The notes below the pieces were generated by a model. It saw only the letters and a list, made by a program, of their open reading frames with translations, was not told where the DNA came from and searched no databases. The translations under genes and the position numbers were made by a program. From assembly GCA_964553245.1 (NCBI GenBank), contig CAZKJM010000001.1, positions 296,977-360,976 on the forward strand: a stretch of DNA of 64,000 nucleotides. Direction: 5' to 3'. This document shows, one piece after another, positions 1-64,000 of this stretch. How positions within the stretch are numbered: the first letter of the stretch is position 1; each line of letters opens with the position of its first letter. This DNA comes from an uncultured Gammaproteobacteria bacterium (GTDB taxonomy: Bacteria > Patescibacteriota > Microgenomatia > Levybacterales > UBA12049).

Positions 1-2296
1 AACGTGGTTTTCTAAACCTTGAATCAATAGGTGAGTATCCTCTTTTATTTTTATCTCTCCAATTACCGCCTCCCGATGTCCCTCTTTCTCTTCTTAATTG
101 CATTGACAAAGGGTGTGCTTTTCTTTCCGGTCTCTGATTATGCCCTCTTTCTATACTTGTGCTTCTTGAATAAGCTCCTTCTTTTTGATCGTCCGAACCA
201 AAATTCATTGAAAGATTTATTCTTCCTTGTTCATCTATTTCTATTACTTTTACTTTTACTTTTTGACCAATAGACAGTACATCTGCCGGATCCTTTACAA
301 ATTCTCCGGAAATTTTAGAAACATGAACCATTCCTTCTTTTCCGGGTAAAAGCTCTACAAAAGCACCAAAAGGCAGAATTCTTTTTACTTCCCCATCAAA
401 AATTTCCCCTACTATAACTTCTCTTGTTAATCCCTTTACCCAATCCGTTGCTTTTTGAACAGCTTCTTCCGATGTTCCGGATATAGCAACCGAGCCGTCA
501 TCTTCAACATCTACTGTTGCGCCTGTTTGAGAAATTATATTTTTAATTACTCTTCCACCGGGACCAATTACTTCTCCGATTTTATCAACCGGTATATGAA
601 TAAGCTCTATTTTCGGTGCGTATTCGGAAACCTCTGTTCTAGAACTTGGTAAAACAGCCTGTATTTTTTCTAAAATTGACAATCTTGCAATTTTCGCTTT
701 CTCTAAAGTTTCTTTTACTTGATCCAATGTTAGTCCTTGGTTTTTAACATCGAGTTGAATTGCAGTAACACCGTCTTTTGTTCCTGCAACCTTAAAATCC
801 ATGTCTCCTGAAAAATCTTCCAATCCTAAAATATCTGTTAGGATTACATAGTTTTTTTCATCACTCATCATTCCCATTGCGATACCAGCAACCGGTTTTT
901 TAATTGGAACTCCTGCGTCCATTAAAGCAAGAGTTGATCCGCAAGTTGCTGCCATAGAAGTTGATCCGTTGGAGGATAAAATTTCCGATACCACTCTTAT
1001 TGTATATGGAAAAACATCTTGCTTTGGAACAACAGCCATAATTGCTCTTTCTGCTAAAGCCCCATGACCAATTTCTCTTCTTGAAGGAACCCCCATTCTT
1101 CCGGTTTCTCCAACTGAATACGGAGGCATTGAATAATGATGAATGTATCTTTTTGCTTCTTCTCCTTCTGCTGATTCAATTAATTGCTCAAGCTTTGGCG
1201 AGCCAAGCGTTACAACGGTTAAAGCCTGTGTATCTCCTCTTTGAAAAACAGCAGAACCGTGAGTCCTTGGTAAAATTGAGACCGTACAGTTAATTTCTCT
1301 TACTTGGTCAATTTTTCTACCATCCGGTCTCTTTGATTTCTTAATAACATCTTCCCTAATCCCTTTAAACAAAACCATTTCAAGTGCTTTTGCGATTGTT
1401 TTTTTATCTATATCCTCTTCTGGATTTTCCGTTTTCTCGTGGTTAAAAATCGTATTTATTAAATCCTCTGTATCGTTTCCATTGGCTTCTTTCGTTGCTC
1501 TCTGAGGAATTAATGCTAAGACTTCCGATTTATAATTTTTTTCAATTTTTTGAATAAACTCGTACAACTTTGGATTTTGCGATACTTCTTCTTTTTTACT
1601 CCCGATTTTTGCAGCAAAATCTTCTATAAATTCTATAATTTTTGTCGTATTTTCGTGCGCTTTTTTAATACTTTCCGAAACTATTTCTTCCGAAGCTTCA
1701 AGGCTTCCCGCTTCTATCATTAATGTTTTTTCTCTTGATTGAGTAACAATTAAATCAAGCTCAGAAAATTCTGATTCTGCAGCTCCGGGATTAATCACAT
1801 ATTCTGCATTTCCGTTTCCCGATTCCTTAACAAAACCTACCCTGACTGCCCCAATTGGTCCCTTCCATGGAATTTTTGAAATTGCCAAAGCCGCGCTTAC
1901 GGCATTAATCGAAAGGATATCTGGTTCGTTTTCTCCATCAACAGAAAGAACTGTTACTACAACTTGAACTTCCTTTTTGTATTCTTTGGGGAAAAGAGGT
2001 CGTATAGATCTATCTATTAACCTCCCGGTTAAAATTGAATCATCAGATGGTCTTCCTTCTCTTTTTACCCAACGACTTCCTTTAATTCTTCCACCCGCGT
2101 ATAATCTCTCTACGTATTCCACTGTTAAGGGAAAATAATCAATATCTTCTCTTTCTCTTCCTTCTACTACGCAAACCAAAACCATAGTATCCCCAAGTCT
2201 TGCTAAAACAGATGAAGTTGCTTGCTTTGCAAGTTCACCAACTTGAAGCATCAAGGTCTTTCCTGCCAATTCTAATTCTACTGAGGTTTTTTTCAT
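1..2296 (-). CDS. pnp: Polynucleotide phosphorylase (PNPase), partial. The C-terminal end runs off the window start.
   Basis: The minus-strand frame starts at the ATG at 2296 (MKKTSVELELAGKTLMLQVGELAKQ...). It contains RNase PH-like repeats, a KH region and a C-terminal S1 region (GEIFDGEVKRILPFGAFVEL). It runs off the window edge, which is why it is absent from the ORF track. It sits in the classic rpsO-pnp arrangement. Confidence 0.9.
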   Translation of the reverse strand, partial: MKKTSVELELAGKTLMLQVGELAKQATSSVLARLGDTMVLVCVVEGREREDIDYFPLTVEYVERLYAGGRIKGSRWVKREGRPSDDSILTGRLIDRSIRPLFPKEYKKEVQVVVTVLSVDGENEPDILSINAVSAALAISKIPWKGPIGAVRVGFVKESGNGNAEYVINPGAAESEFSELDLIVTQSREKTLMIEAGSLEASEEIVSESIKKAHENTTKIIEFIEDFAAKIGSKKEEVSQNPKLYEFIQKIEKNYKSEVLALIPQRATKEANGNDTEDLINTIFNHEKTENPEEDIDKKTIAKALEMVLFKGIREDVIKKSKRPDGRKIDQVREINCTVSILPRTHGSAVFQRGDTQALTVVTLGSPKLEQLIESAEGEEAKRYIHHYSMPPYSVGETGRMGVPSRREIGHGALAERAIMAVVPKQDVFPYTIRVVSEILSSNGSTSMAATCGSTLALMDAGVPIKKPVAGIAMGMMSDEKNYVILTDILGLEDFSGDMDFKVAGTKDGVTAIQLDVKNQGLTLDQVKETLEKAKIARLSILEKIQAVLPSSRTEVSEYAPKIELIHIPVDKIGEVIGPGGRVIKNIISQTGATVDVEDDGSVAISGTSEEAVQKATDWVKGLTREVIVGEIFDGEVKRILPFGAFVELLPGKEGMVHVSKISGEFVKDPADVLSIGQKVKVKVIEIDEQGRINLSMNFGSDDQKEGAYSRSTSIERGHNQRPERKAHPLSMQLRRERGTSGGGNWRDKNKRGYSPIDSRFRKPR

Positions 2297-2302
2297 TTAA
2301 TA

Positions 2303-2572
2303 TTAACTCTTAAGCCCAATCCTTTTTGAAATACCTGAGGAACGTGCTTTATCTACTTTTCCTAAGAAATTTAATAATCTCCTTCTCTTTGCAATCATAG
2401 ACAAAAGTCCGCGCCTGCTGTGATTATCATGAAGATGATCTTTTAAATGCAAAGTTAGTCTTTCTATTCTTTTTGTCAATAAAGCAATCTGAACCTCCGG
2501 GCTTCCTGTGTCGCCCTTAATGGTTTGATATTCTTTAATTATTTCTTGTTTTTGAGAAGTACTAAGTGGCAT
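2303..2572 (-). CDS. rpsO: 30S ribosomal protein S15
   Basis: 89 aa ([16 protein letters not shown]...[29 protein letters not shown]) is the typical S15 sequence. It lies immediately upstream of pnp. Confidence 0.9.
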
Positions 2573-2639
2573 AAATTAAATCACTTATTTCTTAATTAAT
2601 TGCAATTATATCAGTTTTCGCCTTGCTTGGCAATAAGCT

Positions 2640-3542
2640 TTAAAAGTTGGTTGAACCCTTGTAGATTTTTGGCATTAGCCAATCTTCCGGAGGATTTTGG
2701 TCTTTTTTTACGACCTCTTCCAAAACCTGTTTTTGTTCTTTTACTTCTACATCCTCCTTTACTGATGGAGAAAAAGAACTCTTACTAAATGCACTTGAAA
2801 GACTTTGATCATAGGCTTTTCTGGATCCGCCGTTTCTTATTAGAAAACCAGCCATTTCAAAAGCAATCGGACTTGTGTTTTGATTTTGAAAATTTCCTGT
2901 CCCGTTTTGTATTCCCTGTATTAAATTTTGGGAAATATCAGAATCGATTTTTAATCCAAGTTCAAAAATAAGATTTGCGATTATTTCAGAAACTGAAGAA
3001 AACTTTGTAGAAGTCATCACTATATCTCCAAAACCCTGATTTTCGTTTTTATTATCAATATTAATAACCAGAGTGTTTTTAAATTCTGCCGGATTAAACA
3101 CCTCACCCAAATCCGAAAGTCTTGGTGTTCCAATTACAAAAACTAATTCAGGAACTCCTTGGGATCTTATGAATTTAACATCTCTTTCATCAAAAGATAA
3201 ACCTTGTTCTCCTGCTTTAATTATTATGTTTAAAAATCCATTCTCTAGAGTATAAGAAGCTTTTTCAATTTCTCCTTCTTTGTACGGAAAAGCTACAGTT
3301 AAATCTCCCTTTTTACCTTGAAATCCTGTTCTTAATTTATCTATTCCTATTAAATTTGACAAAGCGACTGTTGGCTCTGCCGAACACACTATCGATACAT
3401 TTTTAGAAAGTGCTTTAACCGATAAATACAAACTTAGAGCAGCTGCCATATCATCAATACTTGGAAAACCTCCGACAGCAATACCTATATTATTATTTTT
3501 TTCGATGGCTTCCTTAATCTGCTTTAAGGCTAAATTGTCCAT
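2640..3542 (-). CDS. DHH-family phosphoesterase-like protein (NrnA-like), with apparently degenerate metal-binding motifs
   Basis: 300 aa in the operon position where NrnA or a DHH protein follows infB and rbfA. The N-terminal segment GGFPSIDDMAAALSLY aligns to the NrnA PDGDAxGS motif, but with Asp-to-Ser/Ile substitutions. No clear DHH triad was found. Confidence 0.4.
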   Translation of the reverse strand: MDNLALKQIKEAIEKNNNIGIAVGGFPSIDDMAAALSLYLSVKALSKNVSIVCSAEPTVALSNLIGIDKLRTGFQGKKGDLTVAFPYKEGEIEKASYTLENGFLNIIIKAGEQGLSFDERDVKFIRSQGVPELVFVIGTPRLSDLGEVFNPAEFKNTLVINIDNKNENQGFGDIVMTSTKFSSVSEIIANLIFELGLKIDSDISQNLIQGIQNGTGNFQNQNTSPIAFEMAGFLIRNGGSRKAYDQSLSSAFSKSSFSPSVKEDVEVKEQKQVLEEVVKKDQNPPEDWLMPKIYKGSTNF

Positions 3543-3549
3543 ATTTTTA

Positions 3550-5025
3550 TTATGAGTGGGATATTAACATATCACCTATAGTAAAGTCAAGGAAAGGGGA
3601 GAGAATAATACCTGCTTCTTGACCGCTTTCTACTTTAGATGTTTGATTTTTTCCTTGTCTGACAGAAACTATTAAGCTCTCTCCAATAATATTATCATCT
3701 CTTAAAATTCTTATCTTGTCGCCTTTTGCGATTCTCCCTTCCAAAACCGCGATTCCTAAAACCTCTGTTTTTTCAAAAGGAAATCTTGCCAATATCTTAG
3801 CTTTTCCGTAAATCTTTTCTAACATTGCCATTCTTTTTCCTTCTAAAAAGTCTTTTACCTCGTCTATCATTTCATAAATAATTGTGTAGTTTTTAAACAA
3901 AACTTTTTCTACATCCGCCAATCTTGCAACATCCGGTCTTGCTTTTATATTAAATCCTAAAATAATTGCGCCTGAAGACTTTGCCATCAATATATCAGAT
4001 GACTCTATGTCTCCGGTTTTCTGAAGAATTATCCTTATTTTTTCGGGCATTGCTTCACAAATTGCCTCTAAAGAGCCTTGCGTATCCGTACAAATTATCA
4101 CAGCTAAAATATCTTCATTTATTGAAGAACCTATATTTAAAAACTCTTCTTTTGTAAGATCTGCTAGTTTTCTTTCTTCTTTTTGCACAACGGTATCTTT
4201 AACTTCCGTCGTAACTATCTCTCCAACCTTTGGCACACTTTCAAAGCCAAGTATCTCAACTGCATCCCCAACTGTTGCGGATTTTAATTGTGCCCCGGTT
4301 GGACTTATGATATTTCTAACTTTTGCTTTGATATCCTGACAATAAATTTCGTCCTTAATATTAACCACGCCGTTTTTTATAATTATCGTTGCTTTAGAAC
4401 CGGCTTTAGGGTCAAGCTTTGACTCTATAACTATTCCTTCGAATGGATTCTGTGAAGAATATTTATAAAAACTAGCCTGTCTTTTCATATCGTAAACAAG
4501 AATTATCAATTCCAATAATTCTTTTATGTTTAAATTGGTTTTTGAGGAAACTTCAATCATAGGAACTTCTCCGCCGTATTCTTCAAGGGTTACTTCTTCT
4601 TTTAATAACTGTTGTTTTAGTTTTTCAACATTTTTTTCCACAACATCCACTTTTGTAATAACAACTATGTACGGAATACCCGAAGATTTTAAAAGAGCTA
4701 TACTTTCTTTTGTTTGAGGCATTACCCCATCAACTGCAGAAATTACCAAGATGCCGATATCCGCAGCCTGAACTCCACGTCCCCGCATTAAAGAAAATGC
4801 TTCATGACCGGGAGTATCAATAAAGGTAATTCTTCTTTTTACACTATCGTGCATTATTTCTATTTCCGATGCTCCAATTTTCTGAGTAATTCCACCATGT
4901 TCTCTCTGGGCTATATTAGTTTTTCTAATAGCATCCAAAAGCGTTGTTTTCCCATGATCAACATGACCCAAAACAGCAACAACAGGCGGAAAAATGGCTT
5001 TCTTAACTTCTTCTTGTTTCTTCAT
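3550..5025 (-). CDS. infB: Translation initiation factor IF-2 (short form lacking the N-terminal domains)
   Basis: 491 aa. It begins directly with the G domain (VVAVLGHVDHGKTTLLDAIR...DTPGHEAF...) and is followed by the IF2 beta-barrel and C-terminal domains. Confidence 0.9.
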   Translation of the reverse strand: MKKQEEVKKAIFPPVVAVLGHVDHGKTTLLDAIRKTNIAQREHGGITQKIGASEIEIMHDSVKRRITFIDTPGHEAFSLMRGRGVQAADIGILVISAVDGVMPQTKESIALLKSSGIPYIVVITKVDVVEKNVEKLKQQLLKEEVTLEEYGGEVPMIEVSSKTNLNIKELLELIILVYDMKRQASFYKYSSQNPFEGIVIESKLDPKAGSKATIIIKNGVVNIKDEIYCQDIKAKVRNIISPTGAQLKSATVGDAVEILGFESVPKVGEIVTTEVKDTVVQKEERKLADLTKEEFLNIGSSINEDILAVIICTDTQGSLEAICEAMPEKIRIILQKTGDIESSDILMAKSSGAIILGFNIKARPDVARLADVEKVLFKNYTIIYEMIDEVKDFLEGKRMAMLEKIYGKAKILARFPFEKTEVLGIAVLEGRIAKGDKIRILRDDNIIGESLIVSVRQGKNQTSKVESGQEAGIILSPFLDFTIGDMLISHS

Positions 5026-5101
5026 GTTAAAAACTTTCTAGAGGCTTTGGAAGATTTTGAAAATTTTTATTAATTAAACAAAAATATTCATTGTAATAAA
5101 A

Positions 5102-6205
5102 TTAACTATTTGCATTTTCTTCCTTGACCTCTTCTTTGCCGACTGGCGGATTTTCTTCCTCTACAAGTTCTTTATCAACCGGTGGTTTTTCCGGTTTTAC
5201 CTCTTCTTTCTTTTCTCCTTTAGTGGCTTCTTCTTCTGGTTTCTCCGATGCTTCCTCTTTTTTACCTTCTATTTCTATTCTGTATCCTGTTAATTTTGAG
5301 GCTAATCTTACATTTTGACCATCTTTTCCAATAGCCAAAGAAAGCTCACTTTCCGGAACTAAAACATGAGCTGTTAATTCTTTTTCGTCAATTTCTACTT
5401 TTAAATCCTTAGCTGGAGAAAGAGCTTGTGCTATATAATTTTTGGGGTTATCTTGCCATTGAATAACATCTATTTTTTCAAGACCGTTAAACTCCTGAAT
5501 AATCGCCTGTATTCTTACTCCTTTTTGCCCAACGCAACTTCCAACAGGATCAATTCCAGACTGATTCGAAAAAACAGCAATTTTACTTCTATTACCTGCT
5601 TCCCTAACAACTTGCTTTACCTCAACCGATCCTTGGGCAACCTCCGGAACCTCTCTTTTTAAAAGCCCTTCAATTAAACCGGTGTGTGATCTTGAAACAA
5701 TTATTTCCTCTCCCTTTAAACCTTCTCTAATTTCTACTATGTAAACCGTAATTCTTTGATTTAAATAGTATTTTTCATTTTGAATTTGCTCATTCGGAGG
5801 CATTATTCCCTCTGTTTTTCCTATATCAACAATAATATTCGGGCCTGCAAATCTTAAAACCATTCCATTAATTACGCTTCCAACTTTATGTTTATAATCA
5901 GACATTATTGCTTCTTTTTCTTTTTCTCTTATTTTTTGTAAAATTACTTGCTTTGCTGTTTGAGCAGCAATTCTTCCAAAACCCGGGGGGGTTATATCTT
6001 TATTATCTTTTAGTATTTTTGCTTCTCCTGTATTTTGGTCTAAATCAACGGTAAATTCTTCAACTTCAACACCAGGGTGGTCTTTTCGGTAAGCTGCTAG
6101 AATTGCATTCCTAACTGTTTCCATAATCACGGAAACATCAATCCCCCTTTCGGCGGCTACTTGATTTAATGCTAGTGCAAATTCGCTTCTTTGTATTGCT
6201 GGCAT
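5102..6205 (-). CDS. nusA: Transcription termination/antitermination factor NusA
   Basis: 367 aa with a NusA N-terminal domain, an S1 domain and KH domains. It has an E/K-rich low-complexity C-terminal tail and lies upstream of infB. Confidence 0.9.
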   Translation of the reverse strand: MPAIQRSEFALALNQVAAERGIDVSVIMETVRNAILAAYRKDHPGVEVEEFTVDLDQNTGEAKILKDNKDITPPGFGRIAAQTAKQVILQKIREKEKEAIMSDYKHKVGSVINGMVLRFAGPNIIVDIGKTEGIMPPNEQIQNEKYYLNQRITVYIVEIREGLKGEEIIVSRSHTGLIEGLLKREVPEVAQGSVEVKQVVREAGNRSKIAVFSNQSGIDPVGSCVGQKGVRIQAIIQEFNGLEKIDVIQWQDNPKNYIAQALSPAKDLKVEIDEKELTAHVLVPESELSLAIGKDGQNVRLASKLTGYRIEIEGKKEEASEKPEEEATKGEKKEEVKPEKPPVDKELVEEENPPVGKEEVKEENANS

Positions 6206-6214
6206 ATATTTAGT

Positions 6215-6236
6215 AAAAAGGTGGGCTTACCCCACC
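6215..6236 (-). terminator. Intrinsic terminator hairpin (GGTGGG-cttac-CCCACC followed by a T-run on the minus strand)
   Basis: A perfect 6-bp GC stem spans 6220-6236. AAAAA on the plus strand at 6215-6219 gives TTTTT after the hairpin on the minus strand. It lies downstream of the CAP-domain gene and 10 nt upstream of the nusA start. Confidence 0.45.
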
Positions 6237-6309
6237 AAACTACATACTACTTAACTAAATTCATTTTAACAGGTTTAATAGCTTCAGTCAAGAAAATAAC
6301 AAAATTTAT

Positions 6310-6939
6310 TTAGGGATTCCAGCCTTCATAAGCATAATAATCTCCGTCTTGCCAAATACAAACATAAGGCGTGTCATCAAGCATATTCTTGGCATGCAAA
6401 CTGGAATTAATCCAATTATTTACAACTTCTTTGTAGTTAGAATTCATTGCTATGTTTTCCGTTATAACCTTATAGCTTGGATACGGAAGGGTTTGAGAAT
6501 TTATTCTTTGCGTAAATCCATCATGGTTAAAATTTTTAGAAATCTCTCCTGCTCTTATCTTAGCAAAGGAACAAGTTTCTGAATTACTTATTGCCGCCGA
6601 AAGCCCCTTTGATCTCCTGAATTCATTAACCATATCTAACAAATAGTTTTTAACATCTCTGTTTGTATTTTTAACAGCTTCGTCTTCTTTCATCTTTGCT
6701 TTGGGAATTAGTGTTGGAGTATTAGTTAAAGTCGGTTTTGTGGTTGAAATAGGCATATTTGTTGGAATTGAGGTTAAGACAGTAACGGTTGACACAGAAA
6801 CACTTTCCCCAAAAACAGTTTTTGTGGTTTTTTTAGAAATCTGCGCTTCGGATTTATAATTATAAAGCATCCATGAGGCAGAATAGATGGTTAGAAGCAC
6901 AGCGATAAAAAAGATCAACGACCCTGCCAATCGCCGCAT
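6310..6939 (-). CDS. Membrane-anchored CAP/SCP/PR-1 family protein (YkwD-like)
   Basis: 209 aa with an N-terminal TM helix and a Thr/Pro-rich linker. The C-terminal domain carries CAP motifs (NEFRR..., ITENIA, VVNNWINSSLHAKNML). Confidence 0.55.
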   Translation of the reverse strand: MRRLAGSLIFFIAVLLTIYSASWMLYNYKSEAQISKKTTKTVFGESVSVSTVTVLTSIPTNMPISTTKPTLTNTPTLIPKAKMKEDEAVKNTNRDVKNYLLDMVNEFRRSKGLSAAISNSETCSFAKIRAGEISKNFNHDGFTQRINSQTLPYPSYKVITENIAMNSNYKEVVNNWINSSLHAKNMLDDTPYVCIWQDGDYYAYEGWNP

Positions 6940-6946
6940 TTATTTA

Positions 6947-6975
6947 AATATACCTTCAAAAAATATTACTGTCAA
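6947..6975 (-). promoter_or_regulatory. Sigma70-like promoter TTGACA-N17-TATATT for the CAP-domain gene (near-leaderless)
   Basis: The reverse complement of 6970-6975 is TTGACA. The spacer is 17 nt and the reverse complement of 6947-6952 is TATATT. The ATG follows 7 nt later. Confidence 0.35.
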
Positions 6976-7018
6976 ATTTTTTATAGGCTTTGTATCTTTT
7001 GTATATATATTGTATATA

Positions 7019-7048
7019 TTGACAGACTGATATTTTTTAAACTATGAT
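7019..7048 (+). promoter_or_regulatory. Candidate promoter TTGACA-N18-TATGAT for the RTX-repeat gene
   Basis: TTGACA at 7019-7024 and TATGAT at 7043-7048. This would give a leader of about 180 nt. Confidence 0.25.
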
Positions 7049-7165
7049 TTTCACAAATCAAAGGCAGGAAAAATATCAAGCAATACCAACCTGTCCTCTG
7101 ATTTAAATTTCGACCGCAAACGGAGAAATATGAAAACTGTCCAAATTATTTTTGGGTTAGATTTA

Positions 7166-7197
7166 AGCCTGGTATAGAAATATACGGGCTTTTTTTG
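7166..7197 (+). terminator. Terminator-like hairpin plus T7 run inside the 5' leader of the RTX-repeat gene (possible attenuator)
   Basis: The hairpin is AGCCTGGTATA-gaaa-TATACGGGCT followed by TTTTTTTG. It sits about 35 nt upstream of the AGGAGGTG RBS. No plus-strand gene lies upstream of it. Confidence 0.4.
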
Positions 7198-7233
7198 TTG
7201 GTTAAATTTAAAACGGAAAGGAGGTGAAAAAGA

Positions 7234-8667
7234 ATGAAAAAATTTTTTGTAATCATATTAGGAATATTCTGTTTTGGAGGAATAATTACTTCTGTATCCG
7301 CAGAGACAATAACGGATTTAACTATTACTCCAGTTTCATCGGTTTTTGATGCAAATAATGTGTCTTCCGTTAACGATTCTGCGCCTGGATTCGCTAGCGG
7401 TAGCTTCATGTCAAATGGCAATGGGAAAACTGATATGTACTTTACGCCAGTGGGTTTATTTGGACGAGAAATTACATTAGGAGAAATATCTAGTATTAGT
7501 TATTGGACTAAAACAAACTCTACTCACGCTATAGATCCACGAGATTGGTATTTAACAATTTACACAAAACCCTATTCTGGAGACATTTCTAGTGCATCAT
7601 GGTATGGCGATCGCATAGGTACTGAGCCGTATTTTTCAATTAATATAGTCGATCCAGCTAACACATGGAATCAGTGGTCTACTGACGGGACAAATAATAA
7701 GTTGCGCTTTTTTGAATCTACTGCAGGTGCACCTGGCGCAACCTTTGGAAGCTACACGGATCCAGAATGGTCTATGTTTAAAGCTGGGAATGCCCTATCG
7801 AGTGAACCTTATGCTACACATGGTATTCTATACTTTTCTGTACAAACGGGGAGTGCTTGGGCAACAGGCTTTACGGGTCAATTAGACGGCTTACAAATTG
7901 AGCTTACTGACGGATCGATTGCTAAGATTAATTTTGAAGCATATTCTGCCCCATCGGTGCCGGTAATAACAACCCCGGCAAATAACTCAATTGTAAATGT
8001 TTCTGATATGGTAAAAGTTGACTGGGATGACTCAATCGGCACATACCCGCCTTTTGAGTACCAATACGAAGCATATTCCAACGCAGATTATACAAATCTT
8101 TTGTATCAAAGCGCTTGGTTAACAGCATCAGAAATACCAACACCTGGAACACCACCGGGAGAATATTACATTCGCGTTAAAGCAAAAGACGGTATTGGAA
8201 CAGAAACAGAATGGAGCAATGAATCAGTAAATCCTTATAAAATTACCGTTGTCGATCCATATGCAATTCCTGCTGTTTGTAAAAATATTACCGGTCTTGG
8301 AGCACCGATAATCGGCACCAACAAAAGCGAAGTAATAAAAGGAACAAGTGGGAACGATTTAATTTTTGCTCTTGGCGGAAGCGATAAAATCGATGGAAAA
8401 AGTGGTAAGGATTGTATTATCGGAGGCGATGGAAGTGACGTGCTTATCGGAGGAGAAGGTAATGACGTACTTCTTGGAGGCAACGGAAGCGATAGTCTTG
8501 ATGGCGGAAATGGAAACGATAAGCTTTACGGTGAAATCGGAAGCGATTATTTAAAAGGAGGAAACGGAAATGACGCGCTTGATGGTGGAGATGGAAGTGA
8601 CTCTGCTGTTGGCGGAAATGGAACAGATACTTGCACAACAGAAGCTAATAAACAGTGCGAAGTATAA
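7234..8667 (+). CDS. Secreted protein with an FN3/Ig-like region and C-terminal RTX-type (hemolysin-type) calcium-binding nonapeptide repeats
   Basis: 477 aa with a signal peptide. The C-terminus carries GGxGxD repeats (GGSDKIDGKSGKDCIIGGDGSDVLIGGEGNDVLLGGNGSDSLDGGNGNDKLYG...). A strong RBS, GGAGGTG, lies 8 nt upstream. Confidence 0.7.
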   Translation: MKKFFVIILGIFCFGGIITSVSAETITDLTITPVSSVFDANNVSSVNDSAPGFASGSFMSNGNGKTDMYFTPVGLFGREITLGEISSISYWTKTNSTHAIDPRDWYLTIYTKPYSGDISSASWYGDRIGTEPYFSINIVDPANTWNQWSTDGTNNKLRFFESTAGAPGATFGSYTDPEWSMFKAGNALSSEPYATHGILYFSVQTGSAWATGFTGQLDGLQIELTDGSIAKINFEAYSAPSVPVITTPANNSIVNVSDMVKVDWDDSIGTYPPFEYQYEAYSNADYTNLLYQSAWLTASEIPTPGTPPGEYYIRVKAKDGIGTETEWSNESVNPYKITVVDPYAIPAVCKNITGLGAPIIGTNKSEVIKGTSGNDLIFALGGSDKIDGKSGKDCIIGGDGSDVLIGGEGNDVLLGGNGSDSLDGGNGNDKLYGEIGSDYLKGGNGNDALDGGDGSDSAVGGNGTDTCTTEANKQCEV

Positions 8668-8719
8668 AACGTTTAACGAATCGTAGATCGAAATACAATT
8701 TTGAAAGGAGGTGAAAAAA

Positions 8720-9349
8720 ATGAATATTAAAACAAAATTACTTACAGGAACAATAATGGCAGCATTTTTAACATTGGTGTTTGTACCAACGACGTTTGCT
8801 GCAAAAAAGGTAGTTGTCAAGAAAAATGGTGCCGGTTCAAAAAATACTGTTACAGCTGTTAAAGTAAACAAAACAAAAACTCAACAGCTTAATTTAACGG
8901 CAGTTGGTAATGTTGTAATCGGCTTGCAAAACACCGGTCTTAATTCCGCAGTCGGAAATACCGGAGACGGAGGAACAGATGTTAATTCCGGAGATACAAA
9001 ATCAACAGTTACCAATCGAACGACAACAGGAGGAAACGAAGCAACTGTAAATCCATGCGGTTGCGAAGTAACTCCTTGCGAATGCACAATGGAAAATTCT
9101 GTTGTAATCGCTAAAAACGGTGCTGGTTCAAAAAATGAAGTTACGGTTTATGACGTAAATAAAACTAAAGTTGAACAAGCTAATGCAACTATAGTTGTCA
9201 ATGCCGTAGTTGTAGCCCAAAACACCGGTCTTAATTCCGCAGTCGGAAATACCGGAGACGGAGAAGTTTCTGTTGATTCAGGTAACGCAGAATTAACAGC
9301 TACTAATAGTACAATAACCGGAGGAAATGTTTATAATCCTGGTATGTAA
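8720..9349 (+). CDS. Secreted Asn/Gly/Thr-rich repeat protein, paralog A (two ~90-aa modules separated by a Cys knot)
   Basis: The likely start is the ATG at 8720 with AGGAGGTG upstream; the ORF track begins at the GTG at 8711. It has a signal peptide, and the module NGAGSKN...QNTGLNSAVGNTGDG...TGGN occurs twice around CGCEVTPCEC. It shares its repeat with the genes at 10025, 11222 and 13527. Confidence 0.6.
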   Translation: MNIKTKLLTGTIMAAFLTLVFVPTTFAAKKVVVKKNGAGSKNTVTAVKVNKTKTQQLNLTAVGNVVIGLQNTGLNSAVGNTGDGGTDVNSGDTKSTVTNRTTTGGNEATVNPCGCEVTPCECTMENSVVIAKNGAGSKNEVTVYDVNKTKVEQANATIVVNAVVVAQNTGLNSAVGNTGDGEVSVDSGNAELTATNSTITGGNVYNPGM

Positions 9350-9379
9350 AAACATTAAGGATTATTACTAAAAGCCCTG

Positions 9380-9402
9380 CCCGAATAAAAGGCGGGGTTT
9401 TT
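9380..9402. terminator. Weak hairpin CCCG-N9-CGGG plus T-run between convergent genes
   Basis: GCCCTGCCCGaataaaaGGCGGGGTTTTT. The stem is short. Confidence 0.25.
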
Positions 9403-9404
9403 GG

Positions 9405-9956
9405 TTATTTAACAGGAGATGCAAAAACAAGAAGTCTTTGAAAAGCAGTGCCAATAGGTGTACAAGTTTGTAAAATCAGCTGGTCTTTATTTTCTTTAAT
9501 ATATTTAACTTCGTTTGGCCAAACAACTTTTTTATCTGTTACGTAATATTTATATTTTTTACCATCTTTTTCAATAAGAATTAAATCGTTTTTTTTAAGC
9601 TCATCTAGTCTTAAAAAAATCGTATTATATCGAGTTAAATTCCAAGGATAGTCGGTTGAATGACCGAATAAAAAAATTGTTCCTTTATCGCCAGGCAGAG
9701 CACTACCTTTAGCTTGAGCTATTCCCATAGTTAATGCTTTTCTATACTCTTTTTCGTTTGTCGCATCAACCCCTTTTATTATTGGGGAAACAAGTTTTAT
9801 CTTAGGAATTTCAATCGAAAAACCTGTGTTTAAAGCTACCTTGGAAGATAATAAATAAGACATTGCAACCGGATAATAAATAAATAAAAGAATAAGAAGA
9901 GACGTAATAATAAAAATGTTTCCAATTGTTTTTCTTAAAGTGCTTTTTCTTTTCAT
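9405..9956 (-). CDS. Sortase family transpeptidase
   Basis: 183 aa with an N-terminal TM anchor, the conserved His (LFGHS) and the catalytic motif LILQTCTP (TLxTC). It lies directly downstream of an LPATG-containing gene. Confidence 0.75.
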   Translation of the reverse strand: MKRKSTLRKTIGNIFIITSLLILLFIYYPVAMSYLLSSKVALNTGFSIEIPKIKLVSPIIKGVDATNEKEYRKALTMGIAQAKGSALPGDKGTIFLFGHSTDYPWNLTRYNTIFLRLDELKKNDLILIEKDGKKYKYYVTDKKVVWPNEVKYIKENKDQLILQTCTPIGTAFQRLLVFASPVK

Positions 9957-9997
9957 AGAGTTTTAAATTTTAGCAAAATGCCTCTTAATAAGCAAAA

Positions 9998-10020
9998 ACC
10001 GCGATTAACGCGGTTGTTTT
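9998..10020 (-). terminator. Intrinsic terminator hairpin AACCGCG-attaa-CGCGGTT flanked by A/T runs
   Basis: A perfect 7-bp stem with T-runs on both sides. It lies between the LPATG protein gene and the sortase gene. Confidence 0.45.
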
Positions 10021-10024
10021 AAAT

Positions 10025-11191
10025 TTATGCAGCTATTGGAGGAGACGATCCCGATGCCATTCGCAGAAAAACACCAATCGCAAATAATAATGTAGCAAGA
10101 ATTGTTGCTAAGAAAGCTAAATAGTTTCCGGTTGCCGGAAGCATTGCGCCAAGAACCGCTTGGCTTAAAGAACTACCTCCGTCGCTTCTACCATCACTTC
10201 TTCCGTCTGAAAGCCCGTCTCCTCCGCTACTTCCGCCGTTTCCGCCATTACCGGAAGGTGGATTAACCGGTGGGTTTACCGGTGGTGGAGGTGGTGGAGG
10301 TGGAGGAGGAGGAACTGAATCATCTTCGCAACTGTAGCTAGATCCATTTATTCCTTCGTTGTTTATATTTATAATACTGTCTATGTTTCCGGTTTTTATA
10401 AACACGTTACCATTATTGCTATTAGCAGAATTGTTTCCTGTATTTGGATCGCTAGCTACATTGTTTACAATTCTGGCGCTGTTTATACTTGAATAAATTA
10501 ACTCACTTAGGCAAGAAGCATAAATATTATTGATTGATCCTTCCCCATTTCCCGAAATTTTATATAAAAATTTTCCCGGATCAGTTATATTTTTTCCCGT
10601 ATTTTTATTAAAATTAATATCTTTATTTACAATATTAATTTCTTCTTTAATATTACCCGTATAAATATTAACATTACCGTTATTATTACTTGCTGAATTA
10701 TTACCGGTATTACTATGCGATTGAACATTATTAATAATTTCTGCTGTATTCGTTTGAGAGGTACTTACTACTGTTTGGCTGTTTATATTAATATTATTAG
10801 TGGAATTTACTCCGTTTCCTGTTATTACAGCTTCTCCGCTTCCGCAAGGATTTTGGCAACCACATCCACCGCATTCATTTTCCGATACGTTTATATTTAT
10901 ATTTTCATTCTGGATTTCTGACGTTGTTACAATATCACCTGTTGAAATATTTGTTTCCCCGGAGTTTGAATTCGCGCTGTTATCTCCGGTATTTGCTTCT
11001 TCGTTAACTTGATTATTAACTTCTGCGTTATTAGTTTGATTTATGGAATTATTACTTTCTACTGTTACATTAACTGTATTTTGAGAAGAATCACCATTCC
11101 CATCAATTACTATTACAGTTTCTGCCAAAACAGTTTTTGGCGAAACCATAATAAATAAAATCGATAATAATAAAATAAGTTTCTTCTTCAT
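10025..11191 (-). CDS. Cell-wall-anchored Asn/Gly/Thr-rich repeat protein, paralog B, with an LPATG sortase signal
   Basis: 388 aa with a signal peptide and a repeat module related to paralogs A, C and D. It has a Cys knot (ECGGCGCQNPCGSG), a poly-Pro tract (P12 VNPPVNPP) and a Gly/Ser-rich stalk. The C-terminus is LPATG followed by a hydrophobic segment and RMASG. Confidence 0.7.
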   Translation of the reverse strand: MKKKLILLLSILFIMVSPKTVLAETVIVIDGNGDSSQNTVNVTVESNNSINQTNNAEVNNQVNEEANTGDNSANSNSGETNISTGDIVTTSEIQNENININVSENECGGCGCQNPCGSGEAVITGNGVNSTNNININSQTVVSTSQTNTAEIINNVQSHSNTGNNSASNNNGNVNIYTGNIKEEINIVNKDINFNKNTGKNITDPGKFLYKISGNGEGSINNIYASCLSELIYSSINSARIVNNVASDPNTGNNSANSNNGNVFIKTGNIDSIININNEGINGSSYSCEDDSVPPPPPPPPPPPVNPPVNPPSGNGGNGGSSGGDGLSDGRSDGRSDGGSSLSQAVLGAMLPATGNYLAFLATILATLLFAIGVFLRMASGSSPPIAA

Positions 11192-11221
11192 ATTTTTAAA
11201 ACTTTTTAAGATTTAATATCT

Positions 11222-13414
11222 TTAAAGTTGGGGCAGTCTTTTAATTTTTTTACCCAGGAAAAGGAGCAGGGCTATTCCCGGAATTAATATAATTAACCAA
11301 GCTAAATTAATATTAACTGCTTTTACTTTTGCTTTTTCTCCTGTTAAATTTTTACCCAAAGTATCTTTTATATGATCCGATACACCCGCAACTAAAATAC
11401 TCGCAAAAGATCCGTTATTATTACTTGCTATAAAGACTTTTGATTCGGTTGGTTCGGCAACGTTTTCCGTTTGTTTGTTGTCACTATTTACCGAATCTGT
11501 ATCAATGCTTTCTAAAATTGTTTCCGAATTTGTTCCGCCTATTCCGGATGTATTATTTTGTTCTTGATTTACGCTTTCCGCTTGTGACTGATCAGCCAAA
11601 ACTGTTTTTTCTTTAGTTTGACCGGGAGCAACAAAATCTCCAAACCAGCTACCAAAAACATTAATCATTGTTACAACCAGTTTTCCGTTACCCACTATAT
11701 TGTTGTTTACAAAATTAACAATATTTGCGATTATTTTTGCATCTCCTGTAGTAATGTTTGAATTTCCTCCTGTATTAAAACTAGATGTATTATTTCCGGT
11801 ATTAGCCGACAAATTAAGCGTGTTATTTATATTTGCGTTGTTAGTTTGATTTATAGAATTATTTGTTGTTTGATTAGAATTTACCGTATTTGTAGAATCT
11901 GCTCCGTTTGTATTGTTCATTGCAGTTACTTCTCCGGTTATTGGATCAACTACAAATTCTGTTCCCGAAGATCCTGCAAGAGTTGAGCCGTCTGGCGAAC
12001 CAATTATTTTTCCAACCCATTTTCCTGCTTGATTTACTATTACCAACCACCAATTACCGCCGATTAAATTTGAGTTGGCAATATTCAAAACATTGGCCAT
12101 TACGCTTGCATCACCGGTATTAATCGAAGAGTCTCCTCCTGTATTAAAGTTTGTATCGTTATTTCCTGTTTGTGCATCTAAAACTAAAGTATTGGTTATA
12201 GATGCATCATTTGATTGAAATGTATTATCTGTATTTGTACTCGTAGCGCTTGCTGTGTTTGTAGAATTAGCACCATTCCCAGTATTGGAGGCTGTTGTTG
12301 AGCCGCCGCAACTTCCACCGCAAATTGCATTCATTGCTTCTTCGGTTAAAATAATATCTCCTACTAAATTACCGAAAATATTAACTACTCCGTAAATTAC
12401 GTTTCCCGCAAGATTATTATTGGCAAAAGTTAGTGAATTAGCCGAAACATTTGCATCTCCTGTAACTATATCTGAATCACCGCCGGTGTTAAAGCTTGCA
12501 TTATTACTTCCTGAATCCGCAGCAAGAATTAATTCATTTGATACTCCTGCATTGTTTGTTTGATTGGTATTATTATTAGTTGTATTACTGGCATCTGCTT
12601 GGTTATTAGACGATGCTCCGTTGTTTTCGTTAGAAGCAGTTACCGAAGAACCGGAACATCCATTAACACAGTTTTGACCAAAATCCAAAACAATATCACC
12701 AATATGATCATCTGCGATATTAAATTCTGCAACAGCCACTCCATCTACATTTGTATTCACAGATGTAATTACTGTCCCGGTTGTATTTGCATCTCCGGTT
12801 GTAATAGATGAATCACCAACATTATATGAAGCGCTGTTTTGTCCCGTAGCTGTTGCTTGATTTAAATTATTATTTACAGTTGCACTGTTTCCCTGATTTG
12901 TATTATTGTTATTTATTACCGAACCGGAAACATCATTTAAGGACCCTGCTCCGTTTCCGCTATTGGAAACCGAAATACTTCCACCTTCTTCTCCATTAGT
13001 TATTCCCAAATTTGAATTCCCAGTTGTTTGTAAGGTAGTATCGCTATTTGCATCTCCAGTGTTAATTGCTGTGTCTCCAACGCCACCATTGGAAGATGTC
13101 CCTTCTTGTTCTGTAGTATCCGCTGTTATTTCTGAAGGTACAGTTGGCGTTTCTGGTGCACTAGGCGCGGTTGGTGCAGATGGAGCCTCGGGAGCTTTAG
13201 GTGCTTCCGGAGCACTTGGTGCACTAGGCGCGGTTGGTGCAGATGGAGCCTCGGGAGCTTTAGGTGCTTCCGGAGCACTTGGTGCACTAGGCGCGGTTGG
13301 TGCAGATGGAGCCTCGGGAATATCCAATGCATATACCGGCATAATGCGGGTAAAAAGTATTGCCGTTAATAATAGTATTGTTAAATATTTTTTAATTATA
13401 TTTATCTTTTTCAT
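11222..13414 (-). CDS. Large secreted Asn/Gly/Thr-rich repeat protein, paralog C, with an N-terminal Pro/Ala-rich tandem repeat and a C-terminal TM anchor
   Basis: 730 aa. After the signal peptide come three PEAPSAPTAPSAPSAPEAPKA units. Repeat modules follow, separated by Cys motifs (QNCVNGCSGSS, NAICGGSCGGS). It ends with a hydrophobic helix plus KKIKR. Confidence 0.6.
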   Translation of the reverse strand: MKKINIIKKYLTILLLTAILFTRIMPVYALDIPEAPSAPTAPSAPSAPEAPKAPEAPSAPTAPSAPSAPEAPKAPEAPSAPTAPSAPETPTVPSEITADTTEQEGTSSNGGVGDTAINTGDANSDTTLQTTGNSNLGITNGEEGGSISVSNSGNGAGSLNDVSGSVINNNNTNQGNSATVNNNLNQATATGQNSASYNVGDSSITTGDANTTGTVITSVNTNVDGVAVAEFNIADDHIGDIVLDFGQNCVNGCSGSSVTASNENNGASSNNQADASNTTNNNTNQTNNAGVSNELILAADSGSNNASFNTGGDSDIVTGDANVSANSLTFANNNLAGNVIYGVVNIFGNLVGDIILTEEAMNAICGGSCGGSTTASNTGNGANSTNTASATSTNTDNTFQSNDASITNTLVLDAQTGNNDTNFNTGGDSSINTGDASVMANVLNIANSNLIGGNWWLVIVNQAGKWVGKIIGSPDGSTLAGSSGTEFVVDPITGEVTAMNNTNGADSTNTVNSNQTTNNSINQTNNANINNTLNLSANTGNNTSSFNTGGNSNITTGDAKIIANIVNFVNNNIVGNGKLVVTMINVFGSWFGDFVAPGQTKEKTVLADQSQAESVNQEQNNTSGIGGTNSETILESIDTDSVNSDNKQTENVAEPTESKVFIASNNNGSFASILVAGVSDHIKDTLGKNLTGEKAKVKAVNINLAWLIILIPGIALLLFLGKKIKRLPQL
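13141..13325. repeat. 63-bp tandem repeat (about 3 copies) encoding (PEAPSAPTAPSAPSAPEAPKA)n inside paralog C
   Basis: GGTGCACTAGGCGCGGTTGGTGCAGATGGAGCCTCGGGAGCTTTAGGTGCTTCCGGAGCACTT starts at 13155, 13218 and 13281. The first two copies are near-identical and the third is diverged. Confidence 0.7.
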
Positions 13415-13526
13415 TTTTATAGTTTATTTTCTGTTTCCTGTTTTCTAATTTCTATTTTATTTTTCTCTCGGGTACAGAGTGCTCTTGTTGAAGTGCTTTA
13501 CAAAAAGCACTCTGTAACCCTAAAGA

Positions 13527-14804
13527 TTAGGCTCCCATGTGTAAAAATGCCCAAAGTGCTGCAAAATTGACTGAAAAATTAACATCATAGTCAAAATCTG
13601 GCAATAAATCAGACAAATCTACCATTGGTAATTGCCCTATTACGTTCACGTTTCCGGAATTACTTACGTTTGTATCGATAAGTGCATCTCCGGTATTAAT
13701 TGCTGGATCCGATGGATCATCAACTTCTCCGGTACTAGAATATACATCGTTGTGACCGGTTTTTGCATCTAGATCCTTAAGCATATTTGTAAGGAAGGAC
13801 ATGTTTCCCTGTCCGAGAGTTTGTGAATTATTAAGAGTTAAATTAATAATATTATCCATATCCTTACCATCTTGGCAACCTTCTGCTCCGTTTCCAACAA
13901 TTTTTGCTAAAACAGACATTGCACATCCATTGCAATCAACATCTGCATAGTTAAAGTTGACTGAATTGTCAACATCTGCGTAAACTTTTGCATTACCAGT
14001 GCCGATCATTACATCGCCTCCGGTGTTAAATCCTGCATCGTTTCCGCCTGTTTTTGCATCTGCATCAACAGTATTTAAAACCATTGCAAAATTATCTTGA
14101 TCAAGTTTTGTGCCTTTAGTAAGTCCTGCAACGATAGAATTATCGCTTCCTGCTCCATTACCAGAAATGATAAAAGAAGCTGATGGATTTACTGGTCCAA
14201 CAACTGATCCAACTTTTGCAGAGTTAACATTTGCAGTTGTAGAAACATTGGTGTCCACTGTTGCATTACCAGTGCCGATCATTACATCGCCTCCGGTGTT
14301 TTTATATGCATCGTTTCCGCCTGTTTTTGCATCTGCATCAACCATGTTGGTAACCATTGCTTTATTGTCTTGAGTAACGGTTGTTGTTGTTTTTTCACCA
14401 AGTTGTACACCATTTTGACTACCTGCTCCGTTTTCGGAGATTTTTACGTCGGTTGAACCTGCTGAGCAACAATCAACTTCTGCTGCATTTCTGTTAAGAT
14501 CATTTGTTATGTCTGCTTTAACTGTTGCATCTCCTGTATGGATTCCAACATTACCTCCGGTGTTAAATCCTGCATCGTTTCCGCCTGTTTTTGCATCTGC
14601 ATCAACCATGTTGGTAACTATTGCATTATTATTTTGAGTAACGGTTGTTTTATTGGTTTGATTAACTGTTGTCCAGTTATCAGACCCTGCACCGTTTCCG
14701 GAAATAACTATTGTTGTTTCTGCGAACGCAACTGGGGCTAAAGCATTAATTAAAATTGCTGAAGTAGCAATTCCTGTTACTATTCTTCTTTTTAAATCTA
14801 TCAT
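13527..14804 (-). CDS. Secreted Asn/Gly/Thr-rich repeat protein, paralog D
   Basis: The real start is probably the ATG at 14804 (MIDLKRRIVTGIATSAILINALAPVAFA is a signal peptide, with a GGAGGTG RBS 6 nt upstream) rather than 14924. It has three ISGNGAGSDN...AKTGGNDAGFNTGG...TGDA modules separated by the Cys motifs CCSAGS and CNGC. Intragenic repeats of about 100 bp are near-identical. Confidence 0.6.
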   Translation of the reverse strand: MIDLKRRIVTGIATSAILINALAPVAFAETTIVISGNGAGSDNWTTVNQTNKTTVTQNNNAIVTNMVDADAKTGGNDAGFNTGGNVGIHTGDATVKADITNDLNRNAAEVDCCSAGSTDVKISENGAGSQNGVQLGEKTTTTVTQDNKAMVTNMVDADAKTGGNDAYKNTGGDVMIGTGNATVDTNVSTTANVNSAKVGSVVGPVNPSASFIISGNGAGSDNSIVAGLTKGTKLDQDNFAMVLNTVDADAKTGGNDAGFNTGGDVMIGTGNAKVYADVDNSVNFNYADVDCNGCAMSVLAKIVGNGAEGCQDGKDMDNIINLTLNNSQTLGQGNMSFLTNMLKDLDAKTGHNDVYSSTGEVDDPSDPAINTGDALIDTNVSNSGNVNVIGQLPMVDLSDLLPDFDYDVNFSVNFAALWAFLHMGA

Positions 14805-14889
14805 CTTATTCACCTCCTCTCTTTCGTAAATTTCTTTCAAATCTTGAAAGATTGCACTTCTTTCTTCCGCGCCTTGTTTCTGTCTGCCT

Positions 14890-14955
14890 AAGCTTAAAGA
14901 AACAAAAAACGGAGGCTCCTTCATCCAACCTAAGTTAGATGAAAAAGCCTCCGTT
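14890..14955 (-). terminator. Long-stem intrinsic terminator downstream of the DUF2292 gene
   Basis: AAACGGAGGCTCCTTCATC...GATGAAAAAGCCTCCGTTT is an imperfect stem of about 17 bp. On the minus strand it is followed by GTTTTTTGTTTCTTT. Confidence 0.5.
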
Positions 14956-15024
14956 TGCGGTCAGCTTGTTTAACTTACTTTAATATATATAGTATGGTCT
15001 ATATTTTGTCAATACCCTAAATAG

Positions 15025-15264
15025 CTAGTCTTTTCTGCCAAAATATGTTTGTGTAATTCTGTTTTGAATTGGGAATTGATTTTCTTCTTCGTTTTCTTCT
15101 CTGGAGTCCGGAATTTGAAGGTCTGTTTTTTTGATATTTCTAACTGTTATTTGGGTTATTTTTTTATTTTGCACGTAAACTTCTACACTACCGTAATCAA
15201 TATCTTCCAATGCATCTTGAATTTCTTTTATTAATTGGACCTTATCACCTAGTGAATAAGCCAT
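15025..15264 (-). CDS. DUF2292 (YezD-like) small protein
   Basis: 79 aa. DYGSVEVYVQNKKITQITVRNIKK matches the DUF2292 core (GSV.I.v.dGkv.qie..ek). Confidence 0.5.
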   Translation of the reverse strand: MAYSLGDKVQLIKEIQDALEDIDYGSVEVYVQNKKITQITVRNIKKTDLQIPDSREENEEENQFPIQNRITQTYFGRKD

Positions 15265-15265
15265 A

Positions 15266-16024
15266 TTATTTAAATTTTATATTAACTGTTTCCTTATCCC
15301 CTTCAATCTCACCGATCTGAAGTCTTAAATCCTTATCTGCTTCATTAATCGGAAACCCTAATCTAGTTATCTTTGTTGAGATTGCCTGTACTTCAACTGG
15401 ATCATTGTGAATATCTGCTGCTATCCATTCATTTTTATTATTAATCGAAAGTCTTATATAATCTCTAGTATTTACCTGAACGCCTTGAGAATTATCATTT
15501 ACTATTTTTATATTTAAAATAAGGAATACCCTTCCTTTTACCGCTGTTGCCCTTTGTCCTTTAACTATTATTGAATCCTGTAACTCTGCTGATACCACTT
15601 CATATTTTAATTCTCCCACTTTTTTTCCATTATCGTCTTTTAAGGCAAATTTAAAATTCTTGTCTAATTCCGTTTTTGCAAGTGTTTCCGCAGGAAGAGG
15701 TCTTGTGTCAACTGCGCTATTATTATTTTTACCTGAAGTATTTATAATATAAAAAATCAAAGAGATAACTACAATCGCTAATAACAGATAAAATAACTTT
15801 TTATATTTTCGATAATTATAATTTTTTAATCCTTCTCTTCCTCTTACAATTCTTTCTTTAACATCTATTTTTCTTACGGATCTTTTTGTTTTATGGAATA
15901 TTTTTCTTAAAAACTCTCTTATTTGATTTTTTTTATTTTCTACAGGTTTTTCTACATCTTGATTTAGAGATGTTTCTAAAGTTTCGTTATTCACTTCTAC
16001 TGAAGGTAAGTTTTCTTGTTCCAT
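15266..16024 (-). CDS. Single-pass membrane protein with a DUF4352-like extracytoplasmic domain
   Basis: 252 aa with a basic cytoplasmic N-terminus and a TM helix. The C-terminal domain (GRVFLILNIKIVNDNSQGVQVNTRDYIRLSIN) resembles DUF4352. Confidence 0.35.
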   Translation of the reverse strand: MEQENLPSVEVNNETLETSLNQDVEKPVENKKNQIREFLRKIFHKTKRSVRKIDVKERIVRGREGLKNYNYRKYKKLFYLLLAIVVISLIFYIINTSGKNNNSAVDTRPLPAETLAKTELDKNFKFALKDDNGKKVGELKYEVVSAELQDSIIVKGQRATAVKGRVFLILNIKIVNDNSQGVQVNTRDYIRLSINNKNEWIAADIHNDPVEVQAISTKITRLGFPINEADKDLRLQIGEIEGDKETVNIKFK

Positions 16025-16047
16025 AAAAAATGCCCCATTTCGGGGCA
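16025..16047 (-). terminator. Intrinsic terminator TGCCCC-atttc-GGGGCA plus T6 on the minus strand
   Basis: A 6-bp GC stem. A6 on the plus strand at 16025-16030 gives a T-run after the hairpin on the minus strand. It lies downstream of the 16102..16605 gene and abuts the next start codon. Confidence 0.45.
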
Positions 16048-16101
16048 GATTTCTTTAGAGAGCCAATATTAGCACAACATTTTTTTGCCGTCAAGAAGTA
16101 T

Positions 16102-16605
16102 TTATAACCCTCTTGCACTCACGGAAATATTTACGGTATTTTCGTTATGTTGCTTTGCAACTTCAACTAAAATCTCTTTTTCCCCGCTTGATCCTGCCAG
16201 TTTATTTAAAACTTTTCCGTTTGCATTTGTTTTAATAAAAGAGCTGGCGACCATGCCTAGTTCTTTAATTTTTTGTTTATACCAGTCGGTAATTTTATCC
16301 GCGTCATCGTTGCTTTGAAGAATTAAATTATTACCGGATTTGGCAATTACTATTGCGTTTGGATATATAAACGAATTAATATTACTTGCGTTATTTATCG
16401 TTGATGTAGTAGTTTGCTCTTGAATATTTTCAGGTAAGGGCGTCGGGGTATTTGTTGGAGAAACCGTTGGTGTAATTTTTTGCTTTTCCACGAGATTGGA
16501 TGAATTATTCTGTTTAATGGAATTTGATTTTTTAATATTCTTATCAAATAAAATTGTCAGGAAAAGAAGGATTATTAAGAAAGCTAAAATCTTTAAGGAT
16601 TTCAT
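16102..16605 (-). CDS. Hypothetical secreted or membrane-anchored protein with a Pro/Thr linker
   Basis: 167 aa with an N-terminal hydrophobic helix and a TPTVSPTNTPTPLPE linker. No recognisable domain was found. Confidence 0.35.
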   Translation of the reverse strand: MKSLKILAFLIILLFLTILFDKNIKKSNSIKQNNSSNLVEKQKITPTVSPTNTPTPLPENIQEQTTTSTINNASNINSFIYPNAIVIAKSGNNLILQSNDDADKITDWYKQKIKELGMVASSFIKTNANGKVLNKLAGSSGEKEILVEVAKQHNENTVNISVSARGL

Positions 16606-16658
16606 TGCTTACTATTATAATCCGTACTGTCAAGTTTTCGAGTAAGATAATTCTAGGC

Positions 16659-19064
16659 CTAAGTAGTTTTATAAGTTAAATTATTTTCTTTGTCGACGGA
16701 TACAAGAATTTTATTTCCTCTTTTTACTTCTTCTTTTAAAATAGTTTTAGAAATTAAATCTTCTATGTTGTCTTGAACAAATCTTCTAAGCGGTCTTGCG
16801 CCAAAATCTTTATCAAATCCTTCCTTTGCAATTTTTTCCACAACTTGATCTTCGAAAATTATTGTTATTCCCTGTTCATCAAGTTTTTTATGAACATCTT
16901 TTAAAATAAGTTTTACTATCTCTATTACTTCTCTTTCTCCAAGCGGCTTAAAGACAATAACTTCGTCAAACCTATTTAAAAGCTCCGGCTTTAATATTCC
17001 TTTAGTTTGTAAAAATTCATATAGCTCTTCCTTAAATTTTTTATCTACTGTTTGTCCCTGATTAATTTTTTCGCGAATAAATTCTGATGCCGCATTGGAA
17101 GTTGCAATAATAATCGCGTTGGAAAAAGAAACTGTTTTACCTTTATTATCTGTTAATCTTCCGTCGTCTAAAACCTGCAAGAATAAATCCATTATTTTAG
17201 GATTTACTTTTTCGAATTCGTCTAATAAAACCAAAGAAAACGGATTATCATAAATTTTTTCTGTTAATTCTCCCTTTTCGTCTTCTTCTCCCGGTGTCGA
17301 ACCAAGCAATCTTTTTATCCCTTCGTTATCTTGATATTCGCTCATATCAAGTCTTATCATTTTATCTTCGCTTTTAAAATAAACGGCAGCAAGAGCTTTT
17401 GCAGTTTCTGTTTTCCCAACTCCGGTTGGACCCAAAAAAAGAAAAGAAATCGGCTTTTCTTTACTAGCAAGACCGCTTCTTATTCTTCTTATTGCTTCTG
17501 AAATTGCCGATACCGCTTCCTCTTGATCGATTACTCTTTTATGAATTTCGTTTTCCATATTTAAAAGCAATTCCTTTTCTGCTTCTTTTGGCTGACCTAC
17601 TGCAATTGCTGTTTTTCGCTCAACTTGATTTATTACGTCCTCTTCTTCTAAAACTTTTTTGCCGGAAATTAACACTCCGCCAATTGAGTCTTCTAAAAGA
17701 TTAATCGCTGCTCCGGGCAAAACTTTGTCTTTTGAATATTTGGAGGAATAAGTTAACGAAGTGATTATTGCTCGATAACTTAACGCGATTTTTTTGTATT
17801 TCTCTATTTCAACTGCTTTTTCAAATAACATTTCTAAAGCCATTTGTTGCAACGGCTCTTCAAGTCTTACGATTTCAAACGAATTTAAAAAAGTAACTTT
17901 TGGCTCAACAAATTTTTTATATGATCCAAGCGTTACCGTAGTGATAATTCTTATTACTCCTTTTTCTATATATGGTGCTAAAACTCCTGATAAATCAAGT
18001 TTAAAGGTAGAGCTCCCCAGGATATTCTCAAAATTTGGAATATATAGAATAACATCTTTTGCGTGAGCGATTTCCGTAATAATTGCGTTTAATCTTTTTT
18101 CCAATTCTCCCTGGTCATTTGCGCCAGCCAAAAGAGAATCAACCATTAACTGTAAAAACCTTTGATGATAAAGATTACCCTTTAAGTTGCCAATAAAACT
18201 TTCAAAAGCCAGTGATTCAACCAAAGACTTTTTCCCGCTTCCCGGTTCGCCTACCAAAATTAAGCTTTTGTTTCTAAGTAACCCTTCTATGCTTTCTTTA
18301 TATTCCTTTACCCTTCCTAAAAACATTGGATTTTTACCTATAACTTCCGATGTTATGTCAATTGTGTATTTTTTTGTTTCAAGCGTCCATCCAGATACCC
18401 AATCTTCTGCAATTCCTTTACCCCAAAAATTAATTCTAAGCGGTTTTATTTCTTCAAATTGCGAATAATAAACGTGTGACCAATATAAAATGTGCAGAAT
18501 CTCTTCTTTTTTTATTTTTTTATTAAATAGAAATCTTGTCCTTTCTTCTGTTAATAAAAGATAAGCAACAAAAATATCCGAAGTTGTTATGTATTTAACG
18601 TTTATGTCTTTTGCTATTTCAAAGGCTTCTTTTAATATTTCTTCTCTTGAAATATCGAATTTCTTAATCTCACTTGGTAAAGCATTTATTTTTTCTAAAA
18701 TAAAATTGACCGACTTTGTTTTTAATAATCCTTTTAAAATTCGGTTTATGTCTTTGTGGGACCAAATACCTAAGCAACGAATTGTTAATGATTCTAAAAT
18801 ATTTTTTCCGTCGTTTTTGTTAACAGTAATCGTTGGCATCATTTTTCCGATTTTAAAGAAAAGAAATGCTTCCAAAATTAAATAAAGCGAAATCAAAAAT
18901 AAAGGAAAATTTGGAAAAACTTTGCTTGCAAAAGAATCATAACTCATAAAAAGAACTACTAAAAGAAATAAAATCCTGATTATTTTTATTGGAATTGAAT
19001 TATAAAAATGAAAAATTTTTGAAAAATAATACATATTAAATAAACAAAACCCAGACTGTTGCAA
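16659..19064 (-). CDS. Membrane-anchored Clp/Hsp100-like AAA+ ATPase with a degenerate first nucleotide-binding domain
   Basis: 801 aa. The N-terminus has 2-3 hydrophobic helices; an alternative start is the ATG at 19034. NBD1 has Walker A GEPGSGKKS (GKK instead of GKT) and Walker B IPNF instead of IDE. NBD2 is canonical (GPTGVGKT, LLDEFEK, NRFDEVIVFKPL). Confidence 0.75.
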   Translation of the reverse strand: MQQSGFCLFNMYYFSKIFHFYNSIPIKIIRILFLLVVLFMSYDSFASKVFPNFPLFLISLYLILEAFLFFKIGKMMPTITVNKNDGKNILESLTIRCLGIWSHKDINRILKGLLKTKSVNFILEKINALPSEIKKFDISREEILKEAFEIAKDINVKYITTSDIFVAYLLLTEERTRFLFNKKIKKEEILHILYWSHVYYSQFEEIKPLRINFWGKGIAEDWVSGWTLETKKYTIDITSEVIGKNPMFLGRVKEYKESIEGLLRNKSLILVGEPGSGKKSLVESLAFESFIGNLKGNLYHQRFLQLMVDSLLAGANDQGELEKRLNAIITEIAHAKDVILYIPNFENILGSSTFKLDLSGVLAPYIEKGVIRIITTVTLGSYKKFVEPKVTFLNSFEIVRLEEPLQQMALEMLFEKAVEIEKYKKIALSYRAIITSLTYSSKYSKDKVLPGAAINLLEDSIGGVLISGKKVLEEEDVINQVERKTAIAVGQPKEAEKELLLNMENEIHKRVIDQEEAVSAISEAIRRIRSGLASKEKPISFLFLGPTGVGKTETAKALAAVYFKSEDKMIRLDMSEYQDNEGIKRLLGSTPGEEDEKGELTEKIYDNPFSLVLLDEFEKVNPKIMDLFLQVLDDGRLTDNKGKTVSFSNAIIIATSNAASEFIREKINQGQTVDKKFKEELYEFLQTKGILKPELLNRFDEVIVFKPLGEREVIEIVKLILKDVHKKLDEQGITIIFEDQVVEKIAKEGFDKDFGARPLRRFVQDNIEDLISKTILKEEVKRGNKILVSVDKENNLTYKTT

Positions 19065-19368
19065 ACGGCCATAAAATAAAACTTAAAATCAAAATAAATT
19101 CAATTAAAATGAGTAAGAATAGCAATAATAGATCTGCTAAGATTACGAAGGTTTTTATAAACATACCCATTCCGATTGAAAAACCAACCAAACCTTCACG
19201 ATATTCATTTTTCCACGGCTTAAAATAGGTTTGTAAAACCAGAGGTAAAGAAAAAAGTTTTAAAAAAGCGTCGTTTAAAGATAAAAAAAATAAGATCATT
19301 TCTTTCGGTGCTTCTACAAACCAAAACTTTAAGAATACAAAAGGAAGTTTTAAATAAAAACTAACCAT
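19036..19368 (-). CDS. Small hydrophobic membrane protein
   Basis: 110 aa with multiple TM segments. Its stop overlaps the Clp-like start region (TAATATG). Confidence 0.35.
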   Translation of the reverse strand: MVSFYLKLPFVFLKFWFVEAPKEMILFFLSLNDAFLKLFSLPLVLQTYFKPWKNEYREGLVGFSIGMGMFIKTFVILADLLLLFLLILIEFILILSFILWPFATVWVLFI

Positions 19369-19470
19369 AAATAAAAACTAACCATAAATAAAACGGCAAA
19401 TTTTGTCTCGCCGGCAGGCGGATAATTCTAGTGTAGAGAGATTTACAAAAAATTGCAATCTTAAATAGAA

Positions 19471-21759
19471 TTATTTTTTAGTACAAATAAGCGGACACAA
19501 TTGTATGGATTCCTTATTAGAAGAACAACTTGGGTCAATTTTACAGTTATAAAAAACTAATGTTGTTGTAGTTGTAGATTTTGTTCCACTACCGCTTCCG
19601 CTAGGTGGTAAAGTCGTAGAAGTCGAAGAATCAATTGTAGTAGTTGTACTTGCCGGAACAGGATTACTGTCCGGTATAATTACTGGGGGTGTACCGGTTG
19701 AACTATTTAACATTGTTACCTTTATTAAATATTCCATTTCCAGATTATTAACTAAATCTACGCTTTCCTGTAATATGCTTGATTCTCCGTTTCCATAAGG
19801 AATATTTATTACAAGCGTGTAATTTCCTATCGGTAAGTTATTAAAAGAAAAATTTCCATCTGCTTGCGTGACATAAGACGGAGAAGATAATCCATAAAGA
19901 GCTAACGTCGCTCCTGCAAAGTTTTTGTCTTGAGAGTCTTTTTGCCCATTATTATTTACATCCTCATAAACATTTCCAAATACTTTTCGCGGTATATCAG
20001 TCCCACCCGAAATCGGACCGGTAGTACTAGTAGTTGCAATTGTTGATGTTGTAGTAATAGTTGAACCAGTTGATGGCGGTCCTCCAGCGCATTCAGGAAT
20101 CATTGATTGTTGACCCAAGCATTTTGCACCGCTTTGTTCTCCATCGGGTTGCTGGTCCATCTCTGTTGCCTGAAGAGCTTTTTTTACCTCCGCGCAATTA
20201 TTAGATTCAATACCATAAAGATCTGTGCAAGATTGGATTACTGCTGTATATAAAGATTTAAAGTTAGCGCTTTGGGAAAGATAAGTTGTTAATGCCCTAT
20301 AAACTATTCCTCCGGCAACCTGTCTTCCTACGCCATTAATCAAACATCCATTAAAACTTCCTCCATCGGCCATTAAATAATAAGCTTTGTTTAATACGCC
20401 ATTATTGTAATGCACTCCACCATTATCACTAGTCCCACAATAGTAATTAGCTGAAAAAAGACGATCGGGTTGACTTTTTAGAGTTGGGTCAGACATATCA
20501 CGAATAACCCTACCTGTATCTTCACCCATTGTCCAATTACCATCAATATTACTGGCAAAAACATCCGACATGCTTTCATTAAGCGCACCTGATTGATATT
20601 TATAAACTAAGTTTGCAGTGTACTGGGTTACCGCATGCGTTAATTCATGAGCCGTTACATCTAGGACTGCCATACTTGGACAAAAGTACATTTGATTTGA
20701 AGTTCCGCTCCAGCTGGCATTTGGACATTTTCCATTCATTGGATGATTAACGTTGGCAATAATTTTTGATCCCTGATTATTAAAGCTATCTCTTCCAAAA
20801 GAATTATAATAATAATTATAAATTAAGCCTAAAATATTATACGCGTTGTCAACATCTGGAATTGCTGATTCTGCCTGACCTTCACTTCTTGTCATCTGAC
20901 AAGAAGTAGTATTATTACAATTATTAATCTGCCTATCCAATAGCTCTATTACCTTATCTTCTTCGTAAACAACTTTACCCGTTTCAAAATCTATGAAATA
21001 TTGTTTTGAGAAAAAAGGAGGATCTCCGGCGCTAATCACAAAAGAATAAGTTAAATAGTTTACATTATCATTACTTATTCCCAATAATTTTTTGTTGATA
21101 ATATATTTTCCAAATGGGGTAACATTCAGCTTATTGGGCATTCCACTGTCTTCTCCAGCTTCATTTACGGCAACCTCTTGAACTTCTTTTTGAGTTAAGA
21201 TTTCTTTTGTTGTTTGATTATTGTAAATAAGATTACCTATTATTGCATATATTTCATTTTTATTTTTTAAATGTACCATTAATGAACCGCCATATACAGG
21301 AACATCGTTTATTTTTTGATCAAAGACATAGTGTTCGTTGTTAAGGATTACATTATTTTTTGTTAAATAAACTTCTTTATTATCTTTTTGCTCTTTAACA
21401 ACGCTCGTATTTTTATCAAAATTTTTGGGGAGAAGTTCTATCCCGTCTCTGTATTTAGGATTATTTTTAATAAAGTTTTTAATGCCATCTAAGCCTTCCT
21501 TATCCGTTTTGTATAGATATCCCTTTTCTGAATTTATCGAAATATAACTTACTCCGTTTTCTATTTTTACACTGGAATATTTGGATAATTCATCTTCTAA
21601 AACTACCGGACTTATCTTTTTATTTAAAACAAATAAATCAATAAAGAAAAACAGTATTAATAAAAAAAATAATCCACCGACTATCAGTGTTTTTATTCTA
21701 TGCTCTTTGAGGGACAATTTTATTTTTTGAAATAGTGTCCAACCCTGATTTTCTTCCAT
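19471..21759 (-). CDS. Membrane-anchored M4 (thermolysin-like) zinc metalloprotease with C-terminal Cna-B/prealbumin-like and Thr-rich domains
   Basis: 762 aa with an N-terminal TM helix. HELTHAVTQY plus GALNESMSDVFA gives the HExxH...E signature of M4 proteases. The C-terminal segment GNVYEDVNNNGQKD is Cna-B-like. Confidence 0.8.
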   Translation of the reverse strand: MEENQGWTLFQKIKLSLKEHRIKTLIVGGLFFLLILFFFIDLFVLNKKISPVVLEDELSKYSSVKIENGVSYISINSEKGYLYKTDKEGLDGIKNFIKNNPKYRDGIELLPKNFDKNTSVVKEQKDNKEVYLTKNNVILNNEHYVFDQKINDVPVYGGSLMVHLKNKNEIYAIIGNLIYNNQTTKEILTQKEVQEVAVNEAGEDSGMPNKLNVTPFGKYIINKKLLGISNDNVNYLTYSFVISAGDPPFFSKQYFIDFETGKVVYEEDKVIELLDRQINNCNNTTSCQMTRSEGQAESAIPDVDNAYNILGLIYNYYYNSFGRDSFNNQGSKIIANVNHPMNGKCPNASWSGTSNQMYFCPSMAVLDVTAHELTHAVTQYTANLVYKYQSGALNESMSDVFASNIDGNWTMGEDTGRVIRDMSDPTLKSQPDRLFSANYYCGTSDNGGVHYNNGVLNKAYYLMADGGSFNGCLINGVGRQVAGGIVYRALTTYLSQSANFKSLYTAVIQSCTDLYGIESNNCAEVKKALQATEMDQQPDGEQSGAKCLGQQSMIPECAGGPPSTGSTITTTSTIATTSTTGPISGGTDIPRKVFGNVYEDVNNNGQKDSQDKNFAGATLALYGLSSPSYVTQADGNFSFNNLPIGNYTLVINIPYGNGESSILQESVDLVNNLEMEYLIKVTMLNSSTGTPPVIIPDSNPVPASTTTTIDSSTSTTLPPSGSGSGTKSTTTTTLVFYNCKIDPSCSSNKESIQLCPLICTKK

Positions 21760-21768
21760 AAAACTATT

Positions 21769-22317
21769 CTAATTGTTTCTAGTTTTTATCTCAATGCTTT
21801 TACTATCGATTTGTCTAATAAGAATAATTTTTGTTCCAAATGCTTCAAGTTCTTCAATGCAATCTCCGCTGAATCCGCCGCAGGTAAACTCAAGTTTTTT
21901 TATCATTTGATCCTTATTTTTAATATCGATTTTTGCTGAAGATATGCAATCGTGGCATCCAGAATCGGCTGGAACAGATTCTTTTAATATTGCCGATATT
22001 GTAGTATTGGGGATTAAAAATTCCTCATCTTTCTTTAATAGATATGTTTTTTGTATTGTATTTTCCAAAATAGTTGAAGTTGTTACAGTGCTTGAGGATA
22101 AATAATCAAGTCTAATAACTGATTGCTTATTGGGGTACTTTAAAAAAAGCATTGCCGCTAAAATTATTGGAAAAAACCCAAATACAGTAAAAATTACCGT
22201 TGATAGAACCTTATTCTTTTTAACAACAGATAATACATTTGTATGGGTTGATTCTTTAATTTCCGGTTGAAGATTAACTTGTGTTTCCGCTAATGGCTGA
22301 TTTTGATTTTCTTCCAT
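21769..22317 (-). CDS. Hypothetical single-pass membrane protein with a 4-Cys ectodomain
   Basis: 182 aa with a TM helix at about residue 40. The motif is GCHDC...CGGFSGDC. Its N-terminus starts MEENQ, as does the M4 protease. Confidence 0.35.
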   Translation of the reverse strand: MEENQNQPLAETQVNLQPEIKESTHTNVLSVVKKNKVLSTVIFTVFGFFPIILAAMLFLKYPNKQSVIRLDYLSSSTVTTSTILENTIQKTYLLKKDEEFLIPNTTISAILKESVPADSGCHDCISSAKIDIKNKDQMIKKLEFTCGGFSGDCIEELEAFGTKIILIRQIDSKSIEIKTRNN

Positions 22318-22320
22318 AGT

Positions 22321-25002
22321 TTAAGCCGAGCTTACCACTGACGCTTGAGTTCCATCAACAGAGGAATTAGAACCTGACGATGCGGAGGGATTATTTTGTG
22401 GCTGATTATTTATTTGATTAATCATTCCGTTTTGCTGTAATTGACCTGCTTCTTGCTGAGCTTGAAGATTTTGCGAAGCTCCGTTTAAATCATTTTGCTG
22501 GTTTGGTTGGCTTTGATTATTTATCGCTTTTGTAAAATTAAATTCTTCTTTTTGCTTATCGTAACCAATTTTTATTTTATCTCCCGTTACAAATGTTTTA
22601 TTAATAATTAAAATTGCAATCGGGTTTTCAATGGAGCTTTGAATAAGTCTTCTTAATGGTCTTGCTCCGTAAATTGGATCATAACCTTCTTTTGCTAAAA
22701 CCTGAAGGGCAGCATCGGCAATCTCTAGATCAAATCCTTGCGCTTTAAGAAGCTTTCCTGTCGCATTAATGCCAAGCTTTGCTACCTCAGTCATATTTTC
22801 TTGAGTTAACGGCTCAAAAACTACCACACCGTCAAATCTATTAAGAAGTTCCGGCTTAAAGAATTTCCTGAGTTCATCCACTAAGAGTTTTGTTAGATCC
22901 TTAAATTTTGCGCTTATTTTTTCCGATGGCGATTCAGTTTTCTCTTCAGGCTTTACGGTGTTTGTCTTTTTTTCTTCTTTTTTGTCTTCCGTGTAACCCA
23001 AGAGCTCCTGTTGAATTAAAGCGCTTCCAATATTTGAAGTTGCAATAATAATTGTATTTTTAAAAGAAATCGTGTTGCCTTTATTGTCTGTTAATCTTCC
23101 GTCTTCTAATAATTGAAGTAAGATATTAAATACATCCGGGTGGGCTTTTTCGATTTCGTCGAGTAAAACTATTGAGTATGGCTTTGTTCTTACAGCTTCT
23201 GTTAGCTGACCACCCTCTTCATATCCAACATATCCAGGAGGAGCTCCAATAAGTTTTGCAACTTCGTGTTTTTCCATATATTCACTCATATCTAGTCTTA
23301 CCATTGCGTCTTCTTTGCCAAACAATAATTCTGCAAGAGTTTTTGCTAATTCTGTTTTACCAACTCCGGTTGGACCTAAAAAGATAAATGATGCAATTGG
23401 TCGATTAGCATTAGAAAGCCCGATTCTTCCTCTTCTCACAGCTTCTGCAACTGTTGCAACCGCATTTTTCTGATTTATTAATCTCTTATGAATTATTTCT
23501 TCCAAGTGTAAAAGTTTTTCGCTTTCATTTTCGGTTAACTTGGTAATTGGTATTCCTGTCCAACTACTGACAACTTTTTCTATATCGGGTTTCTTGATTT
23601 GATTATCCTGTCTTTTTCCCTCATTCATCTGAAGCCTTACTTCCGCTGCTGCCTCATCCAAAAGGTCAACTGCCTTATCCGGAAGATATCTTTCGCCTAT
23701 ATATCTTTTAGAAAGCTTTACCGAAGCTTCAATTGCCTCCGGGGTCATTACGACCTTATGGAAAGTTTCGTACTTTGGCTTTAAAACGTTTAACATTTCT
23801 ATTGCCACTTCCTCTGTTGGTTCTTCGACTAAAACAGGCTGGAATCTTCTTTCAAACGCTTTGTCTTTTTCAAAATGTTTTCTGTACTCCGTAGTTGTAG
23901 TTGTTCCAATCATCTGGAGTTGTCCTCTTGCTAAAAAGGGCTTTATAATATTTGACGCATCCATTGCGCCTTCTGTGTCTCCTGCGCCAATTAATGTATG
24001 TACTTCATCTATAAATAAAATTACTGCGCCGCCTGATGCTTGGGTTTCTTTAATTATACTTCTTAATCTTTCTTCAAATTCTCCTCTATGAGAAGCACCT
24101 GCGACAAGAGAAGACAAATCTAGCTGAATTATTTTTTTATTAGCAAGGTCTTTTGGTGCTTTTCCGGAAACTATGTCTGATGCCAATCCTTCTACTATTG
24201 CTGTTTTACCAACTCCTGCTTCTCCGATGATAATCGGATTATTCTTTGTTCTTCTTAAAAGAATATGGACAAGTCTTTCAACCTCCCTGTCTCTCCCTGT
24301 TATCGGGTCTAGTTTACCGCTCTTTGCTTGTTCTGTTAAGTCTAAACCAAACTGCTCAAGTGCTGATTTTTTTCCATACACAAAACTTGACGATTTAGCT
24401 AATTTTTGTTCAATTTTATCCTTATTTAAACCTTCTTGTTGAAGAGTATTGCTAATTTGACTATTTTGGGAAAAAATCGAAATTAAAACATCTTCGGGGC
24501 TTATAAATTCAACTCCTCTTTCTTTTACCTGAGAGTAAGCCTTTTCAAAAATTTGTTTTGAGTTATCGCTTAATGTCGGCTGACCTGTAAAATTACCCAT
24601 TATCTCTTTTGTTTGAATTTCCTTAGAAAGCCTACCAACATCTGTAGAAAAATCAGCCAATAATTTACAAACTTCGCTGTCATAAAGAAGACCAAAGAGT
24701 ATTTGTTCCGGTTCAATTAAGGGCTGCTGTATTCTTTTTGCTTCATTTTGAGCCTGAGATAAAACCTGAGACATTCTTGTATCTAAATGCGACATTACAG
24801 ACATATCTTGTCTAACTTCGGGGTTTATCTGAGAACCAACAATATTGTTTGCTTGATTTTGCTGCGGCATTTGCTGAAAAGGTTGTTGTATAGAATTAAC
24901 CTGTTGAGGAAATGAAGAATTTTGCTGAACAGGAATTTGTCCTGCATTATTTACTTGTTGCTCTTCTTGATGTTTTTTTGATGAAAATAAATTACCTAAC
25001 AT
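22321..25002 (-). CDS. clpC: ClpC/ClpA-type two-ring AAA+ unfoldase (Hsp100) with Q/N-rich N- and C-terminal low-complexity tails and no extended M-domain
   Basis: 893 aa. It has Clp_N repeats, a canonical NBD1 (GEAGVGKT, ILFIDEVHTL) and a canonical NBD2 (GPTGVGKT, LLDEIEK). The inter-NBD linker is only about 40 aa. Residues 1-70 and the last 90 residues are Gln/Asn-rich. Confidence 0.85.
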   Translation of the reverse strand: MLGNLFSSKKHQEEQQVNNAGQIPVQQNSSFPQQVNSIQQPFQQMPQQNQANNIVGSQINPEVRQDMSVMSHLDTRMSQVLSQAQNEAKRIQQPLIEPEQILFGLLYDSEVCKLLADFSTDVGRLSKEIQTKEIMGNFTGQPTLSDNSKQIFEKAYSQVKERGVEFISPEDVLISIFSQNSQISNTLQQEGLNKDKIEQKLAKSSSFVYGKKSALEQFGLDLTEQAKSGKLDPITGRDREVERLVHILLRRTKNNPIIIGEAGVGKTAIVEGLASDIVSGKAPKDLANKKIIQLDLSSLVAGASHRGEFEERLRSIIKETQASGGAVILFIDEVHTLIGAGDTEGAMDASNIIKPFLARGQLQMIGTTTTTEYRKHFEKDKAFERRFQPVLVEEPTEEVAIEMLNVLKPKYETFHKVVMTPEAIEASVKLSKRYIGERYLPDKAVDLLDEAAAEVRLQMNEGKRQDNQIKKPDIEKVVSSWTGIPITKLTENESEKLLHLEEIIHKRLINQKNAVATVAEAVRRGRIGLSNANRPIASFIFLGPTGVGKTELAKTLAELLFGKEDAMVRLDMSEYMEKHEVAKLIGAPPGYVGYEEGGQLTEAVRTKPYSIVLLDEIEKAHPDVFNILLQLLEDGRLTDNKGNTISFKNTIIIATSNIGSALIQQELLGYTEDKKEEKKTNTVKPEEKTESPSEKISAKFKDLTKLLVDELRKFFKPELLNRFDGVVVFEPLTQENMTEVAKLGINATGKLLKAQGFDLEIADAALQVLAKEGYDPIYGARPLRRLIQSSIENPIAILIINKTFVTGDKIKIGYDKQKEEFNFTKAINNQSQPNQQNDLNGASQNLQAQQEAGQLQQNGMINQINNQPQNNPSASSGSNSSVDGTQASVVSSA

Positions 25003-25007
25003 AATTA

Positions 25008-27338
25008 TTAATTTTCTGCTGGCTTATCCAACTCTTCTTTATTTATATGAGCTTCTGCTTTAGCGCTCATCTCTTTTAATTGTACGTGCTTTTTTTCTTT
25101 GGTGTCAATCAACGTTTCTTCTTCCTCTTCTTTTTTTGTAATTTCCGATAGAACTGTTTTTGCTGCCTCAAGCTTTGCTTTAAGATAAGAAATTACTTCT
25201 GTTTGGGAAAAACCTCCAATAAGAAGGAAGGGAAGAATTGTTCCAACAGATTCCATCCCCTTGTTGATATTTTGAGGATCACTTGATAAAAGCTCTGTAA
25301 TTGTCTGGTCTATTTTAGACACATCTTCTTTTATCCATTCTTTTCTGTTTCTCTCTTTTCCTTCCAATGCTTTCGGAACTTCAAGATTTTGGTAATTTTC
25401 TATCCAGATTTTTCTAACAGATTCATAATCGTCAATATTTACGGATTGAACCCTATTGGCAACAGGGAAATTGCCCGAAGGAGAAGTGGTTAAATCAAGT
25501 ATTCCTGCTTGTTGAAGAATTACGCTGGCAATTTCGTTTCCCTTTTCCTTTGCTTCTTTTATTTTTTGCTTAAGGTCTTCCGAAATTTCTCCATTTCCTT
25601 TTTCAGAAGCATCAAGGATAGAGCTAGCTAAAGAATCTCCGCCTTTTGAAGCTTCCGTAAGCTTTGCCTTAATTTCTTTTAATCTTTGTTTATCGTAAGA
25701 AGAGGTAGCGTTTTCGGGATTTGCCAAGTTTTGTAATACACCGATAAGTTTTATATTTTCAGCCGCCACTCCCAACGCCTGAGCCGGAGCCGCACCAGCT
25801 GCAATATTTGAGGCTGTAAGAATCGAACCAGCAAGCTGATTACCTTTTTGGCTTTCTGAAGAAAGCTTAGCACCAACAGAAGAATATTTTTCTCGTTCAA
25901 TAGTGGACACTGCGCTCTTTGGATTTGCAATTTTTTGAAGAGACTGATGCATTCGCATTACATCCTGGCTTCTTGCGCTTTCTTTAGAGAGAAGAGCTGT
26001 TTCGTATTTTGCAATATCCCTCATTGTAGGAATATTTAAGTTTGCAAGATTGGCTATTTCCATGTTTGCCTGTTTTATATGCATTCTTGCCGCTTGAGAC
26101 ATAAAAGTAGCGGAATCTGCTCTAACTTCAGGTATCTCTATCTTTGCTCCATAAGGAAGATTCTTTGCCAAACCGCCTGCGTAAGGCATTGTCGGAGAAA
26201 CCGGAGCAGGAGGATTTGAACCAGGAGCAACTTTGGCCATAAGATTTGACCCATTTGACATCAATTGCTTAAACCAATTATCCTCACCCTCAGATAATGA
26301 ATATATATAATCAAGAAATATCTGTAAAAGTAAAAACGGCAAAATAATTACAACCCAAAGCATTAAAAGAGCTACGATGTATAAAGCAAAAGTATCTTTA
26401 TTGTTAATGCTATTTGTTAACGATAAAATCTGCTGAGGACCTCCAAGTAAAATATTAATTGCTGTTGGATAAATAACATCGCTGTTTTTAGCAAAATTTA
26501 ACGGAATGTTTGTATCAGATCTCCATATCTGGACAAGTCCTGCTAGAAAAATTGCAAAAAGCGGTCCATATAAAAGCCAGCGGAAAAATTCACCAACCCA
26601 GATTTTTGCTGTATTTCGAATCGGAGAATAAAACAGTAATAATGGGAATATCGGGGAAATAATTATAAAAAACCAAAGAATAATTTTCCTAAGAAGAAGT
26701 ATGCCCGACATTACGTAATAGGTGAGAGCTGTAAGCTTTACTAAAAGAAGAGAAATAAAGACGGATTCATCGTATTCCGGACCATAAATTCTAAAACCCT
26801 GGAAATCCTTGTATCCAAAACCAATATTTAAGAGGTTTTTCTGGGATATTATCTGGGTGGGATTAGAACCGGGAACGGTTAAGAAGAAGCCTTGAATAAT
26901 ATCCATTATTTGATAAATAAATTGAACTAGAGCAAAGGAAAAGGTAATTAATATTACAATAAAAATAAATCTTGGAATAAAGCGCATTATTGTAATATTT
27001 TTGCCGCGCGTTATTATAAGCAAGAATGCTGTTCCCAAAACAAATAGAATTAAAAATGCATAAGTGATATTTCGGATATTCGCCCAAAATCCTGCAATTG
27101 GATTTGACTGCCCTTTTGCTACATAAGACCAGTTATATCTTTGTAATGTCCAGTCTAAAAACTCTCCTGATCTTGCTCCTGATTTTCCCGAAAATGTAAC
27201 ATCTGCGTCTTTTATCCATTGAGCTTCTGATTGCGTTGACGATTGTGAGCCTCCTGTTTGAGCATAAGTTTCTGAATTAAAAAATAGGAAGACTATAAGA
27301 GAAATTATTGTTAAAAATAGGGCAGTTATTTTTTTCAT
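25008..27338 (-). CDS. VirB6/TrbL-like polytopic membrane protein with a large C-terminal coiled-coil/hydrophilic domain
   Basis: 776 aa with a signal peptide, about 6 TM helices (residues 90-340) and a C-terminal extension of about 430 aa that is Ala/Lys/Glu-rich. This architecture matches ConG/TcpH/VirB6-type proteins. Confidence 0.4.
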   Translation of the reverse strand: MKKITALFLTIISLIVFLFFNSETYAQTGGSQSSTQSEAQWIKDADVTFSGKSGARSGEFLDWTLQRYNWSYVAKGQSNPIAGFWANIRNITYAFLILFVLGTAFLLIITRGKNITIMRFIPRFIFIVILITFSFALVQFIYQIMDIIQGFFLTVPGSNPTQIISQKNLLNIGFGYKDFQGFRIYGPEYDESVFISLLLVKLTALTYYVMSGILLLRKIILWFFIIISPIFPLLLFYSPIRNTAKIWVGEFFRWLLYGPLFAIFLAGLVQIWRSDTNIPLNFAKNSDVIYPTAINILLGGPQQILSLTNSINNKDTFALYIVALLMLWVVIILPFLLLQIFLDYIYSLSEGEDNWFKQLMSNGSNLMAKVAPGSNPPAPVSPTMPYAGGLAKNLPYGAKIEIPEVRADSATFMSQAARMHIKQANMEIANLANLNIPTMRDIAKYETALLSKESARSQDVMRMHQSLQKIANPKSAVSTIEREKYSSVGAKLSSESQKGNQLAGSILTASNIAAGAAPAQALGVAAENIKLIGVLQNLANPENATSSYDKQRLKEIKAKLTEASKGGDSLASSILDASEKGNGEISEDLKQKIKEAKEKGNEIASVILQQAGILDLTTSPSGNFPVANRVQSVNIDDYESVRKIWIENYQNLEVPKALEGKERNRKEWIKEDVSKIDQTITELLSSDPQNINKGMESVGTILPFLLIGGFSQTEVISYLKAKLEAAKTVLSEITKKEEEEETLIDTKEKKHVQLKEMSAKAEAHINKEELDKPAEN

Positions 27339-27340
27339 CT

Positions 27341-27634
27341 TTAACTAAATCCGGGAATTCGTAAAACATCGACCGCAATTACCTGAATAAAAACATAACC
27401 GAAAATTGCCAGTAAAAGCCCTGCTATGGCATAGTAAATATAGCTTTTTCCGTTATTTAATTTATCTGGATTACCCCTTGAGGTAACAATAATATAACCG
27501 CCGTAAATTATAAATATCAAAGAAACCCCACCGATTAAACCAAGTCCTATTGCATAAAATTTTGAGACAAAACCGGGTACTGTATTTGGAATACAACCAA
27601 GTTCTGTCCAAGTTTCATTTGCTTGACAGTTCAT
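27341..27634 (-). CDS. Small two-TM protein (T4SS pilin/TrbC-VirB2-like or ConC-like), co-transcribed with the VirB6-like gene
   Basis: 97 aa with two hydrophobic helices separated by a short polar loop (TSRGNPDKLNNGKS). A 3-bp gap separates it from the downstream gene. Confidence 0.3.
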   Translation of the reverse strand: MNCQANETWTELGCIPNTVPGFVSKFYAIGLGLIGGVSLIFIIYGGYIIVTSRGNPDKLNNGKSYIYYAIAGLLLAIFGYVFIQVIAVDVLRIPGFS

Positions 27635-27663
27635 AACTAAATCGTAGCATATTTAAGAGGCTT

Positions 27664-28548
27664 TTAAAACCAGGATCTTTTCTTTTTTCCCTCTTCTTCG
27701 AACTCTTCTAAAAGACCTTTTTGTTTTCCTGTTATATTTTTTGGTACCGTAAGCTTAATTCTTACGTAATGATCACCTTTACTTGATCCTCTTATGTGCT
27801 TTATTCCTTTTTGTGCGAGTCTTATTATTGTATTAGGCTGTGTACCCTGAGGAATTCTGATCTTAACAATTCCATCAACGGTTTCAATTTCCGTTTGACC
27901 ACCCAAAATTGCCTCCGTAAATGAAATTTCTTTTTCCGATATAACATTATAACCTTCTCTTTGAAATCTTTTATCCGGTTTTACTTCTATTAAAACATCG
28001 TATTCACCAAAACTGATCCTTGATCCACTATCAACTCCTGCGGGTATTTTAATTGTCTGTTGTTTCCCCTCAATGGATATTTTTTTAGAAACTCCTTTAA
28101 CTGCCTCCATAAAATCTATCGTTAGTGAATAAACAGGTTTTCTTTGTCTTCTGCCAAAAGGGGAAGCACCACCAAAAAATTGTTCGAATATTTCAAAAGG
28201 GTCATTAAATCCACCAAAGTCAAAACCTCCTCCTTGCCCAGAAGTTGAATAAGTATAAGTAAAAGGACCATATTGTCCGCCTTGTTGGTTAAATCCACCA
28301 AAAGGACCCTGACCAGCGCCTTGTTCAAAAGCAGCATGACCATATTGATCATAGGTTTGTTTTTTTTGTGGATCGGATAAGACTTCGTATGCTTTAGTAA
28401 CCTCTTTAAACTTTCCCTCTGATTCCTTTCCCTTATTTCTATCAGGATGGTACTGTAAAGCTAGTTTTCGGTAAGCTTTTTTAATTTCGTCTGCTGTTGC
28501 CGACTTTGTTAATCCTAATATCTGATAATAATCTTTTGTAGCTGCCAT
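27664..28548 (-). CDS. dnaJ: DnaJ-class co-chaperone lacking the Cys-rich zinc-finger domain (CbpA/type II-like)
   Basis: 294 aa. It has a J-domain (DYYQILGL...HPDRN), a G/F-rich linker and C-terminal substrate-binding domains. No CxxCxGxG repeats are present. Confidence 0.75.
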
Positions 28549-28565
28549 AAGCGTATTATATTATA

Positions 28566-28589
28566 AAAGGCGCCTTTTATTGCGCCTTT
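28566..28589 (-). terminator. Hairpin AAAGGCGC-N8-GCGCCTTT between dnaK and dnaJ (attenuating terminator)
   Basis: An 8-bp stem flanked by T-runs on the minus strand. It sits in the usual dnaK-dnaJ intergenic terminator position. Confidence 0.4.
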
Positions 28590-28615
28590 CTGATTTTTGA
28601 TTTCGGATTTCTGGA

Positions 28616-30547
28616 TTAGTTAACCACTTCTCCTTCAATCGGTTCATCGGTTGAAGTTTTTTCGTTCTTTTTTTCTCCGTTTGTTTCTGAATTTTCTTCC
28701 TGAGACTGTTCTTGTGTTGGATTTTGTCCAGCTTGTTGACCTTGAGCTGAGTTTGCCGAAGCATACATTGCCTGACCCACTTTTTGCAAAGAATCGGAAA
28801 GGTCTTTTGTTTTTGTTTCTACTTCTTCTTTTGTACCTGAATCTAAAATTTTCTTAAGATCTTCGATTTTATCTTCTACTTCTTTTTTAAGATCTGCGTC
28901 TACTTTTTCTCCACCTTCTCTTAATGTTTTTTCTGCAGTAAAGATTAATGAATCTGCCTGATTTCTTACCTCTACCTTTTCTTTCTTTTCTGCGTCTTCT
29001 TGAGCATGAGCTTCTGCCTCTTTTGTCATTCGCTCAATCTCTTCTTTATTAAGACCTGTTGATCCAGTAATCTTAATACTCTGCTCTTTTCCCGTTGCTT
29101 TATCTTGAGCTTTTACATTCAAAATTCCGTTTGCATCAATATCAAAAGTTACCTCAATTTGAGGAATACCACGCGGTGCTGGAGGAATACCATCTAAAAC
29201 AAACCTTCCAAGAGATTTATTATCTGTTGCCATTGGTCTTTCTCCCTGTAAAACATTAATTTCCACTTGAGTTTGATTATCTGCTGCCGTTGAAAAAACC
29301 TGTGATTTTGAAGTTGGAATCGTTGTATTCCTATTAATTAATGGTGTTGAAACCCCACCTAAAGTTTCTATTCCTAAAGTTAGGGGAGTAACATCGAGCA
29401 GTAACACATCTTTTACTTCTCCTCCTAAAACCCCGCCCTGGACCGCAGCTCCGATTGCAACTACTTCATCCGGATTTACCGATTTATTTGGTTCCTTACC
29501 AAAAAACTTAGTTACTGCCTCAACCACTTTTGGCATTCTGGTCATTCCACCGACTAATACTATTTCGTCTATGTCCGATATTTTTACTTTTGCGTCTTTT
29601 AATGCTAACTCAACCGGTTTTAAGGTTTTTTGAATTAGAGGATCAACGATTTGTTCTAATTTTGCCCTAGTCAAAGTCATTGTTAAATGAAGTGGACCGT
29701 CTTTTCCCTGAGTTATAAAAGCCTGATTAATCTGGGCTTCCTGGGCAGTTGAAAGCTCAATTTTTGCTTTTTCTGCTGATTCTCTTAATCTCTGTAACGC
29801 TTGAGGGTCTTTTCTTAAATCAACTCCGTTTTCTTTTTTAAATTCATCTGCAAAATAATCTATTATTGCCTGATCAAAATCATCTCCGCCCAAATGCGTA
29901 TCTCCATTTGTGGATTTTACTTCATAAACTCCTTCTCCTAATTCAAGAATTGAGATATCAAACGTTCCTCCTCCTAAATCATAAACTGCGATTGTATGAG
30001 CATTTTTCTTATCTAAGCCATAGGCCAGTGCCGCTGCTGTTGGTTCATTGATGATTCTTAAAACTTCAAGTCCGGCGATTTCTCCCGCTTGCTTTGTCGC
30101 CTGTCTTTGTGAATCATCAAAGTATGCAGGAACAGTAATAACAGCCTGCGTTACTTTCCCGCCTAAATAATTTTCCGCATCGCCTTTAATCTTTTGTAAA
30201 ATTTGAGCGGATAATTCTTGAGGCGTAAATGTTCTTCCTTCTACTTCTACAACCGCCATTCCGTCACGACCGGATTTTATTACGTAAGGAAGCCATTTCA
30301 TGTCTCTTTGAACAGATTCGTCGGTAAATTTCTTTCCCATTAATCTCTTTATGGAAAAGATTGTTGTTTTTGGTTTTAAAACAACTTGTCTTTTGGCAAC
30401 ATCACCAACGACGTGCTTTATCGGATCAACCACCGATGGAATCACGTTTCTACCTTCTCTTGAGTGAATAACTTTTGGTGATCCACCCTCCATTACAGCT
30501 ACGCATGAATTTGTTGTACCTAAGTCAATCCCTATTATTTTTCCCAT
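28616..30547 (-). CDS. dnaK: Molecular chaperone DnaK (Hsp70)
   Basis: 643 aa ([18 protein letters not shown]...DLGGGTFD...). It has a low-complexity acidic C-terminal tail. Confidence 0.95.
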
Positions 30548-30620
30548 AATTATTCTAGCCTTTAGTTTGCTAGCGATTAGTATCTAGTTATATTTTAGCT
30601 AGGTTCTAAGCGCTAATCAA

Positions 30621-31103
30621 CTAAATAGCTGTTTTACCTACAACCACCTGTGCCGGTCTTAAAATTCTATCATATAATGTATATCCTGCTTTTACTTCTT
30701 CTGTGACCATACCATCTTTTCCCTCTATCGTCTGTACGCATTCCATTGTTTCCGGATTAAATTCTTTACCGATAACTTCAATTTTCTTAACTCCCTCATT
30801 TTCTAATGCTGCTAAAAATTGCTTTATGCTTAAAACTATTCCTTCGTCTTGAGTATGTTTTTCCGCAAGCATTAAATTATCAACTGCCGGAAGAAGTCTT
30901 AATAAAAGTTGTTTATTTGCAAGTTTTATCCATTCGGACTTATCTTCCGCAACTCTTTTTTCCAAATTTTGATAGTCTGCCAATGTACGTTTTAACTGAT
31001 GCCTTAATCCTTCTAATTCTTCTTCTATTTTAATTAGATCTTTCTTTGTCTCCTTAATCTCTTTTGTTGAATCTTTCTTCATTTGTAAAATATATTTTAC
31101 CAT
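30621..31103 (-). CDS. grpE: Nucleotide exchange factor GrpE
   Basis: 160 aa with an N-terminal coiled coil and a C-terminal GrpE beta-domain. It overlaps the end of hrcA. Confidence 0.85.
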   Translation of the reverse strand: MVKYILQMKKDSTKEIKETKKDLIKIEEELEGLRHQLKRTLADYQNLEKRVAEDKSEWIKLANKQLLLRLLPAVDNLMLAEKHTQDEGIVLSIKQFLAALENEGVKKIEVIGKEFNPETMECVQTIEGKDGMVTEEVKAGYTLYDRILRPAQVVVGKTAI

Positions 31104-31828
31104 CCCCGGGCAATTTCGTTAATTAAATTCTTAAAATATCTAACTGTTGGTATAACATAATTATAGTTTAATCTATTTGGTCCCAAAACTCCTATTTCTC
31201 CCGATAAATGCATAGGAGTTTCGTAATGGGTAAAAACAAACCCATATGGTCCCTGAAGCTTTGGACCAAGTTCATCTCCTAAAAGAACATGAACATCTCC
31301 GTCGTCTATTTGACTATTAAATATACTGTTAAAGTACTCAAATTCGTCCAATACAGATAAAAGATTTTTTGTAATATCTATATCAAAAAACTCCGGCAAA
31401 TCTAATATATTTGCATATCCAGAGCAGAAAAAATTTCCATCATTAGTCGTTGCAATCGCCAATGATCCTGTTCTTTCTGCTAAAGATCTCGTTAGCTGTT
31501 TTAAGAACTTATCCTCACGGTCTCTTAAATCCCAAACTTTCTCTTTTAATGAAACTTCTTCTGCTGTAGAGAGCTCTTTTTCCTTCATTAACTGGCTTAC
31601 ATAAAATTTCATTCCAGCCGGTGTCGGAACGCGTCCTGCCGATATATGCGGTTTTTTTAAATAACCAAGCTCTGTAAGCTTTACCATTTCGTTTCTAATG
31701 GTAGCCGGTGACGCAGACAAATTATGTTTTTTTTCTAAAGTCTCCGAGCCAACAGCTTCTGCTGTTTCTATATACTCTTCAATAAGGCTTTTTAGAATTT
31801 CTACCTGCCTTTGAGTAAGATCATGCAT
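31097..31828 (-). CDS. hrcA: Heat-inducible transcription repressor HrcA
   Basis: 243 aa with an N-terminal winged helix (QRQVEILKSLIEEY...ATIRNEM). It is the first gene of the hrcA-grpE-dnaK-dnaJ operon. Confidence 0.85.
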   Translation of the reverse strand: MHDLTQRQVEILKSLIEEYIETAEAVGSETLEKKHNLSASPATIRNEMVKLTELGYLKKPHISAGRVPTPAGMKFYVSQLMKEKELSTAEEVSLKEKVWDLRDREDKFLKQLTRSLAERTGSLAIATTNDGNFFCSGYANILDLPEFFDIDITKNLLSVLDEFEYFNSIFNSQIDDGDVHVLLGDELGPKLQGPYGFVFTHYETPMHLSGEIGVLGPNRLNYNYVIPTVRYFKNLINEIARGW

Positions 31829-31848
31829 AAATCTCTCCCCTATTTGAC

Positions 31849-31886
31849 TTAGCAGTAATATAACACGACTGCCAATTTATTGTCAA
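31849..31886 (-). promoter_or_regulatory. hrcA promoter (TTGACA-N17-TTATAT) overlapping a CIRCE-like inverted repeat TTGGCAGTCG-N9-ACTGCTAA
   Basis: In minus-strand sense the sequence reads GGGTCTTGACAATAAATTGGCAGTCGTGTTATATTACTGCTAA. The arms match the CIRCE consensus TTAGCACTC-N9-GAGTGCTAA at 7/9 and 7/9 positions. Confidence 0.5.
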
Positions 31887-32006
31887 GACCCAATTTTTAA
31901 CAAAACAAAAGCCCTAGCTAGGCAATACTATTTAAATCGATCAGGGAACAATTTAAAGCCTGTTAACTTTTGGCTCCTTTTATTGATAGAATAAGAAAAT
32001 AAAACT

Positions 32007-34085
32007 ATGGCAAAAAATTTTGTAAAACTGTTAAAGAATCTTAAAAAAATAAATAATTTTCTAATCAAGAATTTTGAAATTGTCTCAACTTGTCTCGCCT
32101 TTGCCTTTGCTTACGCTTTTATTTTTATTACCTTAGACGCAAGTCACGTAATAACACCTACTACTGTTACAGGTGGTGACACCGGCTCGCATATTTATAT
32201 TCCTTATTACTTAAAACAGATTTTTCCGCTTTTAAAATGGTGGTCGCCCGACTGGTACAGTGGTTTTCCATTTCTTTATTTTTATCCACCTCTATTTTAT
32301 GCATTAACCGTAATTCTAAGTTTTATTATTCCTTTGGATATTTCATTTAAGGTTGTTATTTTTTCCATCGTTCTTCTTTATCCCCTATCTTTTTACCTTA
32401 CCTTAAAATGGTTAAATCTAAAAACACCAATTCCTCAACTAGGAACAATTTTTAGCATATTTATAATCTTTTTGGAAAAATTCTCTATTTACGGCGGTAA
32501 TTTACCAAGTCTTTTATCTGGGCAATTTTCCCATACAGCAAGTATTGCTTTTCTTTTTATGTTTTTAAGTCTTATGCATAAAGGGATCTCCGAACAAAAA
32601 TATCTTGTGCTTAATATTCTTTTAGGGAGTTTTATAATTCTTTCCCATCCAACATCCGGACTTTTATTAATTTTATTGGCTCCTTTTTTTATTCTTCAGA
32701 CAAAATCGCTTAAAAAAAATCTTTACTATATATTTTTTGTATATTTAGGAGTATTTTTAATTACTTCTTTTTGGACGTTAAGCCTAGTTTATTATCAAGG
32801 CTATGCGGGAATTATGAAGTGGACAAAGGAAATAAGGCTTGACTATTTATTTCCCGAATACTGGCGGATGTTAAGTTTTAGCGCTGGGCTTGCAATTTTA
32901 CTGATAATTATTAAAAGAGAAATAAAATTCCTGCCCACAATTGCACTCACCGCAATTTGCTTAATTGCTTATTTTTATTTGGATAATTACAATGTCTGGA
33001 ATACAAGATTCTTGCCTTATATCCTGTACGCAACAATTCTTTTTTCCAGTTATTTTATTGGATATACAATTTCTTTGTTTAGAAGAAAATTAATAATCAT
33101 CGCTTATTTATTAATATGCATTCCTATGGCTTTTTCACTTTTTACCATAAAAAACAACACTAGCTACAGTGCATATTGGTTTAAGTGGAATTTTGAAGGA
33201 TATCAGGTTAAGAACCCATGGATTGAGCTTGAAAACTTATTTTCCTATTTAAAAACTCAACCCGAAGGAAGAGTTATGTGGGAATACCATCCTGATTTTG
33301 GAAAATACGGAACCCCAAGAGTACTTGAGGCAATAACTGTTTTTACAAAAAAACCGACTTTCGAAGGATTATTAATTGAGTCTGGATTAAGTGGGCCCTT
33401 TCATTTTATAAACCAAACTGAAACTTCCGAAAAACCAACTGCTGCAATTGCCGGATTTATTTATCCCCAATTTGAATTTGAAAGAGGCATAAAACATCTT
33501 AAAATGTCCGGTGCTAAATATTTTATCGCCTATTCTACGCTTATAAAAAACAAGGCTGATGAGAACCCAGATCTTGTTAAATTGAAAATAATAGATCCTT
33601 TTATTGTTTATAAAATATCTGACTCCGAATTAGTTGAACCTGTTAAAAACTTCACTATCCAAAAACGGGAAAAAGATTGGCTTAAAAAAGCGATTGAATG
33701 GTATAAGGGAAACGATTTGGAAAAACCGATTGTTTTTGTTGATAATCAAAAACAAATAAAAGAATTGAATTCCGTCGATTTAAAATCCATTGGAAAAGTT
33801 AAAAATATTAAAGTAACAAAAGATTCCATAGAGTTTGATGCAAATGAAATTAACCAGCCTTATATTGTAAAAATATCTTACTTTCCAACCTGGAGAGCAG
33901 AAGGCGCTAGGGGCCCATTCTTAGTTTCCCCAAGTTATATGATGGTCATTCCGACGCAAAATCACACAAAGCTTTATTTTACCTATGGATGGATCGACTG
34001 GCTCGGAATAGGACTAACCGTTACTGGGATAGGATATTTATTTTTTGTAAAAATATTTTCTCCAAAGATTTTTAAAAAAGGGTAG
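32007..34085 (+). CDS. Large polytopic membrane protein (GT-C-fold glycosyltransferase-like, with a C-terminal soluble domain)
   Basis: 692 aa. About 12 N-terminal TM helices are followed by a hydrophilic domain of about 250 aa. It has the same overall architecture as the proteins at 40210, 56156 and 57847. Confidence 0.3.
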   Translation: MAKNFVKLLKNLKKINNFLIKNFEIVSTCLAFAFAYAFIFITLDASHVITPTTVTGGDTGSHIYIPYYLKQIFPLLKWWSPDWYSGFPFLYFYPPLFYALTVILSFIIPLDISFKVVIFSIVLLYPLSFYLTLKWLNLKTPIPQLGTIFSIFIIFLEKFSIYGGNLPSLLSGQFSHTASIAFLFMFLSLMHKGISEQKYLVLNILLGSFIILSHPTSGLLLILLAPFFILQTKSLKKNLYYIFFVYLGVFLITSFWTLSLVYYQGYAGIMKWTKEIRLDYLFPEYWRMLSFSAGLAILLIIIKREIKFLPTIALTAICLIAYFYLDNYNVWNTRFLPYILYATILFSSYFIGYTISLFRRKLIIIAYLLICIPMAFSLFTIKNNTSYSAYWFKWNFEGYQVKNPWIELENLFSYLKTQPEGRVMWEYHPDFGKYGTPRVLEAITVFTKKPTFEGLLIESGLSGPFHFINQTETSEKPTAAIAGFIYPQFEFERGIKHLKMSGAKYFIAYSTLIKNKADENPDLVKLKIIDPFIVYKISDSELVEPVKNFTIQKREKDWLKKAIEWYKGNDLEKPIVFVDNQKQIKELNSVDLKSIGKVKNIKVTKDSIEFDANEINQPYIVKISYFPTWRAEGARGPFLVSPSYMMVIPTQNHTKLYFTYGWIDWLGIGLTVTGIGYLFFVKIFSPKIFKKG

Positions 34086-34346
34086 AGTTAAAGTTAATAA
34101 TAAAAACCCAATCGTTGGAACAATTGCATTTAGCCACGGATTGGAAAGTTTTATAATCAAGAAGTACAAAGAAACAGCAAGGTAGGTAAAAATTGCTATC
34201 AACAATTTTCTGAACACGCTTGTTTCCCAAGCCTTGTCGATTTACACTCTTTTATTTCTTTCTTCAATTTTCCTAATTCTCTCTTCAAAATTATTTTTCA
34301 CGGGATAATTATAACAAAATAAATGTGCTTCTGTTAAAATTGATCC

Positions 34347-34679
34347 ATGAGGAAAAAAAGATCTTTTGGGTTATTTACATTAAGCCTGATTTCATTAGCA
34401 GGAATTATCTATTTTCTTTTTTTTACTGCGCCTGAAGCAAAATTTTCAATTTTAAATTTTCAATTTTCAAATCTTGTTGTTTTTTTCCTGCTTTTGTTTT
34501 TATTTCTTTTTTCATTTTTTTCTTGCATTTTAAGAAAATTTAAGCACGGATTATTAATCGGGACTTTTGGAACATCGCTTTTGCTTCTATATTTATCCAA
34601 GCTTGCCCATATTTATTTTATTTTCCTTCTTGTTGCGCTTTTTATACTTTTGGAATTTCTATTTAGAAAAGAAGCTTAA
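34347..34679 (+). CDS. Small hydrophobic membrane protein
   Basis: 110 aa with 3 TM helices. It is preceded by a noncoding stretch of about 260 bp. Confidence 0.3.
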   Translation: MRKKRSFGLFTLSLISLAGIIYFLFFTAPEAKFSILNFQFSNLVVFFLLLFLFLFSFFSCILRKFKHGLLIGTFGTSLLLLYLSKLAHIYFIFLLVALFILLEFLFRKEA

Positions 34680-35479
34680 TTATTTTTAAGACAGAAGTAA
34701 CTACCAACGGTTTTAGTTTCTAAAAGAGAAATTTTGTCCATATTCATTGCTGACGCATTTCCCCCATCAAGATTAATCGCGCTCTGAATAAAAAAGTCTT
34801 GTTTTTTATCAATGGCATTAAGGATAAGAGGTATGTCTTTAAGATTAGGACCACTTGTTATATTTTTCGGATCAAAAATAATCATAAATACTAATTCCTT
34901 TTTATCCGTAATAAAAGCGATGCTTCGCCTTGCATATTTGTCATTTTTTATAGAAAGCTTTGTTAATTGCCCATCTAAAACCAACAATGGTCCAGACTGA
35001 AGACTTATGCGTGATTCTTGCGGAAATTGTATGGTTATGTTCGCCTGATTTTTATCAATCCATAAAAATCCATCGAGGAGTAAGCTCTTTATAGGGGACT
35101 TATATATTTTTCTTTCGGAAATGAATCCCCCCAAAGGATTTTTTTCCTCGTCATAAAATCCTCCATTAATACCTGCTATGCATAATTTTTCTTTCTTTAT
35201 TTCTTGCGTTGATTTTTGTTCTGCAAAGTTAGGAACAAGAATCAAATCATTAGGATTTTTAACAATAAAATATGCATATGCGTATTCCAGCCCATCAAAT
35301 ATAACACGATTTGCTTCTGGAAAATTTGATACCTCCGGCAAGGATGTATCCTCTACTAAATTTGTATCTATAACCGGATTTAAAATTATTGAACTGGTTT
35401 TTATCAAATAGATAAAAAATCCTATTAAAAAAACCATCAAGAGAAAAACAATTAAGAATATTCTTCTCATATTTTGCAA
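34676..35479 (-). CDS. Phosphodiester glycosidase family protein (DUF2233/NAGPA-like), membrane-anchored
   Basis: 267 aa with an N-terminal TM helix. The motifs are AGINGGFYDEEKNPLGG, GPLLVLDGQ and NLDGGNASAM. Confidence 0.5.
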   Translation of the reverse strand: MQNMRRIFLIVFLLMVFLIGFFIYLIKTSSIILNPVIDTNLVEDTSLPEVSNFPEANRVIFDGLEYAYAYFIVKNPNDLILVPNFAEQKSTQEIKKEKLCIAGINGGFYDEEKNPLGGFISERKIYKSPIKSLLLDGFLWIDKNQANITIQFPQESRISLQSGPLLVLDGQLTKLSIKNDKYARRSIAFITDKKELVFMIIFDPKNITSGPNLKDIPLILNAIDKKQDFFIQSAINLDGGNASAMNMDKISLLETKTVGSYFCLKNN

Positions 35480-35570
35480 TTATATCAAAGGCATCCAATT
35501 AAACCACCAAGGCCTTTATGAATTCGAACCAATTATTGTCCTATCTTGCTTACTCTGTTAAAATCCAAGT

Positions 35571-36986
35571 ATGAATAAATTCTATATTACAACTGCAATT
35601 GATTATGTTAATGACACAATTCATTTAGGGCACGCTTTTCAAAAAATAGCTGCCGATGTTTTGGCAAGACATAAAAGACATGAGCTTGGAAAAGAAAATG
35701 TTTTTTTTCTAACCGGAACCGATGAATATGGTCAAAAGGCAGAAAAAGCAGCCAGAGCATTAGGGGTTCAACCCCTAAAATATGTTAAAAAAATTTCTGA
35801 TTCAGATCAAAAACAGCAAGATGCTTTAAACATTTCTTACGATAGGTTTATAAGAACAACGGACACTGATCACGCAAAAGTAGTTAGCGAGATCTGGAAA
35901 AAAGTTGAGCAATCAGGCGATATATATAAAGGCGAATATTCAGGTCTTTATTGTGAGGGATGCGAGGGTTACTATACAGAAACCGATTTGGAAAATGGCA
36001 AGTGTCCTGTTCATCCTAGTTTAGAAGTAAAAAAAATAACTGAAGAAAATTATTTTTTCAAGTGGTCTAAGTACAAAAATTTTTTGATTGACCATATTAA
36101 AAACAATCCTGATTTTATTTTTCCAAAACACCGCGCTAACGAAATGCTGGAATTTGCAAAAGAAATTAAGGACATCCCCATATCAAGAACAAATTTTTCC
36201 TGGGGAATTCCTGTACCAAATAAACCAAGACAGGTTATTTATGTTTGGTTTGATGCTTTAATTAATTATTTAACCGGTATTGGATTTCTAGAAAATAAAA
36301 AAAACTTTGAAAAATTTTGGCCCGCTGACGTTCACATATTGGGAAAAGACAATCTTCGCTGGCATTCCCTACTTTGGCCAGCGATGCTTAAATCAGCCAA
36401 CCTTCCATTGCCAAAAACAATTTTAGTTAATGGATTTCTAAAATTGAATGGAGAAAAAATAAGTAAGTCTTTAGGAAATGTTATTAAACCAACAGAATGG
36501 GTCGAAAAATACGGAGCAGACGCAGTAAGATATTACTTGCTTAGACACACCGTCTTTACAGAAGATAGCGATATATCCGAAGAAAAACTAAAGCAAGCAT
36601 ATAACTCAGACCTTGCTAATGGACTTGGTAATTTAGTTGCTAGAGTTTTAAAACTGTCTAAAACTTCAGGCTTTTTGTATAAAACAACTGATAAAATAGT
36701 TTCCAATGATAAGGTTAAAAAACATATTCAAGAATTTTCCTTTAACTCAGCTCTTTTTCTTATTTGGCAACACATAGAACTAGTAAATAAAGAGATAAAT
36801 AACGATGAACCATGGAAAATTAAAGACAAAAATAAATTGCATGAAAAACTGCACTCCTATACAAAAGATATTCTTTTAATTGCCAATGACTTAAAACCAT
36901 TCCTGCCTCAAACCGCTGAAAAAATAGAAAATAAATTTATTGGGAATGTCAGTGAAGAAACTTCTCTTTTTCCAAGAATCCATTAA
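35571..36986 (+). CDS. metG: Methionyl-tRNA synthetase (short form without the C-terminal tRNA-binding domain)
   Basis: 471 aa. It has the HIGH-type motif (TIHLGHAFQ), KISKSLGNVI (KMSKS), zinc knuckles (CEGCEGYY...GKCPVH) and a MetRS anticodon-binding domain. Confidence 0.85.
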   Translation: MNKFYITTAIDYVNDTIHLGHAFQKIAADVLARHKRHELGKENVFFLTGTDEYGQKAEKAARALGVQPLKYVKKISDSDQKQQDALNISYDRFIRTTDTDHAKVVSEIWKKVEQSGDIYKGEYSGLYCEGCEGYYTETDLENGKCPVHPSLEVKKITEENYFFKWSKYKNFLIDHIKNNPDFIFPKHRANEMLEFAKEIKDIPISRTNFSWGIPVPNKPRQVIYVWFDALINYLTGIGFLENKKNFEKFWPADVHILGKDNLRWHSLLWPAMLKSANLPLPKTILVNGFLKLNGEKISKSLGNVIKPTEWVEKYGADAVRYYLLRHTVFTEDSDISEEKLKQAYNSDLANGLGNLVARVLKLSKTSGFLYKTTDKIVSNDKVKKHIQEFSFNSALFLIWQHIELVNKEINNDEPWKIKDKNKLHEKLHSYTKDILLIANDLKPFLPQTAEKIENKFIGNVSEETSLFPRIH

Positions 36987-37860
36987 TTAATTCCTTTAAC
37001 ATTTCTTTAAAACTTAAGCCAATTTTCATCCCCTCTTTTGGTAACAATGATTCCTTTGTAAGCCCTGGAATAGTATTTATTTCCAAAGCGTATATTTTAT
37101 TCTTGTTAACAATAAAATCTGTTCTCGAAAAATCCCTACAACCAAGCTTACTGTGAATCTCCCAAGTTATTTGTTGTAATTTATTCCTTATATCCTCTAA
37201 TAAAGATGGGGCATCTAAAATCTCTTCCGTTTTGCCATTATATTTATTCTCATAATCAAACATCTCTCCTTTTGGGGGCCTAATTTCAATCACTGGTAAA
37301 ACTCTTGTTTTTAAAACTCCTACTGTCACCTCTATTCCATTAATGTACTCTTCTACCATTAAACTTTTATATCTTTGAAAAAGTTCATTAAAATTTATCT
37401 TTTTTAAATCCTCATTTGTTTTAATTAAAAAGAGATTAATACTTGAACCTTCTTCTGGTGGCTTGATAACAAATGGCATTTTAAAATTTATTTTTTTATA
37501 GTTATATTTATCAATTTCTTTATATTTTGGTGTTAAAATCTTTTGATCAATACAGAATTTTTTAAAAGCAAACTTATCCCAACCTTTTCTGCAGGCCTTT
37601 GAACCGCTTCCAACAAACTTTATTTTATTCTTTTCCAAAAACTCTTGTAAATCTCCACCCTCTCCTTCTTTCCCATGAATTACAGGAAAAACCAGATCGT
37701 ATTTTCCGAGTCTTTTTTTTAATTTTTCAAAACCATCTATTAAATCAAATGATTCAATTTTGTGTCCCAAATCGATTAAGGCTTTAGCCACATTTCCTGC
37801 AGATTCAAGAGAAATCTTTCTTTCGCTGGAATTTCCACCAGTAACAATAAGCACTTTCAT
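36949..37860 (-). CDS. ddl: D-alanine--D-alanine ligase
   Basis: 303 aa with an ATP-grasp fold (MKVLIVTGGNSSERKISLESAG...HGKEGEGGDLQ...). It overlaps metG convergently by 38 bp. Confidence 0.85.
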   Translation of the reverse strand: MKVLIVTGGNSSERKISLESAGNVAKALIDLGHKIESFDLIDGFEKLKKRLGKYDLVFPVIHGKEGEGGDLQEFLEKNKIKFVGSGSKACRKGWDKFAFKKFCIDQKILTPKYKEIDKYNYKKINFKMPFVIKPPEEGSSINLFLIKTNEDLKKINFNELFQRYKSLMVEEYINGIEVTVGVLKTRVLPVIEIRPPKGEMFDYENKYNGKTEEILDAPSLLEDIRNKLQQITWEIHSKLGCRDFSRTDFIVNKNKIYALEINTIPGLTKESLLPKEGMKIGLSFKEMLKELINGFLEKEKFLH

Positions 37861-37900
37861 GAAAAGTTATTCTATCACATAAAACTACTGATATAATAAC

Positions 37901-38698
37901 TTGATGATAGATGCGCATTGCCATTTAAATTTTAAGGCGTTTGAAAACGATCTTGATGAAGTTATAACCCGTGCCGCTAAAAAAGGTGTTAATAAAATTA
38001 TCAATGTTGGAGCAAGTCTTGAATCAAGTAAAGTTGCTGTTGATCTTGCCAAAAAATATCCTAATTTATATGCAAGCGTTGGCATACACCCTCATCACGC
38101 GGATAAGCTATCAAAAAACTGGGAAGAAGAATTAGAAAAACTGGCAAAAGAGAAAAAAGTTGTGGCAATCGGAGAAACCGGAATGGATTATTATCCATAT
38201 GAATCAAATGGCATTGCTGATCCAGGGCTACAAAAAAATCTTTTTATAAAAGAAATTGAACTTTCTTACAAATTAAAACTTCCCTTACAGATCCACAACA
38301 GACGAGCAGGAAAGGATATTGGCGATTTGCTAATGGAGCACAGATCACGCCTTATAAATCCGCCTGGATTATTTCACTGTTTTTCCGGAGATATTGATTT
38401 TCTAAAACAAGTTTTAAATCTTGGATTTTTCATAGGATTTGATGGAAATATCTCTTACAAAGGACTTGCCAAAGGAGAAACTACTTCTCTTATAGAATTA
38501 GTTAAATACGCTCCACTGGATAGAATAATTACGGAAACTGATGCACCCTATCTTACTCCAATGCCCCATAGAGGTAGCAGGAACGAACCGTCTTATGTTA
38601 TAATCGTGGCTGAATTTATTGCAAAAATTAAAAAAGAAAAAGTAGAAAAAGTTATTGAAAAAACTACGAGAAATTCTCATACTTTATTTAAACTTTAA
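37901..38698 (+). CDS. tatD: TatD-family metal-dependent deoxyribonuclease/hydrolase
   Basis: 265 aa (MMIDAHCHLNF...GIHPHHA...GETGMDY...). It contains the typical TatD His/Glu ligands. Confidence 0.8.
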   Translation: MMIDAHCHLNFKAFENDLDEVITRAAKKGVNKIINVGASLESSKVAVDLAKKYPNLYASVGIHPHHADKLSKNWEEELEKLAKEKKVVAIGETGMDYYPYESNGIADPGLQKNLFIKEIELSYKLKLPLQIHNRRAGKDIGDLLMEHRSRLINPPGLFHCFSGDIDFLKQVLNLGFFIGFDGNISYKGLAKGETTSLIELVKYAPLDRIITETDAPYLTPMPHRGSRNEPSYVIIVAEFIAKIKKEKVEKVIEKTTRNSHTLFKL

Positions 38699-38716
38699 TT
38701 TAAAACATCAAATTAT

Positions 38717-40213
38717 ATGCATAAATTTTTTGATAAAGTTTTCACGCGCTATCCAATAAAAACCAGAAGAGCTTTAGAAATATTGCCCGGTTTTTTTTCG
38801 TGGTCGCTAATTACTTTTCCGGTTTGGGGATCATTATTAATCCCCTATTATCTAGCTTATTTTATTTTATTTTTTGATATCTATTGGTTCTACAAATCTT
38901 TTGCCTTAGCAATAACTTCATACATTTCCTCAAGAAAAATTGCAGAATCAGAAAAAACAGACTGGAATAAAAAAGCAAGAAAATTGGAAAATTATAACAA
39001 GATGACTCATATTGCAATAATTCCAAACTATACGGAAAAGGCTGAAAAATTAAGGATAACCATTGAATCTTTAGCAAAGCAGACATTCCCTGCAAGAAGA
39101 ATTTACGTTATTTTAGCAATGGAAAAAAGAGAAAAAGACGCAAAGAAAAAATCAGATGAATTAATTAATATCTTTAAAAAAACTTTCGGTGATATTTTTG
39201 CAACGTTTCATCCAGACATAGAAGGAGAAGTAAAAGGAAAATCTTCAAACGAGGCTTATGCAGGAAAAACCGCTTACAAAAATTTAGTTCTTTCAAAAAA
39301 AATAGATTTGGATTACGCAACTATTTCTTCCGTTGACGCAGATTCTATTTTTGACAAGCAATATTTTGCTTATTTAACTTATAAGTTCTTAAACGATCCC
39401 AAGAAACACAACAAATTCTGGCAATCAGCAACTATTTACTACAGTAATATTTGGAAAGTTCCTGCTCCTACAAGAATCATTTCTTTTTTTGGAAGTCTTT
39501 GGAATACTGCGGTTCTAGTGCACAAAAACAGACTTATTACAAATGCTACATACTCGACGTCTCTTAAATTAATGAAAGAAATAGACTTTTGGGATACCGA
39601 CGTAATTCCCGAAGATTATCGAATTTTCTTTAAAGCTTTTTATAAAAAATTTGGGAATGTTTGGATAGATCCGATTTTTTTAAGAACATCTATGGATGCC
39701 GCTATGTCCTCCGGATATGTTAAGAGCCTAAAAAATAAGTATGATCAAGAAAGACGTTGGGCATGGGGAGCATCTGATGATTACTTGTTTATCAAATGGT
39801 GGCTTACTGTTCCAAATGTTCCTTTTGTCAGAAAGACCCTTATGCTCTTTCCTGTAATAAGAGACCATTTTCTATGGCCGACTAATTGGTTTATAATTAC
39901 AATAGCAGCCAATATTATGCCGTTAATTAATCCTGTTTTTTCAAGAACAACAATAGGATATAATTTACCAAAATTAGCAGGATTTATATTGACTTCTTCC
40001 ATGTTTTCACTTTTGGCGATGCTTATTGTTGATATAAAAAACAGACCATCGCATCTACCAAAACCTTCAAAGAAAAAGCAATTTTTATTCCCGATTGAAT
40101 TTGTTTTACTTCCGATTGTTGGGTTTTTCCTTTCAAGCCTGCCTGCACTTGTTTCCCATACTCAACTTTTACTTGGAAAAAGGTTAGAATATAAAGTAAC
40201 GGAAAAAATATGA
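38717..40213 (+). CDS. Membrane-embedded processive family-2 glycosyltransferase (cellulose/chitin/hyaluronan-synthase-like, QxxRW motif)
   Basis: 498 aa. It has 2 N-terminal TM helices, a GT-A domain with Asp motifs (SSVDADS) and QERRWAWG, and 4 or more C-terminal TM helices. Confidence 0.65.
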   Translation: MHKFFDKVFTRYPIKTRRALEILPGFFSWSLITFPVWGSLLIPYYLAYFILFFDIYWFYKSFALAITSYISSRKIAESEKTDWNKKARKLENYNKMTHIAIIPNYTEKAEKLRITIESLAKQTFPARRIYVILAMEKREKDAKKKSDELINIFKKTFGDIFATFHPDIEGEVKGKSSNEAYAGKTAYKNLVLSKKIDLDYATISSVDADSIFDKQYFAYLTYKFLNDPKKHNKFWQSATIYYSNIWKVPAPTRIISFFGSLWNTAVLVHKNRLITNATYSTSLKLMKEIDFWDTDVIPEDYRIFFKAFYKKFGNVWIDPIFLRTSMDAAMSSGYVKSLKNKYDQERRWAWGASDDYLFIKWWLTVPNVPFVRKTLMLFPVIRDHFLWPTNWFIITIAANIMPLINPVFSRTTIGYNLPKLAGFILTSSMFSLLAMLIVDIKNRPSHLPKPSKKKQFLFPIEFVLLPIVGFFLSSLPALVSHTQLLLGKRLEYKVTEKI

Positions 40214-41682
40214 AAACCTTAAGACTTCTTGAAAGAAGCAAAAGTTTTTGGTTTATTTTTACAAATCTACTCTTATTCTTTTTTTTAAGATTCCCCTCAC
40301 TTTTTGAACCATATTGGTATGGAGACGAGGGAATATATCAAGTTTTAGGAATGGGAATTAATAACGGTCGTATTTTATATCAACAAATTTTTGACAATAA
40401 ACCTCCTCTTTTATACATATTTTATAGTCTTTTTAACGGAGATCAATTTTATTTAAGATTAGCTTCTTTGGTCTTTGGTTTTTTTGCAATAGTCACTTTT
40501 TTTTACCTGGCAAAAAAGCTTTTTAAGAAAAATAACGCCGCATACATTTCTACATTTTTATTTACGTTTTTATTCGGCTTACCACTCATAGAAGGAAATA
40601 TTGCCAATGCCGAAAATTTTATGCTTTTTCCCATTCTTTCTGCTTTATATCTAGCAATTGACCATATCAACACAAAGCTCGAACGGAAAATGTTTTTTTG
40701 GTCAGGAATAATCTTGGGAATAGCATTTCTATTTAAAATCGTTGCTGTTTTTGACTTTTTAACACTGCTTATATTTTTATTAATAATAAGAACTCCAAAA
40801 ATTCTTGGAATAAAACTTAAGTCACAATTATTTTTAGAATTAAAAGACCTGTATTCTTTAATTATTGGGTTTTTAATTCCAATAATCGTAACTGCAATTT
40901 ATTTTATATCTATAAATGCTTACTCCGATTTTATAACTGCAACTTTCTTTTCCAATGTTGGTTATGTTGGTTATCATAATAAATTAATTATTCCACAAGG
41001 CTTTTTAATATTAAAATTAATACTTTTAAGTTTGTTTATTTTATTTGTTTTTGCAAGAAGAAATAAACTGTCTACAGAGGCAATATTTATATGGACTTGG
41101 CTTTCTTTTTCTCTTTTTAATGCGCTTTTTTCCCAAAGACCTTATACGCATTACTTATTAACACTCTTGCCAAGTTTTGCATTATTAATAGGTTTATTAT
41201 TTGTCGATAAAAAATTTCTTAAATTTAATCTCTTGCTAAGCGTTACCGTTATAATAATTGCTCAATCAAATTTCTGGATTTATTCTAAGAATTTAAAATA
41301 TTATAAAAACTTTATCGACTTTACCATTGGAAATAAATCTGTTTCCTCTTATCAGAATTTCTTTGATAGAAATACTCCCGTAGATTATCAGATTTCCCGA
41401 TATATTAAGGGAAAAATAAACCTGAATGATTCTATTTTTATCTGGGGAAATAATGCACAGCTTTATAAATTAACAGGAAAACTTCCTCCGGGAAAATATG
41501 CAGTAGCTTATCATATTGTAAATTATAAAGACGGTCTTAAAAATACAGGTGAGCAGCTTGAGAAAATAAAACCTAAGATAATAATCAATATGCCTAATGT
41601 GGCAAATTACCCATTCTCTCTTTCTCACTACAAGCCTTCAATTATGATAAATAATGTTCAAATTTATGAAAGAGTTTTTTAA
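40210..41682 (+). CDS. GT-C family glycosyltransferase (PMT_2/ArnT-like, GT39/83)
   Basis: 490 aa polytopic protein. The first extracytoplasmic loop carries YGDEGIY, a DE-type motif. Its start overlaps the GT2 stop (ATGA). Confidence 0.5.
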   Translation: MKTLRLLERSKSFWFIFTNLLLFFFLRFPSLFEPYWYGDEGIYQVLGMGINNGRILYQQIFDNKPPLLYIFYSLFNGDQFYLRLASLVFGFFAIVTFFYLAKKLFKKNNAAYISTFLFTFLFGLPLIEGNIANAENFMLFPILSALYLAIDHINTKLERKMFFWSGIILGIAFLFKIVAVFDFLTLLIFLLIIRTPKILGIKLKSQLFLELKDLYSLIIGFLIPIIVTAIYFISINAYSDFITATFFSNVGYVGYHNKLIIPQGFLILKLILLSLFILFVFARRNKLSTEAIFIWTWLSFSLFNALFSQRPYTHYLLTLLPSFALLIGLLFVDKKFLKFNLLLSVTVIIIAQSNFWIYSKNLKYYKNFIDFTIGNKSVSSYQNFFDRNTPVDYQISRYIKGKINLNDSIFIWGNNAQLYKLTGKLPPGKYAVAYHIVNYKDGLKNTGEQLEKIKPKIIINMPNVANYPFSLSHYKPSIMINNVQIYERVF

Positions 41683-42019
41683 AAACATCAAGAATGACAG
41701 ATTAACTTCAAGAGGATATTATCTAACTTTCTTTTTGAACATATTAACAATTATCTATGCTTTGTTCTATTTAAATAGCCTTCCTCCTTTTATTCCTCTT
41801 TTTAACCAGCTTCCATGGGGAGAGAAAAGGCTTATTACATCAATTGGAATATTTCTACCTATTTTTGTCGCTATTGCAATCTCTTTATTTAATCTATTTT
41901 TCTCAACTTTTATTTATAAAAAAAATCCTCTTATACCAAGGATTTTTACGCTAACGAGTCTTTTAATTTCGATTTTGACACTTCTTTTTGTAATTAGAAC
42001 TATTCAAATTGTTCTTTAG
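41654..42019 (+). CDS. Small hydrophobic membrane protein
   Basis: 121 aa with 3 TM helices. It overlaps the previous gene. Confidence 0.3.
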   Translation: MFKFMKEFFKNIKNDRLTSRGYYLTFFLNILTIIYALFYLNSLPPFIPLFNQLPWGEKRLITSIGIFLPIFVAIAISLFNLFFSTFIYKKNPLIPRIFTLTSLLISILTLLFVIRTIQIVL

Positions 42020-42021
42020 AA

Positions 42022-43062
42022 ATGTTAAATACTACTAATTTAATCTTAATTCCATTTATTATTTCTTTTTTGTTAACTGTGGCGGCAACTCCACTTTCCT
42101 TAATTTTTATTAAAAAATACAAATTGATTGATGATCCCAAAAAAAGAAAACACCCTGCAATTATACATAAAAAACCTACTCCAAGAGGAGGAGGAATTCC
42201 CCTGTTTATTGGAACTATTGTTACAGGATTGTTTTTTTTGCCAATAACAAAAGTTACAATCGGAATTTTTATCGCATCGTTTTTATCGCTTGTTATTGGA
42301 ATACTGGACGATAAATATGACATTTCTCCTTATTTAAGATTTATTGTAAATATAATTTCCGCAATGATTGTTGTTTTTACAGGAGCAAATATTTTATTTA
42401 TTACAAATCCGTTTGGTGGAATTCTAAATTTGAATTTTCTTTCATACTTTGCGTCTATGCTCTGGATTATATGGGTAATGAATATGTTAAATTGGAGCAA
42501 GGGCGTAGATGGGCAAATGCCCGGAATTGTCACGATATCAGCAATTATTATTGGTTTCTTAAGTCTTCGTTTTAACGCAACTGATCAAAATACAATAATC
42601 AGCACTACTCTTTCATTTATTATTGCAGGTGCATCTTTAGGTTTTTTATTATTTAATTTTTATCCTGCAAAAATATTCCCAGGATATGGCGCAACCGCTA
42701 TTTACTTACTACTTGCGGTTGCATCAATACTGTCATCTGCAAAGCTTGCAACGGCAATTTTAGTTATGGGAATTCCGATGGTTGATGGCGTATTTACAAT
42801 TATAAGAAGAGTTCTTAGTGGAAAATCTCCTTTTTGGCATGACAACAAACATCTTCATCATCTTTTATTAAAAAAGGGTTGGAGCGTTAAAAAAATTGCA
42901 TTGTTTTATTGGTTTATTTCTGCTATATTGGGGGCAATTTCGCTACTTTTATCAAGTAAAGAAAAATTATTCGCAATAATAATGTTGGCGATTATAGTTG
43001 GAGGAGGAATATTGTTTCTTCAGCTAACAATAAAAAGCGAAGAAAATGAAAATAGCATTTGA
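42022..43062 (+). CDS. Polyprenyl-phosphate N-acetylhexosamine-1-phosphate transferase (WecA/TagO/MraY family, GT4)
   Basis: 346 aa. It has DDxxD (ILDDKYD), NxxNxxDGxDG-like (NMLNWSKGVDGQ) and about 10 TM helices. Its size fits WecA rather than MraY. Confidence 0.7.
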   Translation: MLNTTNLILIPFIISFLLTVAATPLSLIFIKKYKLIDDPKKRKHPAIIHKKPTPRGGGIPLFIGTIVTGLFFLPITKVTIGIFIASFLSLVIGILDDKYDISPYLRFIVNIISAMIVVFTGANILFITNPFGGILNLNFLSYFASMLWIIWVMNMLNWSKGVDGQMPGIVTISAIIIGFLSLRFNATDQNTIISTTLSFIIAGASLGFLLFNFYPAKIFPGYGATAIYLLLAVASILSSAKLATAILVMGIPMVDGVFTIIRRVLSGKSPFWHDNKHLHHLLLKKGWSVKKIALFYWFISAILGAISLLLSSKEKLFAIIMLAIIVGGGILFLQLTIKSEENENSI

Positions 43063-43987
43063 AATTTTTAGACTTTTAAGACCAAGACAATGGATTAAAA
43101 ACCTTGCGATTTTTGCCGCGATTATTTTTGCTGGAGAATTATTTAATTTTCCGGTTTTTGAAAAAGTTTTAATCGGTTTTTTTGTTTTCTGTGGACTTTC
43201 TTCCGCGACCTATATTATTAATGATCTTTTTGACATAGAAAAAGACCGACTTCACCCGTTTAAAAAATACCGCCCACTTGCAAATAAAAAGGTGCCTGTT
43301 CCTTTGGCAATAGTCATTGCCTGTGTTTTAATATTGTCATCGCTAACAACCAGTCTTTTTGTAACACCTGCTTTCGCGATAACTGCTTTTGTTTATTTAA
43401 TAATTCAGTTCTCTTACTCATTCCATCTTAAAACTATTGCGGCAATCGATATTTTGGTTATTGCTACAGGATATATTATCCGGGTTTATGCCGGAGAATT
43501 TGCCAGTGGTTTTCATACGTCTGTATGGATGTTGTTAACTACAATTTCGTTTTCTCTATTCTTAGCTGTTGGAAAAAGAAGATCGGAATTAACCTTACTT
43601 TCAAACAGTAAAGTTGCAAATATTGCCGCTACGAGAAAATCGCTCTCTCATTATTCCGACAGATTATTAGATGTTTATGCATCGATTTTCGCAACTTCCA
43701 CTTTTATTACTTATTCCCTTTTTACTTTTTTGGAAAATCCTAAAGGAGTAAGAATATCTTTAGATATTTTTTTTCCGGATTTCCTACCTGCATTCTTTCA
43801 AAAAAAATGGTTGATGATCACAATAATCCCCGTCGTATATGGAATAATGCGCTATCTTCAAGATATTTATGAAAAAAATGAAGGAGAGAGTCCTGAAAAA
43901 GTATTGTTGTCAGATAAGCCTTTGTTAATAAACGTTATTCTTTGGGTGTTTTTAGTTATTCTTATAATTTATTTTATCGGGGCTTAA
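43046..43987 (+). CDS. UbiA-family prenyltransferase, decaprenyl-phosphate phosphoribosyltransferase (DPPR synthase)-like
   Basis: 313 aa. N-terminal RPRQWIKN and the Asp-rich motif YIINDLFDIEKDRLHP match DPPRS-type UbiA proteins. It overlaps the WecA-like gene. Confidence 0.6.
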   Translation: MKIAFEIFRLLRPRQWIKNLAIFAAIIFAGELFNFPVFEKVLIGFFVFCGLSSATYIINDLFDIEKDRLHPFKKYRPLANKKVPVPLAIVIACVLILSSLTTSLFVTPAFAITAFVYLIIQFSYSFHLKTIAAIDILVIATGYIIRVYAGEFASGFHTSVWMLLTTISFSLFLAVGKRRSELTLLSNSKVANIAATRKSLSHYSDRLLDVYASIFATSTFITYSLFTFLENPKGVRISLDIFFPDFLPAFFQKKWLMITIIPVVYGIMRYLQDIYEKNEGESPEKVLLSDKPLLINVILWVFLVILIIYFIGA

Positions 43988-44841
43988 TCCTCAACTTGAG
44001 CATATTGACTACTTATCCAACCCAATATTCCGCCAGAAAGCTTTATTTGATACCATCCTGTTTCTTCACTTATTAATTCGTATTTTTCTCCCGGATTTAC
44101 TTGACTTATCTGTAAAGAAGATAAAGACGCATCTTCTCTTACTCTTAAAAAACCTGTTGGGGTTTGAAGAATAATAACTTGTTTTATGGTTGTTGGACTA
44201 ATAGATGGAGTAATAGAAGGTGTAATAGTTGGTATTGCAGAAGATGATGTATTTTCGGAAACTGCCAAAAACACAACCGCTTCAAGGCGATGTCCTTTAA
44301 GTGCCCTTATTCTTAAGTTTTTTTCAGCATATCCTTCTTTTGCAATCTTTAACTCATGATCTGATTCTGTTATTCCTTTTAACAAAAGCGGTGTCATCCC
44401 CGAAGGGGTATTGCTATTATCAAGATTAACAAATGTTTTATCCGGAAAAGAAATAATAGACACTTGTGCATCGTTTTTGTCCCTTATTTTAGTAAGACTA
44501 ATTATGCTTCCCGATGAAAATGCTCCCTCGCCAAAAATCCTGTCTATAACAGTAAGCACTCCTGATGTTATCGTTATTTTTTCTTCAAAGCTTCTATAAT
44601 TTCCGGACAGCGGAATAAGTTTTACTGTATGTGTACCAACCGTAATCATTTCTTTAAAATCATCACATTTACAAAGGGGTGTCTCACCGATATTTTTACC
44701 ATCTAAATAAACTCTGCTTTTTGGTACTGATGTAACCTGAAGTGCTCCTTTTCCCGAATCCCTATTCAAAAAATAAGTGATTATTAAAAAAATTCCAACA
44801 ATAAATAAAGATAATCCAATAAAAAGCAGTACTTTTTTCAT
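43984..44841 (-). CDS. Membrane-anchored protein with PEGA domains and a C-terminal bacterial SH3 domain
   Basis: 285 aa with a TM helix. It has two PEGA-like modules (VTSVPKSRVYLDGKNIGETP). The C-terminal GWYQIKLSGGILGWISSQY is SH3b-like. Confidence 0.5.
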   Translation of the reverse strand: MKKVLLFIGLSLFIVGIFLIITYFLNRDSGKGALQVTSVPKSRVYLDGKNIGETPLCKCDDFKEMITVGTHTVKLIPLSGNYRSFEEKITITSGVLTVIDRIFGEGAFSSGSIISLTKIRDKNDAQVSIISFPDKTFVNLDNSNTPSGMTPLLLKGITESDHELKIAKEGYAEKNLRIRALKGHRLEAVVFLAVSENTSSSAIPTITPSITPSISPTTIKQVIILQTPTGFLRVREDASLSSLQISQVNPGEKYELISEETGWYQIKLSGGILGWISSQYAQVED

Positions 44842-44888
44842 TTGTGGCGTTAATTATATTACAATTTTACCGTCTTAAAAAGGTTTTT

Positions 44889-46544
44889 TTAATAATCAAT
44901 TCCGCCCGGAGGCATTTGCGGCATACCTGCTTGTGGATTTTTTTCAGGGATTTCCGTAATTAAAGCCTCTGTTGTTAAAATCATAGTTGCAACAGAAATT
45001 GCATTCTGAACTGCTGTTCTAACTACTTTAACCGGATCAATTATTCCCTCTTTTAACATGTCCACAGGAATTGCTGTCTCCACAGAATCTGTTTTTAAAA
45101 TATTAAATCCTTGTCCATGAGTGCTTGCTTCTCTTGCCTTAGCAATTAATTGACCTGCATCTAAACCAGCGTTTTCTATTAACTGTACAAAGGGGGCTTC
45201 TAAAGCATTTTTAACAATTTCAAATCCGATTATTTCATCTTTCGACGCTTTTGCGTTCTCCAAATCCTTAACGCTCATTCTTTTAGAAATATCCAATAAT
45301 GCTATTGCTCCTCCCGGAACAATTCCTTCCTCCAATGCTGCTTTAGTTGCAGAAACTGCATCGTTTACTCTTTCTTTTTTGTCTTTTAACTCAATTTCTG
45401 TTGCTGCGCCAACATTAATAACTGCAACTCCGCCCGATAACTTTGCCAATCTTTCCTGAAGCTTTTCCTTATCAAACTCAGAAGTTGACCTTTCTATTGC
45501 CTTTTTAATTTGTTCTATTCTTGTCTTAAGAGATGCAGCACTTCCTTTTCCGCCAATAATTCTTGCGTTTTCTTTGTCTGCCCAAACTTTATCAGCTTTT
45601 CCGCAATCATCTAGGGTTACGCTTTCAAATTTTCTTCCAGTATCTTCGGATATTACTGTTCCGCCGGTTAAAATTGCTATGTCTTCCAGCATTTCTTTTC
45701 TCCTGTCTCCAAATCCTGGGGCTTTAATTGCAATTGCATTAAATGTTCCTCTTAATTTATTAACAACTAATGTTGCCAATGCTTCTCCTTCTATTTCGTC
45801 TGCAATAATTACTAAGTTCTTTGAGGTTTTAACGATATTTTCTAAAAATGGTAATAATTCATTGAGGGAAGAAATCTTTTTATCTGTTATTAAAATATAC
45901 GGAGACTCTATTTCTGCTTCCATTTTATCCGGATTAGTTACAAAATATGCAGAAGCAAATCCTTTATCAAATTCCATTCCTTCTTTATATTCAATCTCTG
46001 TTGACAAACCGCGTCCTTCTTCCACTGTGATTATTCCATCTTTTCCAACCTTTTTAAGCGCTTCCGCTATTAAATTTCCAAGCTCCGTGTCTCCTGCAGA
46101 AATTGTTGCAACATTTGCCCAATCAGTTGGCTTTATTTCTTTTTTCATTTTTTTAAGCTCAGCAACAATAAACTCGCCTGCTTTTTCCAAGCCTTTTCTC
46201 ATGATCATTGGATTCGCATTTGCAGCAATCATTTTTATTCCTTCTCTTGTAATTGCCCTTGTTAACACTGTGGCTGTAGTGGTTCCATCACCTGCAACAT
46301 CTGCAGTTTTTGAAGCTGCTTCTCTTACCAGCTGTGCTCCCATATTTTCTAACGAATCTTTTAATTCAATTTCTTTCGCCACCGAAACTCCGTCGTGAAT
46401 CACACTTGGCGCTCCCCATTTTTTATCTATGGCGACATTTCTTCCCTTTGGTCCAAGAGTTGTTGCAACTGCTCTTGCAAGTTGTTCAACTCCATTTAAT
46501 AATTTTTGCCTTGCCTCCTCCTGATAAACTATTTGTTTTGCCAT
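44889..46544 (-). CDS. groL: Chaperonin GroEL
   Basis: 551 aa ([19 protein letters not shown]...). Confidence 0.95.
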
Positions 46545-46546
46545 AT

Positions 46547-46849
46547 TTAATTAACAATAGCTAATATATCTTTTTGCTCAACTATTGTCCACTCCTCGTT
46601 TTTTACTTTAACCTCATTCCCTCCCCATTTTTTATACATTACCCTTTGTCCTACTTTTACTTTTAACGGAAAAACCTTACCGTCATTATTGTGCCATCCT
46701 TCACCAACGGCCATAACCTCTCCGATTTGAGGTTTTTCTTTTGCGCTATCAGGTAAAATTATTCCGCTTGCAGTTTTTTCCTCTGCTTCTAACGGCTTAA
46801 TCAAAACATTATCGAAAAGCGGTGTAATTTTAGATGTTACTTTCTTCAT
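46547..46849 (-). CDS. groS: Co-chaperonin GroES
   Basis: 100 aa. It lies immediately upstream of groEL. Confidence 0.9.
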
Positions 46850-46879
46850 AATTTTCTATTTTTGTCTAAAAAATATCAC

Positions 46880-46934
46880 TTGTATAAAGTGACTGCCAAA
46901 TTTATACAATAAATTTTAAAGACTGTCAAGACCC
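46880..46934 (-). promoter_or_regulatory. groES promoter GGGTCTTGACA-N17-TATAAA with a downstream TTGGCAGTCACTT-tatac-AAGTGA operator-like inverted repeat
   Basis: The 11-nt -35 region is identical to the hrcA promoter. The TTGGCAGTC half-site is shared with the hrcA CIRCE-like element. Confidence 0.45.
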
Positions 46935-47009
46935 TCATTAAAAAATAATCTTAAAGCACTTGACACGTTGCTAATTCTTATATACCATAAAATTTAGATT
47001 ATATTATTT

Positions 47010-48128
47010 ATGTTTTCCGGTAAAAAGCTACTATTACTAGGTTTTATTCTTGTATTATTAATTGCAATACCAATTACCGTTTATTTAGTGCAACAACAAC
47101 AACAAACAAAAATTAAAGCTGCTCCATCAACAACCCTTTCCATAAACCCAACTCCTCACACAATGAACGTCGGAGATAAGGTTGATTTAGATGTAATGAT
47201 GGACCCGGGACAAAACAGCGTATCATTTGTTAAATTTACATTAACTTATGATTCAACAAAAGTGGAAGTAAAAAATGGAGACTTTAAACCAAATACAACG
47301 GCATTTCCATCAGTTCTTCAAGGACCAACCTATGGAGCAGGATCTGTTTCTGTAACAATGAACATTGGAGGAAGTTTAGATAAAATAATTACTTCTCCTA
47401 CAAAAGTTGCTACGTTAACCGTTACGGCAATTGCCCCGACAAACGGTACTTCTACAAAGGTTGAATTTGGTACTCCACAAGTATTATCTGTTGGATCGTC
47501 CGATACTTTTAACGAAAATGTATTTTCTTCTGCAACGCCTGGAGAAATAATTATTAACGAAGGAGTCACTACAACCACTACAAGCAGCACAACTAGCAGT
47601 ACCACAAGTACCACAACCACCATTCCTGCAACAACTACAACCACAACCACCATTCCTGCAACAACTAACTCAACGCCCAGTTGCACATCTTTAGCATTGG
47701 ATAATTCCGGTACAGGTACAGCACCGTATGCATTAAACTTTACAACATCAGGAACTGATTCCGACGGAACTATTAGTAAAGTCACTTTTAATTTCGGTGA
47801 CGGTCAAGTTCAAGATGTAACCGAGGGAGGCGGAATCGGTAGCGCAAGCGCAACTGTAACAGCAGCTCATACCTATACGACCGCAGGAACATATACCGCG
47901 TCGGCAATATTTACAGACAATAGCAGTGGAGTAAGCGGAATTGGCCCGTGTTCACAAACAATTACTATTCAGGAAACAGTTGCCACTACAACAACTACTC
48001 CAACCAGTGAGCAACTAACACCAACGCCAACTATGGCAGCATCCGGTCCGGGAAGCACAATAATTACTATTGGTGCAATTGGTGCAATTCTTTCTATAGT
48101 CGGGGTAATGCTTCTTTTTGTCCTCTAG
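47010..48128 (+). CDS. Surface protein with a cohesin-like domain, a Thr-rich linker, a PKD domain and a C-terminal TM anchor
   Basis: 372 aa with a signal-anchor. It has a cohesin-like beta-sandwich, the linker TTTTSSTTSSTTSTTTTIPATTTTTTTIPATT, a PKD motif (FNFGDGQ...HTYTTAGTYTAS) and a C-terminal hydrophobic helix. Confidence 0.5.
   Translation: MFSGKKLLLLGFILVLLIAIPITVYLVQQQQQTKIKAAPSTTLSINPTPHTMNVGDKVDLDVMMDPGQNSVSFVKFTLTYDSTKVEVKNGDFKPNTTAFPSVLQGPTYGAGSVSVTMNIGGSLDKIITSPTKVATLTVTAIAPTNGTSTKVEFGTPQVLSVGSSDTFNENVFSSATPGEIIINEGVTTTTTSSTTSSTTSTTTTIPATTTTTTTIPATTNSTPSCTSLALDNSGTGTAPYALNFTTSGTDSDGTISKVTFNFGDGQVQDVTEGGGIGSASATVTAAHTYTTAGTYTASAIFTDNSSGVSGIGPCSQTITIQETVATTTTTPTSEQLTPTPTMAASGPGSTIITIGAIGAILSIVGVMLLFVL
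47611..47670. repeat. 30-bp x2 tandem repeat encoding TTTTIPATTT
   Basis: CCACAACCACCATTCCTGCAACAACTACAA is directly repeated. Confidence 0.6.
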
Positions 48129-49864
48129 CCTTTGTGAGAGACTAAAGATATTAGCGCATCTTCAGGAAGATTTATTTTTGATTTAACCAACATTCTTGAT
48201 TTTCCTTTTTTTTGCTTTTCCAAAAGTTTGTCTTTTCTGGTTCTGTCTCCTCCAGACATTTTTGCTAAAACATCTTTTCTAAAAGGCGGAATTTCTGTTC
48301 TTGCAAGGATTCTTGCTCCGACTTTAGCTTGAATAATTTGCCTAAATTGTTGTCTTGGTAAAATTTCTTTAAGCTTCTCTGTCTTTTCTCTTGCTATATA
48401 ATTTGCTTCGTCTTGATAAACAAATTCCGAAAGAACATCAACTTCATAATCATTAATAACTATGTCCAGCTTCTCTAAATCTGCATTTCTGTAATCTGTT
48501 AATTCATAGTCTATACTGGCAAAACCGGAAGACAAAGATTTAATCTCGGATGCAAGCCCACGTATAAACATGCTATATGGCATTTCATATCTTAAAACTG
48601 CACTGTCATTATGGTAAATAATATTAATCATTTTCCCTTTTCTTTTTTGACATAAAGACATAATTGGACCAACATACAAAGACGGACAATAAACTGCTAA
48701 GTTCATATACGGCTCAAGGATTCGTCCGTTTTCTTCTTTATACAAAACCCGTGGCATAGTTAAGATTGGAACTATTTGTTCTTCCTGTTTTAATCTTTCT
48801 TTTACAATTTCCGCGTGCAATAAACCCAAAAAACCAACTCTAAAACCACTACCAAGATATGCCGAATACTCTTCTGCTAACGTTAATGAAGCATCATTTA
48901 AAATAAGCCTATTTAATGCTTCTTTTAATTGCACGAATTCATTTTTGTTTTGTGGATAAACCCCAAAGAAAACCATTGGTTTTGGAGGAAAATATCCTGG
49001 CAATGGTTCAGCAAATTCAGTGTCTTTTGCTTTTACAATAGTGTCACCGACCCTGCAAAAATGAATATCCTTTATTCCTGTAATTATATAACCTATTTCT
49101 CCTGTAGAAATTTTCTCAAGAGGAGACAAAAAAGGAGAAAAATACCCAACTTCTGTTACATCTGACTCAATTTTATTTTGAAAAAGCTTAATTCTGTCAC
49201 CTTTTTTAATATCACCATCAATTACCCTAATAAAAGCTATTACTCCCCTATGTTGATCATAAATTGCGTCAAATATTAATGCCCTAAATGGTTTTTCTGA
49301 TCTTCCACTAGGATATGGAATTTTATTGATTACATTTAATAAGAGCTCATCTACATTTTTCCCGTTTTTTGCCGAAACATAAAGTATTTCTTCTTTTTTA
49401 TAGCCAAAAAAATCTTCAATTTCTCTTGCGACAACTTCTGGTCTTGCCGTAGATAAATCAATTTTATTAATAACCGGAACAATTTTTAAATTCTGTTTTT
49501 TAGCAAGCTCTAAGTGAGCAACTGTCTGTGCCTGTATACCTTGGGTTGCGTCTACCAATAATATTGCTCCTTCGCAAGCTGCCATAGTACGGGATACTTC
49601 ATAAGAAAAATCTATGTGCCCAGGAGTATCAATTAGATTTAAAACATAAGAAAAACCATCTGCTACATAGTTCATTCTTACCGGAGCAAGCTTAATAGTA
49701 ATCCCTCTTTCTCTGCTGATTGGACTTTGATCTAAAAATTGTTCTTTAAGTTTGTTTTTGGCAACAGTCTCGGTTGTTTCCAAAAAACGGTCAGCAAGCG
49801 TTGATTTTCCGTGATCGATATGGGCAATGATAGCAAAGTTTCTAATTAAATCCTGTTTATTCAT
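48125..49864 (-). CDS. lepA: Elongation factor 4 (LepA)
   Basis: 579 aa (IIAHIDHGKSTLADR...DTPGHIDF...). It has the LepA C-terminal domain. Confidence 0.9.
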   Translation of the reverse strand: MNKQDLIRNFAIIAHIDHGKSTLADRFLETTETVAKNKLKEQFLDQSPISRERGITIKLAPVRMNYVADGFSYVLNLIDTPGHIDFSYEVSRTMAACEGAILLVDATQGIQAQTVAHLELAKKQNLKIVPVINKIDLSTARPEVVAREIEDFFGYKKEEILYVSAKNGKNVDELLLNVINKIPYPSGRSEKPFRALIFDAIYDQHRGVIAFIRVIDGDIKKGDRIKLFQNKIESDVTEVGYFSPFLSPLEKISTGEIGYIITGIKDIHFCRVGDTIVKAKDTEFAEPLPGYFPPKPMVFFGVYPQNKNEFVQLKEALNRLILNDASLTLAEEYSAYLGSGFRVGFLGLLHAEIVKERLKQEEQIVPILTMPRVLYKEENGRILEPYMNLAVYCPSLYVGPIMSLCQKRKGKMINIIYHNDSAVLRYEMPYSMFIRGLASEIKSLSSGFASIDYELTDYRNADLEKLDIVINDYEVDVLSEFVYQDEANYIAREKTEKLKEILPRQQFRQIIQAKVGARILARTEIPPFRKDVLAKMSGGDRTRKDKLLEKQKKGKSRMLVKSKINLPEDALISLVSHKG

Positions 49865-49904
49865 AATGAGGCTATTTTAACTTATCAAAGAAAATTGTGC
49901 AAAG

Positions 49905-51563
49905 CTATAAATTAGGTCTTGCAGCGTCAATTGTTTCTTCGCTTTTACTAAGTATTTGTCTCCAGTCCCCAACCTTTCTAAATAAACGAATATACATCGT
50001 AGCTTCTTTAACATTGAACAACCATGTCAAAAAAATATACAAGGTTAAACCGATAACACTTGATATTCCTGTTAAAAACAAAAGATTTATTGTTCTTGTT
50101 GTATCAAAAACAAGTTGGTCTAAGAGCTTAATTGGAATATATAATGCGAATCCTGTAAAAATAGTGGCAATAACTATTTTACTAAGAGATTTTGTTAATT
50201 CGAGTTTATTGAATCCTTTAGTCTTTCTATCCAAGCATATAAACATTACGAAAATATTAAAAATGCTTGAAATCGAATATGAAATCGCTATCGCTTCTAT
50301 TCCAAATTTATAAACAAATACGGAAATTGACCCCAATAAAATCATTAAAAACGTAGAAACAGCGCCAATAATAAGCGGTGTTTTTGTATCATGAAGGGCA
50401 TAAAAACCTCTTGATAGTAAATAATTCAATGATTGAGCAAAAATCGATATACTAAAAAACGAAAGGGTTTTTCCTGTTAAAACCGTTGCCTGCCAATCAA
50501 ACTGAGAAGCACCAAATATTAACCTAACCACAGGAATTTTTAAGACAAATAAAAGCGCCGATATTGGCAAAACCAAGTAAAGCATTTGATTCATACTGGT
50601 TAAGATCGTAACCTTAAAATCTTCAATTTTTTCTTTCTCCCTTGCTAAGATCGGAAAAGCTGCTTGAGCAATTGCTTGACCACAAAGAACAACAGGAGCA
50701 AAGTACAAAGTCTGGGCATAATCAAAAATTACATAATTCCTGCCCGGATTTGGCAAGAAAGAAACCAGAGTAACTGTAATCAATGATCCTAACTGAAATA
50801 TTGCAATAGAAATAGTCCTTGGCCACATTAACTTAAAAACGGATAAAACTCCGCTGTTTTTAATCTCGAAAAGCGGTCGGAAAGAAAACCCAACTTTTTT
50901 AGTAAGAGGCAATTGCGTTAAAACAAAAATAAAAGCTCCAAGCAAAACCCCATAAGCTGCAGAAAAAATTCCAAAAAAAGGAAACAAGAAGAATATACCA
51001 ATAATTATTCCTAGATTATAAAAAGCTGCTGCTATTCCTGGGATAAAAAAATGATTATGAGACTGAAGAACTGCAGACAAAAAGCTTCCAATAATAAATA
51101 ATATTTCTCCAAAAATAATTATTCGCATAAGGCTGGCCATTAAAACTATTTGTTCTTTAGAAAAACCCGGAGCAATTAAACCAGAAAAATATTCAGCAAA
51201 AATAAAAAGAAAAACTGCTAAAAATGTAAATAATACTAAATTCAATGTTAAAAATGCAGATCCCAAACGATTGGCGTCTTCTTTTTTTTCTTTTCCCAAG
51301 AGATCGGAAAATATAGGTATAAATGCCGAAGAAAGAGCGCCAGCGATAATTAACTGAAATAAAAAGTCCGGAAGCTTTGAAGAAGCTAAATAAATCCCTA
51401 AAATATCCGATGCGCCAAAGATTGAAACCAATAAACGCTGCCTAATCAATCCAAGAATTTGAGACAAAATAATTGTTGCCATTATCACAAATGCTGCTGA
51501 TAAAATATTTGTTTGGCGTTTCAAAAGAAGACTTAATCCTTTTTGAAATAATTTTTTGGGCAT
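49905..51563 (-). CDS. murJ: Lipid II flippase MurJ (MviN family)
   Basis: 552 aa with about 14 TM helices and typical MurJ N-terminal motifs (ILSQILGLIRQRLL...). Confidence 0.8.
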   Translation of the reverse strand: MPKKLFQKGLSLLLKRQTNILSAAFVIMATIILSQILGLIRQRLLVSIFGASDILGIYLASSKLPDFLFQLIIAGALSSAFIPIFSDLLGKEKKEDANRLGSAFLTLNLVLFTFLAVFLFIFAEYFSGLIAPGFSKEQIVLMASLMRIIIFGEILFIIGSFLSAVLQSHNHFFIPGIAAAFYNLGIIIGIFFLFPFFGIFSAAYGVLLGAFIFVLTQLPLTKKVGFSFRPLFEIKNSGVLSVFKLMWPRTISIAIFQLGSLITVTLVSFLPNPGRNYVIFDYAQTLYFAPVVLCGQAIAQAAFPILAREKEKIEDFKVTILTSMNQMLYLVLPISALLFVLKIPVVRLIFGASQFDWQATVLTGKTLSFFSISIFAQSLNYLLSRGFYALHDTKTPLIIGAVSTFLMILLGSISVFVYKFGIEAIAISYSISSIFNIFVMFICLDRKTKGFNKLELTKSLSKIVIATIFTGFALYIPIKLLDQLVFDTTRTINLLFLTGISSVIGLTLYIFLTWLFNVKEATMYIRLFRKVGDWRQILSKSEETIDAARPNL

Positions 51564-51599
51564 ATTGTTTTTTACAGTATAGCATGCTAAAATGTCACC

Positions 51600-51911
51600 G
51601 TGCCAGTAATAAAATCAGCAAAGAAAAAATTAAGGAAAGATAAAAAAAGAACAACTAAAAACAATGAGGTTAAAAACTTGTTCAAAAAGGTTGTTAAAAA
51701 TGCTATTAAAAAACCTACAGAAGCAAATATAAAAACTGCTTATGTTGCTATCGACAAGGCTGCAAAAAAGAAAATTTTACACAAAAATAAAGCATCAAGA
51801 ATAAAGTCTAAACTCACAAAATTAATGTCCGGAAAATTAAAAATCTTAAAACAAACAAAACCAGTCAAAAAACAAAAAGCAAAAGTTACTAAAAATACGG
51901 CTAAGAAATAA
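51600..51911 (+). CDS. rpsT: 30S ribosomal protein S20 with a Lys-rich C-terminal extension (GTG start)
   Basis: PVIKSAKKK...ILHKNKASRIKSKL matches S20. The GTG start is 36 bp from the divergent murJ start. Confidence 0.8.
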   Translation: MPVIKSAKKKLRKDKKRTTKNNEVKNLFKKVVKNAIKKPTEANIKTAYVAIDKAAKKKILHKNKASRIKSKLTKLMSGKLKILKQTKPVKKQKAKVTKNTAKK

Positions 51912-51969
51912 AAATTTTATCCTATTTACCTTTGACAAAAACCCCAAAAAACCCTAGACTAAATTTAGT

Positions 51970-52521
51970 ATGCCAAAACGGTCTCCAAATATAAACCTGC
52001 TTAAAACGGGAAGAGTAAATATTGCAGATAAGGTTATCGCGTGGGCACTTACAATAGGAAGATTAGTTGTTATAACAACGGAATTAATAGCACTTTTTGC
52101 ATTTGGATACCGTTTTATATTAGACAGAGAATTAATTGACTTACATTCAAAAATTAAGCAAGAACAGGCAATTATTGAATTTTATAAAAATAACGAGGAA
52201 AATTACCGAAATCTTCAAGACAGATTAACTGTAGCTTCAACTTTTGCCAATCAAGCCACTAAAAAGAATAAAGTGTTTGGGGATTTAGTTGGATTTACGC
52301 CATCAGGAATAGTATTTACAAATCTTTCAATAAGCGAAAATAAAATAAGAATTAATGCAATAACGGATTCGGTAATTTCTTTAAGTGCATTTATTAAATC
52401 TTTAAAGAATTATCCACTAGTAAATAATCTAAGTGTGGATAAAATTGAAAATAAGCCATCAACTTCGTTGATTAATTTTAGTGTTTCTGTAACTTTAAAA
52501 GAAGATGGAGTAAAAAAATAA
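51970..52521 (+). CDS. pilN: Type IV pilus assembly protein PilN-like
   Basis: 183 aa with the N-terminal INLL motif (NINLLK), a single TM helix and a periplasmic domain. Confidence 0.5.
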   Translation: MPKRSPNINLLKTGRVNIADKVIAWALTIGRLVVITTELIALFAFGYRFILDRELIDLHSKIKQEQAIIEFYKNNEENYRNLQDRLTVASTFANQATKKNKVFGDLVGFTPSGIVFTNLSISENKIRINAITDSVISLSAFIKSLKNYPLVNNLSVDKIENKPSTSLINFSVSVTLKEDGVKK

Positions 52522-52522
52522 T

Positions 52523-53146
52523 ATGTCAATAACAAAACGTGATTTTCTTAAAAACCTGCAAAAGAATAAATATCTTCAGCTTCTTCCTTTGTTTAAAGAA
52601 GAAAAAACACAAAAATTCATAACACTAGCGTTAACTTTGTTTACGTTATCTTTTTTTGGCATTTTCGCAATCGGACCAACCTTTTCAACGATCTCTAAAT
52701 TAAACAAAGAACTTGAGGATAATCGTTTTATTGAAGAACAATTAAAGCAAAAAATAAATAATTTATCCATACTTCAAGAAAAATACGCAGCGTTACAAAA
52801 TGATCTTCCTGAGATATTTTCCGCAGTACCTAAAAATCCCGATGTTCCAATTTTCGCAGGACAAATACAAACAGTAGCAAAAAACTCTAATATCAAAATT
52901 TTAGGTCTTCAGGTATACGAAGTGGAAGCGGTAAGTCAATCGAAAAATAATAAAAAATATACAAGTTTTAATTATAATATATCCGCTGAGGGAAATTATA
53001 GCAACATTTCCCAATTTATAAGCTCACTTATAAGAATGAAACGAATAACAACTGTTGATACAATTACCGTAACCAATACATCTAAAAATTTATCTGAAGA
53101 TAAATTAAGACTGACCATCAAGGGATCGTCTTATTTTAAAAAATAA
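52523..53146 (+). CDS. pilO: Type IV pilus assembly protein PilO-like
   Basis: 207 aa with a TM helix, a coiled coil and a C-terminal alpha/beta domain. It lies immediately downstream of the pilN-like gene. Confidence 0.45.
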   Translation: MSITKRDFLKNLQKNKYLQLLPLFKEEKTQKFITLALTLFTLSFFGIFAIGPTFSTISKLNKELEDNRFIEEQLKQKINNLSILQEKYAALQNDLPEIFSAVPKNPDVPIFAGQIQTVAKNSNIKILGLQVYEVEAVSQSKNNKKYTSFNYNISAEGNYSNISQFISSLIRMKRITTVDTITVTNTSKNLSEDKLRLTIKGSSYFKK

Positions 53147-53147
53147 A

Positions 53148-53456
53148 ATGAAACAAAGAGATATAATATTTTTACTGGCGTCGTCTTTTTTTATAGTACT
53201 TATTTGGATTATTTTTGAGATTATTCACAGCTCAACAACCTCAACTATTCCAGAAAAATTAAATGTGCAAATTATCCCAATAAAACCGGATTTTGATTCA
53301 AAAACAATTGCTGATATTAAAACGAGGGATAATATCAAGCCAATTTATGAAGCATACCAAATCTCAATAACCCCAACTCCATCGGAAAATCAACAAATAA
53401 TTCCAACGCCTGAGATTAACGAAAATCAAACTGCTTCCGAAGGAGCAAAAAGATAG
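53148..53456 (+). CDS. Small membrane-anchored protein (PilP-like position)
   Basis: 102 aa with a TM helix and a Pro/Thr-rich C-terminus. Confidence 0.3.
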   Translation: MKQRDIIFLLASSFFIVLIWIIFEIIHSSTTSTIPEKLNVQIIPIKPDFDSKTIADIKTRDNIKPIYEAYQISITPTPSENQQIIPTPEINENQTASEGAKR

Positions 53457-54901
53457 TGAAAAAAAGTTTTTGGAATAAAAAAATCCCAACTCTTTTGGGA
53501 TTAATATTAATCACCATCGGCATCGGAGTAACTTCTTATTTTATAAAACAAGGGGTATTTTATATAATTAAAGCCACCCCCACAAATAACCCTCAAGATG
53601 TAAGAATTACTAACATAACTGATTCTTCATTTACTGTTTCTTACTCAACAAAAGAAAAAGTATTGGGATCGTTAAACTATGGAGAAAACGAAGCTCTTAA
53701 TAAAAAAGTTCTTGATGACAAAGACCAGCAATCCGGTAATTTAACGCCCAAAATAATACATAATATTACCGTTAGAAACTTAAAACCATCAACGAAATAT
53801 TATTTCTCGATAACAAGCGGCAATGAAACATATCTTAATAATGAAATTCCCTACGAAATATTAACAGGAACCATGATTAAAGCAGAACCGCCTGACCAAG
53901 AACCATTAAGCGGAAAAATTCTTTTACCAAACGGAGACGCGCCATTAGAAGCAGTTGTTTACGCAACCATAAAAGATGCTCAAATAATTTCAACTTATGT
54001 AAAAAATGATGGAACATATATATTACCTCTTAATTCATTAAGAACCGCCGATTTAAAATCATATTTGACGCTAAAAGAAGACATGAATATTAAACTGCTA
54101 ATGGTTGGTGACAATTATTCTTCCAATGTTATTGTATTAAGAAAACAAATAAATCCCGTTCCATTAGTAACCCTTTCAAAAAACTACGATTTTACAACCA
54201 GTTTTGATGAAGAATCAACAGAATCGGCTAAGTTTGAAAAATTTCCTTCATTCCCAGCAATCTCAACTGATAGAACCGCAGGCGAACCGGAAATAATTAC
54301 ACCTCAAAATAATCAGGAATTTTCTGATGATCAACCAAGATTTAACGGCAAGGCCTTACCAAATGAAAGTGTTAAAATAATTATTAATTCCGACAATAAA
54401 ATAGAAACAGAGATAAAAGCAGATATTTACGGAAACTGGAGCTTTAGACCAACAGAGCCACTCTCTCCGGGTGAGCACACAATTTCGATAATTACAAGGG
54501 ATACGCAGCAAATTTTAAGAACAATTACCAATTCATTCACTGTTTACGCTTCGGGCAGTAAGTTTACAGATACTGTCTCTCCAACGCCAACAATAGCAAT
54601 AACACAAACCCCAACTATTACCATAACTCCCACTATTCAACCATCAATTACCACAACGCCGACAATAACAATAACGCCCATACCAACATCAACCCCAGTT
54701 TCAACAATAACCCCTATGCCAACAACTGAACCAATTATTATATCTAGTCCCACCCCTACTATTGTTGTAATTACTCCAATCCCTACACCAACCAGTCCTG
54801 GAAGCAACTCTGTAATCAATATGGGGATTATTGGTATTATCACTGCCTTTGTTGGTATAATTTTACTTCTTATAAGCCGCGGGAGCATTTCTTTTATATG
54901 A
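53456..54901 (+). CDS. Membrane-anchored surface protein with Ig-like/FN3-like domains, a Pro/Thr/Ile-rich repeat stalk and a C-terminal TM helix
   Basis: 481 aa. The bacterial Ig-like motif is PRFNGKALPNESV...DIYGNWSF...LSPGEHTI. The stalk is (TPTITITPT)n. The C-terminal hydrophobic anchor is IIGIITAFVGIILLLI. Confidence 0.4.
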   Translation: MKKSFWNKKIPTLLGLILITIGIGVTSYFIKQGVFYIIKATPTNNPQDVRITNITDSSFTVSYSTKEKVLGSLNYGENEALNKKVLDDKDQQSGNLTPKIIHNITVRNLKPSTKYYFSITSGNETYLNNEIPYEILTGTMIKAEPPDQEPLSGKILLPNGDAPLEAVVYATIKDAQIISTYVKNDGTYILPLNSLRTADLKSYLTLKEDMNIKLLMVGDNYSSNVIVLRKQINPVPLVTLSKNYDFTTSFDEESTESAKFEKFPSFPAISTDRTAGEPEIITPQNNQEFSDDQPRFNGKALPNESVKIIINSDNKIETEIKADIYGNWSFRPTEPLSPGEHTISIITRDTQQILRTITNSFTVYASGSKFTDTVSPTPTIAITQTPTITITPTIQPSITTTPTITITPIPTSTPVSTITPMPTTEPIIISSPTPTIVVITPIPTPTSPGSNSVINMGIIGIITAFVGIILLLISRGSISFI

Positions 54902-56184
54902 AAATTGGAATAATTGGCGCCGGATTAACCGGATTAACTGCTGCCTATGAATTGTCAAAAAAAGGACATGATGTTATCGTGTTCGAAAAAGAAAATATCC
55001 CAGGAGGATTTGCATCTGGATTCAAAAATAGCCATTGGGAATGGCAACTTGAAAGATATTATCACCATTGCTTTACAAACGATAATTCTATTTTAGAATT
55101 AGCAAAAGAAATTAATTTTAATTTTTTAAGAATTCGACCTAAAACGGCAACATTTATAAATAGAAAAATTTACCAACTAGACTCTCCTGTAACTTTACTA
55201 AAATTTCCTTTATTAAATCCTCTTCAGCGATTAAGAATGGGTATAAGTCTTGCTCTTCTTAGATATAATCCATTTTGGAAATTAACTGAATCGAAAAAAG
55301 CAAGTGAGATTTTACCAAAATTAATGGGCAAAAAGGGGTATGAATTGATTTGGGAACCACTATTTAAAAATAAATTTTCAACTTTCAAGCGCCAAATTTC
55401 TCTTGTATGGTTTTGGGCAAGAGTAAAAAAAAGAACTACGGAACTAACGTATCCTGAGGGAGGATTCCAAAAATTTATAGAAAAATTAACCGAAGCGATT
55501 AAGAAAAAAAACGGATTAATCTTTTTAAATAATGAAGTTGTAAAAATAAAAGAAAATGAAAAAATCTTCATTACAACTAAAACCAAAAATGGCGAATTAA
55601 ATAATCATCAATTTGATAAGATTATTTTTACATTACCATCGAAACTTTTTATTAAAATTAATCCATCAACACCAAAGACATATAGAGAAAAACTTTTAAA
55701 ATTTAAGTATTTATGCGTCCATAATCTTGTTCTAAGACTTAAAGAACCATTTTTAAAAAATGACACCTATTGGTTAAATATTTGCGATGAAAAATCTCCA
55801 GTAACTGGAGTTGTTGAGCATACTAATTTTATAGATAAAAAATACTATAAAAATGAACACATTATATATTTATTAAACTATCTTGAAAAAACAGACAAAA
55901 GATATAAGATGGACGCTTGTGAACTTGTTAATTTTTATGATTCATTTTTAACAAAAATAAATAAAAACTATAAGAAAAATATAATTGGAATAAAACTTTT
56001 CAAAGACGATTTTGCGCAAACAATAATTTCCACAAATTATTCAAAAAATATTTTGCCCTTTACAACACCTTTTAAAAACATTTATCTTGCTAATTCAAGT
56101 CAAGTTTATCCCTGGGACAGAGGCACTAATTATGCTGTTGAGTTAGGAAAAAAGATTGCTAAATTTGTTAATAAAAAAGGGTAA
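54898..56184 (+). CDS. glf: Flavin-dependent UDP-galactopyranose mutase-like protein (Glf/UGM family) or related NAD(P)/FAD Rossmann oxidoreductase
   Basis: 428 aa. It has the dinucleotide-binding motif IGIIGAGLTGLTAAYEL...GG. YYHHCFTNDNSILE aligns with the UGM motif GPHIFHTDNETVW. Confidence 0.45.
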   Translation: MKIGIIGAGLTGLTAAYELSKKGHDVIVFEKENIPGGFASGFKNSHWEWQLERYYHHCFTNDNSILELAKEINFNFLRIRPKTATFINRKIYQLDSPVTLLKFPLLNPLQRLRMGISLALLRYNPFWKLTESKKASEILPKLMGKKGYELIWEPLFKNKFSTFKRQISLVWFWARVKKRTTELTYPEGGFQKFIEKLTEAIKKKNGLIFLNNEVVKIKENEKIFITTKTKNGELNNHQFDKIIFTLPSKLFIKINPSTPKTYREKLLKFKYLCVHNLVLRLKEPFLKNDTYWLNICDEKSPVTGVVEHTNFIDKKYYKNEHIIYLLNYLEKTDKRYKMDACELVNFYDSFLTKINKNYKKNIIGIKLFKDDFAQTIISTNYSKNILPFTTPFKNIYLANSSQVYPWDRGTNYAVELGKKIAKFVNKKG

Positions 56185-57823
56185 ATTGAAAATTTTAAAT
56201 TTATTTAAGAAAAATAAAACCGAAACATTATTAATTTTATTTTCGTTGTTTTTTAGCTCATGGCTGATGTTTTCAACGTTTTCCTATAACAATGGCTACA
56301 TGCTTATTGCATCAAAAGCATGGAGCGATTTTGCAAGTCATATTCCGCTTATTAGATCTTTTTCGCTGGGTGTTAATTTTCCACCTGAATATCCTCTGTT
56401 TCCAGGTGCTCCAATTCACTATCATTTTCTTTTTTACCTAATAGTTGGGTTGCTTGAAAAAACAGGAATTAGAATTGATTTTGCATTAAATTCATTATCT
56501 ATTATCGGGTTCTCTGTATTATTAGTAATTGTTTATTTATTTGCAAAATTAATTTTTAAATCTAAAGCCATTGGAGTATTAAGTGTAATATTATTTCTTT
56601 TTAATGGCTCATTGAGCTTTATTTATTTTTTTAAAAAAAACTATATATTCTCTGAAAATTTTCTAATCAATATCTTAAACAACAAAAACTTTTCTTCTTT
56701 TGATCCTTATTACGGCGACGGAATAGTATCTGCTTTTTGGAATTTAAATATTTACACCAACCAAAGACATCTTTCTTTATCTTATGCTGTTTCTCTGTTT
56801 TTAATTTATGTAATTACCAAGAAAATGCTTTCTAATAAAGATATTCCTATAAAAGATATCATTCTCATCGGTTTAATATTGGGAATTTCTTTCCTTCTAA
56901 ACATGGCTGTCTTTACAATAACGGCAATTATTGTTTTTTGCTTTGCAATATTATTTAAGAAATATCGCTTTTCATTGATACAATTATTATTTATAGCAGC
57001 GCTAATTGCTTCACCGTTTTTTCTATACTTAAATTCCAGTAATTTTCTGTCGTTTTTTTCTTTTAATCCTGGGTATTTAATTTCTCAGCATTTAACACTT
57101 TTTTCATTTATTAATTATTGGCTTTATAATCTTGGTCTGCATATTTTATTAATACCCCTAGGTTTTTTATTGGTAGCAAAAAAGCTTAAAAAAATCTTTA
57201 TTCCTTTTCTGTTTATTTTTGTTATCGCAAACTTATTTCAACTTTCTTCAGAAATGGCTGCTAATCATAAATTAATAAATTATTTTATGATTATTGGCGC
57301 TACGTTTTCTTCATATACCTTAATTTACCTTTGGCGTAAAAATTTTTATTTAAAATTTTTTGTAATTATTGCTATCTTCTTTTTAATTATTTCAGGAATT
57401 ATTGATTTTTTCCCAATATATAATGACACAAAAATCCCGCTAGCAGATTATCCTGTTAACTCTGACGTAAAATGGGTAATGGAAAATACGTCAAAAAATT
57501 CTGTTTTTTTAAATTCTGAATATTTATATACACCCGCATCTTTAGCTGGTAGAAAAATATTTTTAGGATGGCCATATTTTGCTTGGTCACAAGGCTATAA
57601 TACTTACAAAAGAGATTTGCAAAGAAAAAGTCTCTTAGAGATCCACCAAGCATATTCACTGTGTAAAGAATTAAAAAAAAATAACTTGCAATTTATAGAA
57701 ATTATAAAAAACGAAAATATAGATGGTTCTTATATTTCTTTTCTTGATTTAAATTTTAAAAAAGTATATGAAAATAAAAACACTGGATATATTATTTACA
57801 AAAATAATGATTATTGTAAATAA
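56156..57823 (+). CDS. Large polytopic membrane protein (GT-C-like, uncharacterised)
   Basis: 555 aa with about 13 TM helices. The first loop carries a conserved block DFASHIPLIRSF...PPEYPLFPG.PIHYHFLFY. Confidence 0.3.
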   Translation: MLNLLIKKGKLKILNLFKKNKTETLLILFSLFFSSWLMFSTFSYNNGYMLIASKAWSDFASHIPLIRSFSLGVNFPPEYPLFPGAPIHYHFLFYLIVGLLEKTGIRIDFALNSLSIIGFSVLLVIVYLFAKLIFKSKAIGVLSVILFLFNGSLSFIYFFKKNYIFSENFLINILNNKNFSSFDPYYGDGIVSAFWNLNIYTNQRHLSLSYAVSLFLIYVITKKMLSNKDIPIKDIILIGLILGISFLLNMAVFTITAIIVFCFAILFKKYRFSLIQLLFIAALIASPFFLYLNSSNFLSFFSFNPGYLISQHLTLFSFINYWLYNLGLHILLIPLGFLLVAKKLKKIFIPFLFIFVIANLFQLSSEMAANHKLINYFMIIGATFSSYTLIYLWRKNFYLKFFVIIAIFFLIISGIIDFFPIYNDTKIPLADYPVNSDVKWVMENTSKNSVFLNSEYLYTPASLAGRKIFLGWPYFAWSQGYNTYKRDLQRKSLLEIHQAYSLCKELKKNNLQFIEIIKNENIDGSYISFLDLNFKKVYENKNTGYIIYKNNDYCK

Positions 57824-57846
57824 TTTTAATAGAATATTATAACGAT

Positions 57847-60039
57847 ATGGAAGTACTTGATTTGTTGTACGTTTTTAAATGGTGGCTAATGATTTTTTTA
57901 AACGGGATTGTTTTTTTTCCTTTAACTAAAACTATTCTTAAGAATTTTTTTGACAGAGGATATATTTTCTCAAAAGTCATTGGAATAATAATGACTTCTT
58001 ATTTAATCTATGTTTTAGGATCGCTAAAACTTTTAAGCTTTACGATAAATAACATCATTTTTATTTTAATAGTTTCTCTCTTGGTAAATTACTTACCATT
58101 TGTCTATTTAAAAACGAAAAAAAAATTAAGTTTTGATAAAAATTTATTGTCTAACATAAAAACAATTCTTTTAATATGCTTATTAGAAGAATTAATTTTT
58201 ATTGTTGCCTTTTTTTCTTGGTCGTACATAAAAATTCACCAACCAGATATTAACGGACTCGAGAAATTTATGGATTTCGGAATCATAAATTCGATATTAA
58301 GAACCGATTATTTTCCAGCAAAAGATACCTGGTTTACTCCTCTAGCAATAAATTATTATTATTTTGGACACCTAACGACTGCTTTTTTAACTAAATTATC
58401 TAATACCTCATCAAACATATCCTTTAATCTAATGCAAGCTTTAGTTTTTGCACTTTGTTTTACAGGATCGTTTTCAATAGGAGCAAATTTAGTTTTTCTT
58501 ATCAAGGATAAAACTTCTAAATTATTGCGTTGGTTAAAAATTTTCTCAGCCGGATTGATTACTGCTTTTTTAGTAACCATGTCAGGAAATTTACATATTA
58601 TTTATGGTTTTTTTAGCCCTTATAAAAATGAATCTCCAATCCCACCGTGGGAATTAATATTTCAACCCTTAATGTTTCCTAATGCATATTGGTATCCAAA
58701 TGCAACAAGATTCATACACAATACTATTCATGAATTTCCCATGTACTCATGGGTTGTATCAGATCTACATGGACACGTTCTAGATATACCATTTGTACTG
58801 TTAAATATTGCCTTTTCCCTACATTTGCTTATTGATAAAAAAATTAACTTTTTTAAAATAATACTGTTTGCATTTTTCATCTCTATTTCTTATATGACAA
58901 ATGCTTGGGATGGAGTAATTTATCTAATGCTTGCGATGGCTACGATAATTTGTGTAAATTTAAAGAGTTTTTCCGGAAAAAAATTTATATTAAAAACTTT
59001 ATCCTATTGTTTTACTCTCTTCTTTTCCTATTTTGTTTTTTCGTTGCCCTTTAATCTTTTTTTTAAACCGTTTGTTTCAGGAATTGGATTAATCTGCTCT
59101 CCTGATTTCTTAATTAAGCTGCAAAAACTAGGACCATTCATATTTGAGACCGATCATTGTTTAAGATCACCTATTTATCAATTATTTATTTTACATGGAT
59201 TTTTTTATTTTTTTGTGGCTTGTTTCATTTTATTTATTGTTAAAATTATTAATAAAAACAAAACACAAATTAATAAAGCGGATTTCTTTGTCATTATTCT
59301 AATCATTGTCTCAACACTTTTAATATTAATTCCTGAATTTGTTTACATAAAAGATATTTATCCAGCACATTACAGAGCAAATACAATGTTTAAACTCACT
59401 TATCAATCTTTTATTATGCTGTCTATTTCCTCCTCCTATATTGCAATAAGAATCTTAAATGATAGGAGAAATATTATTCAAAGATTTAAAGGGAAATTGT
59501 TCTTTGCTATTTTTACGATTGTGTCTTTTTCGTTTATATCTTTAGTTTTAGTCTATCCTTTCCTTTCAATTGCTTCTTATTATGGTGATCTAAAGGTAAA
59601 AAAGAACCTAGACGGTACATTATATTTAAAAGAGCTTTACCCAAATGACTATAAAGCAATTGACTGGATAAATAAAAACATAAAAAAACAACCCGTTATC
59701 CTTGAAGCACAGGGAGACTCGTATACTGATTTTGCTAGGGTATCCGCAAACACCGGTCTTCCAACAGTATTGGGATGGACCGTACACGAGTGGCTCTGGA
59801 GAGGTAGTTATAATATTCCATCGCCAAGAATAGAAGACGTTCAATTACTTTATGAAACATCTGATCTTGCAAAAACAAAAAATCTTCTCAAAAAATATAA
59901 TGTTTCTTTTGTTTTTGTAGGAAAATTAGAAATCGATAAATATAAATATTTAAATGATGATAAATTTAATAACTTAGGGAAAATTATTTATCAAAGCGGG
60001 GAAACAAAAATTTATAAAATAAATTCTATATTTCTTTAA
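57847..60039 (+). CDS. YYY-motif membrane protein (DUF2298/Chlor_Arch_YYY family; putative GT-C-like glycosyltransferase)
   Basis: 730 aa with many TM helices. The family signature is PLAINYYYFGHL. It has a C-terminal soluble domain. Confidence 0.45.
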   Translation: MEVLDLLYVFKWWLMIFLNGIVFFPLTKTILKNFFDRGYIFSKVIGIIMTSYLIYVLGSLKLLSFTINNIIFILIVSLLVNYLPFVYLKTKKKLSFDKNLLSNIKTILLICLLEELIFIVAFFSWSYIKIHQPDINGLEKFMDFGIINSILRTDYFPAKDTWFTPLAINYYYFGHLTTAFLTKLSNTSSNISFNLMQALVFALCFTGSFSIGANLVFLIKDKTSKLLRWLKIFSAGLITAFLVTMSGNLHIIYGFFSPYKNESPIPPWELIFQPLMFPNAYWYPNATRFIHNTIHEFPMYSWVVSDLHGHVLDIPFVLLNIAFSLHLLIDKKINFFKIILFAFFISISYMTNAWDGVIYLMLAMATIICVNLKSFSGKKFILKTLSYCFTLFFSYFVFSLPFNLFFKPFVSGIGLICSPDFLIKLQKLGPFIFETDHCLRSPIYQLFILHGFFYFFVACFILFIVKIINKNKTQINKADFFVIILIIVSTLLILIPEFVYIKDIYPAHYRANTMFKLTYQSFIMLSISSSYIAIRILNDRRNIIQRFKGKLFFAIFTIVSFSFISLVLVYPFLSIASYYGDLKVKKNLDGTLYLKELYPNDYKAIDWINKNIKKQPVILEAQGDSYTDFARVSANTGLPTVLGWTVHEWLWRGSYNIPSPRIEDVQLLYETSDLAKTKNLLKKYNVSFVFVGKLEIDKYKYLNDDKFNNLGKIIYQSGETKIYKINSIFL

Positions 60040-61111
60040 TAATACAATCATCCTTATATATCTCGCAGTTTAAATATTCTTTTATTTCACTATAGTTTCC
60101 GTTTCCTATTCTTGGAACAAGTACCCATTCATAATTATACTCATTCGTAGACTCCGGATTAATTAAAAGACCTTCTTTGTTGCCTAAATTATCTCCGACA
60201 TTAAGAGTCACGCTCTTAATCTCCGCTGCTTTTAATTTCTGAGCTAATCTTAAAAAATCATCAAATTCTTCTTTTTTAATATTTGTGTCTATGCTACTAC
60301 TTAAAACATCATAAAGATCTAAAAATTTAACGGGGTTTAAAAACATTTGCATCGAAAAAACTTTATCCTTAAAAGACTTTATAATTTTTTCCTGCCTTTT
60401 GCTTCTAGCAAAATCCGAACCTTCGGTTCCTTTTGCGTGTCTTGATCTAACAAATTGTAAAGCCGTCTTACCATCCATATGTTGTAAGCCTTTGTTAAAA
60501 TGTAAATGCTCATAGCGACAAGGAAATGCATCCAACTGCGATGATGCTGTTGCAAGTCCTTCCAACTCTTCTTCCTTATGCCCACAAGGATCGTTCTCCT
60601 TGCCTTCGATTGGATATTCAAAATCATCAAATGAATTCTCCACGCTTACATCTAACCCGCCAATCAGATCTACGGCCTTTACGAAACCATTAAAGTCAAT
60701 TCTAAACGTATAATCTATTTGTAGATTTGTAATTTTTTTTACAACCGCTTGGGACAAAATTATCCCTCCACCTTTTTTTTTACTCTCCCCGGTTGAATAA
60801 GCAGTATTTACTTTTGCATTAAGCTCCGATAACCATAGATCTCTTGGTAATGATATCAGCGTTACCTTATCGTTTTTAGGACTTATACTAGCTATCATAA
60901 TGGTATCTGTTAAATTTGGTCCATCATGATTTTCCCCACCAATTCCTAAAAGCAGTATATTTAATCTTTTGTTTTCCGATTTCACTTTTATTTCACTGTT
61001 AAAGATTAATTCAAATAAAAATGGAACAAAATTTAAGGCTCTAATAGCCGTTCTACCGATAAAAAAAATTAATATCAAAATTAATATTGCAGGAATTATT
61101 TTTTTACGCAT
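60026..61111 (-). CDS. LytR-CpsA-Psr (LCP) family cell-wall glycopolymer phosphotransferase
   Basis: 361 aa with an N-terminal TM helix. The motifs are LLLGIGGENHDGPNLTDTIMIASISPKNDKVTLISLPRDLW and RSRH. Confidence 0.75.
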   Translation of the reverse strand: MRKKIIPAILILILIFFIGRTAIRALNFVPFLFELIFNSEIKVKSENKRLNILLLGIGGENHDGPNLTDTIMIASISPKNDKVTLISLPRDLWLSELNAKVNTAYSTGESKKKGGGIILSQAVVKKITNLQIDYTFRIDFNGFVKAVDLIGGLDVSVENSFDDFEYPIEGKENDPCGHKEEELEGLATASSQLDAFPCRYEHLHFNKGLQHMDGKTALQFVRSRHAKGTEGSDFARSKRQEKIIKSFKDKVFSMQMFLNPVKFLDLYDVLSSSIDTNIKKEEFDDFLRLAQKLKAAEIKSVTLNVGDNLGNKEGLLINPESTNEYNYEWVLVPRIGNGNYSEIKEYLNCEIYKDDCIIKEI

Positions 61112-61763
61112 TATTTATAATTTCTATAAATTCAAGAGGATTTAAGCTTGAATTACCAACTAAAACTCCATCTATATTTGTCATTCGAGTAAAACTTTTA
61201 ACATTTTCCTTTGAAACACTACCGCCATATAAAACTTTTTCTACACCGTATTTTCTTTTTATATTACCTGCGACCAAGTTTGCATTTTCGGGTGAATCCG
61301 GATTACCTGTTCCAATTGCAAAAGTTGGCTCGTATGCAACAATCCTTACGCCCTTTGGAATAGCGACATTTTCTCCTTGCGCGCAATAAACAGGAACTAA
61401 ATCGTTTGTTAGGGCATTTTTTAATTTTTCTTCGATTAATTTATTTGACTCATTAAAAATTTTTCTTCGCTCCGAATGACCAATGATTACATAACTAACA
61501 AATTCTTTAAGCAATTCCCCATTTACCTCTCCCGTAAATTGTCCTTTGCTAAATTGGGAAATATCTTGCGCTCCTAATCTAAAATGGGGTTTATTTTTAA
61601 ATTCATTAAAAATATATAAAACAACGTATGGAGGACAAATAACAATTTCTTTATTCTCTAAGTTTAATTTAGCGCTGTTTTTTCTAAATAAATTTAACCA
61701 TTCATTAGCTTCTTTAAAATTTTTATTAGATTTCCAATTAGCAAGAATTAACAATGGTTTCAT
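61104..61763 (-). CDS. tpiA: Triosephosphate isomerase
   Basis: 219 aa with ANWKSN, GHSERR and AYEPTFAIGTG. Confidence 0.85.
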   Translation of the reverse strand: MKPLLILANWKSNKNFKEANEWLNLFRKNSAKLNLENKEIVICPPYVVLYIFNEFKNKPHFRLGAQDISQFSKGQFTGEVNGELLKEFVSYVIIGHSERRKIFNESNKLIEEKLKNALTNDLVPVYCAQGENVAIPKGVRIVAYEPTFAIGTGNPDSPENANLVAGNIKRKYGVEKVLYGGSVSKENVKSFTRMTNIDGVLVGNSSLNPLEFIEIINNA

Positions 61764-61781
61764 ATGGTATCATTATACGGT

Positions 61782-63632
61782 ATGAATAAAGATTTTCTCA
61801 ATGACCTAAATAGAGAACAAAGAAAGGCAGTGCTGGAAACAGATGGCCCAATGATTATCTTGGCAGGCGCCGGATCTGGAAAAACACGTGCCTTAACCTA
61901 CAAAGTAATCTATCTAATTTTGGAAAAAAATGTTGAACCCGGTAACATACTTATGGTTACGTTTACAAATAAAGCAGCTTCGGAAATGAAACAAAGAATC
62001 TTTGACTTCTTTAACGCAGAAAACGAAAAACTTTCAAAAGCTACTCCGTTAATTTCTACTTTTCATTCACTTTGTGCAAAAATACTAAGAATAGAGGGAA
62101 ATTATATAGAAGTTGACAATAATTTTTTAATTTATGATGAACAAGACCAAAAAGACGCTGTTAAAAATGTTTTTTCCATGCTTTCATTATCTCCTAAGGA
62201 ATACAAACCGTCTTCGGTTTTGGCTTTAATATCTCAGGAAAAAAATGAATTAATATCCGAAGCTGAATACCCAAATCTTGCAAGAGGACATTTTCAGCAA
62301 ACCGTTGCAAAAATATACATTCTTTACCAAAAGCTCTTAAAAGAAAATAATGCCTTAGACTTTGATGACTTACTTTTAAAAACAGTGGAATTATTTAAAA
62401 AAAACCCTCAAATTTTGGAAAAATATCAGAATAAATTTAAATACATTCTCGTTGATGAATATCAGGATACAAATCATGCTCAATACAAGCTCACAAAAAT
62501 ACTTGCTGATAAATGGAATAATATTTGCGTAGTCGGAGACTTTTCACAAAGTATTTATAGCTGGAGAGGAGCTGATTTTCAAAATTTAATTAAATTTAAA
62601 AATGATTTTAAAAATGTAAAAACTTTTAATTTATCTCAAAACTACAGATCTACGCAAAGAATTCTTGATGCTGCCTATTCTATTATCTCTAAAAATAATT
62701 CCCATCCTGTTTTAGAATTATGGACTGAAAATCAAACGGGGGATGATCTAGTAATTCATGAAGCAAAAAATGAACACAACGAAGGAGATTTTATCGTTGA
62801 ACAAATATCAAGTTTAAAATATCAATATCCTGGTTTAAAATTCTCTGATTTTGCAGTCCTTTACAGAACCAATGCCCAATCAAGAGCAATAGAAGAAGTA
62901 TTTTTGCACAACGGAACTCCTTATGTCTTGATAGGTGGAACAAGATTCTACGAAAGAAAGGAGATAAAAGATATCCTTGCTTATTTAAAATTAATAGCAA
63001 ATAAAAAAGATTCTGTTTCTTATAAACGAATAGAAAAATTGGGGAAAACAAGAATGAAAAAATTCCTAGAATTTCAAGAAAAAATAAACTCCGAAAGAAG
63101 CACATTGGAAATAATGGATAGCGTAATAAAGGCTACGGGCTATTTATCTTTATATGATGAACACGATGAAGACGATATGCAAAGGTTGGAAAACATAAAA
63201 GAACTTCGCTCTGTAGCCATAGAATTTTCAAATCTTAATAATTTCCTAGAAAACGTAGCTCTTGTAGAACAAGAACATATGCCAGACCATCCTAAAAAAG
63301 ATGATAAGAAAAATGCGGTAAATCTTATGACTCTTCATGCTGCAAAAGGATTAGAGTTTCCAGTTGTGTTTATGGTTGGCATGGAAGAAGGAATATTCCC
63401 TCACAGTAGATCGTTAATGGATAAAAATGAACTTGAAGAAGAAAGAAGACTCTGTTATGTTGGAATTACAAGAGCAAAACAAAAACTTTATTTAACTTAT
63501 TCTAGAAAAAGACTCTTTTTTGGACAAAGAACAAGCAATATGGTTTCCAGATTTATTTTTGATTTACCGGAGAGAACATTAAGTAAAAATTTACATTCTA
63601 TTCAAAATAATGATGTTCCTGATTATTTATGA
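61782..63632 (+). CDS. UvrD/PcrA/Rep-family ATP-dependent DNA helicase
   Basis: The most likely start is MNKDF at 61782; the ORF track extends to the ATG at 61764. It has Walker A GAGSGKTRAL and motifs DEYQDT, QNYRST and GLEFP. Confidence 0.85.
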   Translation: MNKDFLNDLNREQRKAVLETDGPMIILAGAGSGKTRALTYKVIYLILEKNVEPGNILMVTFTNKAASEMKQRIFDFFNAENEKLSKATPLISTFHSLCAKILRIEGNYIEVDNNFLIYDEQDQKDAVKNVFSMLSLSPKEYKPSSVLALISQEKNELISEAEYPNLARGHFQQTVAKIYILYQKLLKENNALDFDDLLLKTVELFKKNPQILEKYQNKFKYILVDEYQDTNHAQYKLTKILADKWNNICVVGDFSQSIYSWRGADFQNLIKFKNDFKNVKTFNLSQNYRSTQRILDAAYSIISKNNSHPVLELWTENQTGDDLVIHEAKNEHNEGDFIVEQISSLKYQYPGLKFSDFAVLYRTNAQSRAIEEVFLHNGTPYVLIGGTRFYERKEIKDILAYLKLIANKKDSVSYKRIEKLGKTRMKKFLEFQEKINSERSTLEIMDSVIKATGYLSLYDEHDEDDMQRLENIKELRSVAIEFSNLNNFLENVALVEQEHMPDHPKKDDKKNAVNLMTLHAAKGLEFPVVFMVGMEEGIFPHSRSLMDKNELEEERRLCYVGITRAKQKLYLTYSRKRLFFGQRTSNMVSRFIFDLPERTLSKNLHSIQNNDVPDYL

Positions 63633-64000
63633 GAGATAGCGCTTTAAACAAATTTGCCACACATCCACTTCAATCTTATGAATGGGGAGAATTTCGTGAA
63701 AAAACAGGTATAAAAATAATAAGAACTGATGAATATCAATTATCTATTCATAAAATTCCAAAAACTCCATGGACAATTGGTTATCTTCCTAAAGGAAAAA
63801 TGCCTAATAAAAAAACTATCGAGGAATTAAGAAAAATTGCCAAAAAAGAAAAGTGCATTTTTATTCAACTTGAACCAAATATAGAAACTTCTAAAGAAAA
63901 AGTTAAAAAAATTTTCCAACTAAAACTAACCCCCTCTTTTCATCCATTGTTCACGAAATTTACTTTTGAACTGGATTTAACAAAAAACGAAGAGGAGCTT
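63629..64000 (+). CDS. FemAB-family (peptidoglycan interpeptide-bridge aminoacyltransferase)-like protein, N-terminal fragment running off the window end
   Basis: The ATG overlaps the helicase stop (ATGA). Residues HPLQSYEWGEF and ...LDLTK resemble conserved blocks of the FemX/FemAB N-terminal domain. Confidence 0.4.
   Translation, partial: MRDSALNKFATHPLQSYEWGEFREKTGIKIIRTDEYQLSIHKIPKTPWTIGYLPKGKMPNKKTIEELRKIAKKEKCIFIQLEPNIETSKEKVKKIFQLKLTPSFHPLFTKFTFELDLTKNEEEL

Follow-up and report, generated by a model that had tools for sequence, protein, structure and literature searches.

What a Clp/Hsp100 protein might do when it is built into the membrane is the question raised by this locus, since proteins of this class are soluble threading motors. 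The window, that is, the whole stretch of 64,000 nt analyzed here, contains an ORF at 16659..19064 on the minus strand, as located in an earlier inspection made from the letters alone (the sequence-only reading). It holds the coding sequence (16659..19034, minus strand, as are all features of this protein given below; 791 aa and a stop codon) of a Clp-like ATPase anchored in the membrane. The protein has Pfam matches to AAA_2, ClpB_D2-small and AAA_lid_9, and its best PDB matches are to ClpB and ClpC. Translation likely starts at the ATG at 19034, one base past the TAA of an upstream 110-aa ORF. From its N-terminus, the protein consists of a membrane hairpin of two helices, a domain resembling Clp N, and a pair of AAA+ modules. 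In both the Kyte-Doolittle profile and the AlphaFold2 (AF2) model, a short helix (residues 2-11) is followed by TM helix 1 (residues 14-37, 18924..18995) and TM helix 2 (residues 42-62, 18849..18911), and the cytoplasmic ends of the hairpin are both bordered by Lys/Arg. Therefore, of the "two or three" TM helices proposed earlier, two were recovered and a third was not. Alignment of homologues revealed near-invariant M1, Y11, R20 and P67 as well as E55, F57 and K61, the last three within TM helix 2.

In the public annotation the protein (P0001) is 762 aa long, since the gene is called from Met30, and TM1 is truncated. Together with the degeneration of NBD1 described below, this would favor an annotation artefact or a decaying gene, in which the N-terminus is left untranslated through an internal start or the whole protein is a pseudogene-like relic. 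Conservation already contradicts this explanation. The hydrophobic N-terminal segment is present as protein in 96 of 116 homologues, which also answers the concern of the sequence-only reading that it might lie outside the true coding sequence; residues 1-29 are conserved at the protein level across dozens of species, and for most of the 54 species loci the tblastn alignment begins with the very first residue. Moreover, TM2 would remain even if Met30 were used, the full-length ORF is intact in more than 100 homologues (45-78% identity), and both NBD2 and the linker are under strong constraint. We consider an artefact or relic extremely improbable.

The ClpC-like two-NBD body described in the sequence-only reading is supported by Pfam, PDB sequence matches and Foldseek. 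The two-module architecture of class I Clp proteins is present (AAA_2, 4.9e-47; ClpB_D2-small, 1.5e-22; AAA_lid_9, 1.2e-5), ClpB 1qvr was matched with an E-value of 1e-111 in the PDB sequence search, and the AF2 model (pLDDT 83.8) gave Foldseek TM-scores of about 0.82-0.85, normalised to the target chain, against hexamer protomers of ClpC, ClpB and ClpC1. With ClpC, ClpB and ClpA it shares the common two-NBD fold, the ClpB_D2-small C-terminus and an N-terminal helical domain. The latter (residues 79-189, 18468..18800) is all-alpha and Clp N-domain-like, with AF2 helices at pLDDT 88-95; the alignment to TIGR02639 (ClpA), beginning at profile position 54, reaches into it, and Pfam Clp_N gave no match at E<0.01 in this protein. 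The N-domain is kept and moderately conserved in the family. In other Clp proteins it binds substrates or adaptors, a counterpoint to be kept in mind. The most conserved stretch outside NBD2 is a Gly/Trp-rich signature linker defined by alignment (residues 203-228, 18351..18428), F-W-G-x-G-I-x-E-x-W-V-x-G-W-T-x-E-T-K-K-Y-x-x-D-x-T, in which F203, G205, G207, E210, W212, G215, W216, T217 and E219 show no or almost no variation. Its residues 206-215 have pLDDT <50 in the AF2 model. The linker core GxG..W..G[WYF]T is retained in distant long forms, and the TPTLD-like linker between N-domain and NBD1 in distant family members resembles that of ClpC.

As delimited by alignment and the AF2 model, NBD1 (residues 229-460, 17655..18350) carries no M-domain insertion and appears to be a pseudo-ATPase module. 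HMMER alignment to ClpB (1qvr/6oax) confirmed the Walker A and Walker B substitutions named in the sequence-only reading, and the Walker residues, whose misassignment would have undone that claim, were found to be correctly assigned. Walker A GEPGSGKKS (18225..18251) aligns with GEPGVGKTA, so that Lys occupies the Thr/Ser position; across the family this position is Lys in 88/116 and Arg in 28/116 members, and the residue after it is T/S in only 42/116. Within Walker B ILYIPNFENI (18021..18050), VILYIPNFENIL aligns with VILFIDELHTVV and Pro-Asn replaces Asp-Glu, the Asp position being Asp in 0/116 and Pro in 102/116 family members. Two further losses were absent from the sequence-only reading. 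The pore-loop position AGANDQGELE (18099..18128; AGAKYRGEFE in ClpB) has NDQ instead of KYR and thus no aromatic residue, and the Arg-finger position FLNSFEIV (17868..17891; ALERRFQPV in ClpB) has lost both Arg residues (ERRFQ to LNSFE, RR to NS). The predicted loss of "ATP binding or hydrolysis" stands as far as hydrolysis is concerned but not for binding: G262, G265 and G267 of the P-loop are invariant in the close family and conservation of these glycines and the Lys/Arg suggests that nucleotide binding may persist in NBD1. From these motifs it is safer to claim a loss of hydrolysis only. We infer a pseudo-ATPase that keeps its P-loop and lacks Walker-B acids, Arg fingers and the pore-loop Tyr, and the alignment largely shows NBD1 to be dead, in this predicted sense, across the whole close family (n = 116). 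In NSF-D2, p97-D1 and PEX1/6-D1, the P-loop is likewise kept, catalytic residues and pore-loop aromatics are lost, and the other ring is the motor; NBD1 would most likely be a structural or assembly ring of the same kind. In those proteins the active ring keeps its aromatic pore loop and threads, whereas neither ring of the Clp-like ATPase has one.

NBD2 (large and small domains, residues 500-791, 16662..17537, covered by the AAA_2 and ClpB_D2-small matches above) is the most conserved region, with a mean column entropy of 0.90 bit. Its ATPase site is complete by alignment, including Walker A GPTGVGKTE (17406..17432), Walker B LVLLDEFEK (17208..17234), sensor-1 (TSN, 17085..17108), the Arg finger LLNRFDEV (core LNRFD, 16959..16982) and sensor-2 GARPLRRF (GARPLRR, 16779..16802). 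This catalytic set is canonical in the target, near-invariant in the close family and identical in all motifs to that of class I Clp/Hsp100 proteins. The earlier description of NBD2 as fully canonical is therefore right for the ATPase site and wrong for the pore loop. At the aligned position (17259..17303), GSTPGEEDEKGELTE is found where ClpB has GAPPGYVGYEEGGQLTE: GYVG is lost with a two-residue deletion (PPGYVGYEEGG to TPGE--EDEKGE), the resulting loop is shorter, variable and acidic, and the D2' loop EKH is changed to DNE. With column entropies of 1.7-3.2 bit, gaps up to 31% and indels of up to 6 residues, the pore loop is under less constraint than any other part of NBD2, itself the domain with the strongest constraint. 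None of the 116 close members has an aromatic residue at either pore-loop position, and neither KYR, the Arg-finger pair nor GYVG was found in any of the TM-bearing representatives; soluble GYVG-bearing sequences from the same list mostly have an NBD1 loop of the [KRQMN][YF]R type, and almost all of them keep the RR pair. Among long forms from WWE3 and Daviesbacteria (n = 110), pore loop 1 contains an aromatic residue in 0/110 and pore loop 2 any aromatic in 7/110. Y251/K250/R252, Y653/V654 and E639-H641 serve as substrate contacts in threading by ClpB (PMC6546751), and all of these known contact elements (KYR, Y653-V654 and D2' EKH) are replaced in the Clp-like ATPase. An unfolding or extraction motor in the usual threading sense, as proposed in the sequence-only reading, is doubtful because NBD2, like NBD1, is without a substrate-gripping loop.

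Elements for partner proteins are missing as well. The search for ClpP-docking loops recommended earlier detected no [ILVM]G[FL] between NBD2 sensor-1 and the Arg finger in the target, in close homologues (0/115) or in TM-bearing representatives (0/84), and this segment has ClpB length (mode 37 residues in close homologues, 34-37 in most representatives). No ClpP gene was found within the 64-kb window. Also absent is the M-domain, which ClpB requires to work with DnaK and ClpC to work with MecA: the alignment skips ClpB from ~400 to ~530 without query residues, and the NBD1 small domain has 65 residues in the model. Compared with ClpC, ClpB and ClpA, the protein thus adds an N-terminal TM hairpin and a dedicated membrane module, and it lacks the M-domain of ClpB and ClpC, the ClpP-docking loop of ClpA and ClpC, and the KYR and GYVG pore loops of the whole class. 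Class I proteins have hydrolysis-competent Walker A/B motifs and Arg fingers in both rings as well as aromatic pore loops; in this clade NBD1 is catalytically dead by its motifs (GKK, I-P-N, RR to NS), and NDQ and GE-- are found at the aligned pore-loop positions.

The protein scores far below every NCBIfam Clp cut-off. Assignment to the ClpB/Hsp104 disaggregases was rejected (no M-domain; TIGR03346, 458 vs 1232 bits), as were a ClpP-partner unfoldase of the ClpA/ClpC/ClpE type (no [ILVM]-G-[FL] docking loop), ClpV/TssH (TIGR03345, 342 vs 885 bits; no T6SS genes in the window), FtsH (no Peptidase_M41 match and two Clp-type modules instead) and membership in the Torsins (two modules and a conserved NBD2 Arg finger, LNRFD). 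PADLOC matches to DolB and PDC-M37B cover NBD2 only (residues 462-657 and 525-764) and were set aside as generic NBD2 similarity; PADLOC gave no match among the neighbours, whose context is housekeeping. The sequence-only reading had called a membrane-tethered, half-dead Hsp100 unusual, and indeed no curated NCBIfam Clp model accepts the protein. Full-text literature searches found no described membrane-anchored Clp/Hsp100 of this kind and nothing relevant on CPR Clp paralogues, and the family appears undescribed. We are highly confident of the protein's identity: a Clp/Hsp100 derivative that is anchored in the membrane, independent of ClpP, dead in NBD1 and devoid of aromatic pore loops, and that is paired with the small membrane protein encoded next to it.

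This protein (p110; 110 aa, polytopic, 19036..19368, minus strand) is the only invariant neighbour of the ATPase and was found directly upstream in 51/51 species loci; wherever gene coordinates could be read, the two genes either share 4 nt or are separated by 1-3 nt. The sequence-only reading had noted "small membrane proteins" nearby; these are present, but p110 had not been singled out as the real partner. In five close relatives (P0108, P0109, P0113, P0119 and P0120) p110 is fused to the ATPase, and it is homologous to the N-termini of distant long forms (hhalign 94.5%, E 8e-8). A total of 357 homologues at 60-77% identity were collected, and p110 has no Pfam or NCBIfam match. The best reading of these comparisons is that p110 would be an obligate partner of the ATPase and its split-off N-terminal membrane module. 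When one of the natural fusions was modelled with AF2, the membrane part came out with low confidence (pLDDT 43-79), and counts of hydrophobic segments in the fusions gave no obviously consistent topology.

NBD1 degeneration, pore-loop loss and absence of the M-domain and of the ClpP tripeptide are conserved in 116 Levybacteria orthologues. The membrane anchor and the pore-loop loss reach about 200 more distant relatives in WWE3, Daviesbacteria and Berkelbacteria, most of which retain an intact NBD1 Walker B. So far, the family has been found only in CPR/Patescibacteria. In a neighbour-joining tree of NBD2, with classes set by the presence of GYVG and a single bipartition tested, one branch parts 14 GYVG-bearing sequences and one odd soluble sequence from 92 pore-loop-less sequences, placing the pore-loop-less family at a single origin in this tree. 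Dividing TM-bearing from soluble sequences by a hydrophobicity threshold on the midpoint-rooted tree was uninformative, given borderline sequences and three NBD1-NBD1 outliers. In Levybacteria the gene belongs to an hrcA-grpE-dnaK-dnaJ ... nusA string and often lies close to a gene for a canonical ClpC-like protein; its neighbours in WWE3 and Daviesbacteria are ribosomal, prfA or mreC/PBP2 genes. No CIRCE element (the HrcA operator) was detected in the window with three mismatches allowed, so heat-shock co-regulation is unsupported from the sequence. These housekeeping neighbourhoods make it probable that the family has a core task, in the envelope or in proteostasis, in CPR, which form a large part of the bacterial tree that is uncultivated.

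How such a machine might work is suggested by the elements it has kept. An N-in/C-in TM hairpin would hold a ClpC/ClpB-like body (N-domain, NBD1 and NBD2) under the membrane on the cytoplasmic side. NBD2 would be the only motor, since it has kept its full set of catalytic motifs (Walker A/B, sensor-1, Arg finger, sensor-2). Processive axial threading is probably not used, because both rings have lost their gripping loops (KYR, GYVG and D2' EKH) and the loop now found in NBD2 has been free to evolve with indels. Instead, ATP turnover in NBD2 could drive a conformational change that is passed through the Gly/Trp linker and the TM hairpin to p110, which would descend from an N-terminal membrane domain that the family had ancestrally and that became a separate protein in Levybacteria. 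Together, the two might serve membrane or envelope proteins as an ATP-powered remodeller, gate or assembly factor. We hold this non-threading, p110-coupled mechanism to be evenly balanced between right and wrong. The lack of aromatic pore loops speaks against canonical threading, yet other residues or a partner may do the gripping, and the dnaK/dnaJ string with a nearby ClpC-like gene would also fit ordinary proteostasis.

Torsins offer the closest functional parallel, rather than ClpB, ClpC or FtsH, although by analogy only. Torsins are membrane-associated AAA+ proteins related to Clp that have no aromatic pore loops, pair with a degenerate AAA+ module and work alongside a partner that spans the membrane (PMC5425593). 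The likeness of the Clp-like ATPase to Torsin with LAP1/LULL1 lies in a Clp-NBD2-related AAA+ module, membrane association, missing aromatic pore loops and the membrane-spanning partner. On the other hand, Torsins have one AAA+ module and no Arg finger of their own, are activated in trans by LAP1/LULL1 and reside in the lumen of the eukaryotic ER and nuclear envelope, whereas the Clp-like ATPase has its own Arg finger and the degenerate module in cis and would be cytoplasmic. FtsH, Msp1 and Bcs1 similarly place an AAA+ ring under the membrane on N-terminal TM helices; they are single-ring proteins of the classic AAA clade, and the aromatic pore loops of FtsH and Msp1 and the M41 protease of FtsH are absent here. 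Plant Clp-like proteins of the SMAX1/D53 type are also double-NBD Hsp100 homologues repurposed for non-unfoldase roles (a weak PDB match to SMAX1 was obtained; 9kkx, E 2.3e-8), but these eukaryotic proteins are soluble nuclear transcriptional co-repressors without a membrane domain.

The most serious competing explanation is a threading unfoldase or extractase, in which the membrane-tethered hexamer pulls membrane or secretory proteins from the bilayer or across it in the manner of FtsH-AAA, Msp1 or PTEX-HSP101 and grips them with non-aromatic loops or p110 surfaces. The membrane anchor combined with a complete NBD2 motor, the N-domain, the heat-shock operon context in Levybacteria and the exported or membrane proteins encoded nearby in the window are all consistent with it. 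We nevertheless regard it as unlikely, given the replacement of every ClpB substrate-contact element, an NBD2 loop too hypervariable to resemble a working grip, and the missing loop for a partner protease. Improbable, too, is a purely regulatory role, in which the degenerate paralogue, itself mechanically idle, would be a tether or subunit that joins or docks to the fully canonical ClpC-like ATPase encoded co-directionally 3.3 kb upstream (22321..25002) and so recruits that unfoldase to the membrane. Degenerate paralogues do occur in mixed AAA+ rings such as Pex1/Pex6 and FtsHi/Ycf2, and a second Clp is kept within the 6-kb upstream flank in 14/54 Levybacteria species loci; but 37/51 informative loci have no adjacent canonical Clp, nor do WWE3 and Daviesbacteria, the two ATPases are only ~35% identical, and every catalytic residue of NBD2 is kept under strong constraint.

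Still less credible is a module along the lines favored by the sequence-only reading, in which the ATPase powers a secretion or processing system of VirB6-like, pilin-like and membrane-anchored M4 protease proteins. The M4 protease, small membrane proteins, second ClpC-like ATPase and VirB6-like protein are indeed present and co-directional in the window, as is the pilin-like protein, and a pilin-like/VirB6-like/ClpC string recurs in three of four distinct related neighbourhoods examined by gene call. When conservation of the neighbourhood was checked, as that reading had advised, p110 alone proved invariant, and the secretion module is weak because the genes for the second Clp, the M4 protease and the VirB6-like and pilin-like proteins vary from lineage to lineage. 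The protease slot is filled elsewhere by cohesin or SdrD_B proteins, L004 and several other loci run from dnaJ almost directly into p110 and the ATPase without VirB6, pilin or Clp, and the context outside Levybacteria is different altogether. Strict phyletic co-occurrence is already contradicted. In addition, a consensus scan placed a terminator-like hairpin (19394..19413, minus strand) between the M4 protease gene and p110.

We put forward only tentatively the widest form of this mechanism, a housekeeping, membrane-integrated Hsp100-derived machine shared across CPR lineages that joins a p110-like domain to a pore-loop-less double ring. Such a machine would spend ATP on work within the membrane, by gating, by insertion or by putting envelope complexes together and taking them apart, and would thread no polypeptide. 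Bacteria would then have their own version of the Torsin principle, and the Clp family a mode of action new to it; the Levybacteria form would have evolved further by gene fission and death of the first ring. A clade that is built into the membrane, has discarded all known substrate-gripping loops and keeps one ATPase ring under selection points to a different use of the Clp fold, and it is widespread in several CPR lineages, whose tiny genomes keep few dispensable genes. The series from a fused long form with active NBD1 to a split form with dead NBD1 is a natural one for dissecting the roles of the two rings. Database records also call for correction: genes without a ClpP-docking loop are named 'ATP-dependent Clp protease ATP-binding subunit', and the public record of the target begins at an internal Met.

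Downstream of the ATPase, a 167-aa signal-anchored protein is encoded at 16102..16605 (minus strand), and its gene may belong to the same transcript. A homologue lies downstream in L005 and L059 (43-44% identity), and the protein is retained in only a few relatives. Past its gene, the consensus scan detected another terminator-like hairpin (16031..16047).

The reading frame at 16659..19064 (-) was confirmed to be real. Its first in-frame ATG, at 19034, lies one base past the TAA of a 110-aa ORF (19036..19368, (-)), whose product is referred to here as p110, and gives a coding sequence of 791 aa (16659..19034, (-)). In Pfam, the protein matches AAA_2 (4.9e-47), ClpB_D2-small (1.5e-22), and AAA_lid_9, with generic P-loop matches in its first module, and its top relatives of solved structure are ClpB (1qvr, E 1e-111), ClpC, ClpE, ClpC1, Hsp104, and ClpA. 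An AlphaFold2 model (input: 68 family members) has a mean pLDDT of 83.8 and matches hexamer protomers of ClpC, ClpB, and ClpC1 (TM-scores about 0.82-0.85 with target-chain normalisation). The hydropathy scan and the model agree on a short N-terminal helix (residues 2-11) and TM helices 14-37 and 42-62. Next come an all-alpha N-domain (79-189), a linker modelled with low confidence, and the two AAA+ modules, NBD1 and NBD2. Lys/Arg residues border the TM hairpin at both of its cytoplasmic ends, consistent with N-in/C-in topology and a cytoplasmic ATPase body. The public entry of this protein (P0001, 762 aa) begins at Met30, dropping TM1, and is probably too short because the hairpin is conserved in homologues. 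Several homologues of 736-765 aa appear to have been cut short alike by gene callers.

Motifs were assigned from a HMMER alignment of the protein with ClpB. The sequence-only reading had described a first ring disabled in both Walker motifs, and both substitutions were borne out: GEPGSGKKS lies on GEPGVGKTA, Lys replacing the Mg-coordinating Thr, and the Walker B Asp-Glu pair is changed to Pro-Asn (VILYIPNFENIL on ClpB VILFIDELHTVV). That reading had not listed the changes in the NBD1 pore loop (ClpB AGAKYRGEFE, target AGANDQGELE) and Arg-finger pair (ALERRFQ, FLNSFE). NBD2, which it had called fully canonical, does retain Walker A, Walker B, sensor-1, the Arg finger, and sensor-2, but its pore loop is altered, ClpB GAPPGYVGYEEGG being replaced by GSTPGE--EDEKGE, which lacks an aromatic residue and is two residues shorter; in the secondary D2' loop, DNE stands in place of EKH. 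The ClpB residues at these altered sites, Y251 with K250/R252, Y653/V654, and E639-H641, are those that clamp substrate (PMC6546751). The M-domain is absent (the alignment skips ClpB ~400-530, and the NBD1 small domain has just 65 residues), and a search of the target for the ClpP-docking tripeptide [ILVM]-G-[FL] found none.

A search seeded with the N-terminal 470 residues returned 297 proteins, the best 120 of which are from Patescibacteria wherever named, mostly Levybacteria. Among 116 full-length members aligned, the Walker B Asp position of NBD1 is never Asp (0/116) and is Pro in 102, Thr/Ser occupies the Walker A position in only 42, the NBD1 Arg fingers are missing, and both pore-loop positions are devoid of aromatic residues throughout. 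Since G262, G265, and G267 never vary and the P-loop Lys position is always Lys or Arg, NBD1 may still bind nucleotide. Conservation peaks in NBD2 (mean column entropy 0.90 bit), whose catalytic motifs are nearly invariant, yet the pore-loop segment is its least constrained part (1.7-3.2 bit, up to 31% gaps). Outside NBD2, the most conserved stretch is a Gly/Trp-rich linker directly before NBD1 (FWGxGIxExWVxGWTxETKKY). Of the 116 members, 96 have the TM hairpin, with near-invariant M1, Y11, R20, E55, F57, K61, and P67.

Searching the whole library of 50%-identity representatives gave 87 matches below 1e-30, and roughly 100 of the best 150 representatives have N-terminal hydrophobic segments. 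KYR and the Arg-finger pair of NBD1, as well as GYVG and the ClpP tripeptide, are missing from these TM-bearing representatives. Most soluble GYVG-bearing sequences in the same list have an NBD1 loop of the type [KRQMN][YF]R, and nearly all have the RR pair; the ClpP tripeptide occurs in 3 of the 12 soluble representatives examined. A second search, seeded with a distant relative bearing an extra N-terminal membrane part (long form), yielded 110 TM-bearing proteins of Patescibacteria, WWE3 and Daviesbacteria among them. Their NBD1 Walker A is mostly GK[TS], and in Walker B 70 have D-E and 38 have E-E; none has the pore loop 1 aromatic, and pore loop 2 lacks GYVG and is frequently six residues shorter. 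In a neighbour-joining tree of NBD2, a single branch splits 14 GYVG-bearing proteins (plus one aberrant soluble protein) from 92 pore-loop-less ones. The motif states and this branch indicate that the membrane anchor and pore-loop loss are the family hallmarks, and the dead first ring appears to be a later, mainly Levybacterial development.

A 108-110-aa ORF lies directly upstream of the ATPase gene in five related genome neighbourhoods inspected through their gene calls, although in one of them it is uncalled and visible by tblastn only. Among 54 GTDB species loci, a p110 homologue is present in all 51 that reach upstream and, where coordinates were read, is separated from the ATPase gene by 1-3 nt or overlaps it by 4 nt. 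p110 has 357 homologues at 60-77% identity, exceeds the N-terminal half of the ATPase in conservation, and matches nothing in Pfam or NCBIfam. Natural p110-ATPase fusions occur in five close relatives (P0108, P0109, P0113, P0119, and P0120; p110 HMM E ~1e-48 each). The first ~100 residues of dozens of long forms are co-linear with the p110 profile, and profile-profile comparison gave 94.5% probability (E 8e-8, 103 columns). From these fusions and this homology, p110 appears to be the family's ancestral N-terminal membrane domain, made a separate gene by a split in Levybacteria. A 17-bp tandem duplication (ATGGTTAGTTTTTATTT x2; 19352..19385, (-)) spans the p110 start codon; the ATG in its upstream copy is out of frame and meets a stop after 11 codons.

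On the minus strand the order is hrcA, grpE, dnaK, dnaJ, a T4SS-pilin-like ORF, a VirB6/TrbL-like gene, a canonical ClpC-like ATPase, a 182-aa membrane protein, a TM-anchored M4 protease with SdrD_B, p110, the target, a 167-aa signal-anchored protein, a block of surface proteins and sortase, and then nusA and infB. This layout had been read as suggesting a secretion or processing module comprising the M4 protease, the VirB6-like protein, and the second ClpC; the neighbours vary within and outside Levybacteria, so it is not a conserved unit, and only dnaJ ... p110-ATPase ... nusA is general across Levybacteria. Within 6 kb upstream, the canonical Clp is present in 14 of 54 loci and dnaJ in 28 of 54; in several loci dnaJ directly precedes p110. 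In WWE3, the gene sits between the S13-S11-S4-rpoA-L17-L13-S9 cluster and a release-factor gene, and in Daviesbacteria mreC/PBP2 precede it. A core role in membrane/envelope proteostasis or assembly is suggested by its place in the heat-shock operon of Levybacteria and by the housekeeping contexts in other lineages. Terminator-like hairpins from a consensus scan, one separating the protease gene from p110 (19394..19413, (-)) and one past the 167-aa ORF (16031..16047, (-)), faintly hint at a p110-ATPase-p167 transcript.

Among the rival readings, an annotation artefact, for which the shortened public call could be cited, is very unlikely given the conserved N-terminus and the constraint on NBD2 and the linker. 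The VirB6/protease module and a tether for the canonical Clp are also unlikely. A non-canonical extractase, which would draw on the intact NBD2 catalytic motifs and the membrane anchor, is the least improbable of the rivals. Polypeptide threading, however, is probably not performed, because every known gripping element is gone and the NBD2 loop is evolving freely. We favour a reading in which NBD1 would be a non-hydrolysing structural ring, possibly nucleotide-binding, NBD2 would be the sole motor, and ATP turnover would be coupled to the membrane module instead of threading. The nearest precedent is Torsin, a Clp-related, membrane-associated AAA+ protein without aromatic pore loops, whose membrane cofactors bear a degenerate AAA+ fold (PMC5425593). 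The target scores below the cut-off of every curated NCBIfam Clp model, source names for family proteins are 'ATP-dependent Clp protease ATP-binding subunit' or none, and full-text literature searches turned up no account of a bacterial Hsp100 that is anchored in the membrane or lacks pore loops.

Several neighbours have features of their own. The ClpC-like paralogue (22321..25002, (-)) is atypical, with a Gln-rich N-terminal extension, essentially no M-domain, an NBD1 pore loop of SHR rather than KYR (string AGASHRGEFEER, 17 times in the scanned related loci), and, where ClpC has its ClpP-docking loop, an insertion rich in Lys/Glu (roughly 20-25 aa) that includes 'LGY'; ClpP was not found within the 64-kb window. 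Between dnaJ and clpC, 25008..27634 (-) holds the 97-aa pilin-like ORF (Pfam PF18895; NCBIfam Mbov_0395-type pilin below cut-off) and the 776-aa VirB6/TrbL-like polytopic protein, with no VirB4 or VirD4 nearby; the pair recurs in several Levybacteria. The M4 (thermolysin-family) protease (19471..21759, (-)) carries an FTP propeptide motif and an SdrD_B domain in addition to its N-terminal TM anchor; cohesin- or SdrD_B-only proteins take its place in relatives, which points to a variable exported-protein slot. Between the target and nusA, 9405..14924 (-) encodes a sortase and three large surface proteins, two of which (388 and 730 aa) combine a signal peptide with a C-terminal TM segment, the longer with Pro/Ala-rich repeats; this block looks like an insertion, since nusA lies 0.1-1.5 kb from the ATPase gene in most relatives. 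A strong sigma-70-like promoter match (11/12, with TG) is located upstream of hrcA at 31857..31886. Elsewhere in the window are an RTX-repeat protein (7234..8667, (+)), PilN/PilO-like pilus assembly genes (51970..53146, (+)), and groES-groEL (44889..46849, (-)). Many Levybacteria-like MAGs in the species-representative set (loci L007-L054) are titled 'uncultured Gammaproteobacteria bacterium', a label that seems to have been misapplied in bulk.

What the first reader, a model, noticed from the sequence alone, without database searches (positions are those of the whole stretch)
38717..43987. Operon for lipid-linked glycan assembly: processive GT2 (QxxRW), ArnT/PMT-like GT-C, WecA-like initiating transferase and a decaprenyl-phosphoribose-synthase-like UbiA enzyme
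Five plus-strand genes with overlapping stops and starts encode the following. (i) A membrane-embedded GT2 with the QERRWAWG signature of processive beta-glycan synthases. (ii) A GT-C enzyme with a DE-type loop motif (YGDEGIY). (iii) A small membrane protein. (iv) A polyprenyl-phosphate HexNAc-1-P transferase (DDxxD, NxxNxxDGxDG). (v) A UbiA-family protein whose motifs (RPRQWIKN; NDLFDIEKDRLHP) match decaprenyl-phosphate 5-phosphoribosyltransferases. In Corynebacterineae these make the lipid-linked arabinofuranose donor used by GT-C arabinosyltransferases. Together with the Glf-like, GT-C and LCP genes at 54.9-61.1 kb, this reconstructs most of an arabinogalactan-like pathway. That pathway runs from linker-unit initiation, through galactofuranose or pentofuranose donors and polymerisation by GT2 and GT-C, to LCP ligation to peptidoglycan. 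I have not seen this established for this kind of organism.
Basis: partly seen in the sequence, partly recalled or inferred. Interest (0 to 1): 0.7.

Follow-up and report, generated by a model that had tools for sequence, protein, structure and literature searches.

The report
Lipid-linked pentose glycan operon in CPR

Summary
The five plus-strand genes exist exactly as described. The UbiA-family protein is a genuine DPPRS/PPPRS-type phosphoribosyltransferase. It scores 235.5 bits against a curated cutoff of 207, matches M. tuberculosis Rv3806c at E=6e-44 over its full length, and keeps all 12 PRPP/Mg-binding residues plus Lys191.

The organism is a Levybacteria-like CPR bacterium. Across 59 non-duplicate CPR loci the UbiA gene travels with the GT4 gene (58), the GT2 (50), a PEGA/SH3 protein (50), a 3-TM protein (at least 41) and a GT-C (38). 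None of these partners flank UbiA in non-CPR genomes.

The arabinogalactan reading fails on several points:
- No DprE1/DprE2 was found in the window or in any CPR locus, although positive controls were detected.
- The flavoprotein at 54898 is a PRK07233 amine-oxidase-type protein, not a UGM.
- The GT-C is ArnT-like, not Emb/Aft-like.
- The "WecA-like" enzyme lacks two conserved active-site aspartates in all 61 orthologs.

The best fit is a CPR variant of the known extracytoplasmic pentofuranose-addition systems (Kelly et al. 2024), with ribofuranose as the default sugar. Databases already name the enzyme, and I found no paper describing the operon. Interest is moderate.

The parts
38717..40213 (+). 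Membrane-embedded GT2 with a cellulose-synthase-like fold. A processive synthase role is plausible but unproven.
40210..41682 (+). GT-C fold glycosyltransferase (ArnT/PMT-like), predicted to use a polyprenyl-phosphate-linked sugar outside the cytoplasm.
   Evidence: Pfam PMT_2 at E=1.6e-9 and PMT at E=4.3e-7. The loop EPxWYGDEGxY (E33-Y43) is invariant in 45 homologs. The AF2 model has pLDDT 86.9 and pTM 0.88. All significant Foldseek hits are GT-C enzymes. The best superposition is ArnT 5f15 (TM 0.58/0.54), and AftB and AftA are weaker. Sources name homologs GT39 or 'phospholipid carrier-dependent glycosyltransferase'. The gene is in the operon in 38 of 59 CPR loci.
41666..42019 (+). Small 3-TM membrane protein (117 aa; an alternative start at 41654 gives 121 aa). 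It is a conserved accessory subunit of unknown role, either a candidate flippase or a synthase partner.
   Evidence: No Pfam family at E<=1. A positional ortholog lies between GT2/GT-C and GT4 in 57 of the 58 loci examined, with a conserved loop LPPxxPxF(N/Y)(Q/S)LPWGExxL after TM1. A Pseudomonas GtrA-like probe gave no hit to this ORF.
42022..43062 (+). PNPT-superfamily (MraY/WecA fold) polyprenyl-phosphate phosphoglycosyl transferase of a CPR-specific subfamily with a non-canonical active site.
   Evidence: PF00953 at E=2.1e-25. The TIGR02380 wecA model scores 102 bits against a cutoff of 326, and the mraY model scores 50 against 192. The best PDB matches are MraY 5jnq and 9zno. In all 61 CPR orthologs the GDxGS Asp is Tyr or Phe, and the first Asp of DGxDG is not Asp (Lys in 46, otherwise Ser, Thr, Ala or Asn). 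The DD pair, the second Asp and H-x-H-H are retained. The gene is adjacent to UbiA in 58 of 59 CPR loci.
43046..43987 (+). DPPRS/PPPRS-type enzyme: PRPP:polyprenyl-phosphate 5-phosphoribosyltransferase of the UbiA superfamily.
   Evidence: NF008978 at 235.5 bits, above its cutoff of 207. PDB 8j8j (Rv3806c) at E=5.9e-44, aligning residues 7-304 to 17-295, with 36% identity. R22, K28, Y70, N73, D77, K87, R90, Q135, Y138, K143, Y157, K208 and K191 of Rv3806c are all conserved. There are 6421 homologs at E<=1e-10, and the nearest are named decaprenyl-phosphate phosphoribosyltransferase in Levyibacteriota/Patescibacteria.
43984..44841 (-). Membrane-anchored PEGA + SH3b protein with a Ser/Thr/Pro-rich linker. 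It is a conserved convergent neighbour and a possible wall-associated partner or acceptor; this role is speculative.
   Evidence: PEGA at E=1.3e-12 and SH3_3 at E=5.2e-12. Present in 50 of 59 CPR loci next to UbiA. The linker VSENTSSSAIPTITPSITPSISPTT is 68% S/T/P. The median maximum S/T/P fraction in orthologs is 0.52, against 0.32-0.36 in control proteins.

Best explanation
This is a core, lineage-conserved cell-envelope glycan operon of Microgenomates-group CPR bacteria. It is built around a lipid-linked pentofuranose donor.

Step 1 (strongly inferred): the UbiA-type enzyme transfers 5-phosphoribose from PRPP to polyprenyl phosphate on the cytoplasmic face, as Rv3806c and Citrobacter ORF15 do.

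Step 2 (no gene identified): the 5-phosphate is removed. With no epimerase evident, the donor stays polyprenyl-P-ribofuranose.

Step 3 (inferred): the donor is flipped. The 3-TM protein is the only unassigned membrane component in the operon.

Step 4 (inferred from fold and synteny): the ArnT-like GT-C transfers the pentofuranose to an acceptor outside the membrane.

Acceptor (inferred from synteny only): the acceptor is most likely a glycan made by the two other invariant partners. The atypical PNPT would prime a polyprenyl-P carrier and the cellulose-synthase-like GT2 would extend it. An LCP enzyme could then attach the product to peptidoglycan.
For: DPPRS identity:
- Curated-model score above cutoff.
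- Full-length match to Rv3806c.
- All PRPP, Mg and lipid-phosphate contact residues defined structurally (PMC10994848) are conserved. Ten of the 12 PRPP/Mg residues, plus Lys191, are invariant in all 62 CPR sequences.

Known framework: PPPRS + flippase + GT-C systems add Ribf by default, and auxiliary epimerases switch the sugar to Araf or Xylf (PMC11127046).

GT-C: the model is confident and ArnT-like, with an invariant DE loop. A second GT-C of PMT type directly follows UbiA in 8 other CPR loci, which reinforces the link between UbiA and GT-C enzymes.

Synteny: GT2, 3-TM, GT4 and UbiA co-occur in 50-58 of 59 CPR loci, down to 39% UbiA identity. They never co-occur in the 24 non-CPR loci.

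Translational coupling: the ORFs overlap.

Context: the operon sits among housekeeping genes such as MetRS, TatD, GroEL/ES, LepA and MurJ. This indicates a core function and not an accessory island.

LCP is present in the window.
Against: - No 5'-phosphatase (HAD/PRP, PAP2 or DUF212 type) and no recognisable MATE, SMR or GtrA flippase is in the operon, the window or the recurrent CPR neighbourhood. The 'three-component' set is therefore incomplete as seen.
- The GT-C is missing from the held +/-10 kb in 21 of 59 CPR loci.
- The PNPT lacks two conserved active-site Asp residues, including the one aligned with the Mg-chelating Asp252 of DPAGT1. Its substrate, and even its activity, are uncertain.
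- The functional linkage of the five genes rests on synteny alone.
- Only 64 kb of a 561-kb contig was visible, so epimerases or phosphatases may lie elsewhere in the genome.
Confidence: 0.55

Rival explanations
1. One reading: an arabinogalactan-like pathway. DPPRS would feed a polyprenyl-P-arabinofuranose donor, a UGM would supply galactofuranose, GT2 and GT-C enzymes would polymerise, and LCP would ligate the product to peptidoglycan.
Against: - DprE1-like and DprE2-like probes hit nothing in the window or in about 60 CPR loci, yet found both genes beside UbiA in L067-L069.
- The flavoprotein at 54898 has no GLF domain. It matches NF005560/PRK07233 over its full length at 390 bits, and its best PDB sequence hits are amino-acid and monoamine oxidases.
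- The GT-C is PMT_2/ArnT-like. AftA and AftB are much weaker matches.
- The GT2 is a membrane-embedded synthase-like enzyme, unlike GlfT1/GlfT2.
Confidence: 0.05
2. Protein O-glycosylation. The donor chemistry is the same, but the GT-C transfers the pentofuranose to Ser/Thr-rich surface proteins such as the adjacent PEGA/SH3 protein, pilins or an S-layer protein. This would resemble P. aeruginosa TfpW arabinosylation of pilin or actinobacterial PMT.
For: The GT-C hits PMT/PMT_2, and NCBI names its homologs GT39. A bona fide PMT + PMT_4TMC enzyme follows UbiA in 8 CPR loci. The conserved PEGA/SH3 neighbour has an S/T/P-rich linker. PilN and PilO lie 8 kb downstream, with conserved synteny. Precedent comes from the P. 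aeruginosa pilin Araf system cited in PMC11127046.
Against: This model does not explain the invariant GT2 + PNPT partners, which imply a lipid-primed glycan. The best structural match of the GT-C is ArnT, a lipid-acceptor enzyme, ahead of the PMTs. The S/T/P enrichment is modest and not universal, reaching 0.6 or more in only 20 of 49 orthologs. The Pseudomonas GT-C probe does not detect the window GT-C.
Confidence: 0.2
3. The genes are conserved neighbours but not one pathway. The GT2 with the 3-TM protein would make one polymer, the PNPT would prime another, and the UbiA product would serve a GT-C encoded elsewhere. The synteny would reflect the frozen gene order typical of small CPR genomes.
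For: Unrelated housekeeping genes (MetRS, TatD, GroEL/ES, LepA) are almost as syntenic as the operon genes. The GT-C is dispensable in the operon in 21 of 59 loci.
Against: Start/stop overlaps between successive genes suggest translational coupling. GT4-UbiA adjacency (58 of 59) and GT2 co-occurrence (50 of 59) exceed those of the housekeeping neighbours (TatD 47, MetRS 43, GroEL 30) and persist to 39% UbiA identity. All four enzymes act on, or depend on, polyprenyl-phosphate-linked substrates by family.
Confidence: 0.15
4. The UbiA protein is an aromatic or isoprenoid prenyltransferase (quinone, heme O, chlorophyll or archaeal-lipid type) and not a phosphoribosyltransferase.
For: It belongs to Pfam UbiA. 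JGI labels some homologs '4-hydroxybenzoate polyprenyltransferase'.
Against: Non-DPPRS UbiA models score 46 bits or less, against 165-235 bits for DPPRS-type models. The phosphoribose- and pyrophosphate-binding residues, which are not conserved between Rv3806c and UbiA prenyltransferases (PMC10994848), are all present.
Confidence: 0.02

Closest known systems
Three-component extracytoplasmic pentofuranose glycosylation systems (Citrobacter youngae O1/O2 ORF15 PPPRS-PRP, ORF14 MATE, ORF12 GT136; Kelly et al. 2024, PMC11127046)
   Same: A UbiA-type PRPP:polyprenyl-P phosphoribosyltransferase is encoded next to a GT-C enzyme. Ribofuranose is the default sugar when no epimerase gene accompanies the system. 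The donor is a polyprenyl monophosphate sugar used outside the cytoplasm.
   Different: There is no fused or neighbouring 5'-phosphatase and no MATE/SMR/GtrA flippase. The GT-C is PMT_2/ArnT-like, and GT136 membership was not tested. The invariant partners here are an atypical PNPT, a cellulose-synthase-like GT2 and a 3-TM protein, none of which belong to the described systems. It is a core gene set in a housekeeping region and not part of an O-antigen or serotype locus. No CPR example appears in that paper or its supplement.
Mycobacterial decaprenyl-phospho-arabinose pathway (Rv3806c DPPRS, Rv3807c, DprE1/DprE2, Rv3789, Emb/Aft GT-Cs, WecA, Lcp1)
   Same: The enzyme is 36% identical to Rv3806c with a fully conserved active site. 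The same genome region also encodes a PNPT, a GT-C and an LCP.
   Different: No DprE1/DprE2, no Rv3807c-type phosphatase, no GtrA-like Rv3789, no Emb/Aft-type GT-C, no UGM and no GlfT-type GT2 were found in the visible DNA. Arabinose and galactofuranose are therefore not indicated.
Pseudomonas D-arabinofuranose pilin glycosylation cluster (PPPRS, DprE1/E2 homologs, GT-C; seen here in loci L068/L069)
   Same: A PPPRS homolog (about 40% identity) is adjacent to a GT-C. Type IV pilus genes are nearby in the CPR window.
   Different: The Pseudomonas loci carry DprE1-like, DprE2-like, GtrA-like and DUF212-like genes next to UbiA. The CPR loci carry none of them.
ArnT (GT83) and protein O-mannosyltransferases (GT39)
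   Same: The window GT-C has the same fold (TM 0.58 to ArnT 5f15), hits PMT_2/PMT, and has an invariant Asp-Glu pair in the first outer loop.
   Different: The donor here is inferred to be a pentofuranose, not Ara4N or mannose, and the acceptor is unknown. At about 490 aa the protein lacks the MIR and PMT_4TMC modules of true PMTs.
WecA/TagO/MraY (PNPT superfamily)
   Same: It has the PF00953 domain, a comparable length (346 aa), the DD pair, the second Asp of DGxDG, and an H-L-H-H motif resembling the WecA HIHH motif (this last comparison is from my own knowledge).
   Different: It scores far below the WecA and MraY equivalog cutoffs. The Asp aligned with the Mg-chelating Asp252 of DPAGT1 is Tyr or Phe, and the Asp aligned with B. 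subtilis MraY D174 is replaced, most often by Lys, in all 61 orthologs.
Membrane-integrated GT2 synthases (BcsA, hyaluronan synthases) and the minimal cellulose-synthase-like PcManGT
   Different: Sequence identity is only 10-14%. There is no PilZ or other regulatory module. It is paired with a dedicated 3-TM protein. Its product and processivity are unknown.

Membership tests
DPPRS/PPPRS (PRPP:polyprenyl-phosphate 5-phosphoribosyltransferase, UbiA superfamily) | Scores above the curated cutoff of a DPPRS equivalog model and well above other UbiA clades | tested here: met
   NF008978 scores 235.5 bits against a cutoff of 207. NF008977 (212.8 against 234) and NF008976 (184.5 against 474) fall below their cutoffs. 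The best non-DPPRS-type UbiA model scores 45.9 bits.
DPPRS/PPPRS (PRPP:polyprenyl-phosphate 5-phosphoribosyltransferase, UbiA superfamily) | Residues that bind PRPP pyrophosphate, ribose, 5-phosphate and Mg in Rv3806c: R22, K28, Y70, N73, D77, K87, R90, Q135, Y138, K143, Y157, K208 | tested here: met
   All 12 are identical in the window protein, and 10 of the 12 are invariant in 62 CPR sequences. Residue roles are taken from PMC10994848.
DPPRS/PPPRS (PRPP:polyprenyl-phosphate 5-phosphoribosyltransferase, UbiA superfamily) | Lipid-phosphate contacts K28, Y157 and K191, and full-length homology to the solved enzyme | tested here: met
   K191 is invariant. 8j8j matches at E=5.9e-44 over residues 7-304.
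DPPRS/PPPRS (PRPP:polyprenyl-phosphate 5-phosphoribosyltransferase, UbiA superfamily) | Catalytic activity with PRPP and polyprenyl phosphate | not testable with these tools
   This needs a membrane assay of the kind used in PMC11127046.
Three-component pentofuranose glycosylation system (Kelly et al. 2024) | A PPPRS gene clustered with a GT-C gene | tested here: met
   The two genes are in the same operon in the window and in 38 of 59 CPR loci. A PMT-type GT-C follows UbiA in 8 loci.
Three-component pentofuranose glycosylation system (Kelly et al. 2024) | A 5'-phosphoribose phosphatase (a fused HAD PRP domain or a separate phosphatase) | tested here: not met
   The UbiA protein is 313 aa with no extra domain. 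No HAD, PAP2 or DUF212 hit appears in the window or among recurrent CPR neighbours. The rest of the genome was not visible.
Three-component pentofuranose glycosylation system (Kelly et al. 2024) | A dedicated MATE or SMR/GtrA-type flippase in the cluster | tested here: inconclusive
   No such gene is in the operon. The conserved 3-TM protein has no Pfam match and is not detected by a GtrA-like probe. The MurJ gene 6 kb away scores as canonical MurJ.
Three-component pentofuranose glycosylation system (Kelly et al. 2024) | The GT-C belongs to GT136 | not tested
   No GT136 sequence or model was available. The window GT-C hits PMT_2 and superposes best on ArnT.
Mycobacterial-type arabinogalactan pathway | A DprE1/DprE2 epimerase pair converting polyprenyl-P-ribose to polyprenyl-P-arabinose | tested here: not met
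   tblastn with the Pseudomonas DprE1-like and DprE2-like proteins gave hits only in L067-L069, and none in the window or any CPR locus. This is limited to the DNA held.
Mycobacterial-type arabinogalactan pathway | A UDP-galactopyranose mutase (GLF domain) | tested here: not met
   The protein at 54898-56184 matches Amino_oxidase, DAO and NAD_binding_8 with no GLF domain at E<=0.001. It matches NF005560/PRK07233 at 390 bits. PDB UGM sequences match only at E=2e-4 to 7e-3.
Mycobacterial-type arabinogalactan pathway | Emb/Aft-type arabinosyltransferase GT-C | tested here: not met
   There is no Arabinose_trans hit. AftB 9dlh (E=3e-3, TM 0.37) and AftA 8if8 (E=9e-3, TM 0.40) rank well below ArnT.
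Mycobacterial-type arabinogalactan pathway | An LCP ligase and a PNPT initiator are present | tested here: inconclusive
   LCP is confirmed (PF03816 at E=1.1e-31). The PNPT is present but has an atypical active site.
WecA/TagO-type PNPT | PF00953 domain and an equivalog-level score | tested here: inconclusive
   The domain is present at E=2.1e-25, but TIGR02380 scores only 102 bits against a cutoff of 326.
WecA/TagO-type PNPT | Conserved active-site aspartates: the Asp aligned with DPAGT1 D252 / AaMraY D265 / BsMraY D231, and the Asp aligned with BsMraY D174 | tested here: not met
   The first is Tyr or Phe in 61 of 61 orthologs. The second is not Asp in any of the 61 (Lys in 46, otherwise Ser, Thr, Ala or Asn). 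Residue roles are from PMC6218659 and PMC5039524.
Processive membrane GT2 synthases (BcsA/HAS/chitin synthase type) | D, DxD, (E/T)ED and QxxRW motifs | tested here: met
   D207-A-D209, E299-D300 and Q344-E-R-R-W348 are invariant in 41 sequences.
Processive membrane GT2 synthases (BcsA/HAS/chitin synthase type) | A GT-A domain packed against a TM bundle that forms a polymer channel | tested here: inconclusive

The most novel reading that the evidence does not exclude
Microgenomates-group CPR bacteria make a lineage-wide, possibly essential envelope polymer by a pathway not yet described. In it, a PRPP-derived polyprenyl-phospho-pentofuranose (probably ribofuranose) donor is obligatorily coupled to three partners: an aspartate-less, possibly metal-independent PNPT; a cellulose-synthase-like GT2; and a dedicated 3-TM subunit. 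This would be a new architecture for wall-glycan assembly and not merely a side-chain decoration system.
Probability: 0.25. Interest if true: 0.65.

Novelty: new variant of a known kind. Interest (0 to 1): 0.45.

Why it matters
Little is known about the CPR cell surface, although it mediates their episymbiotic attachment to hosts. A conserved, core-genome operon that diverts PRPP into a lipid-linked pentose donor points to a specific and testable envelope component, such as a ribofuranose-containing glycan or glycoprotein, in a large uncultured radiation.

It also extends the recently defined PPPRS + GT-C glycosylation logic beyond the Proteobacteria, Bacillus, mycobacteria and phage examples known so far.

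Finally, it exposes a PNPT subfamily in which two conserved active-site aspartates, one of them aligned with the Mg-chelating Asp of DPAGT1, are systematically replaced. That is of mechanistic interest for a well-studied antibiotic-target family.

Tried and rejected
- An Rfam scan of the window found nothing.
- The promoter/terminator scan of 37.4-44.9 kb gave counts equal to the shuffled expectation and is uninformative.
- Sequence searches of the PDB gave no hits for the GT2 or the GT-C even at E<=1, so structure prediction was needed.
- The small 3-TM protein has no Pfam hit at E<=1 and no similarity to a GtrA-like probe. I could not assign it a function.
- Literature searches combining CPR/Patescibacteria with DPPRS, arabinofuranose, LCP/WecA, GT136/PPPRS or the KEGG IDs K14136/K16652/K16653 returned nothing relevant.
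- Clustering all ORFs near UbiA in 59 CPR loci to find a hidden phosphatase or epimerase yielded only housekeeping or wall-related genes: Cpn10, M23 peptidase, RmuC, MurB, bPH_2, a solute-binding protein, VanW and a PMT-type GT-C.
- I considered the PRK07233 flavoprotein as a possible DprE1 substitute. It never co-occurs with UbiA in any fetched locus, so I dropped the idea.
- I could not scan the rest of the 561-kb source contig.

Full report
**Observation**

The window has five + strand ORFs at 38717-40213, 40210-41682, 41654/41666-42019, 42022-43062 and 43046-43987. Three of the four junctions overlap and the fourth is a 2-nt gap. Pfam and NCBIfam assign four of them:
- Glyco_trans_2_3 (GT2)
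- PMT_2/PMT (GT-C)
- Glycos_transf_4 (PNPT)
- UbiA

The 117-121-aa protein has no family, even at E<=1.

**Organism and context**

GC content is about 0.33. The exact UbiA protein lies on a 561,761-bp NCBI contig. Its nearest named relatives are from Candidatus Levyibacteriota and other Patescibacteria, which belong to the Microgenomates group. The operon sits among housekeeping genes: MetRS, D-Ala-D-Ala ligase and TatD upstream, then a PEGA/SH3 protein, GroEL, LepA, MurJ and PilN/PilO downstream.

**The UbiA protein is a DPPRS-type phosphoribosyltransferase**

- It scores 235.5 bits on NCBIfam NF008978 (cutoff 207), and 213, 185 and 165 bits on three related models. Every other UbiA clade (heme O, chlorophyll, 4-HB, GGGP) scores 46 bits or less.
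- It aligns over its full length with M. tuberculosis Rv3806c (8j8j, E=5.9e-44) at 36% identity.
- The cryo-EM paper on Rv3806c names the residues that bind PRPP, Mg and decaprenyl phosphate. It states that the phosphoribose-binding sites are not conserved between Rv3806c and UbiA prenyltransferases (PMC10994848). All twelve PRPP/Mg residues and Lys191 are identical in the window protein. Ten of the twelve, plus Lys191, are invariant across 62 CPR sequences.

NCBI and JGI already apply the DPPRS name to many of the 6421 homologs, so the gene call itself is not new.

**Known framework**

Kelly et al. 2024 (PMC11127046) showed that a PPPRS, a flippase and a GT-C form a widespread system. It adds pentofuranose to glycans outside the cytoplasm. 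The default product is polyprenyl-P-ribofuranose. DprE1/E2 homologs convert it to the arabinose donor, and an ORF13-type epimerase converts it to the xylose donor. Their examples are Proteobacteria, a Bacillus and a phage. CPR bacteria are mentioned neither in the text nor in the supplement.

**Synteny**

A scan of species-representative genomes returned 80 loci. About 60 are CPR: Levy-, Gottesman-, Collier-, Davies-, Ames- and Cerribacteria, WWE3, and bins labelled Saccharimonadales. The rest are Chloroflexi, Acidobacteriota, Rokubacteria, Pseudomonas and an actinobacterium.

In 59 non-duplicate CPR loci, UbiA co-occurs with the following:

| Partner | Loci out of 59 |
|---|---|
| PNPT (GT4) | 58 |
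| GT2 | 50 |
| PEGA/SH3 protein | 50 |
| TatD | 47 |
| MetRS | 43 |
| 3-TM protein | at least 41 |
| GT-C | 38 |

None of these partners flanks UbiA in the 24 non-CPR loci. The invariant core is GT2 - 3-TM - PNPT - UbiA. The GT-C is missing from the operon in the Davies/Collier/Gottesman-type loci. A second GT-C of true PMT type directly follows UbiA in eight other loci.

**Tests of the arabinogalactan model**

The Pseudomonas locus L068 carries, beside UbiA, a GT-C, a DprE2-like SDR, a DprE1-like FAD protein, a GtrA-like protein and a DUF212-like phosphatase. Used as tblastn probes, the DprE1-like and DprE2-like proteins hit only L067-L069. They hit nothing in the window or in any CPR locus. 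No phosphatase or epimerase family recurs near CPR UbiA genes, and none is present in the window.

The 'Glf-like' protein at 54898-56184 matches Amino_oxidase and NF005560/PRK07233 over its full length (390 bits). It has no GLF domain, and its PDB sequence matches to oxidases are better than those to UGMs. The pentose is most simply ribofuranose, but only 64 kb of the genome was visible.

**The GT-C**

The AlphaFold model is confident (pLDDT 86.9, pTM 0.88), and every significant Foldseek hit is a GT-C enzyme. ArnT superposes best (TM 0.58/0.54). Oligosaccharyltransferases and PMTs follow, and AftB and AftA are weaker. The loop EPxWYGDEGxY is invariant.

**The GT2**

**The PNPT is atypical**

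Alignment to MraY structures and to 61 CPR orthologs shows two changes. The Asp of the GDxGS motif is always Tyr or Phe. The first Asp of DGxDG is never Asp; it is Lys in 46 orthologs and otherwise Ser, Thr, Ala or Asn. The DD pair, the second Asp and H-x-H-H are retained. In DPAGT1 the first of these aspartates, Asp252, chelates the catalytic Mg. The D252A mutant keeps 7% of activity, and D252N is 5-fold more active (PMC6218659). In B. subtilis MraY the equivalents, D231 and D174, are catalytically important (PMC5039524). The WecA and MraY equivalog scores fall far below their cutoffs. The enzyme is therefore a conserved, selected and non-canonical PNPT. Calling it WecA-like is correct only at superfamily level.

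**Mechanism proposed**

- Strongly inferred: PPPRS makes polyprenyl-P-ribose-5-P from PRPP.
- Inferred from fold and clustering: the ArnT-like GT-C transfers the pentofuranose outside the membrane.
- Inferred from synteny only: the PNPT and the GT2 make the acceptor glycan, the 3-TM protein is a flippase or a synthase subunit, and LCP (60026-61111) anchors the product.
- Missing: the 5'-phosphatase, a recognisable flippase, and any epimerase.

A protein-acceptor version is a serious rival. In its favour are the PMT-type naming of the GT-C, the second PMT-type GT-C, the S/T/P-rich linker of the conserved PEGA/SH3 neighbour, and the nearby pilus genes.

**Novelty and score**

The enzyme name is already in databases and the system type is published. 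The CPR-specific partner set, the core-genome location and the aspartate-less PNPT are not described in the library I searched. I rate this a new variant of a known kind, with interest 0.45.

Noticed in passing
window 42022-43062; also the GT4 ORFs of loci L002-L061 and L066: The PNPT that always accompanies the CPR DPPRS gene lacks two conserved aspartates of the MraY/WecA/GPT active site. GDxGS reads G(Y/F)G, and DGxDG has no first Asp (Lys in 46 of 61 orthologs, otherwise Ser, Thr, Ala or Asn). This holds for all 61 orthologs, which suggests a mechanistically distinct and possibly metal-independent subfamily.
   Followed up: partly
window 54898-60039 (+): A second putative glycan module: a PRK07233/amine-oxidase-type flavoprotein (428 aa), overlapping a 555-aa protein with no Pfam hit, followed by a 730-aa DUF2298/chlor_Arch_YYY membrane protein (TIGR03662, 504 bits). 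An LCP gene lies convergent at 60026-61111. The function is unknown. The flavoprotein is not a UGM and never co-occurs with UbiA in the fetched loci.
   Followed up: partly
loci L049-L058, for example L050:10917-12641 (+): In eight CPR loci a 575-aa PMT + PMT_4TMC (protein O-mannosyltransferase-type) GT-C lies immediately downstream of the DPPRS gene, in addition to the operon GT-C.
   Followed up: partly
window 43984-44841 (-): The conserved convergent neighbour is a membrane-anchored PEGA + SH3b protein with a Ser/Thr/Pro-rich linker (VSENTSSSAIPTITPSITPSISPTT). It is a possible O-glycosylation acceptor or wall-binding partner.
   Followed up: partly
loci L016-L019, L021, L023, L029, L031-L035, L039, L041 and others: Record titles say 'uncultured Gammaproteobacteria' or 'Pseudomonadales'. 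The seven such loci whose composition I checked have 37-44% GC, and all of the listed loci carry CPR-type genes around UbiA at 47-67% UbiA identity (the longer ones show MetRS-TatD-GT2-GT4-UbiA). These bin labels look wrong.
   Followed up: partly
locus L068:5238-11289 (Pseudomonas sp.) and L067 (Rokubacteria): L068 has a complete Araf-type cluster around UbiA: a GT-C, a DprE2-like protein, a DprE1-like protein, a GtrA-like protein and a DUF212-like phosphatase. In L067 the DprE1-like and DprE2-like probes hit 0.2-2.3 kb downstream of UbiA. Both loci served as positive controls.
   Followed up: yes
window 16659-19064 (-) and 22321-25002 (-), with 19471-21759 (-) between them: Two ClpB/AAA_2-type ATPase genes flank a secreted M4 (thermolysin-like) peptidase gene. 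A 776-aa membrane protein with a weak TrbL/VirB6 hit follows at 25008-27338.
   Followed up: no
window 7234-14924: A surface-protein cluster: an RTX-repeat protein (7234-8667), a sortase (9405-9956) and three large ORFs with no Pfam hits (10025-11191, 11222-13414, 13527-14924).
   Followed up: no
window 36949-36986: The 3' ends of the MetRS gene (+) and the D-Ala-D-Ala ligase gene (-) overlap convergently by 38 nt. The ligase is not at this position in most relatives, with a blast hit only in L046.
   Followed up: no

Follow-up and report, generated by a model that had tools for sequence, protein, structure and literature searches.

A string of co-directional genes in the 64,000-nucleotide stretch of DNA analyzed here (the window) encodes a flavoprotein followed by two related GT-C-like membrane proteins. 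We judge, by a modest balance of probability, that Microgenomates-type Patescibacteria conserve a cell-surface glycosylation cassette, of which this block is the minimal form and in which the flavoprotein would act on a lipid-linked donor for the GT-C transferases. This reading draws on the NF005560 membership of the flavoprotein and its PPO/PDS fold, gene neighborhoods in four phyla, the GT-C fold and paralogy of the membrane proteins, and the co-directional string itself. The analysis shows the structure of the genes, their families and folds, the signal of paralogy, and the conservation of neighborhoods. A flavoenzyme and two related GT-C transferases encoded in one string make a likely cell-surface glycosylation unit in this genome of a Levybacteria-like member of the Patescibacteria (CPR).

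Organization of the gene string

The packed string spans positions 51970–60039 of the forward strand, with gaps of ≤23 nt. It begins with genes for PilN, PilO, and a 102-aa single-TM protein (51970–53456, +; Pfam PilN 8.4e-9, PilO 3.3e-14), which abut at gaps of ≤1 nt and are co-directional with the genes downstream. They are followed by a gene for a surface protein (53456–54901, +), the stop codon of which overlaps the ATG of the flavoprotein gene (54898–56184, +; 428 aa; stop at 56182–56184). The next gene (56156–57823, +) encodes a polytopic membrane protein, named here TMA555, of 555 aa when read from TTG 56156, with a 29-nt overlap with the flavoprotein gene, or 545 aa from TTG 56186; the second start is more likely, as it matches a 545-aa database protein (P0121) and is preceded by AAGGG. 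After 23 nt comes the gene for a 730-aa DUF2298/Chlor_Arch_YYY protein (57847–60039, +), whose 3′ end is overlapped by 14 nt by the convergent gene for a 361-aa LCP-family (LytR-CpsA-Psr) protein (60026–61111, −). The four open reading frames of the original prediction, from the flavoprotein to the LCP protein, are all present, as are the tight or overlapping boundaries that it described and the motifs that it quoted, YYHHCFTNDNSILE in the flavoprotein (res. 54–67) and INYYYFGH in the 730-aa protein (res. 168–175).

The reading of a glycan/envelope block is supported. The murJ (49905–51563, −) and ddl (36949–37860, −) genes noted nearby were both confirmed, but the scanned window ORFs gave no FemAB-family match for the FemAB-like gene noted with them. 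Also present are a PMT_2 GT-C protein, assigned by family match (40210–41682), and a WecA/MraY-type GT4 (42022–43062), whose gene is overlapped by that of a UbiA-family polyprenyl-phosphate phosphoribosyltransferase homologue (43046–43987, +).

The flavoprotein has a PPO/PDS-type fold

The cytoplasmic, FAD-dependent flavoprotein is a full-length member of NF005560/PRK07233, an uncharacterized NCBIfam family (389.9 bits versus a cutoff of 252), and matches Pfam Amino_oxidase (8.8e-21). Its sequence contains neither a signal peptide nor a TM segment. The best structural matches of its model are phytoene desaturase (PDS) and protoporphyrinogen oxidase (PPO), and we assign this amine-oxidase-type fold with confidence on the basis of the predicted structure. 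PDS, CrtI/CrtD, HpnE, and PPO are amine-oxidase-fold flavoenzymes with hydrophobic substrates. However, the flavoprotein scores far under the cutoffs of all these families (PPO, 43.5 versus 97.85; HpnE, 56 versus 283), and the invariant residues of NF005560 (H56, D62, K159, R175, Q374, Y404, D407, R408, and several Trp) are polar or aromatic instead of lining a hydrophobic tunnel. Such residues would be better suited to the head group of a sugar phosphate than to a hydrocarbon alone. The phylum Patescibacteria is not known to synthesize heme, carotenoids, or hopanoids, and no genes for these pathways were found among ~50 window ORFs scanned. The searchable literature yielded no characterized member of NF005560 or DUF2298.

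The original prediction took the flavoprotein for a UDP-galactopyranose mutase (UGM)-like enzyme. On this view it would supply the downstream transferases with a furanose nucleotide sugar or a comparable furanose donor, which we now consider highly improbable. The motif likeness behind it is real: H56 and T60-N61-D62 align with E. coli Glf, and the flavoprotein family and UGM are homologous over ~325 columns (E 1.9e-14). Judged from these alignments, UGM is genuinely related, though more distantly, and the likeness reflects shared superfamily ancestry, not UGM membership. The flavoprotein has no GLF (PF03275) domain match, no UGM model appears among its top NCBIfam matches, and PDS and PPO outscore UGM in structure. 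At 57 positions invariant among nine diverse UGMs, the flavoprotein family conserves 11 residues and fails to conserve 46. Specifically, the UDP/diphosphate-binding residues Y151, T152, Y181, R278, and E298 are lost (Y151 becomes L, T152 L/F, R278 A/G, and E298 N), H59 and Y181/F182 fall in gaps, and R247 is replaced by K in only 51% of the family. The family keeps the His on the flavin side and one Arg of the mobile loop, but not the second essential Arg. On balance, the protein resembles PPO and amine oxidases more closely than UGM and lacks much of the UGM active site, and we reject its assignment as a UGM because the GLF domain and the UDP/diphosphate set, including the second essential Arg, are missing. 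UGM and the flavoprotein share a glycan context, but UGM is partnered by GT-A transferases, whereas the flavoprotein lies beside GT-C transferases in a block without a Galf-transferase-type GT-A gene. GT-C enzymes take lipid-linked donors, not nucleotide sugars (PMC11127046), and the product of a nucleotide-furanose mutase would therefore not be their direct donor.

Two related GT-C-like membrane proteins

The 730-aa protein matches DUF2298 (2e-90) and TIGR03662 Chlor_Arch_YYY (504.5 bits; cutoff 300) and, by family and fold, is a GT-C-fold glycosyltransferase with ~15 TM helices and, at the C-terminus, an extracytoplasmic globular domain. Its conserved loops (LEKxMD143F...INYYYFGH, YWYPNATRFIxNTIHEFP, and GWTVHEWLWRG) are exactly where the AF2 model has low confidence. 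The wall arabinosyltransferases AftA, AftB, and AftD are among its best structural matches, with equally high scores for the protein glycosyltransferases PMT and AglB/STT3. Unlike PMT (GT39) and AglB/STT3/PglB (GT66), it has no PMT, PMT_2, or STT3 Pfam match. The WWDYG motif is absent, with GWTVHEWLWRG at the comparable position, and its TIHE string may resemble the OST TIXE motif.

TMA555 has no Pfam, NCBIfam, or PDB match. Its 1439 homologues come from Patescibacteria where the source is named, and none of those listed carries a Pfam domain. A conserved loop after TM1 (AWSD58F...FPPxYPLFxGxPIxYHF) contributes a conserved Asp (D58) to the first long external loop, as does D143 in the DUF2298 protein. 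Aligned with hhalign, TMA555 and the DUF2298 profile match in register over 449 columns (Prob 85.6, E 5.6e-6), and the TMA555 HMM detects 47 of 120 DUF2298 proteins, with no hit to any of 91 polytopic controls (HMMER). By these comparisons, TMA555 is probably a short, divergent DUF2298 paralogue that belongs to no described family, and the expectation of two GT-C-like polytopic proteins after the flavoprotein, one of them YYY/DUF2298, is supported. The protein at 32007–34085, proposed as a fourth of this kind, has no family match and no detectable similarity to either.

Gene neighborhoods across phyla

A large polytopic, GT-C-like protein is encoded directly after the flavoprotein in 41 of 59 related Patescibacteria loci (27 PMT_2-like, 11 TMA555, 1 DUF2298, and 2 other), but much of the synteny in Patescibacteria links fairly close relatives and extends to housekeeping MurJ, tpiA, and uvrD, so adjacency alone is weak evidence. 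In Agrobacterium, Burkholderia, and Rhodobacteraceae, a flavoprotein homologue (NF005560, 510 bits) shares an operon with a HAD-UbiA phosphoribosyltransferase, DprE1-like (372 bits) and DprE2-like (160 bits) proteins, an SDR epimerase, and GtrA, flanked by 8–11-TM proteins. In Embleya, the homologue follows a DegT aminotransferase and an ArnC/GtrB-sized GT2. Chloroflexota loci have an LPG_synthase_TM flippase-like protein upstream (8/17) and a UDP-glucose dehydrogenase downstream (6/17). Going by annotation and family matches, neighbors in four phyla (Patescibacteria, Proteobacteria, Actinomycetota, and Chloroflexota) consistently appear to make, flip, or use polyprenyl-phosphate sugars.

Several absences count against the cassette. 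The window has no DprE1, DprE2, or GtrA homologue, the block contains neither a flippase nor a donor synthase and lacks the SDR that lies next to the flavoprotein in Proteobacteria and 16 related loci, and a UbiA gene adjoins the flavoprotein in only 1 of 80 Patescibacteria loci. Counted in its favor is the window's UbiA homologue, located 11 kb upstream of the block, which exceeds the equivalog cutoff for decaprenyl-phosphate phosphoribosyltransferase (NF008978, 235.5 bits versus 207) and may synthesize a lipid-linked pentofuranose donor.

Proposed mechanism and alternatives

In the mechanism that we propose, all substrates are inferred, as are the acceptor and which way the redox step runs. 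The cytoplasmic FAD enzyme would act at the inner membrane face on a polyprenyl-phosphate-linked glycosyl donor, which would then be flipped across the membrane and used outside by the paralogous DUF2298/YYY protein and the shorter TMA555. For the flavoprotein itself we tentatively favor a redox step on the lipid-linked sugar, by analogy with DprE1 in decaprenyl-phospho-arabinose synthesis; a non-redox isomerization of that sugar seems improbable. Modification of the lipid carrier at its phosphate-proximal part is also less likely than sugar redox, with perhaps an outside chance. For example, the isoprene unit next to the phosphate could be saturated or desaturated to give a dolichol-like carrier for archaeal/eukaryote-like GT-C enzymes, possibly in cooperation between the flavoprotein and the extended SDR that many loci encode nearby. 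This alternative is favored by the closest characterized relatives (HpnE and CrtD/CrtI by sequence, PDS by structure), which all act on isoprenoid chains. However, no bacterial polyprenol reductase of the flavoprotein type is mentioned in a 2026 review on polyisoprenoid biosynthesis, saturated carriers for these phyla were not found in the literature searched, the polar invariants D62, Q374, D407, and R408, close to where the flavin is predicted to sit, are as compatible with a sugar as with a phosphate, and the proteobacterial operon sets the homologue among sugar-modifying enzymes. There is a similarly small chance that the genes form no functional unit, being neighbors by inherited order in a small compact genome with the flavoprotein in unrelated metabolism. 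The Levybacteria order indeed includes MurJ, S20, PilN/O, tpiA, and uvrD, one locus (L032) has LCP directly after the flavoprotein and no polytopic gene, and scanning for promoters and terminators tells little in DNA this AT-rich (56 promoter-like sites versus 55 expected). Yet the flavoprotein–GT-C adjacency survives rearrangement in distant lineages, either with DUF2298 divergent upstream and TMA555 downstream (L047, L073) or as the pair (L039, L043, L055), the polytopic neighbors come from different families, and three further phyla have their homologues in lipid-linked-sugar clusters of independent organization.

The favored and plausible acceptor is the stalk of a surface protein whose gene immediately precedes that of the flavoprotein, here and in 35 of 59 Patescibacteria loci. 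This protein comprises an N-terminal TM, an fn3-like domain (Pfam Pur_ac_phosph_N/fn3), a Big_13 Ig-like domain, a ~100-aa Thr/Pro/Ile-rich stalk, and a C-terminal TM anchor, and none of its 41 orthologues in related loci lacks a Thr/Pro/Ser-rich window (0.43–0.77 over 60 aa) or a hydrophobic C-terminus. Alternatively, though doubtfully, the GT-C enzymes would build or decorate a polyprenyl-diphosphate-linked wall glycopolymer that the neighboring LCP enzyme ligates to peptidoglycan. The LCP assignment is solid (PF03816 LytR_cpsA_psr 1.1e-31; TIGR00350 97.6 bits, cutoff 62.3), confirming the predicted convergent gene; the protein has an N-terminal TM anchor and the motifs TDT (68–70), LPRD (88–91), and VRSRH (221–225). 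Its adjacency to DUF2298 is kept in ~25 loci, including Chisholmbacteria (L059, L067), the window contains a WecA-type initiating transferase and MurJ, and the Aft matches of DUF2298 point the same way. Against the wall polymer, protein glycosyltransferases match DUF2298 equally well, the LCP gene lies on the opposite strand, distant loci (L047, L073, L039) keep the flavoprotein–GT-C pair without it, and the conserved Thr/Pro-rich protein is encoded within the same string. The only link of LCP to the cassette is conserved convergent adjacency, which it shares with housekeeping tpiA and uvrD/pcrA: the order DUF2298, LCP (−), TIM (−), UvrD (+) is kept in related loci, and LCP is linked to tpiA as tightly as to DUF2298.

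Comparison with known glycosylation systems

In three-component systems (GtrA/GtrB/Gtr*), including the pentofuranose system of Citrobacter youngae with a GT136 GT-C, a lipid-linked monosaccharide synthesized in the cytoplasm is flipped and then serves a GT-C enzyme outside the membrane as donor (Kelly et al. 2024, PMC11127046). The product is diversified when an SDR or DprE1/E2 acts as an auxiliary on the lipid-linked pentofuranose, and more elaborate clusters with several candidate epimerases have been noted (PMC11127046); we count this diversification in favor of the flavoprotein as an auxiliary. The window likewise has a phosphoribosyltransferase homologue and several GT-C proteins, but the block lacks a donor synthase and flippase, its GT-C proteins come from other, uncharacterized families (DUF2298 and the new paralogue), and an amine-oxidase-fold flavoprotein is a type of auxiliary not described in those systems.

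The mycobacterial decaprenyl-phospho-arabinose (DPA) pathway (UbiA/Rv3806c, DprE1, DprE2, Rv3789, and Emb/Aft GT-C enzymes) resembles our proposal in that a flavoenzyme acting on a lipid-linked sugar would feed GT-C transferases, and its likeness extends to the proteobacterial operons and the Aft matches described above. However, DprE1 has a different fold (FAD_binding_4/VAO), and Proteobacteria have the flavoprotein alongside DprE1/E2, whereas this window has it without either. Patescibacteria are not known to make arabinan or galactan. Pilin D-arabinofuranosylation by TfpW of Pseudomonas aeruginosa ties a GT-C enzyme to type IV pilus genes and a DPA-type donor pathway. The block here has no adjacent pilin gene and no TfpW homology, and its link to the pilus is one of gene order only: as in the TfpW system, pilus genes are close by, with the cassette following PilN-PilO in one gene string.

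Architecture of the flavoprotein–GT-C gene string

Seven co-directional genes fill 51970–60039, from pilN through the DUF2298 gene; neighbours overlap or lie no more than 23 nt apart. The window is AT-rich (GC 26–38%) and derives from a Patescibacteria (CPR) genome of Levybacteria/Microgenomates type: metagenome-assembled genomes of this kind are the source of the nearest database proteins with a source name, and the related loci are titled likewise. The string includes a surface protein with a conserved stalk (53456–54901, +), a 428-aa FAD protein referred to here as the flavoprotein (54898–56184, +), a 555-aa polytopic protein termed TMA555 (56156–57823, +), and the 730-aa DUF2298 protein (57847–60039, +). 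The stop of the gene before the flavoprotein falls inside the flavoprotein ATG. The flavoprotein itself terminates at 56182–56184, and TMA555 more probably starts at TTG 56186, which lies directly 3′ of AAGGG and yields the 545-aa database protein, than at TTG 56156. On the opposite strand, a convergent gene for a 361-aa LytR-CpsA-Psr (LCP) protein (60026–61111, −) overlaps the 3′ end of the DUF2298 gene by 14 nt. The four open reading frames named in the original prediction are all present, and the peptide strings it quoted read correctly in the sequence. It also placed a FemAB-like gene nearby, but Pfam gave no such match for the window ORFs that were scanned. A promoter scan of the AT-rich window performed no better than shuffled sequence.

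A second group of glycan genes sits 11–16 kb upstream. It contains a WecA/MraY-type GT4 (42022–43062, +) and, sharing 17 nt with it, the gene for a UbiA protein ending at 43987 (+), a homologue of decaprenyl-phosphate phosphoribosyltransferase (NF008978, 235.5 bits versus an equivalog cutoff of 207). Just upstream of the GT4 lie a PMT_2 GT-C protein (40210–41682) and a 498-aa membrane GT2 (38717–40213). The UbiA/GT4 pair suggests that this CPR bacterium has a lipid-linked pentofuranose donor.

The flavoprotein is neither a UGM nor a protoporphyrinogen oxidase

The flavoprotein is a full-length match to the Pfam family Amino_oxidase and scores 389.9 bits against NCBIfam NF005560 (PRK07233; cutoff 252), with residues 1–426 aligned to profile positions 1–430 of 435. 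NF005560 carries only the name 'hypothetical protein', and a literature search returned nothing relevant on PRK07233/NF005560. The protein has more than 7,600 homologues; those with a source name are mostly from Patescibacteria and are labelled 'protoporphyrinogen oxidase' or 'FAD-dependent oxidoreductase'. The next NCBIfam matches (PRK07208 models, CrtD, HpnE, PPO, and CrtI) all fall far under their own cutoffs. An Agrobacterium homologue, which reaches 510 bits against NF005560, aligns with HpnE over its full length at 88.5 bits. Judged by sequence-model scores, the NF005560 family is closer to HpnE and CrtD/CrtI than to UDP-galactopyranose mutase (UGM).

An AlphaFold model of the flavoprotein, computed with 40 homologues as input, is confident (pLDDT 93.5). 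The top Foldseek matches are the PPOs of M. xanthus and B. subtilis, rice phytoene desaturase (TM 0.83), MAO, and LAAO, with no UGM among the best 50. Because the fold separates subfamilies of this superfamily only bluntly, we tested individual residues. The reference set comprised nine UGMs, namely E. coli K-12 Glf, taken from the annotated genome, and eight further annotated enzymes from Lactococcus, Bacteroides, Nocardia, Phaeobacter, Sinorhizobium, Azospirillum, Sphingobium, and Deinococcus. Fifty-seven positions are invariant in all nine, and the UGM profile was aligned to one built from 83 homologues of the flavoprotein, drawn from three phyla.

The two profiles align locally over ~325 columns (Prob 98.3, E 1.9e-14), indicating true homology, and the motif that had suggested a UGM block falls in register. 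The flavoprotein family conserves the same residue at just 11 of the 57 positions, in an alignment whose C-terminal part is unreliable. The FAD glycines, the flavin-side His, F58, the mobile-loop Arg, and E281 are kept. E. coli H56 corresponds to H57, which is 96% conserved (H56 of the flavoprotein is itself invariant), and R170 corresponds to R175, invariant in the 83 sequences. R247 (K, 51%), N268 (N, 66%), and Y311 (F, 66%) are partly kept. Lost positions include Y151 (L), T152 (L/F), W156 (F), H59, and Y181/F182, where Y181 faces a gap, as well as R278 (A/G) and E298 (N). The resemblance noted in the original prediction is one of ancestry; the UDP/diphosphate- and sugar-binding set is not conserved as a whole. 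The flavoprotein has no match to PF03275 (GLF) at E ≤ 0.01, and a UGM model is absent from the 25 best NCBIfam matches of both the window flavoprotein and the Agrobacterium homologue. The missing GLF match, the lost UDP/diphosphate set, and closest structural neighbours other than UGM speak against UGM identity.

The name given by JGI, 'protoporphyrinogen oxidase', fares no better. HemY (TIGR00562) matches the N-terminal 155 residues only, at 43.5 bits versus a cutoff of 97.85, and heme synthesis is not known from the Patescibacteria phylum, which also counts against this reading. We place the flavoprotein in an uncharacterised subfamily of its own within the amine-oxidase/PPO/PDS/UGM superfamily, which corrects both names. 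Its family invariants are Y55, H56, D62, W152, K159, W171, R175, L183, W292, Y328, Q374, Y404, P405, D407, and R408, whose polar and aromatic members suggest that the active site receives a polar head group.

Two probably related membrane proteins with GT-C features

The 730-aa protein belongs to DUF2298 (PF10060, 2e-90) and to the Chlor_Arch_YYY family (TIGR03662, 504.5 bits versus a cutoff of 300.25), in agreement with the YYY assignment made at the outset. The stretch N169-Y170-Y171-Y172-F173-G174-H175, containing the YYYxG motif, is invariant. More than 3,200 homologues of the protein were found. The helical polytopic core of the predicted model superposes on solved GT-C enzymes, identifying a GT-C fold; the model is least reliable where the loops are conserved. 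By the positive-inside rule, the Lys-rich loop 85–100 places the YYY loop outside. E139 and D143, both invariant and located in this first long loop, after helix 98–129, are candidate catalytic residues, and from the fold the donor would be polyprenyl-phosphate-linked. An invariant TIHEFP in a flexible loop may correspond to the 'TIXE' motif of oligosaccharyltransferases (OSTs), and GWTVHEWLWRG to their WWDYG. Membership among the OSTs (STT3/AglB/PglB, GT66) was rejected on the lack of both an STT3 match and WWDYG. PDB sequence searches with the protein and its profile gave no usable match. The literature search found nothing on the function of DUF2298/PF10060/TIGR03662, papers on a 'YYY domain' referring to the unrelated Y_Y_Y domain.

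No match to TMA555 came from Pfam or NCBIfam, nor from PDB searched with the sequence and its profile. It has 1,439 homologues, and all 120 of those listed are without a Pfam domain. Its start is that of a canonical GT-C protein, with a cytoplasmic Lys-rich N-terminus, TM1, and a conserved loop with an invariant D58. Profile–profile comparison aligns TMA555 with DUF2298 over 449 columns (Prob 85.6, E 5.6e-6), placing FPPxYPLFxGxPIxYHF in register with YFPPKDMWFTPxxINYYYF, and LGWPYFAWSQGY with LGWTVHEWLWRGxY; the motif reads IHYHF in TMA555 versus NYYYF in DUF2298. A TMA555 HMM weakly matches 47 of 120 DUF2298 proteins versus 0 of 91 control polytopic proteins. On these alignments, TMA555 is probably a short, divergent DUF2298 paralogue. 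It shows no relation to the PMT_2 protein of the window (Prob 9.9) or to a PMT_2-like neighbour at the relative locus L004 (Prob 0.2). The same holds (Prob 0.3) for the 692-aa protein at 32007–34085 (+), once counted as a fourth GT-C protein, which also has no Pfam match and no profile similarity to DUF2298.

Conservation of the gene neighbourhood

We scanned the neighbourhoods of flavoprotein relatives (at least 599), taking one genome per species, and kept 80 loci from Microgenomates-type Patescibacteria and Chloroflexota. Levybacteria share the order MurJ(−), S20, PilN, PilO, small TM protein, stalk protein, flavoprotein, variable cassette, DUF2298, LCP(−), tpiA(−), and uvrD, so that the gene order proposed as a check in the original prediction is kept in this group. 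Polytopic proteins of ~550 aa, between one and three in number, make up the variable cassette; many of them are PMT_2-like, often accompanied by an extended SDR and a 189-aa protein. The window has the minimal form of this arrangement. In 59 Patescibacteria-like loci, the gene directly 3′ of the flavoprotein encodes a PMT_2-like protein (27), TMA555 (11), DUF2298 (1), or another large polytopic protein (2). The flavoprotein–GT-C pair outlasts rearrangement in distant lineages: at two loci (L047, L073) a divergent DUF2298 gene lies upstream and TMA555 follows downstream, and three more (L039, L043, L055) likewise retain the pair. Of the 80 loci, just 1 has UbiA next to the flavoprotein.

Several side features accompany these loci. 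The 189-aa family, which has no Pfam or NCBIfam match, occurs at 19 loci (L003:12409–12975, L007, L010, L011, L023, and others) and in most of them lies directly 5′ of DUF2298, usually after the extended SDR (GalE/HpnA-like); both are missing from the block in the window. A VKOR–dihydroorotate-dehydrogenase fusion of ~517 aa, an unusual domain combination, lies within a few kb of the flavoprotein in five Roizmanbacteria-like/Woesebacteria loci (L034, L036, L037, L038, L041) and directly adjoins it in two. Some relatives (L001, L003, L004, L010, L024, L026, and others) are TPA records titled 'uncultured Gammaproteobacteria bacterium' or 'Pseudomonadales'; their proteins are 50–66% identical to those of Levybacteria loci and the full gene order is kept, so the titles look like mislabelled taxonomy.

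Other phyla place the flavoprotein in different company. An LPG_synthase_TM (flippase-like) gene lies 5′ of it in 8 of 17 Chloroflexota loci, and UDP-glucose dehydrogenase lies 3′ in 6 of 17. Strong NF005560 members (510 bits) from Agrobacterium, Burkholderia, and a Rhodobacteraceae plasmid sit within one operon type, ordered methyltransferase (in two of the three), HAD-UbiA phosphoribosyltransferase, DprE1-like oxidase (372 bits), DprE2-like reductase (160 bits), SDR epimerase/dehydratase, flavoprotein, and GtrA. In Embleya, a DegT aminotransferase and an ArnC/GtrB-sized GT2 precede the flavoprotein homologue. The common denominator of these neighbourhoods is the machinery of polyprenyl-phosphate-linked sugars. 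Proteins of 529–578 aa with 8–11 predicted TM and no family match flank the proteobacterial operons (L082:9318–12781, L084:8675–10411); they are candidate novel GT-C transferases and have no detectable relation to DUF2298 or TMA555.

Proposed role of the flavoprotein

Kelly et al. 2024 (PMC11127046) set out a general scheme in which the cytoplasm supplies a lipid-linked donor that, once flipped, serves a GT-C enzyme; auxiliary enzymes can convert the lipid-linked sugar into a different one. We consider it somewhat more likely than not that the flavoprotein is such an auxiliary enzyme and works on the donor that the neighbouring GT-C transferases use. The favoured chemistry would be a DprE1-like oxidation of the lipid-linked sugar, with substrates that we infer throughout, after which the donor, once flipped, would be used by the adjacent GT-C proteins. 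Of the components of the three-component pentofuranose system (PMC11127046), GT-C proteins are present; the synthase homologue of the window lies 11 kb away (NF008978, 235.5 versus 207). The block has no GtrA or MATE-type flippase; the MurJ encoded 3 kb upstream is a MurJ-family match. A tblastn search of the window found no DprE1, DprE2, GtrA, SDR epimerase, or 189-aa family member.

A serious alternative is that the flavoprotein changes the carrier lipid and not the sugar. The nearest characterised relatives (PDS, HpnE, and CrtI) all act on isoprenoid chains, and the carrier alone is common to the four kinds of flavoprotein neighbourhood; our literature search, for its part, found no flavoprotein polyprenol reductase. 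A far-reaching version, which we consider rather improbable, would make the flavoprotein a new carrier-lipid enzyme, alone or with the extended SDR, that remodels the phosphate-proximal isoprene of polyprenyl phosphate, for example by dolichol-like alpha-saturation. It would thereby give Patescibacteria, Chloroflexota, and some Proteobacteria and Actinomycetota a dedicated carrier for archaeal/eukaryote-like GT-C enzymes such as DUF2298. Non-redox isomerisation of the lipid-linked sugar would be a less likely activity.

A new auxiliary enzyme for lipid-linked donors would, if the flavoprotein proves to be one, widen the toolkit of extracytoplasmic glycosylation, and so would a modifier of the carrier lipid. 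The general logic of lipid-linked donor, GT-C transferases, and auxiliary enzymes is already known; the enzyme families in these roles are new, as is, possibly, the chemistry of the flavoprotein. Two large uncharacterised families, NF005560 and DUF2298/YYY, are tied here to lipid-linked, GT-C-type glycosylation, and TMA555 adds a third family without assignment. Homologues of the flavoprotein occur in cultivable Agrobacterium, Rhizobium, Burkholderia, and Embleya, in compact DPA-type clusters, and its function is therefore open to genetics and lipid analysis.

Candidate acceptors of the glycan

Patescibacteria rely on surface contacts with host cells, and their envelope glycans are essentially unknown. 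The protein encoded directly 5′ of the flavoprotein is membrane-anchored and fn3/Ig-like, with a Thr/Pro/Ile-rich stalk of ~100 aa and a C-terminal TM; stalk and hydrophobic C-terminus are kept in all 41 orthologues. We rank O-glycosylation of this stalk slightly above a wall polymer attached by the LCP protein, the model first put forward, because the conserved stalk lies upstream and because Pmt- and AglB-type protein glycosyltransferases match DUF2298 structurally as well as wall arabinosyltransferases do. The LCP assignment itself holds: the protein scores above threshold (PF03816, 110.5 bits; TIGR00350, 97.6 bits versus a cutoff of 62.3), has an N-terminal membrane anchor (hydrophobic residues 5–23), and contains the strings TDT (68–70), LPRD (88–91), and VRSRH (221–225), the putative motifs of the LCP pyrophosphate site. 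Its proposed link to the GT-C products comes from conserved convergent adjacency, which is equally conserved with tpiA and uvrD.

The stalk protein, placed 3′ of PilN/PilO, may be a sortase-anchored, glycosylated surface protein. Many of the 41 orthologues have LPxTG-like strings (LPKTGSS, LPPT, PTGS) just before the C-terminal TM. A sortase is encoded in the window at 9405–9956 (−). Elsewhere in the window, and unrelated to the cassette, are a thermolysin-type M4 peptidase with an SdrD B-like domain (19471–21759, −), an RTX-repeat protein (7234–8667, +), and two ClpB/ClpC-type AAA+ chaperone genes close together (16659–19064 and 22321–25002, both −).
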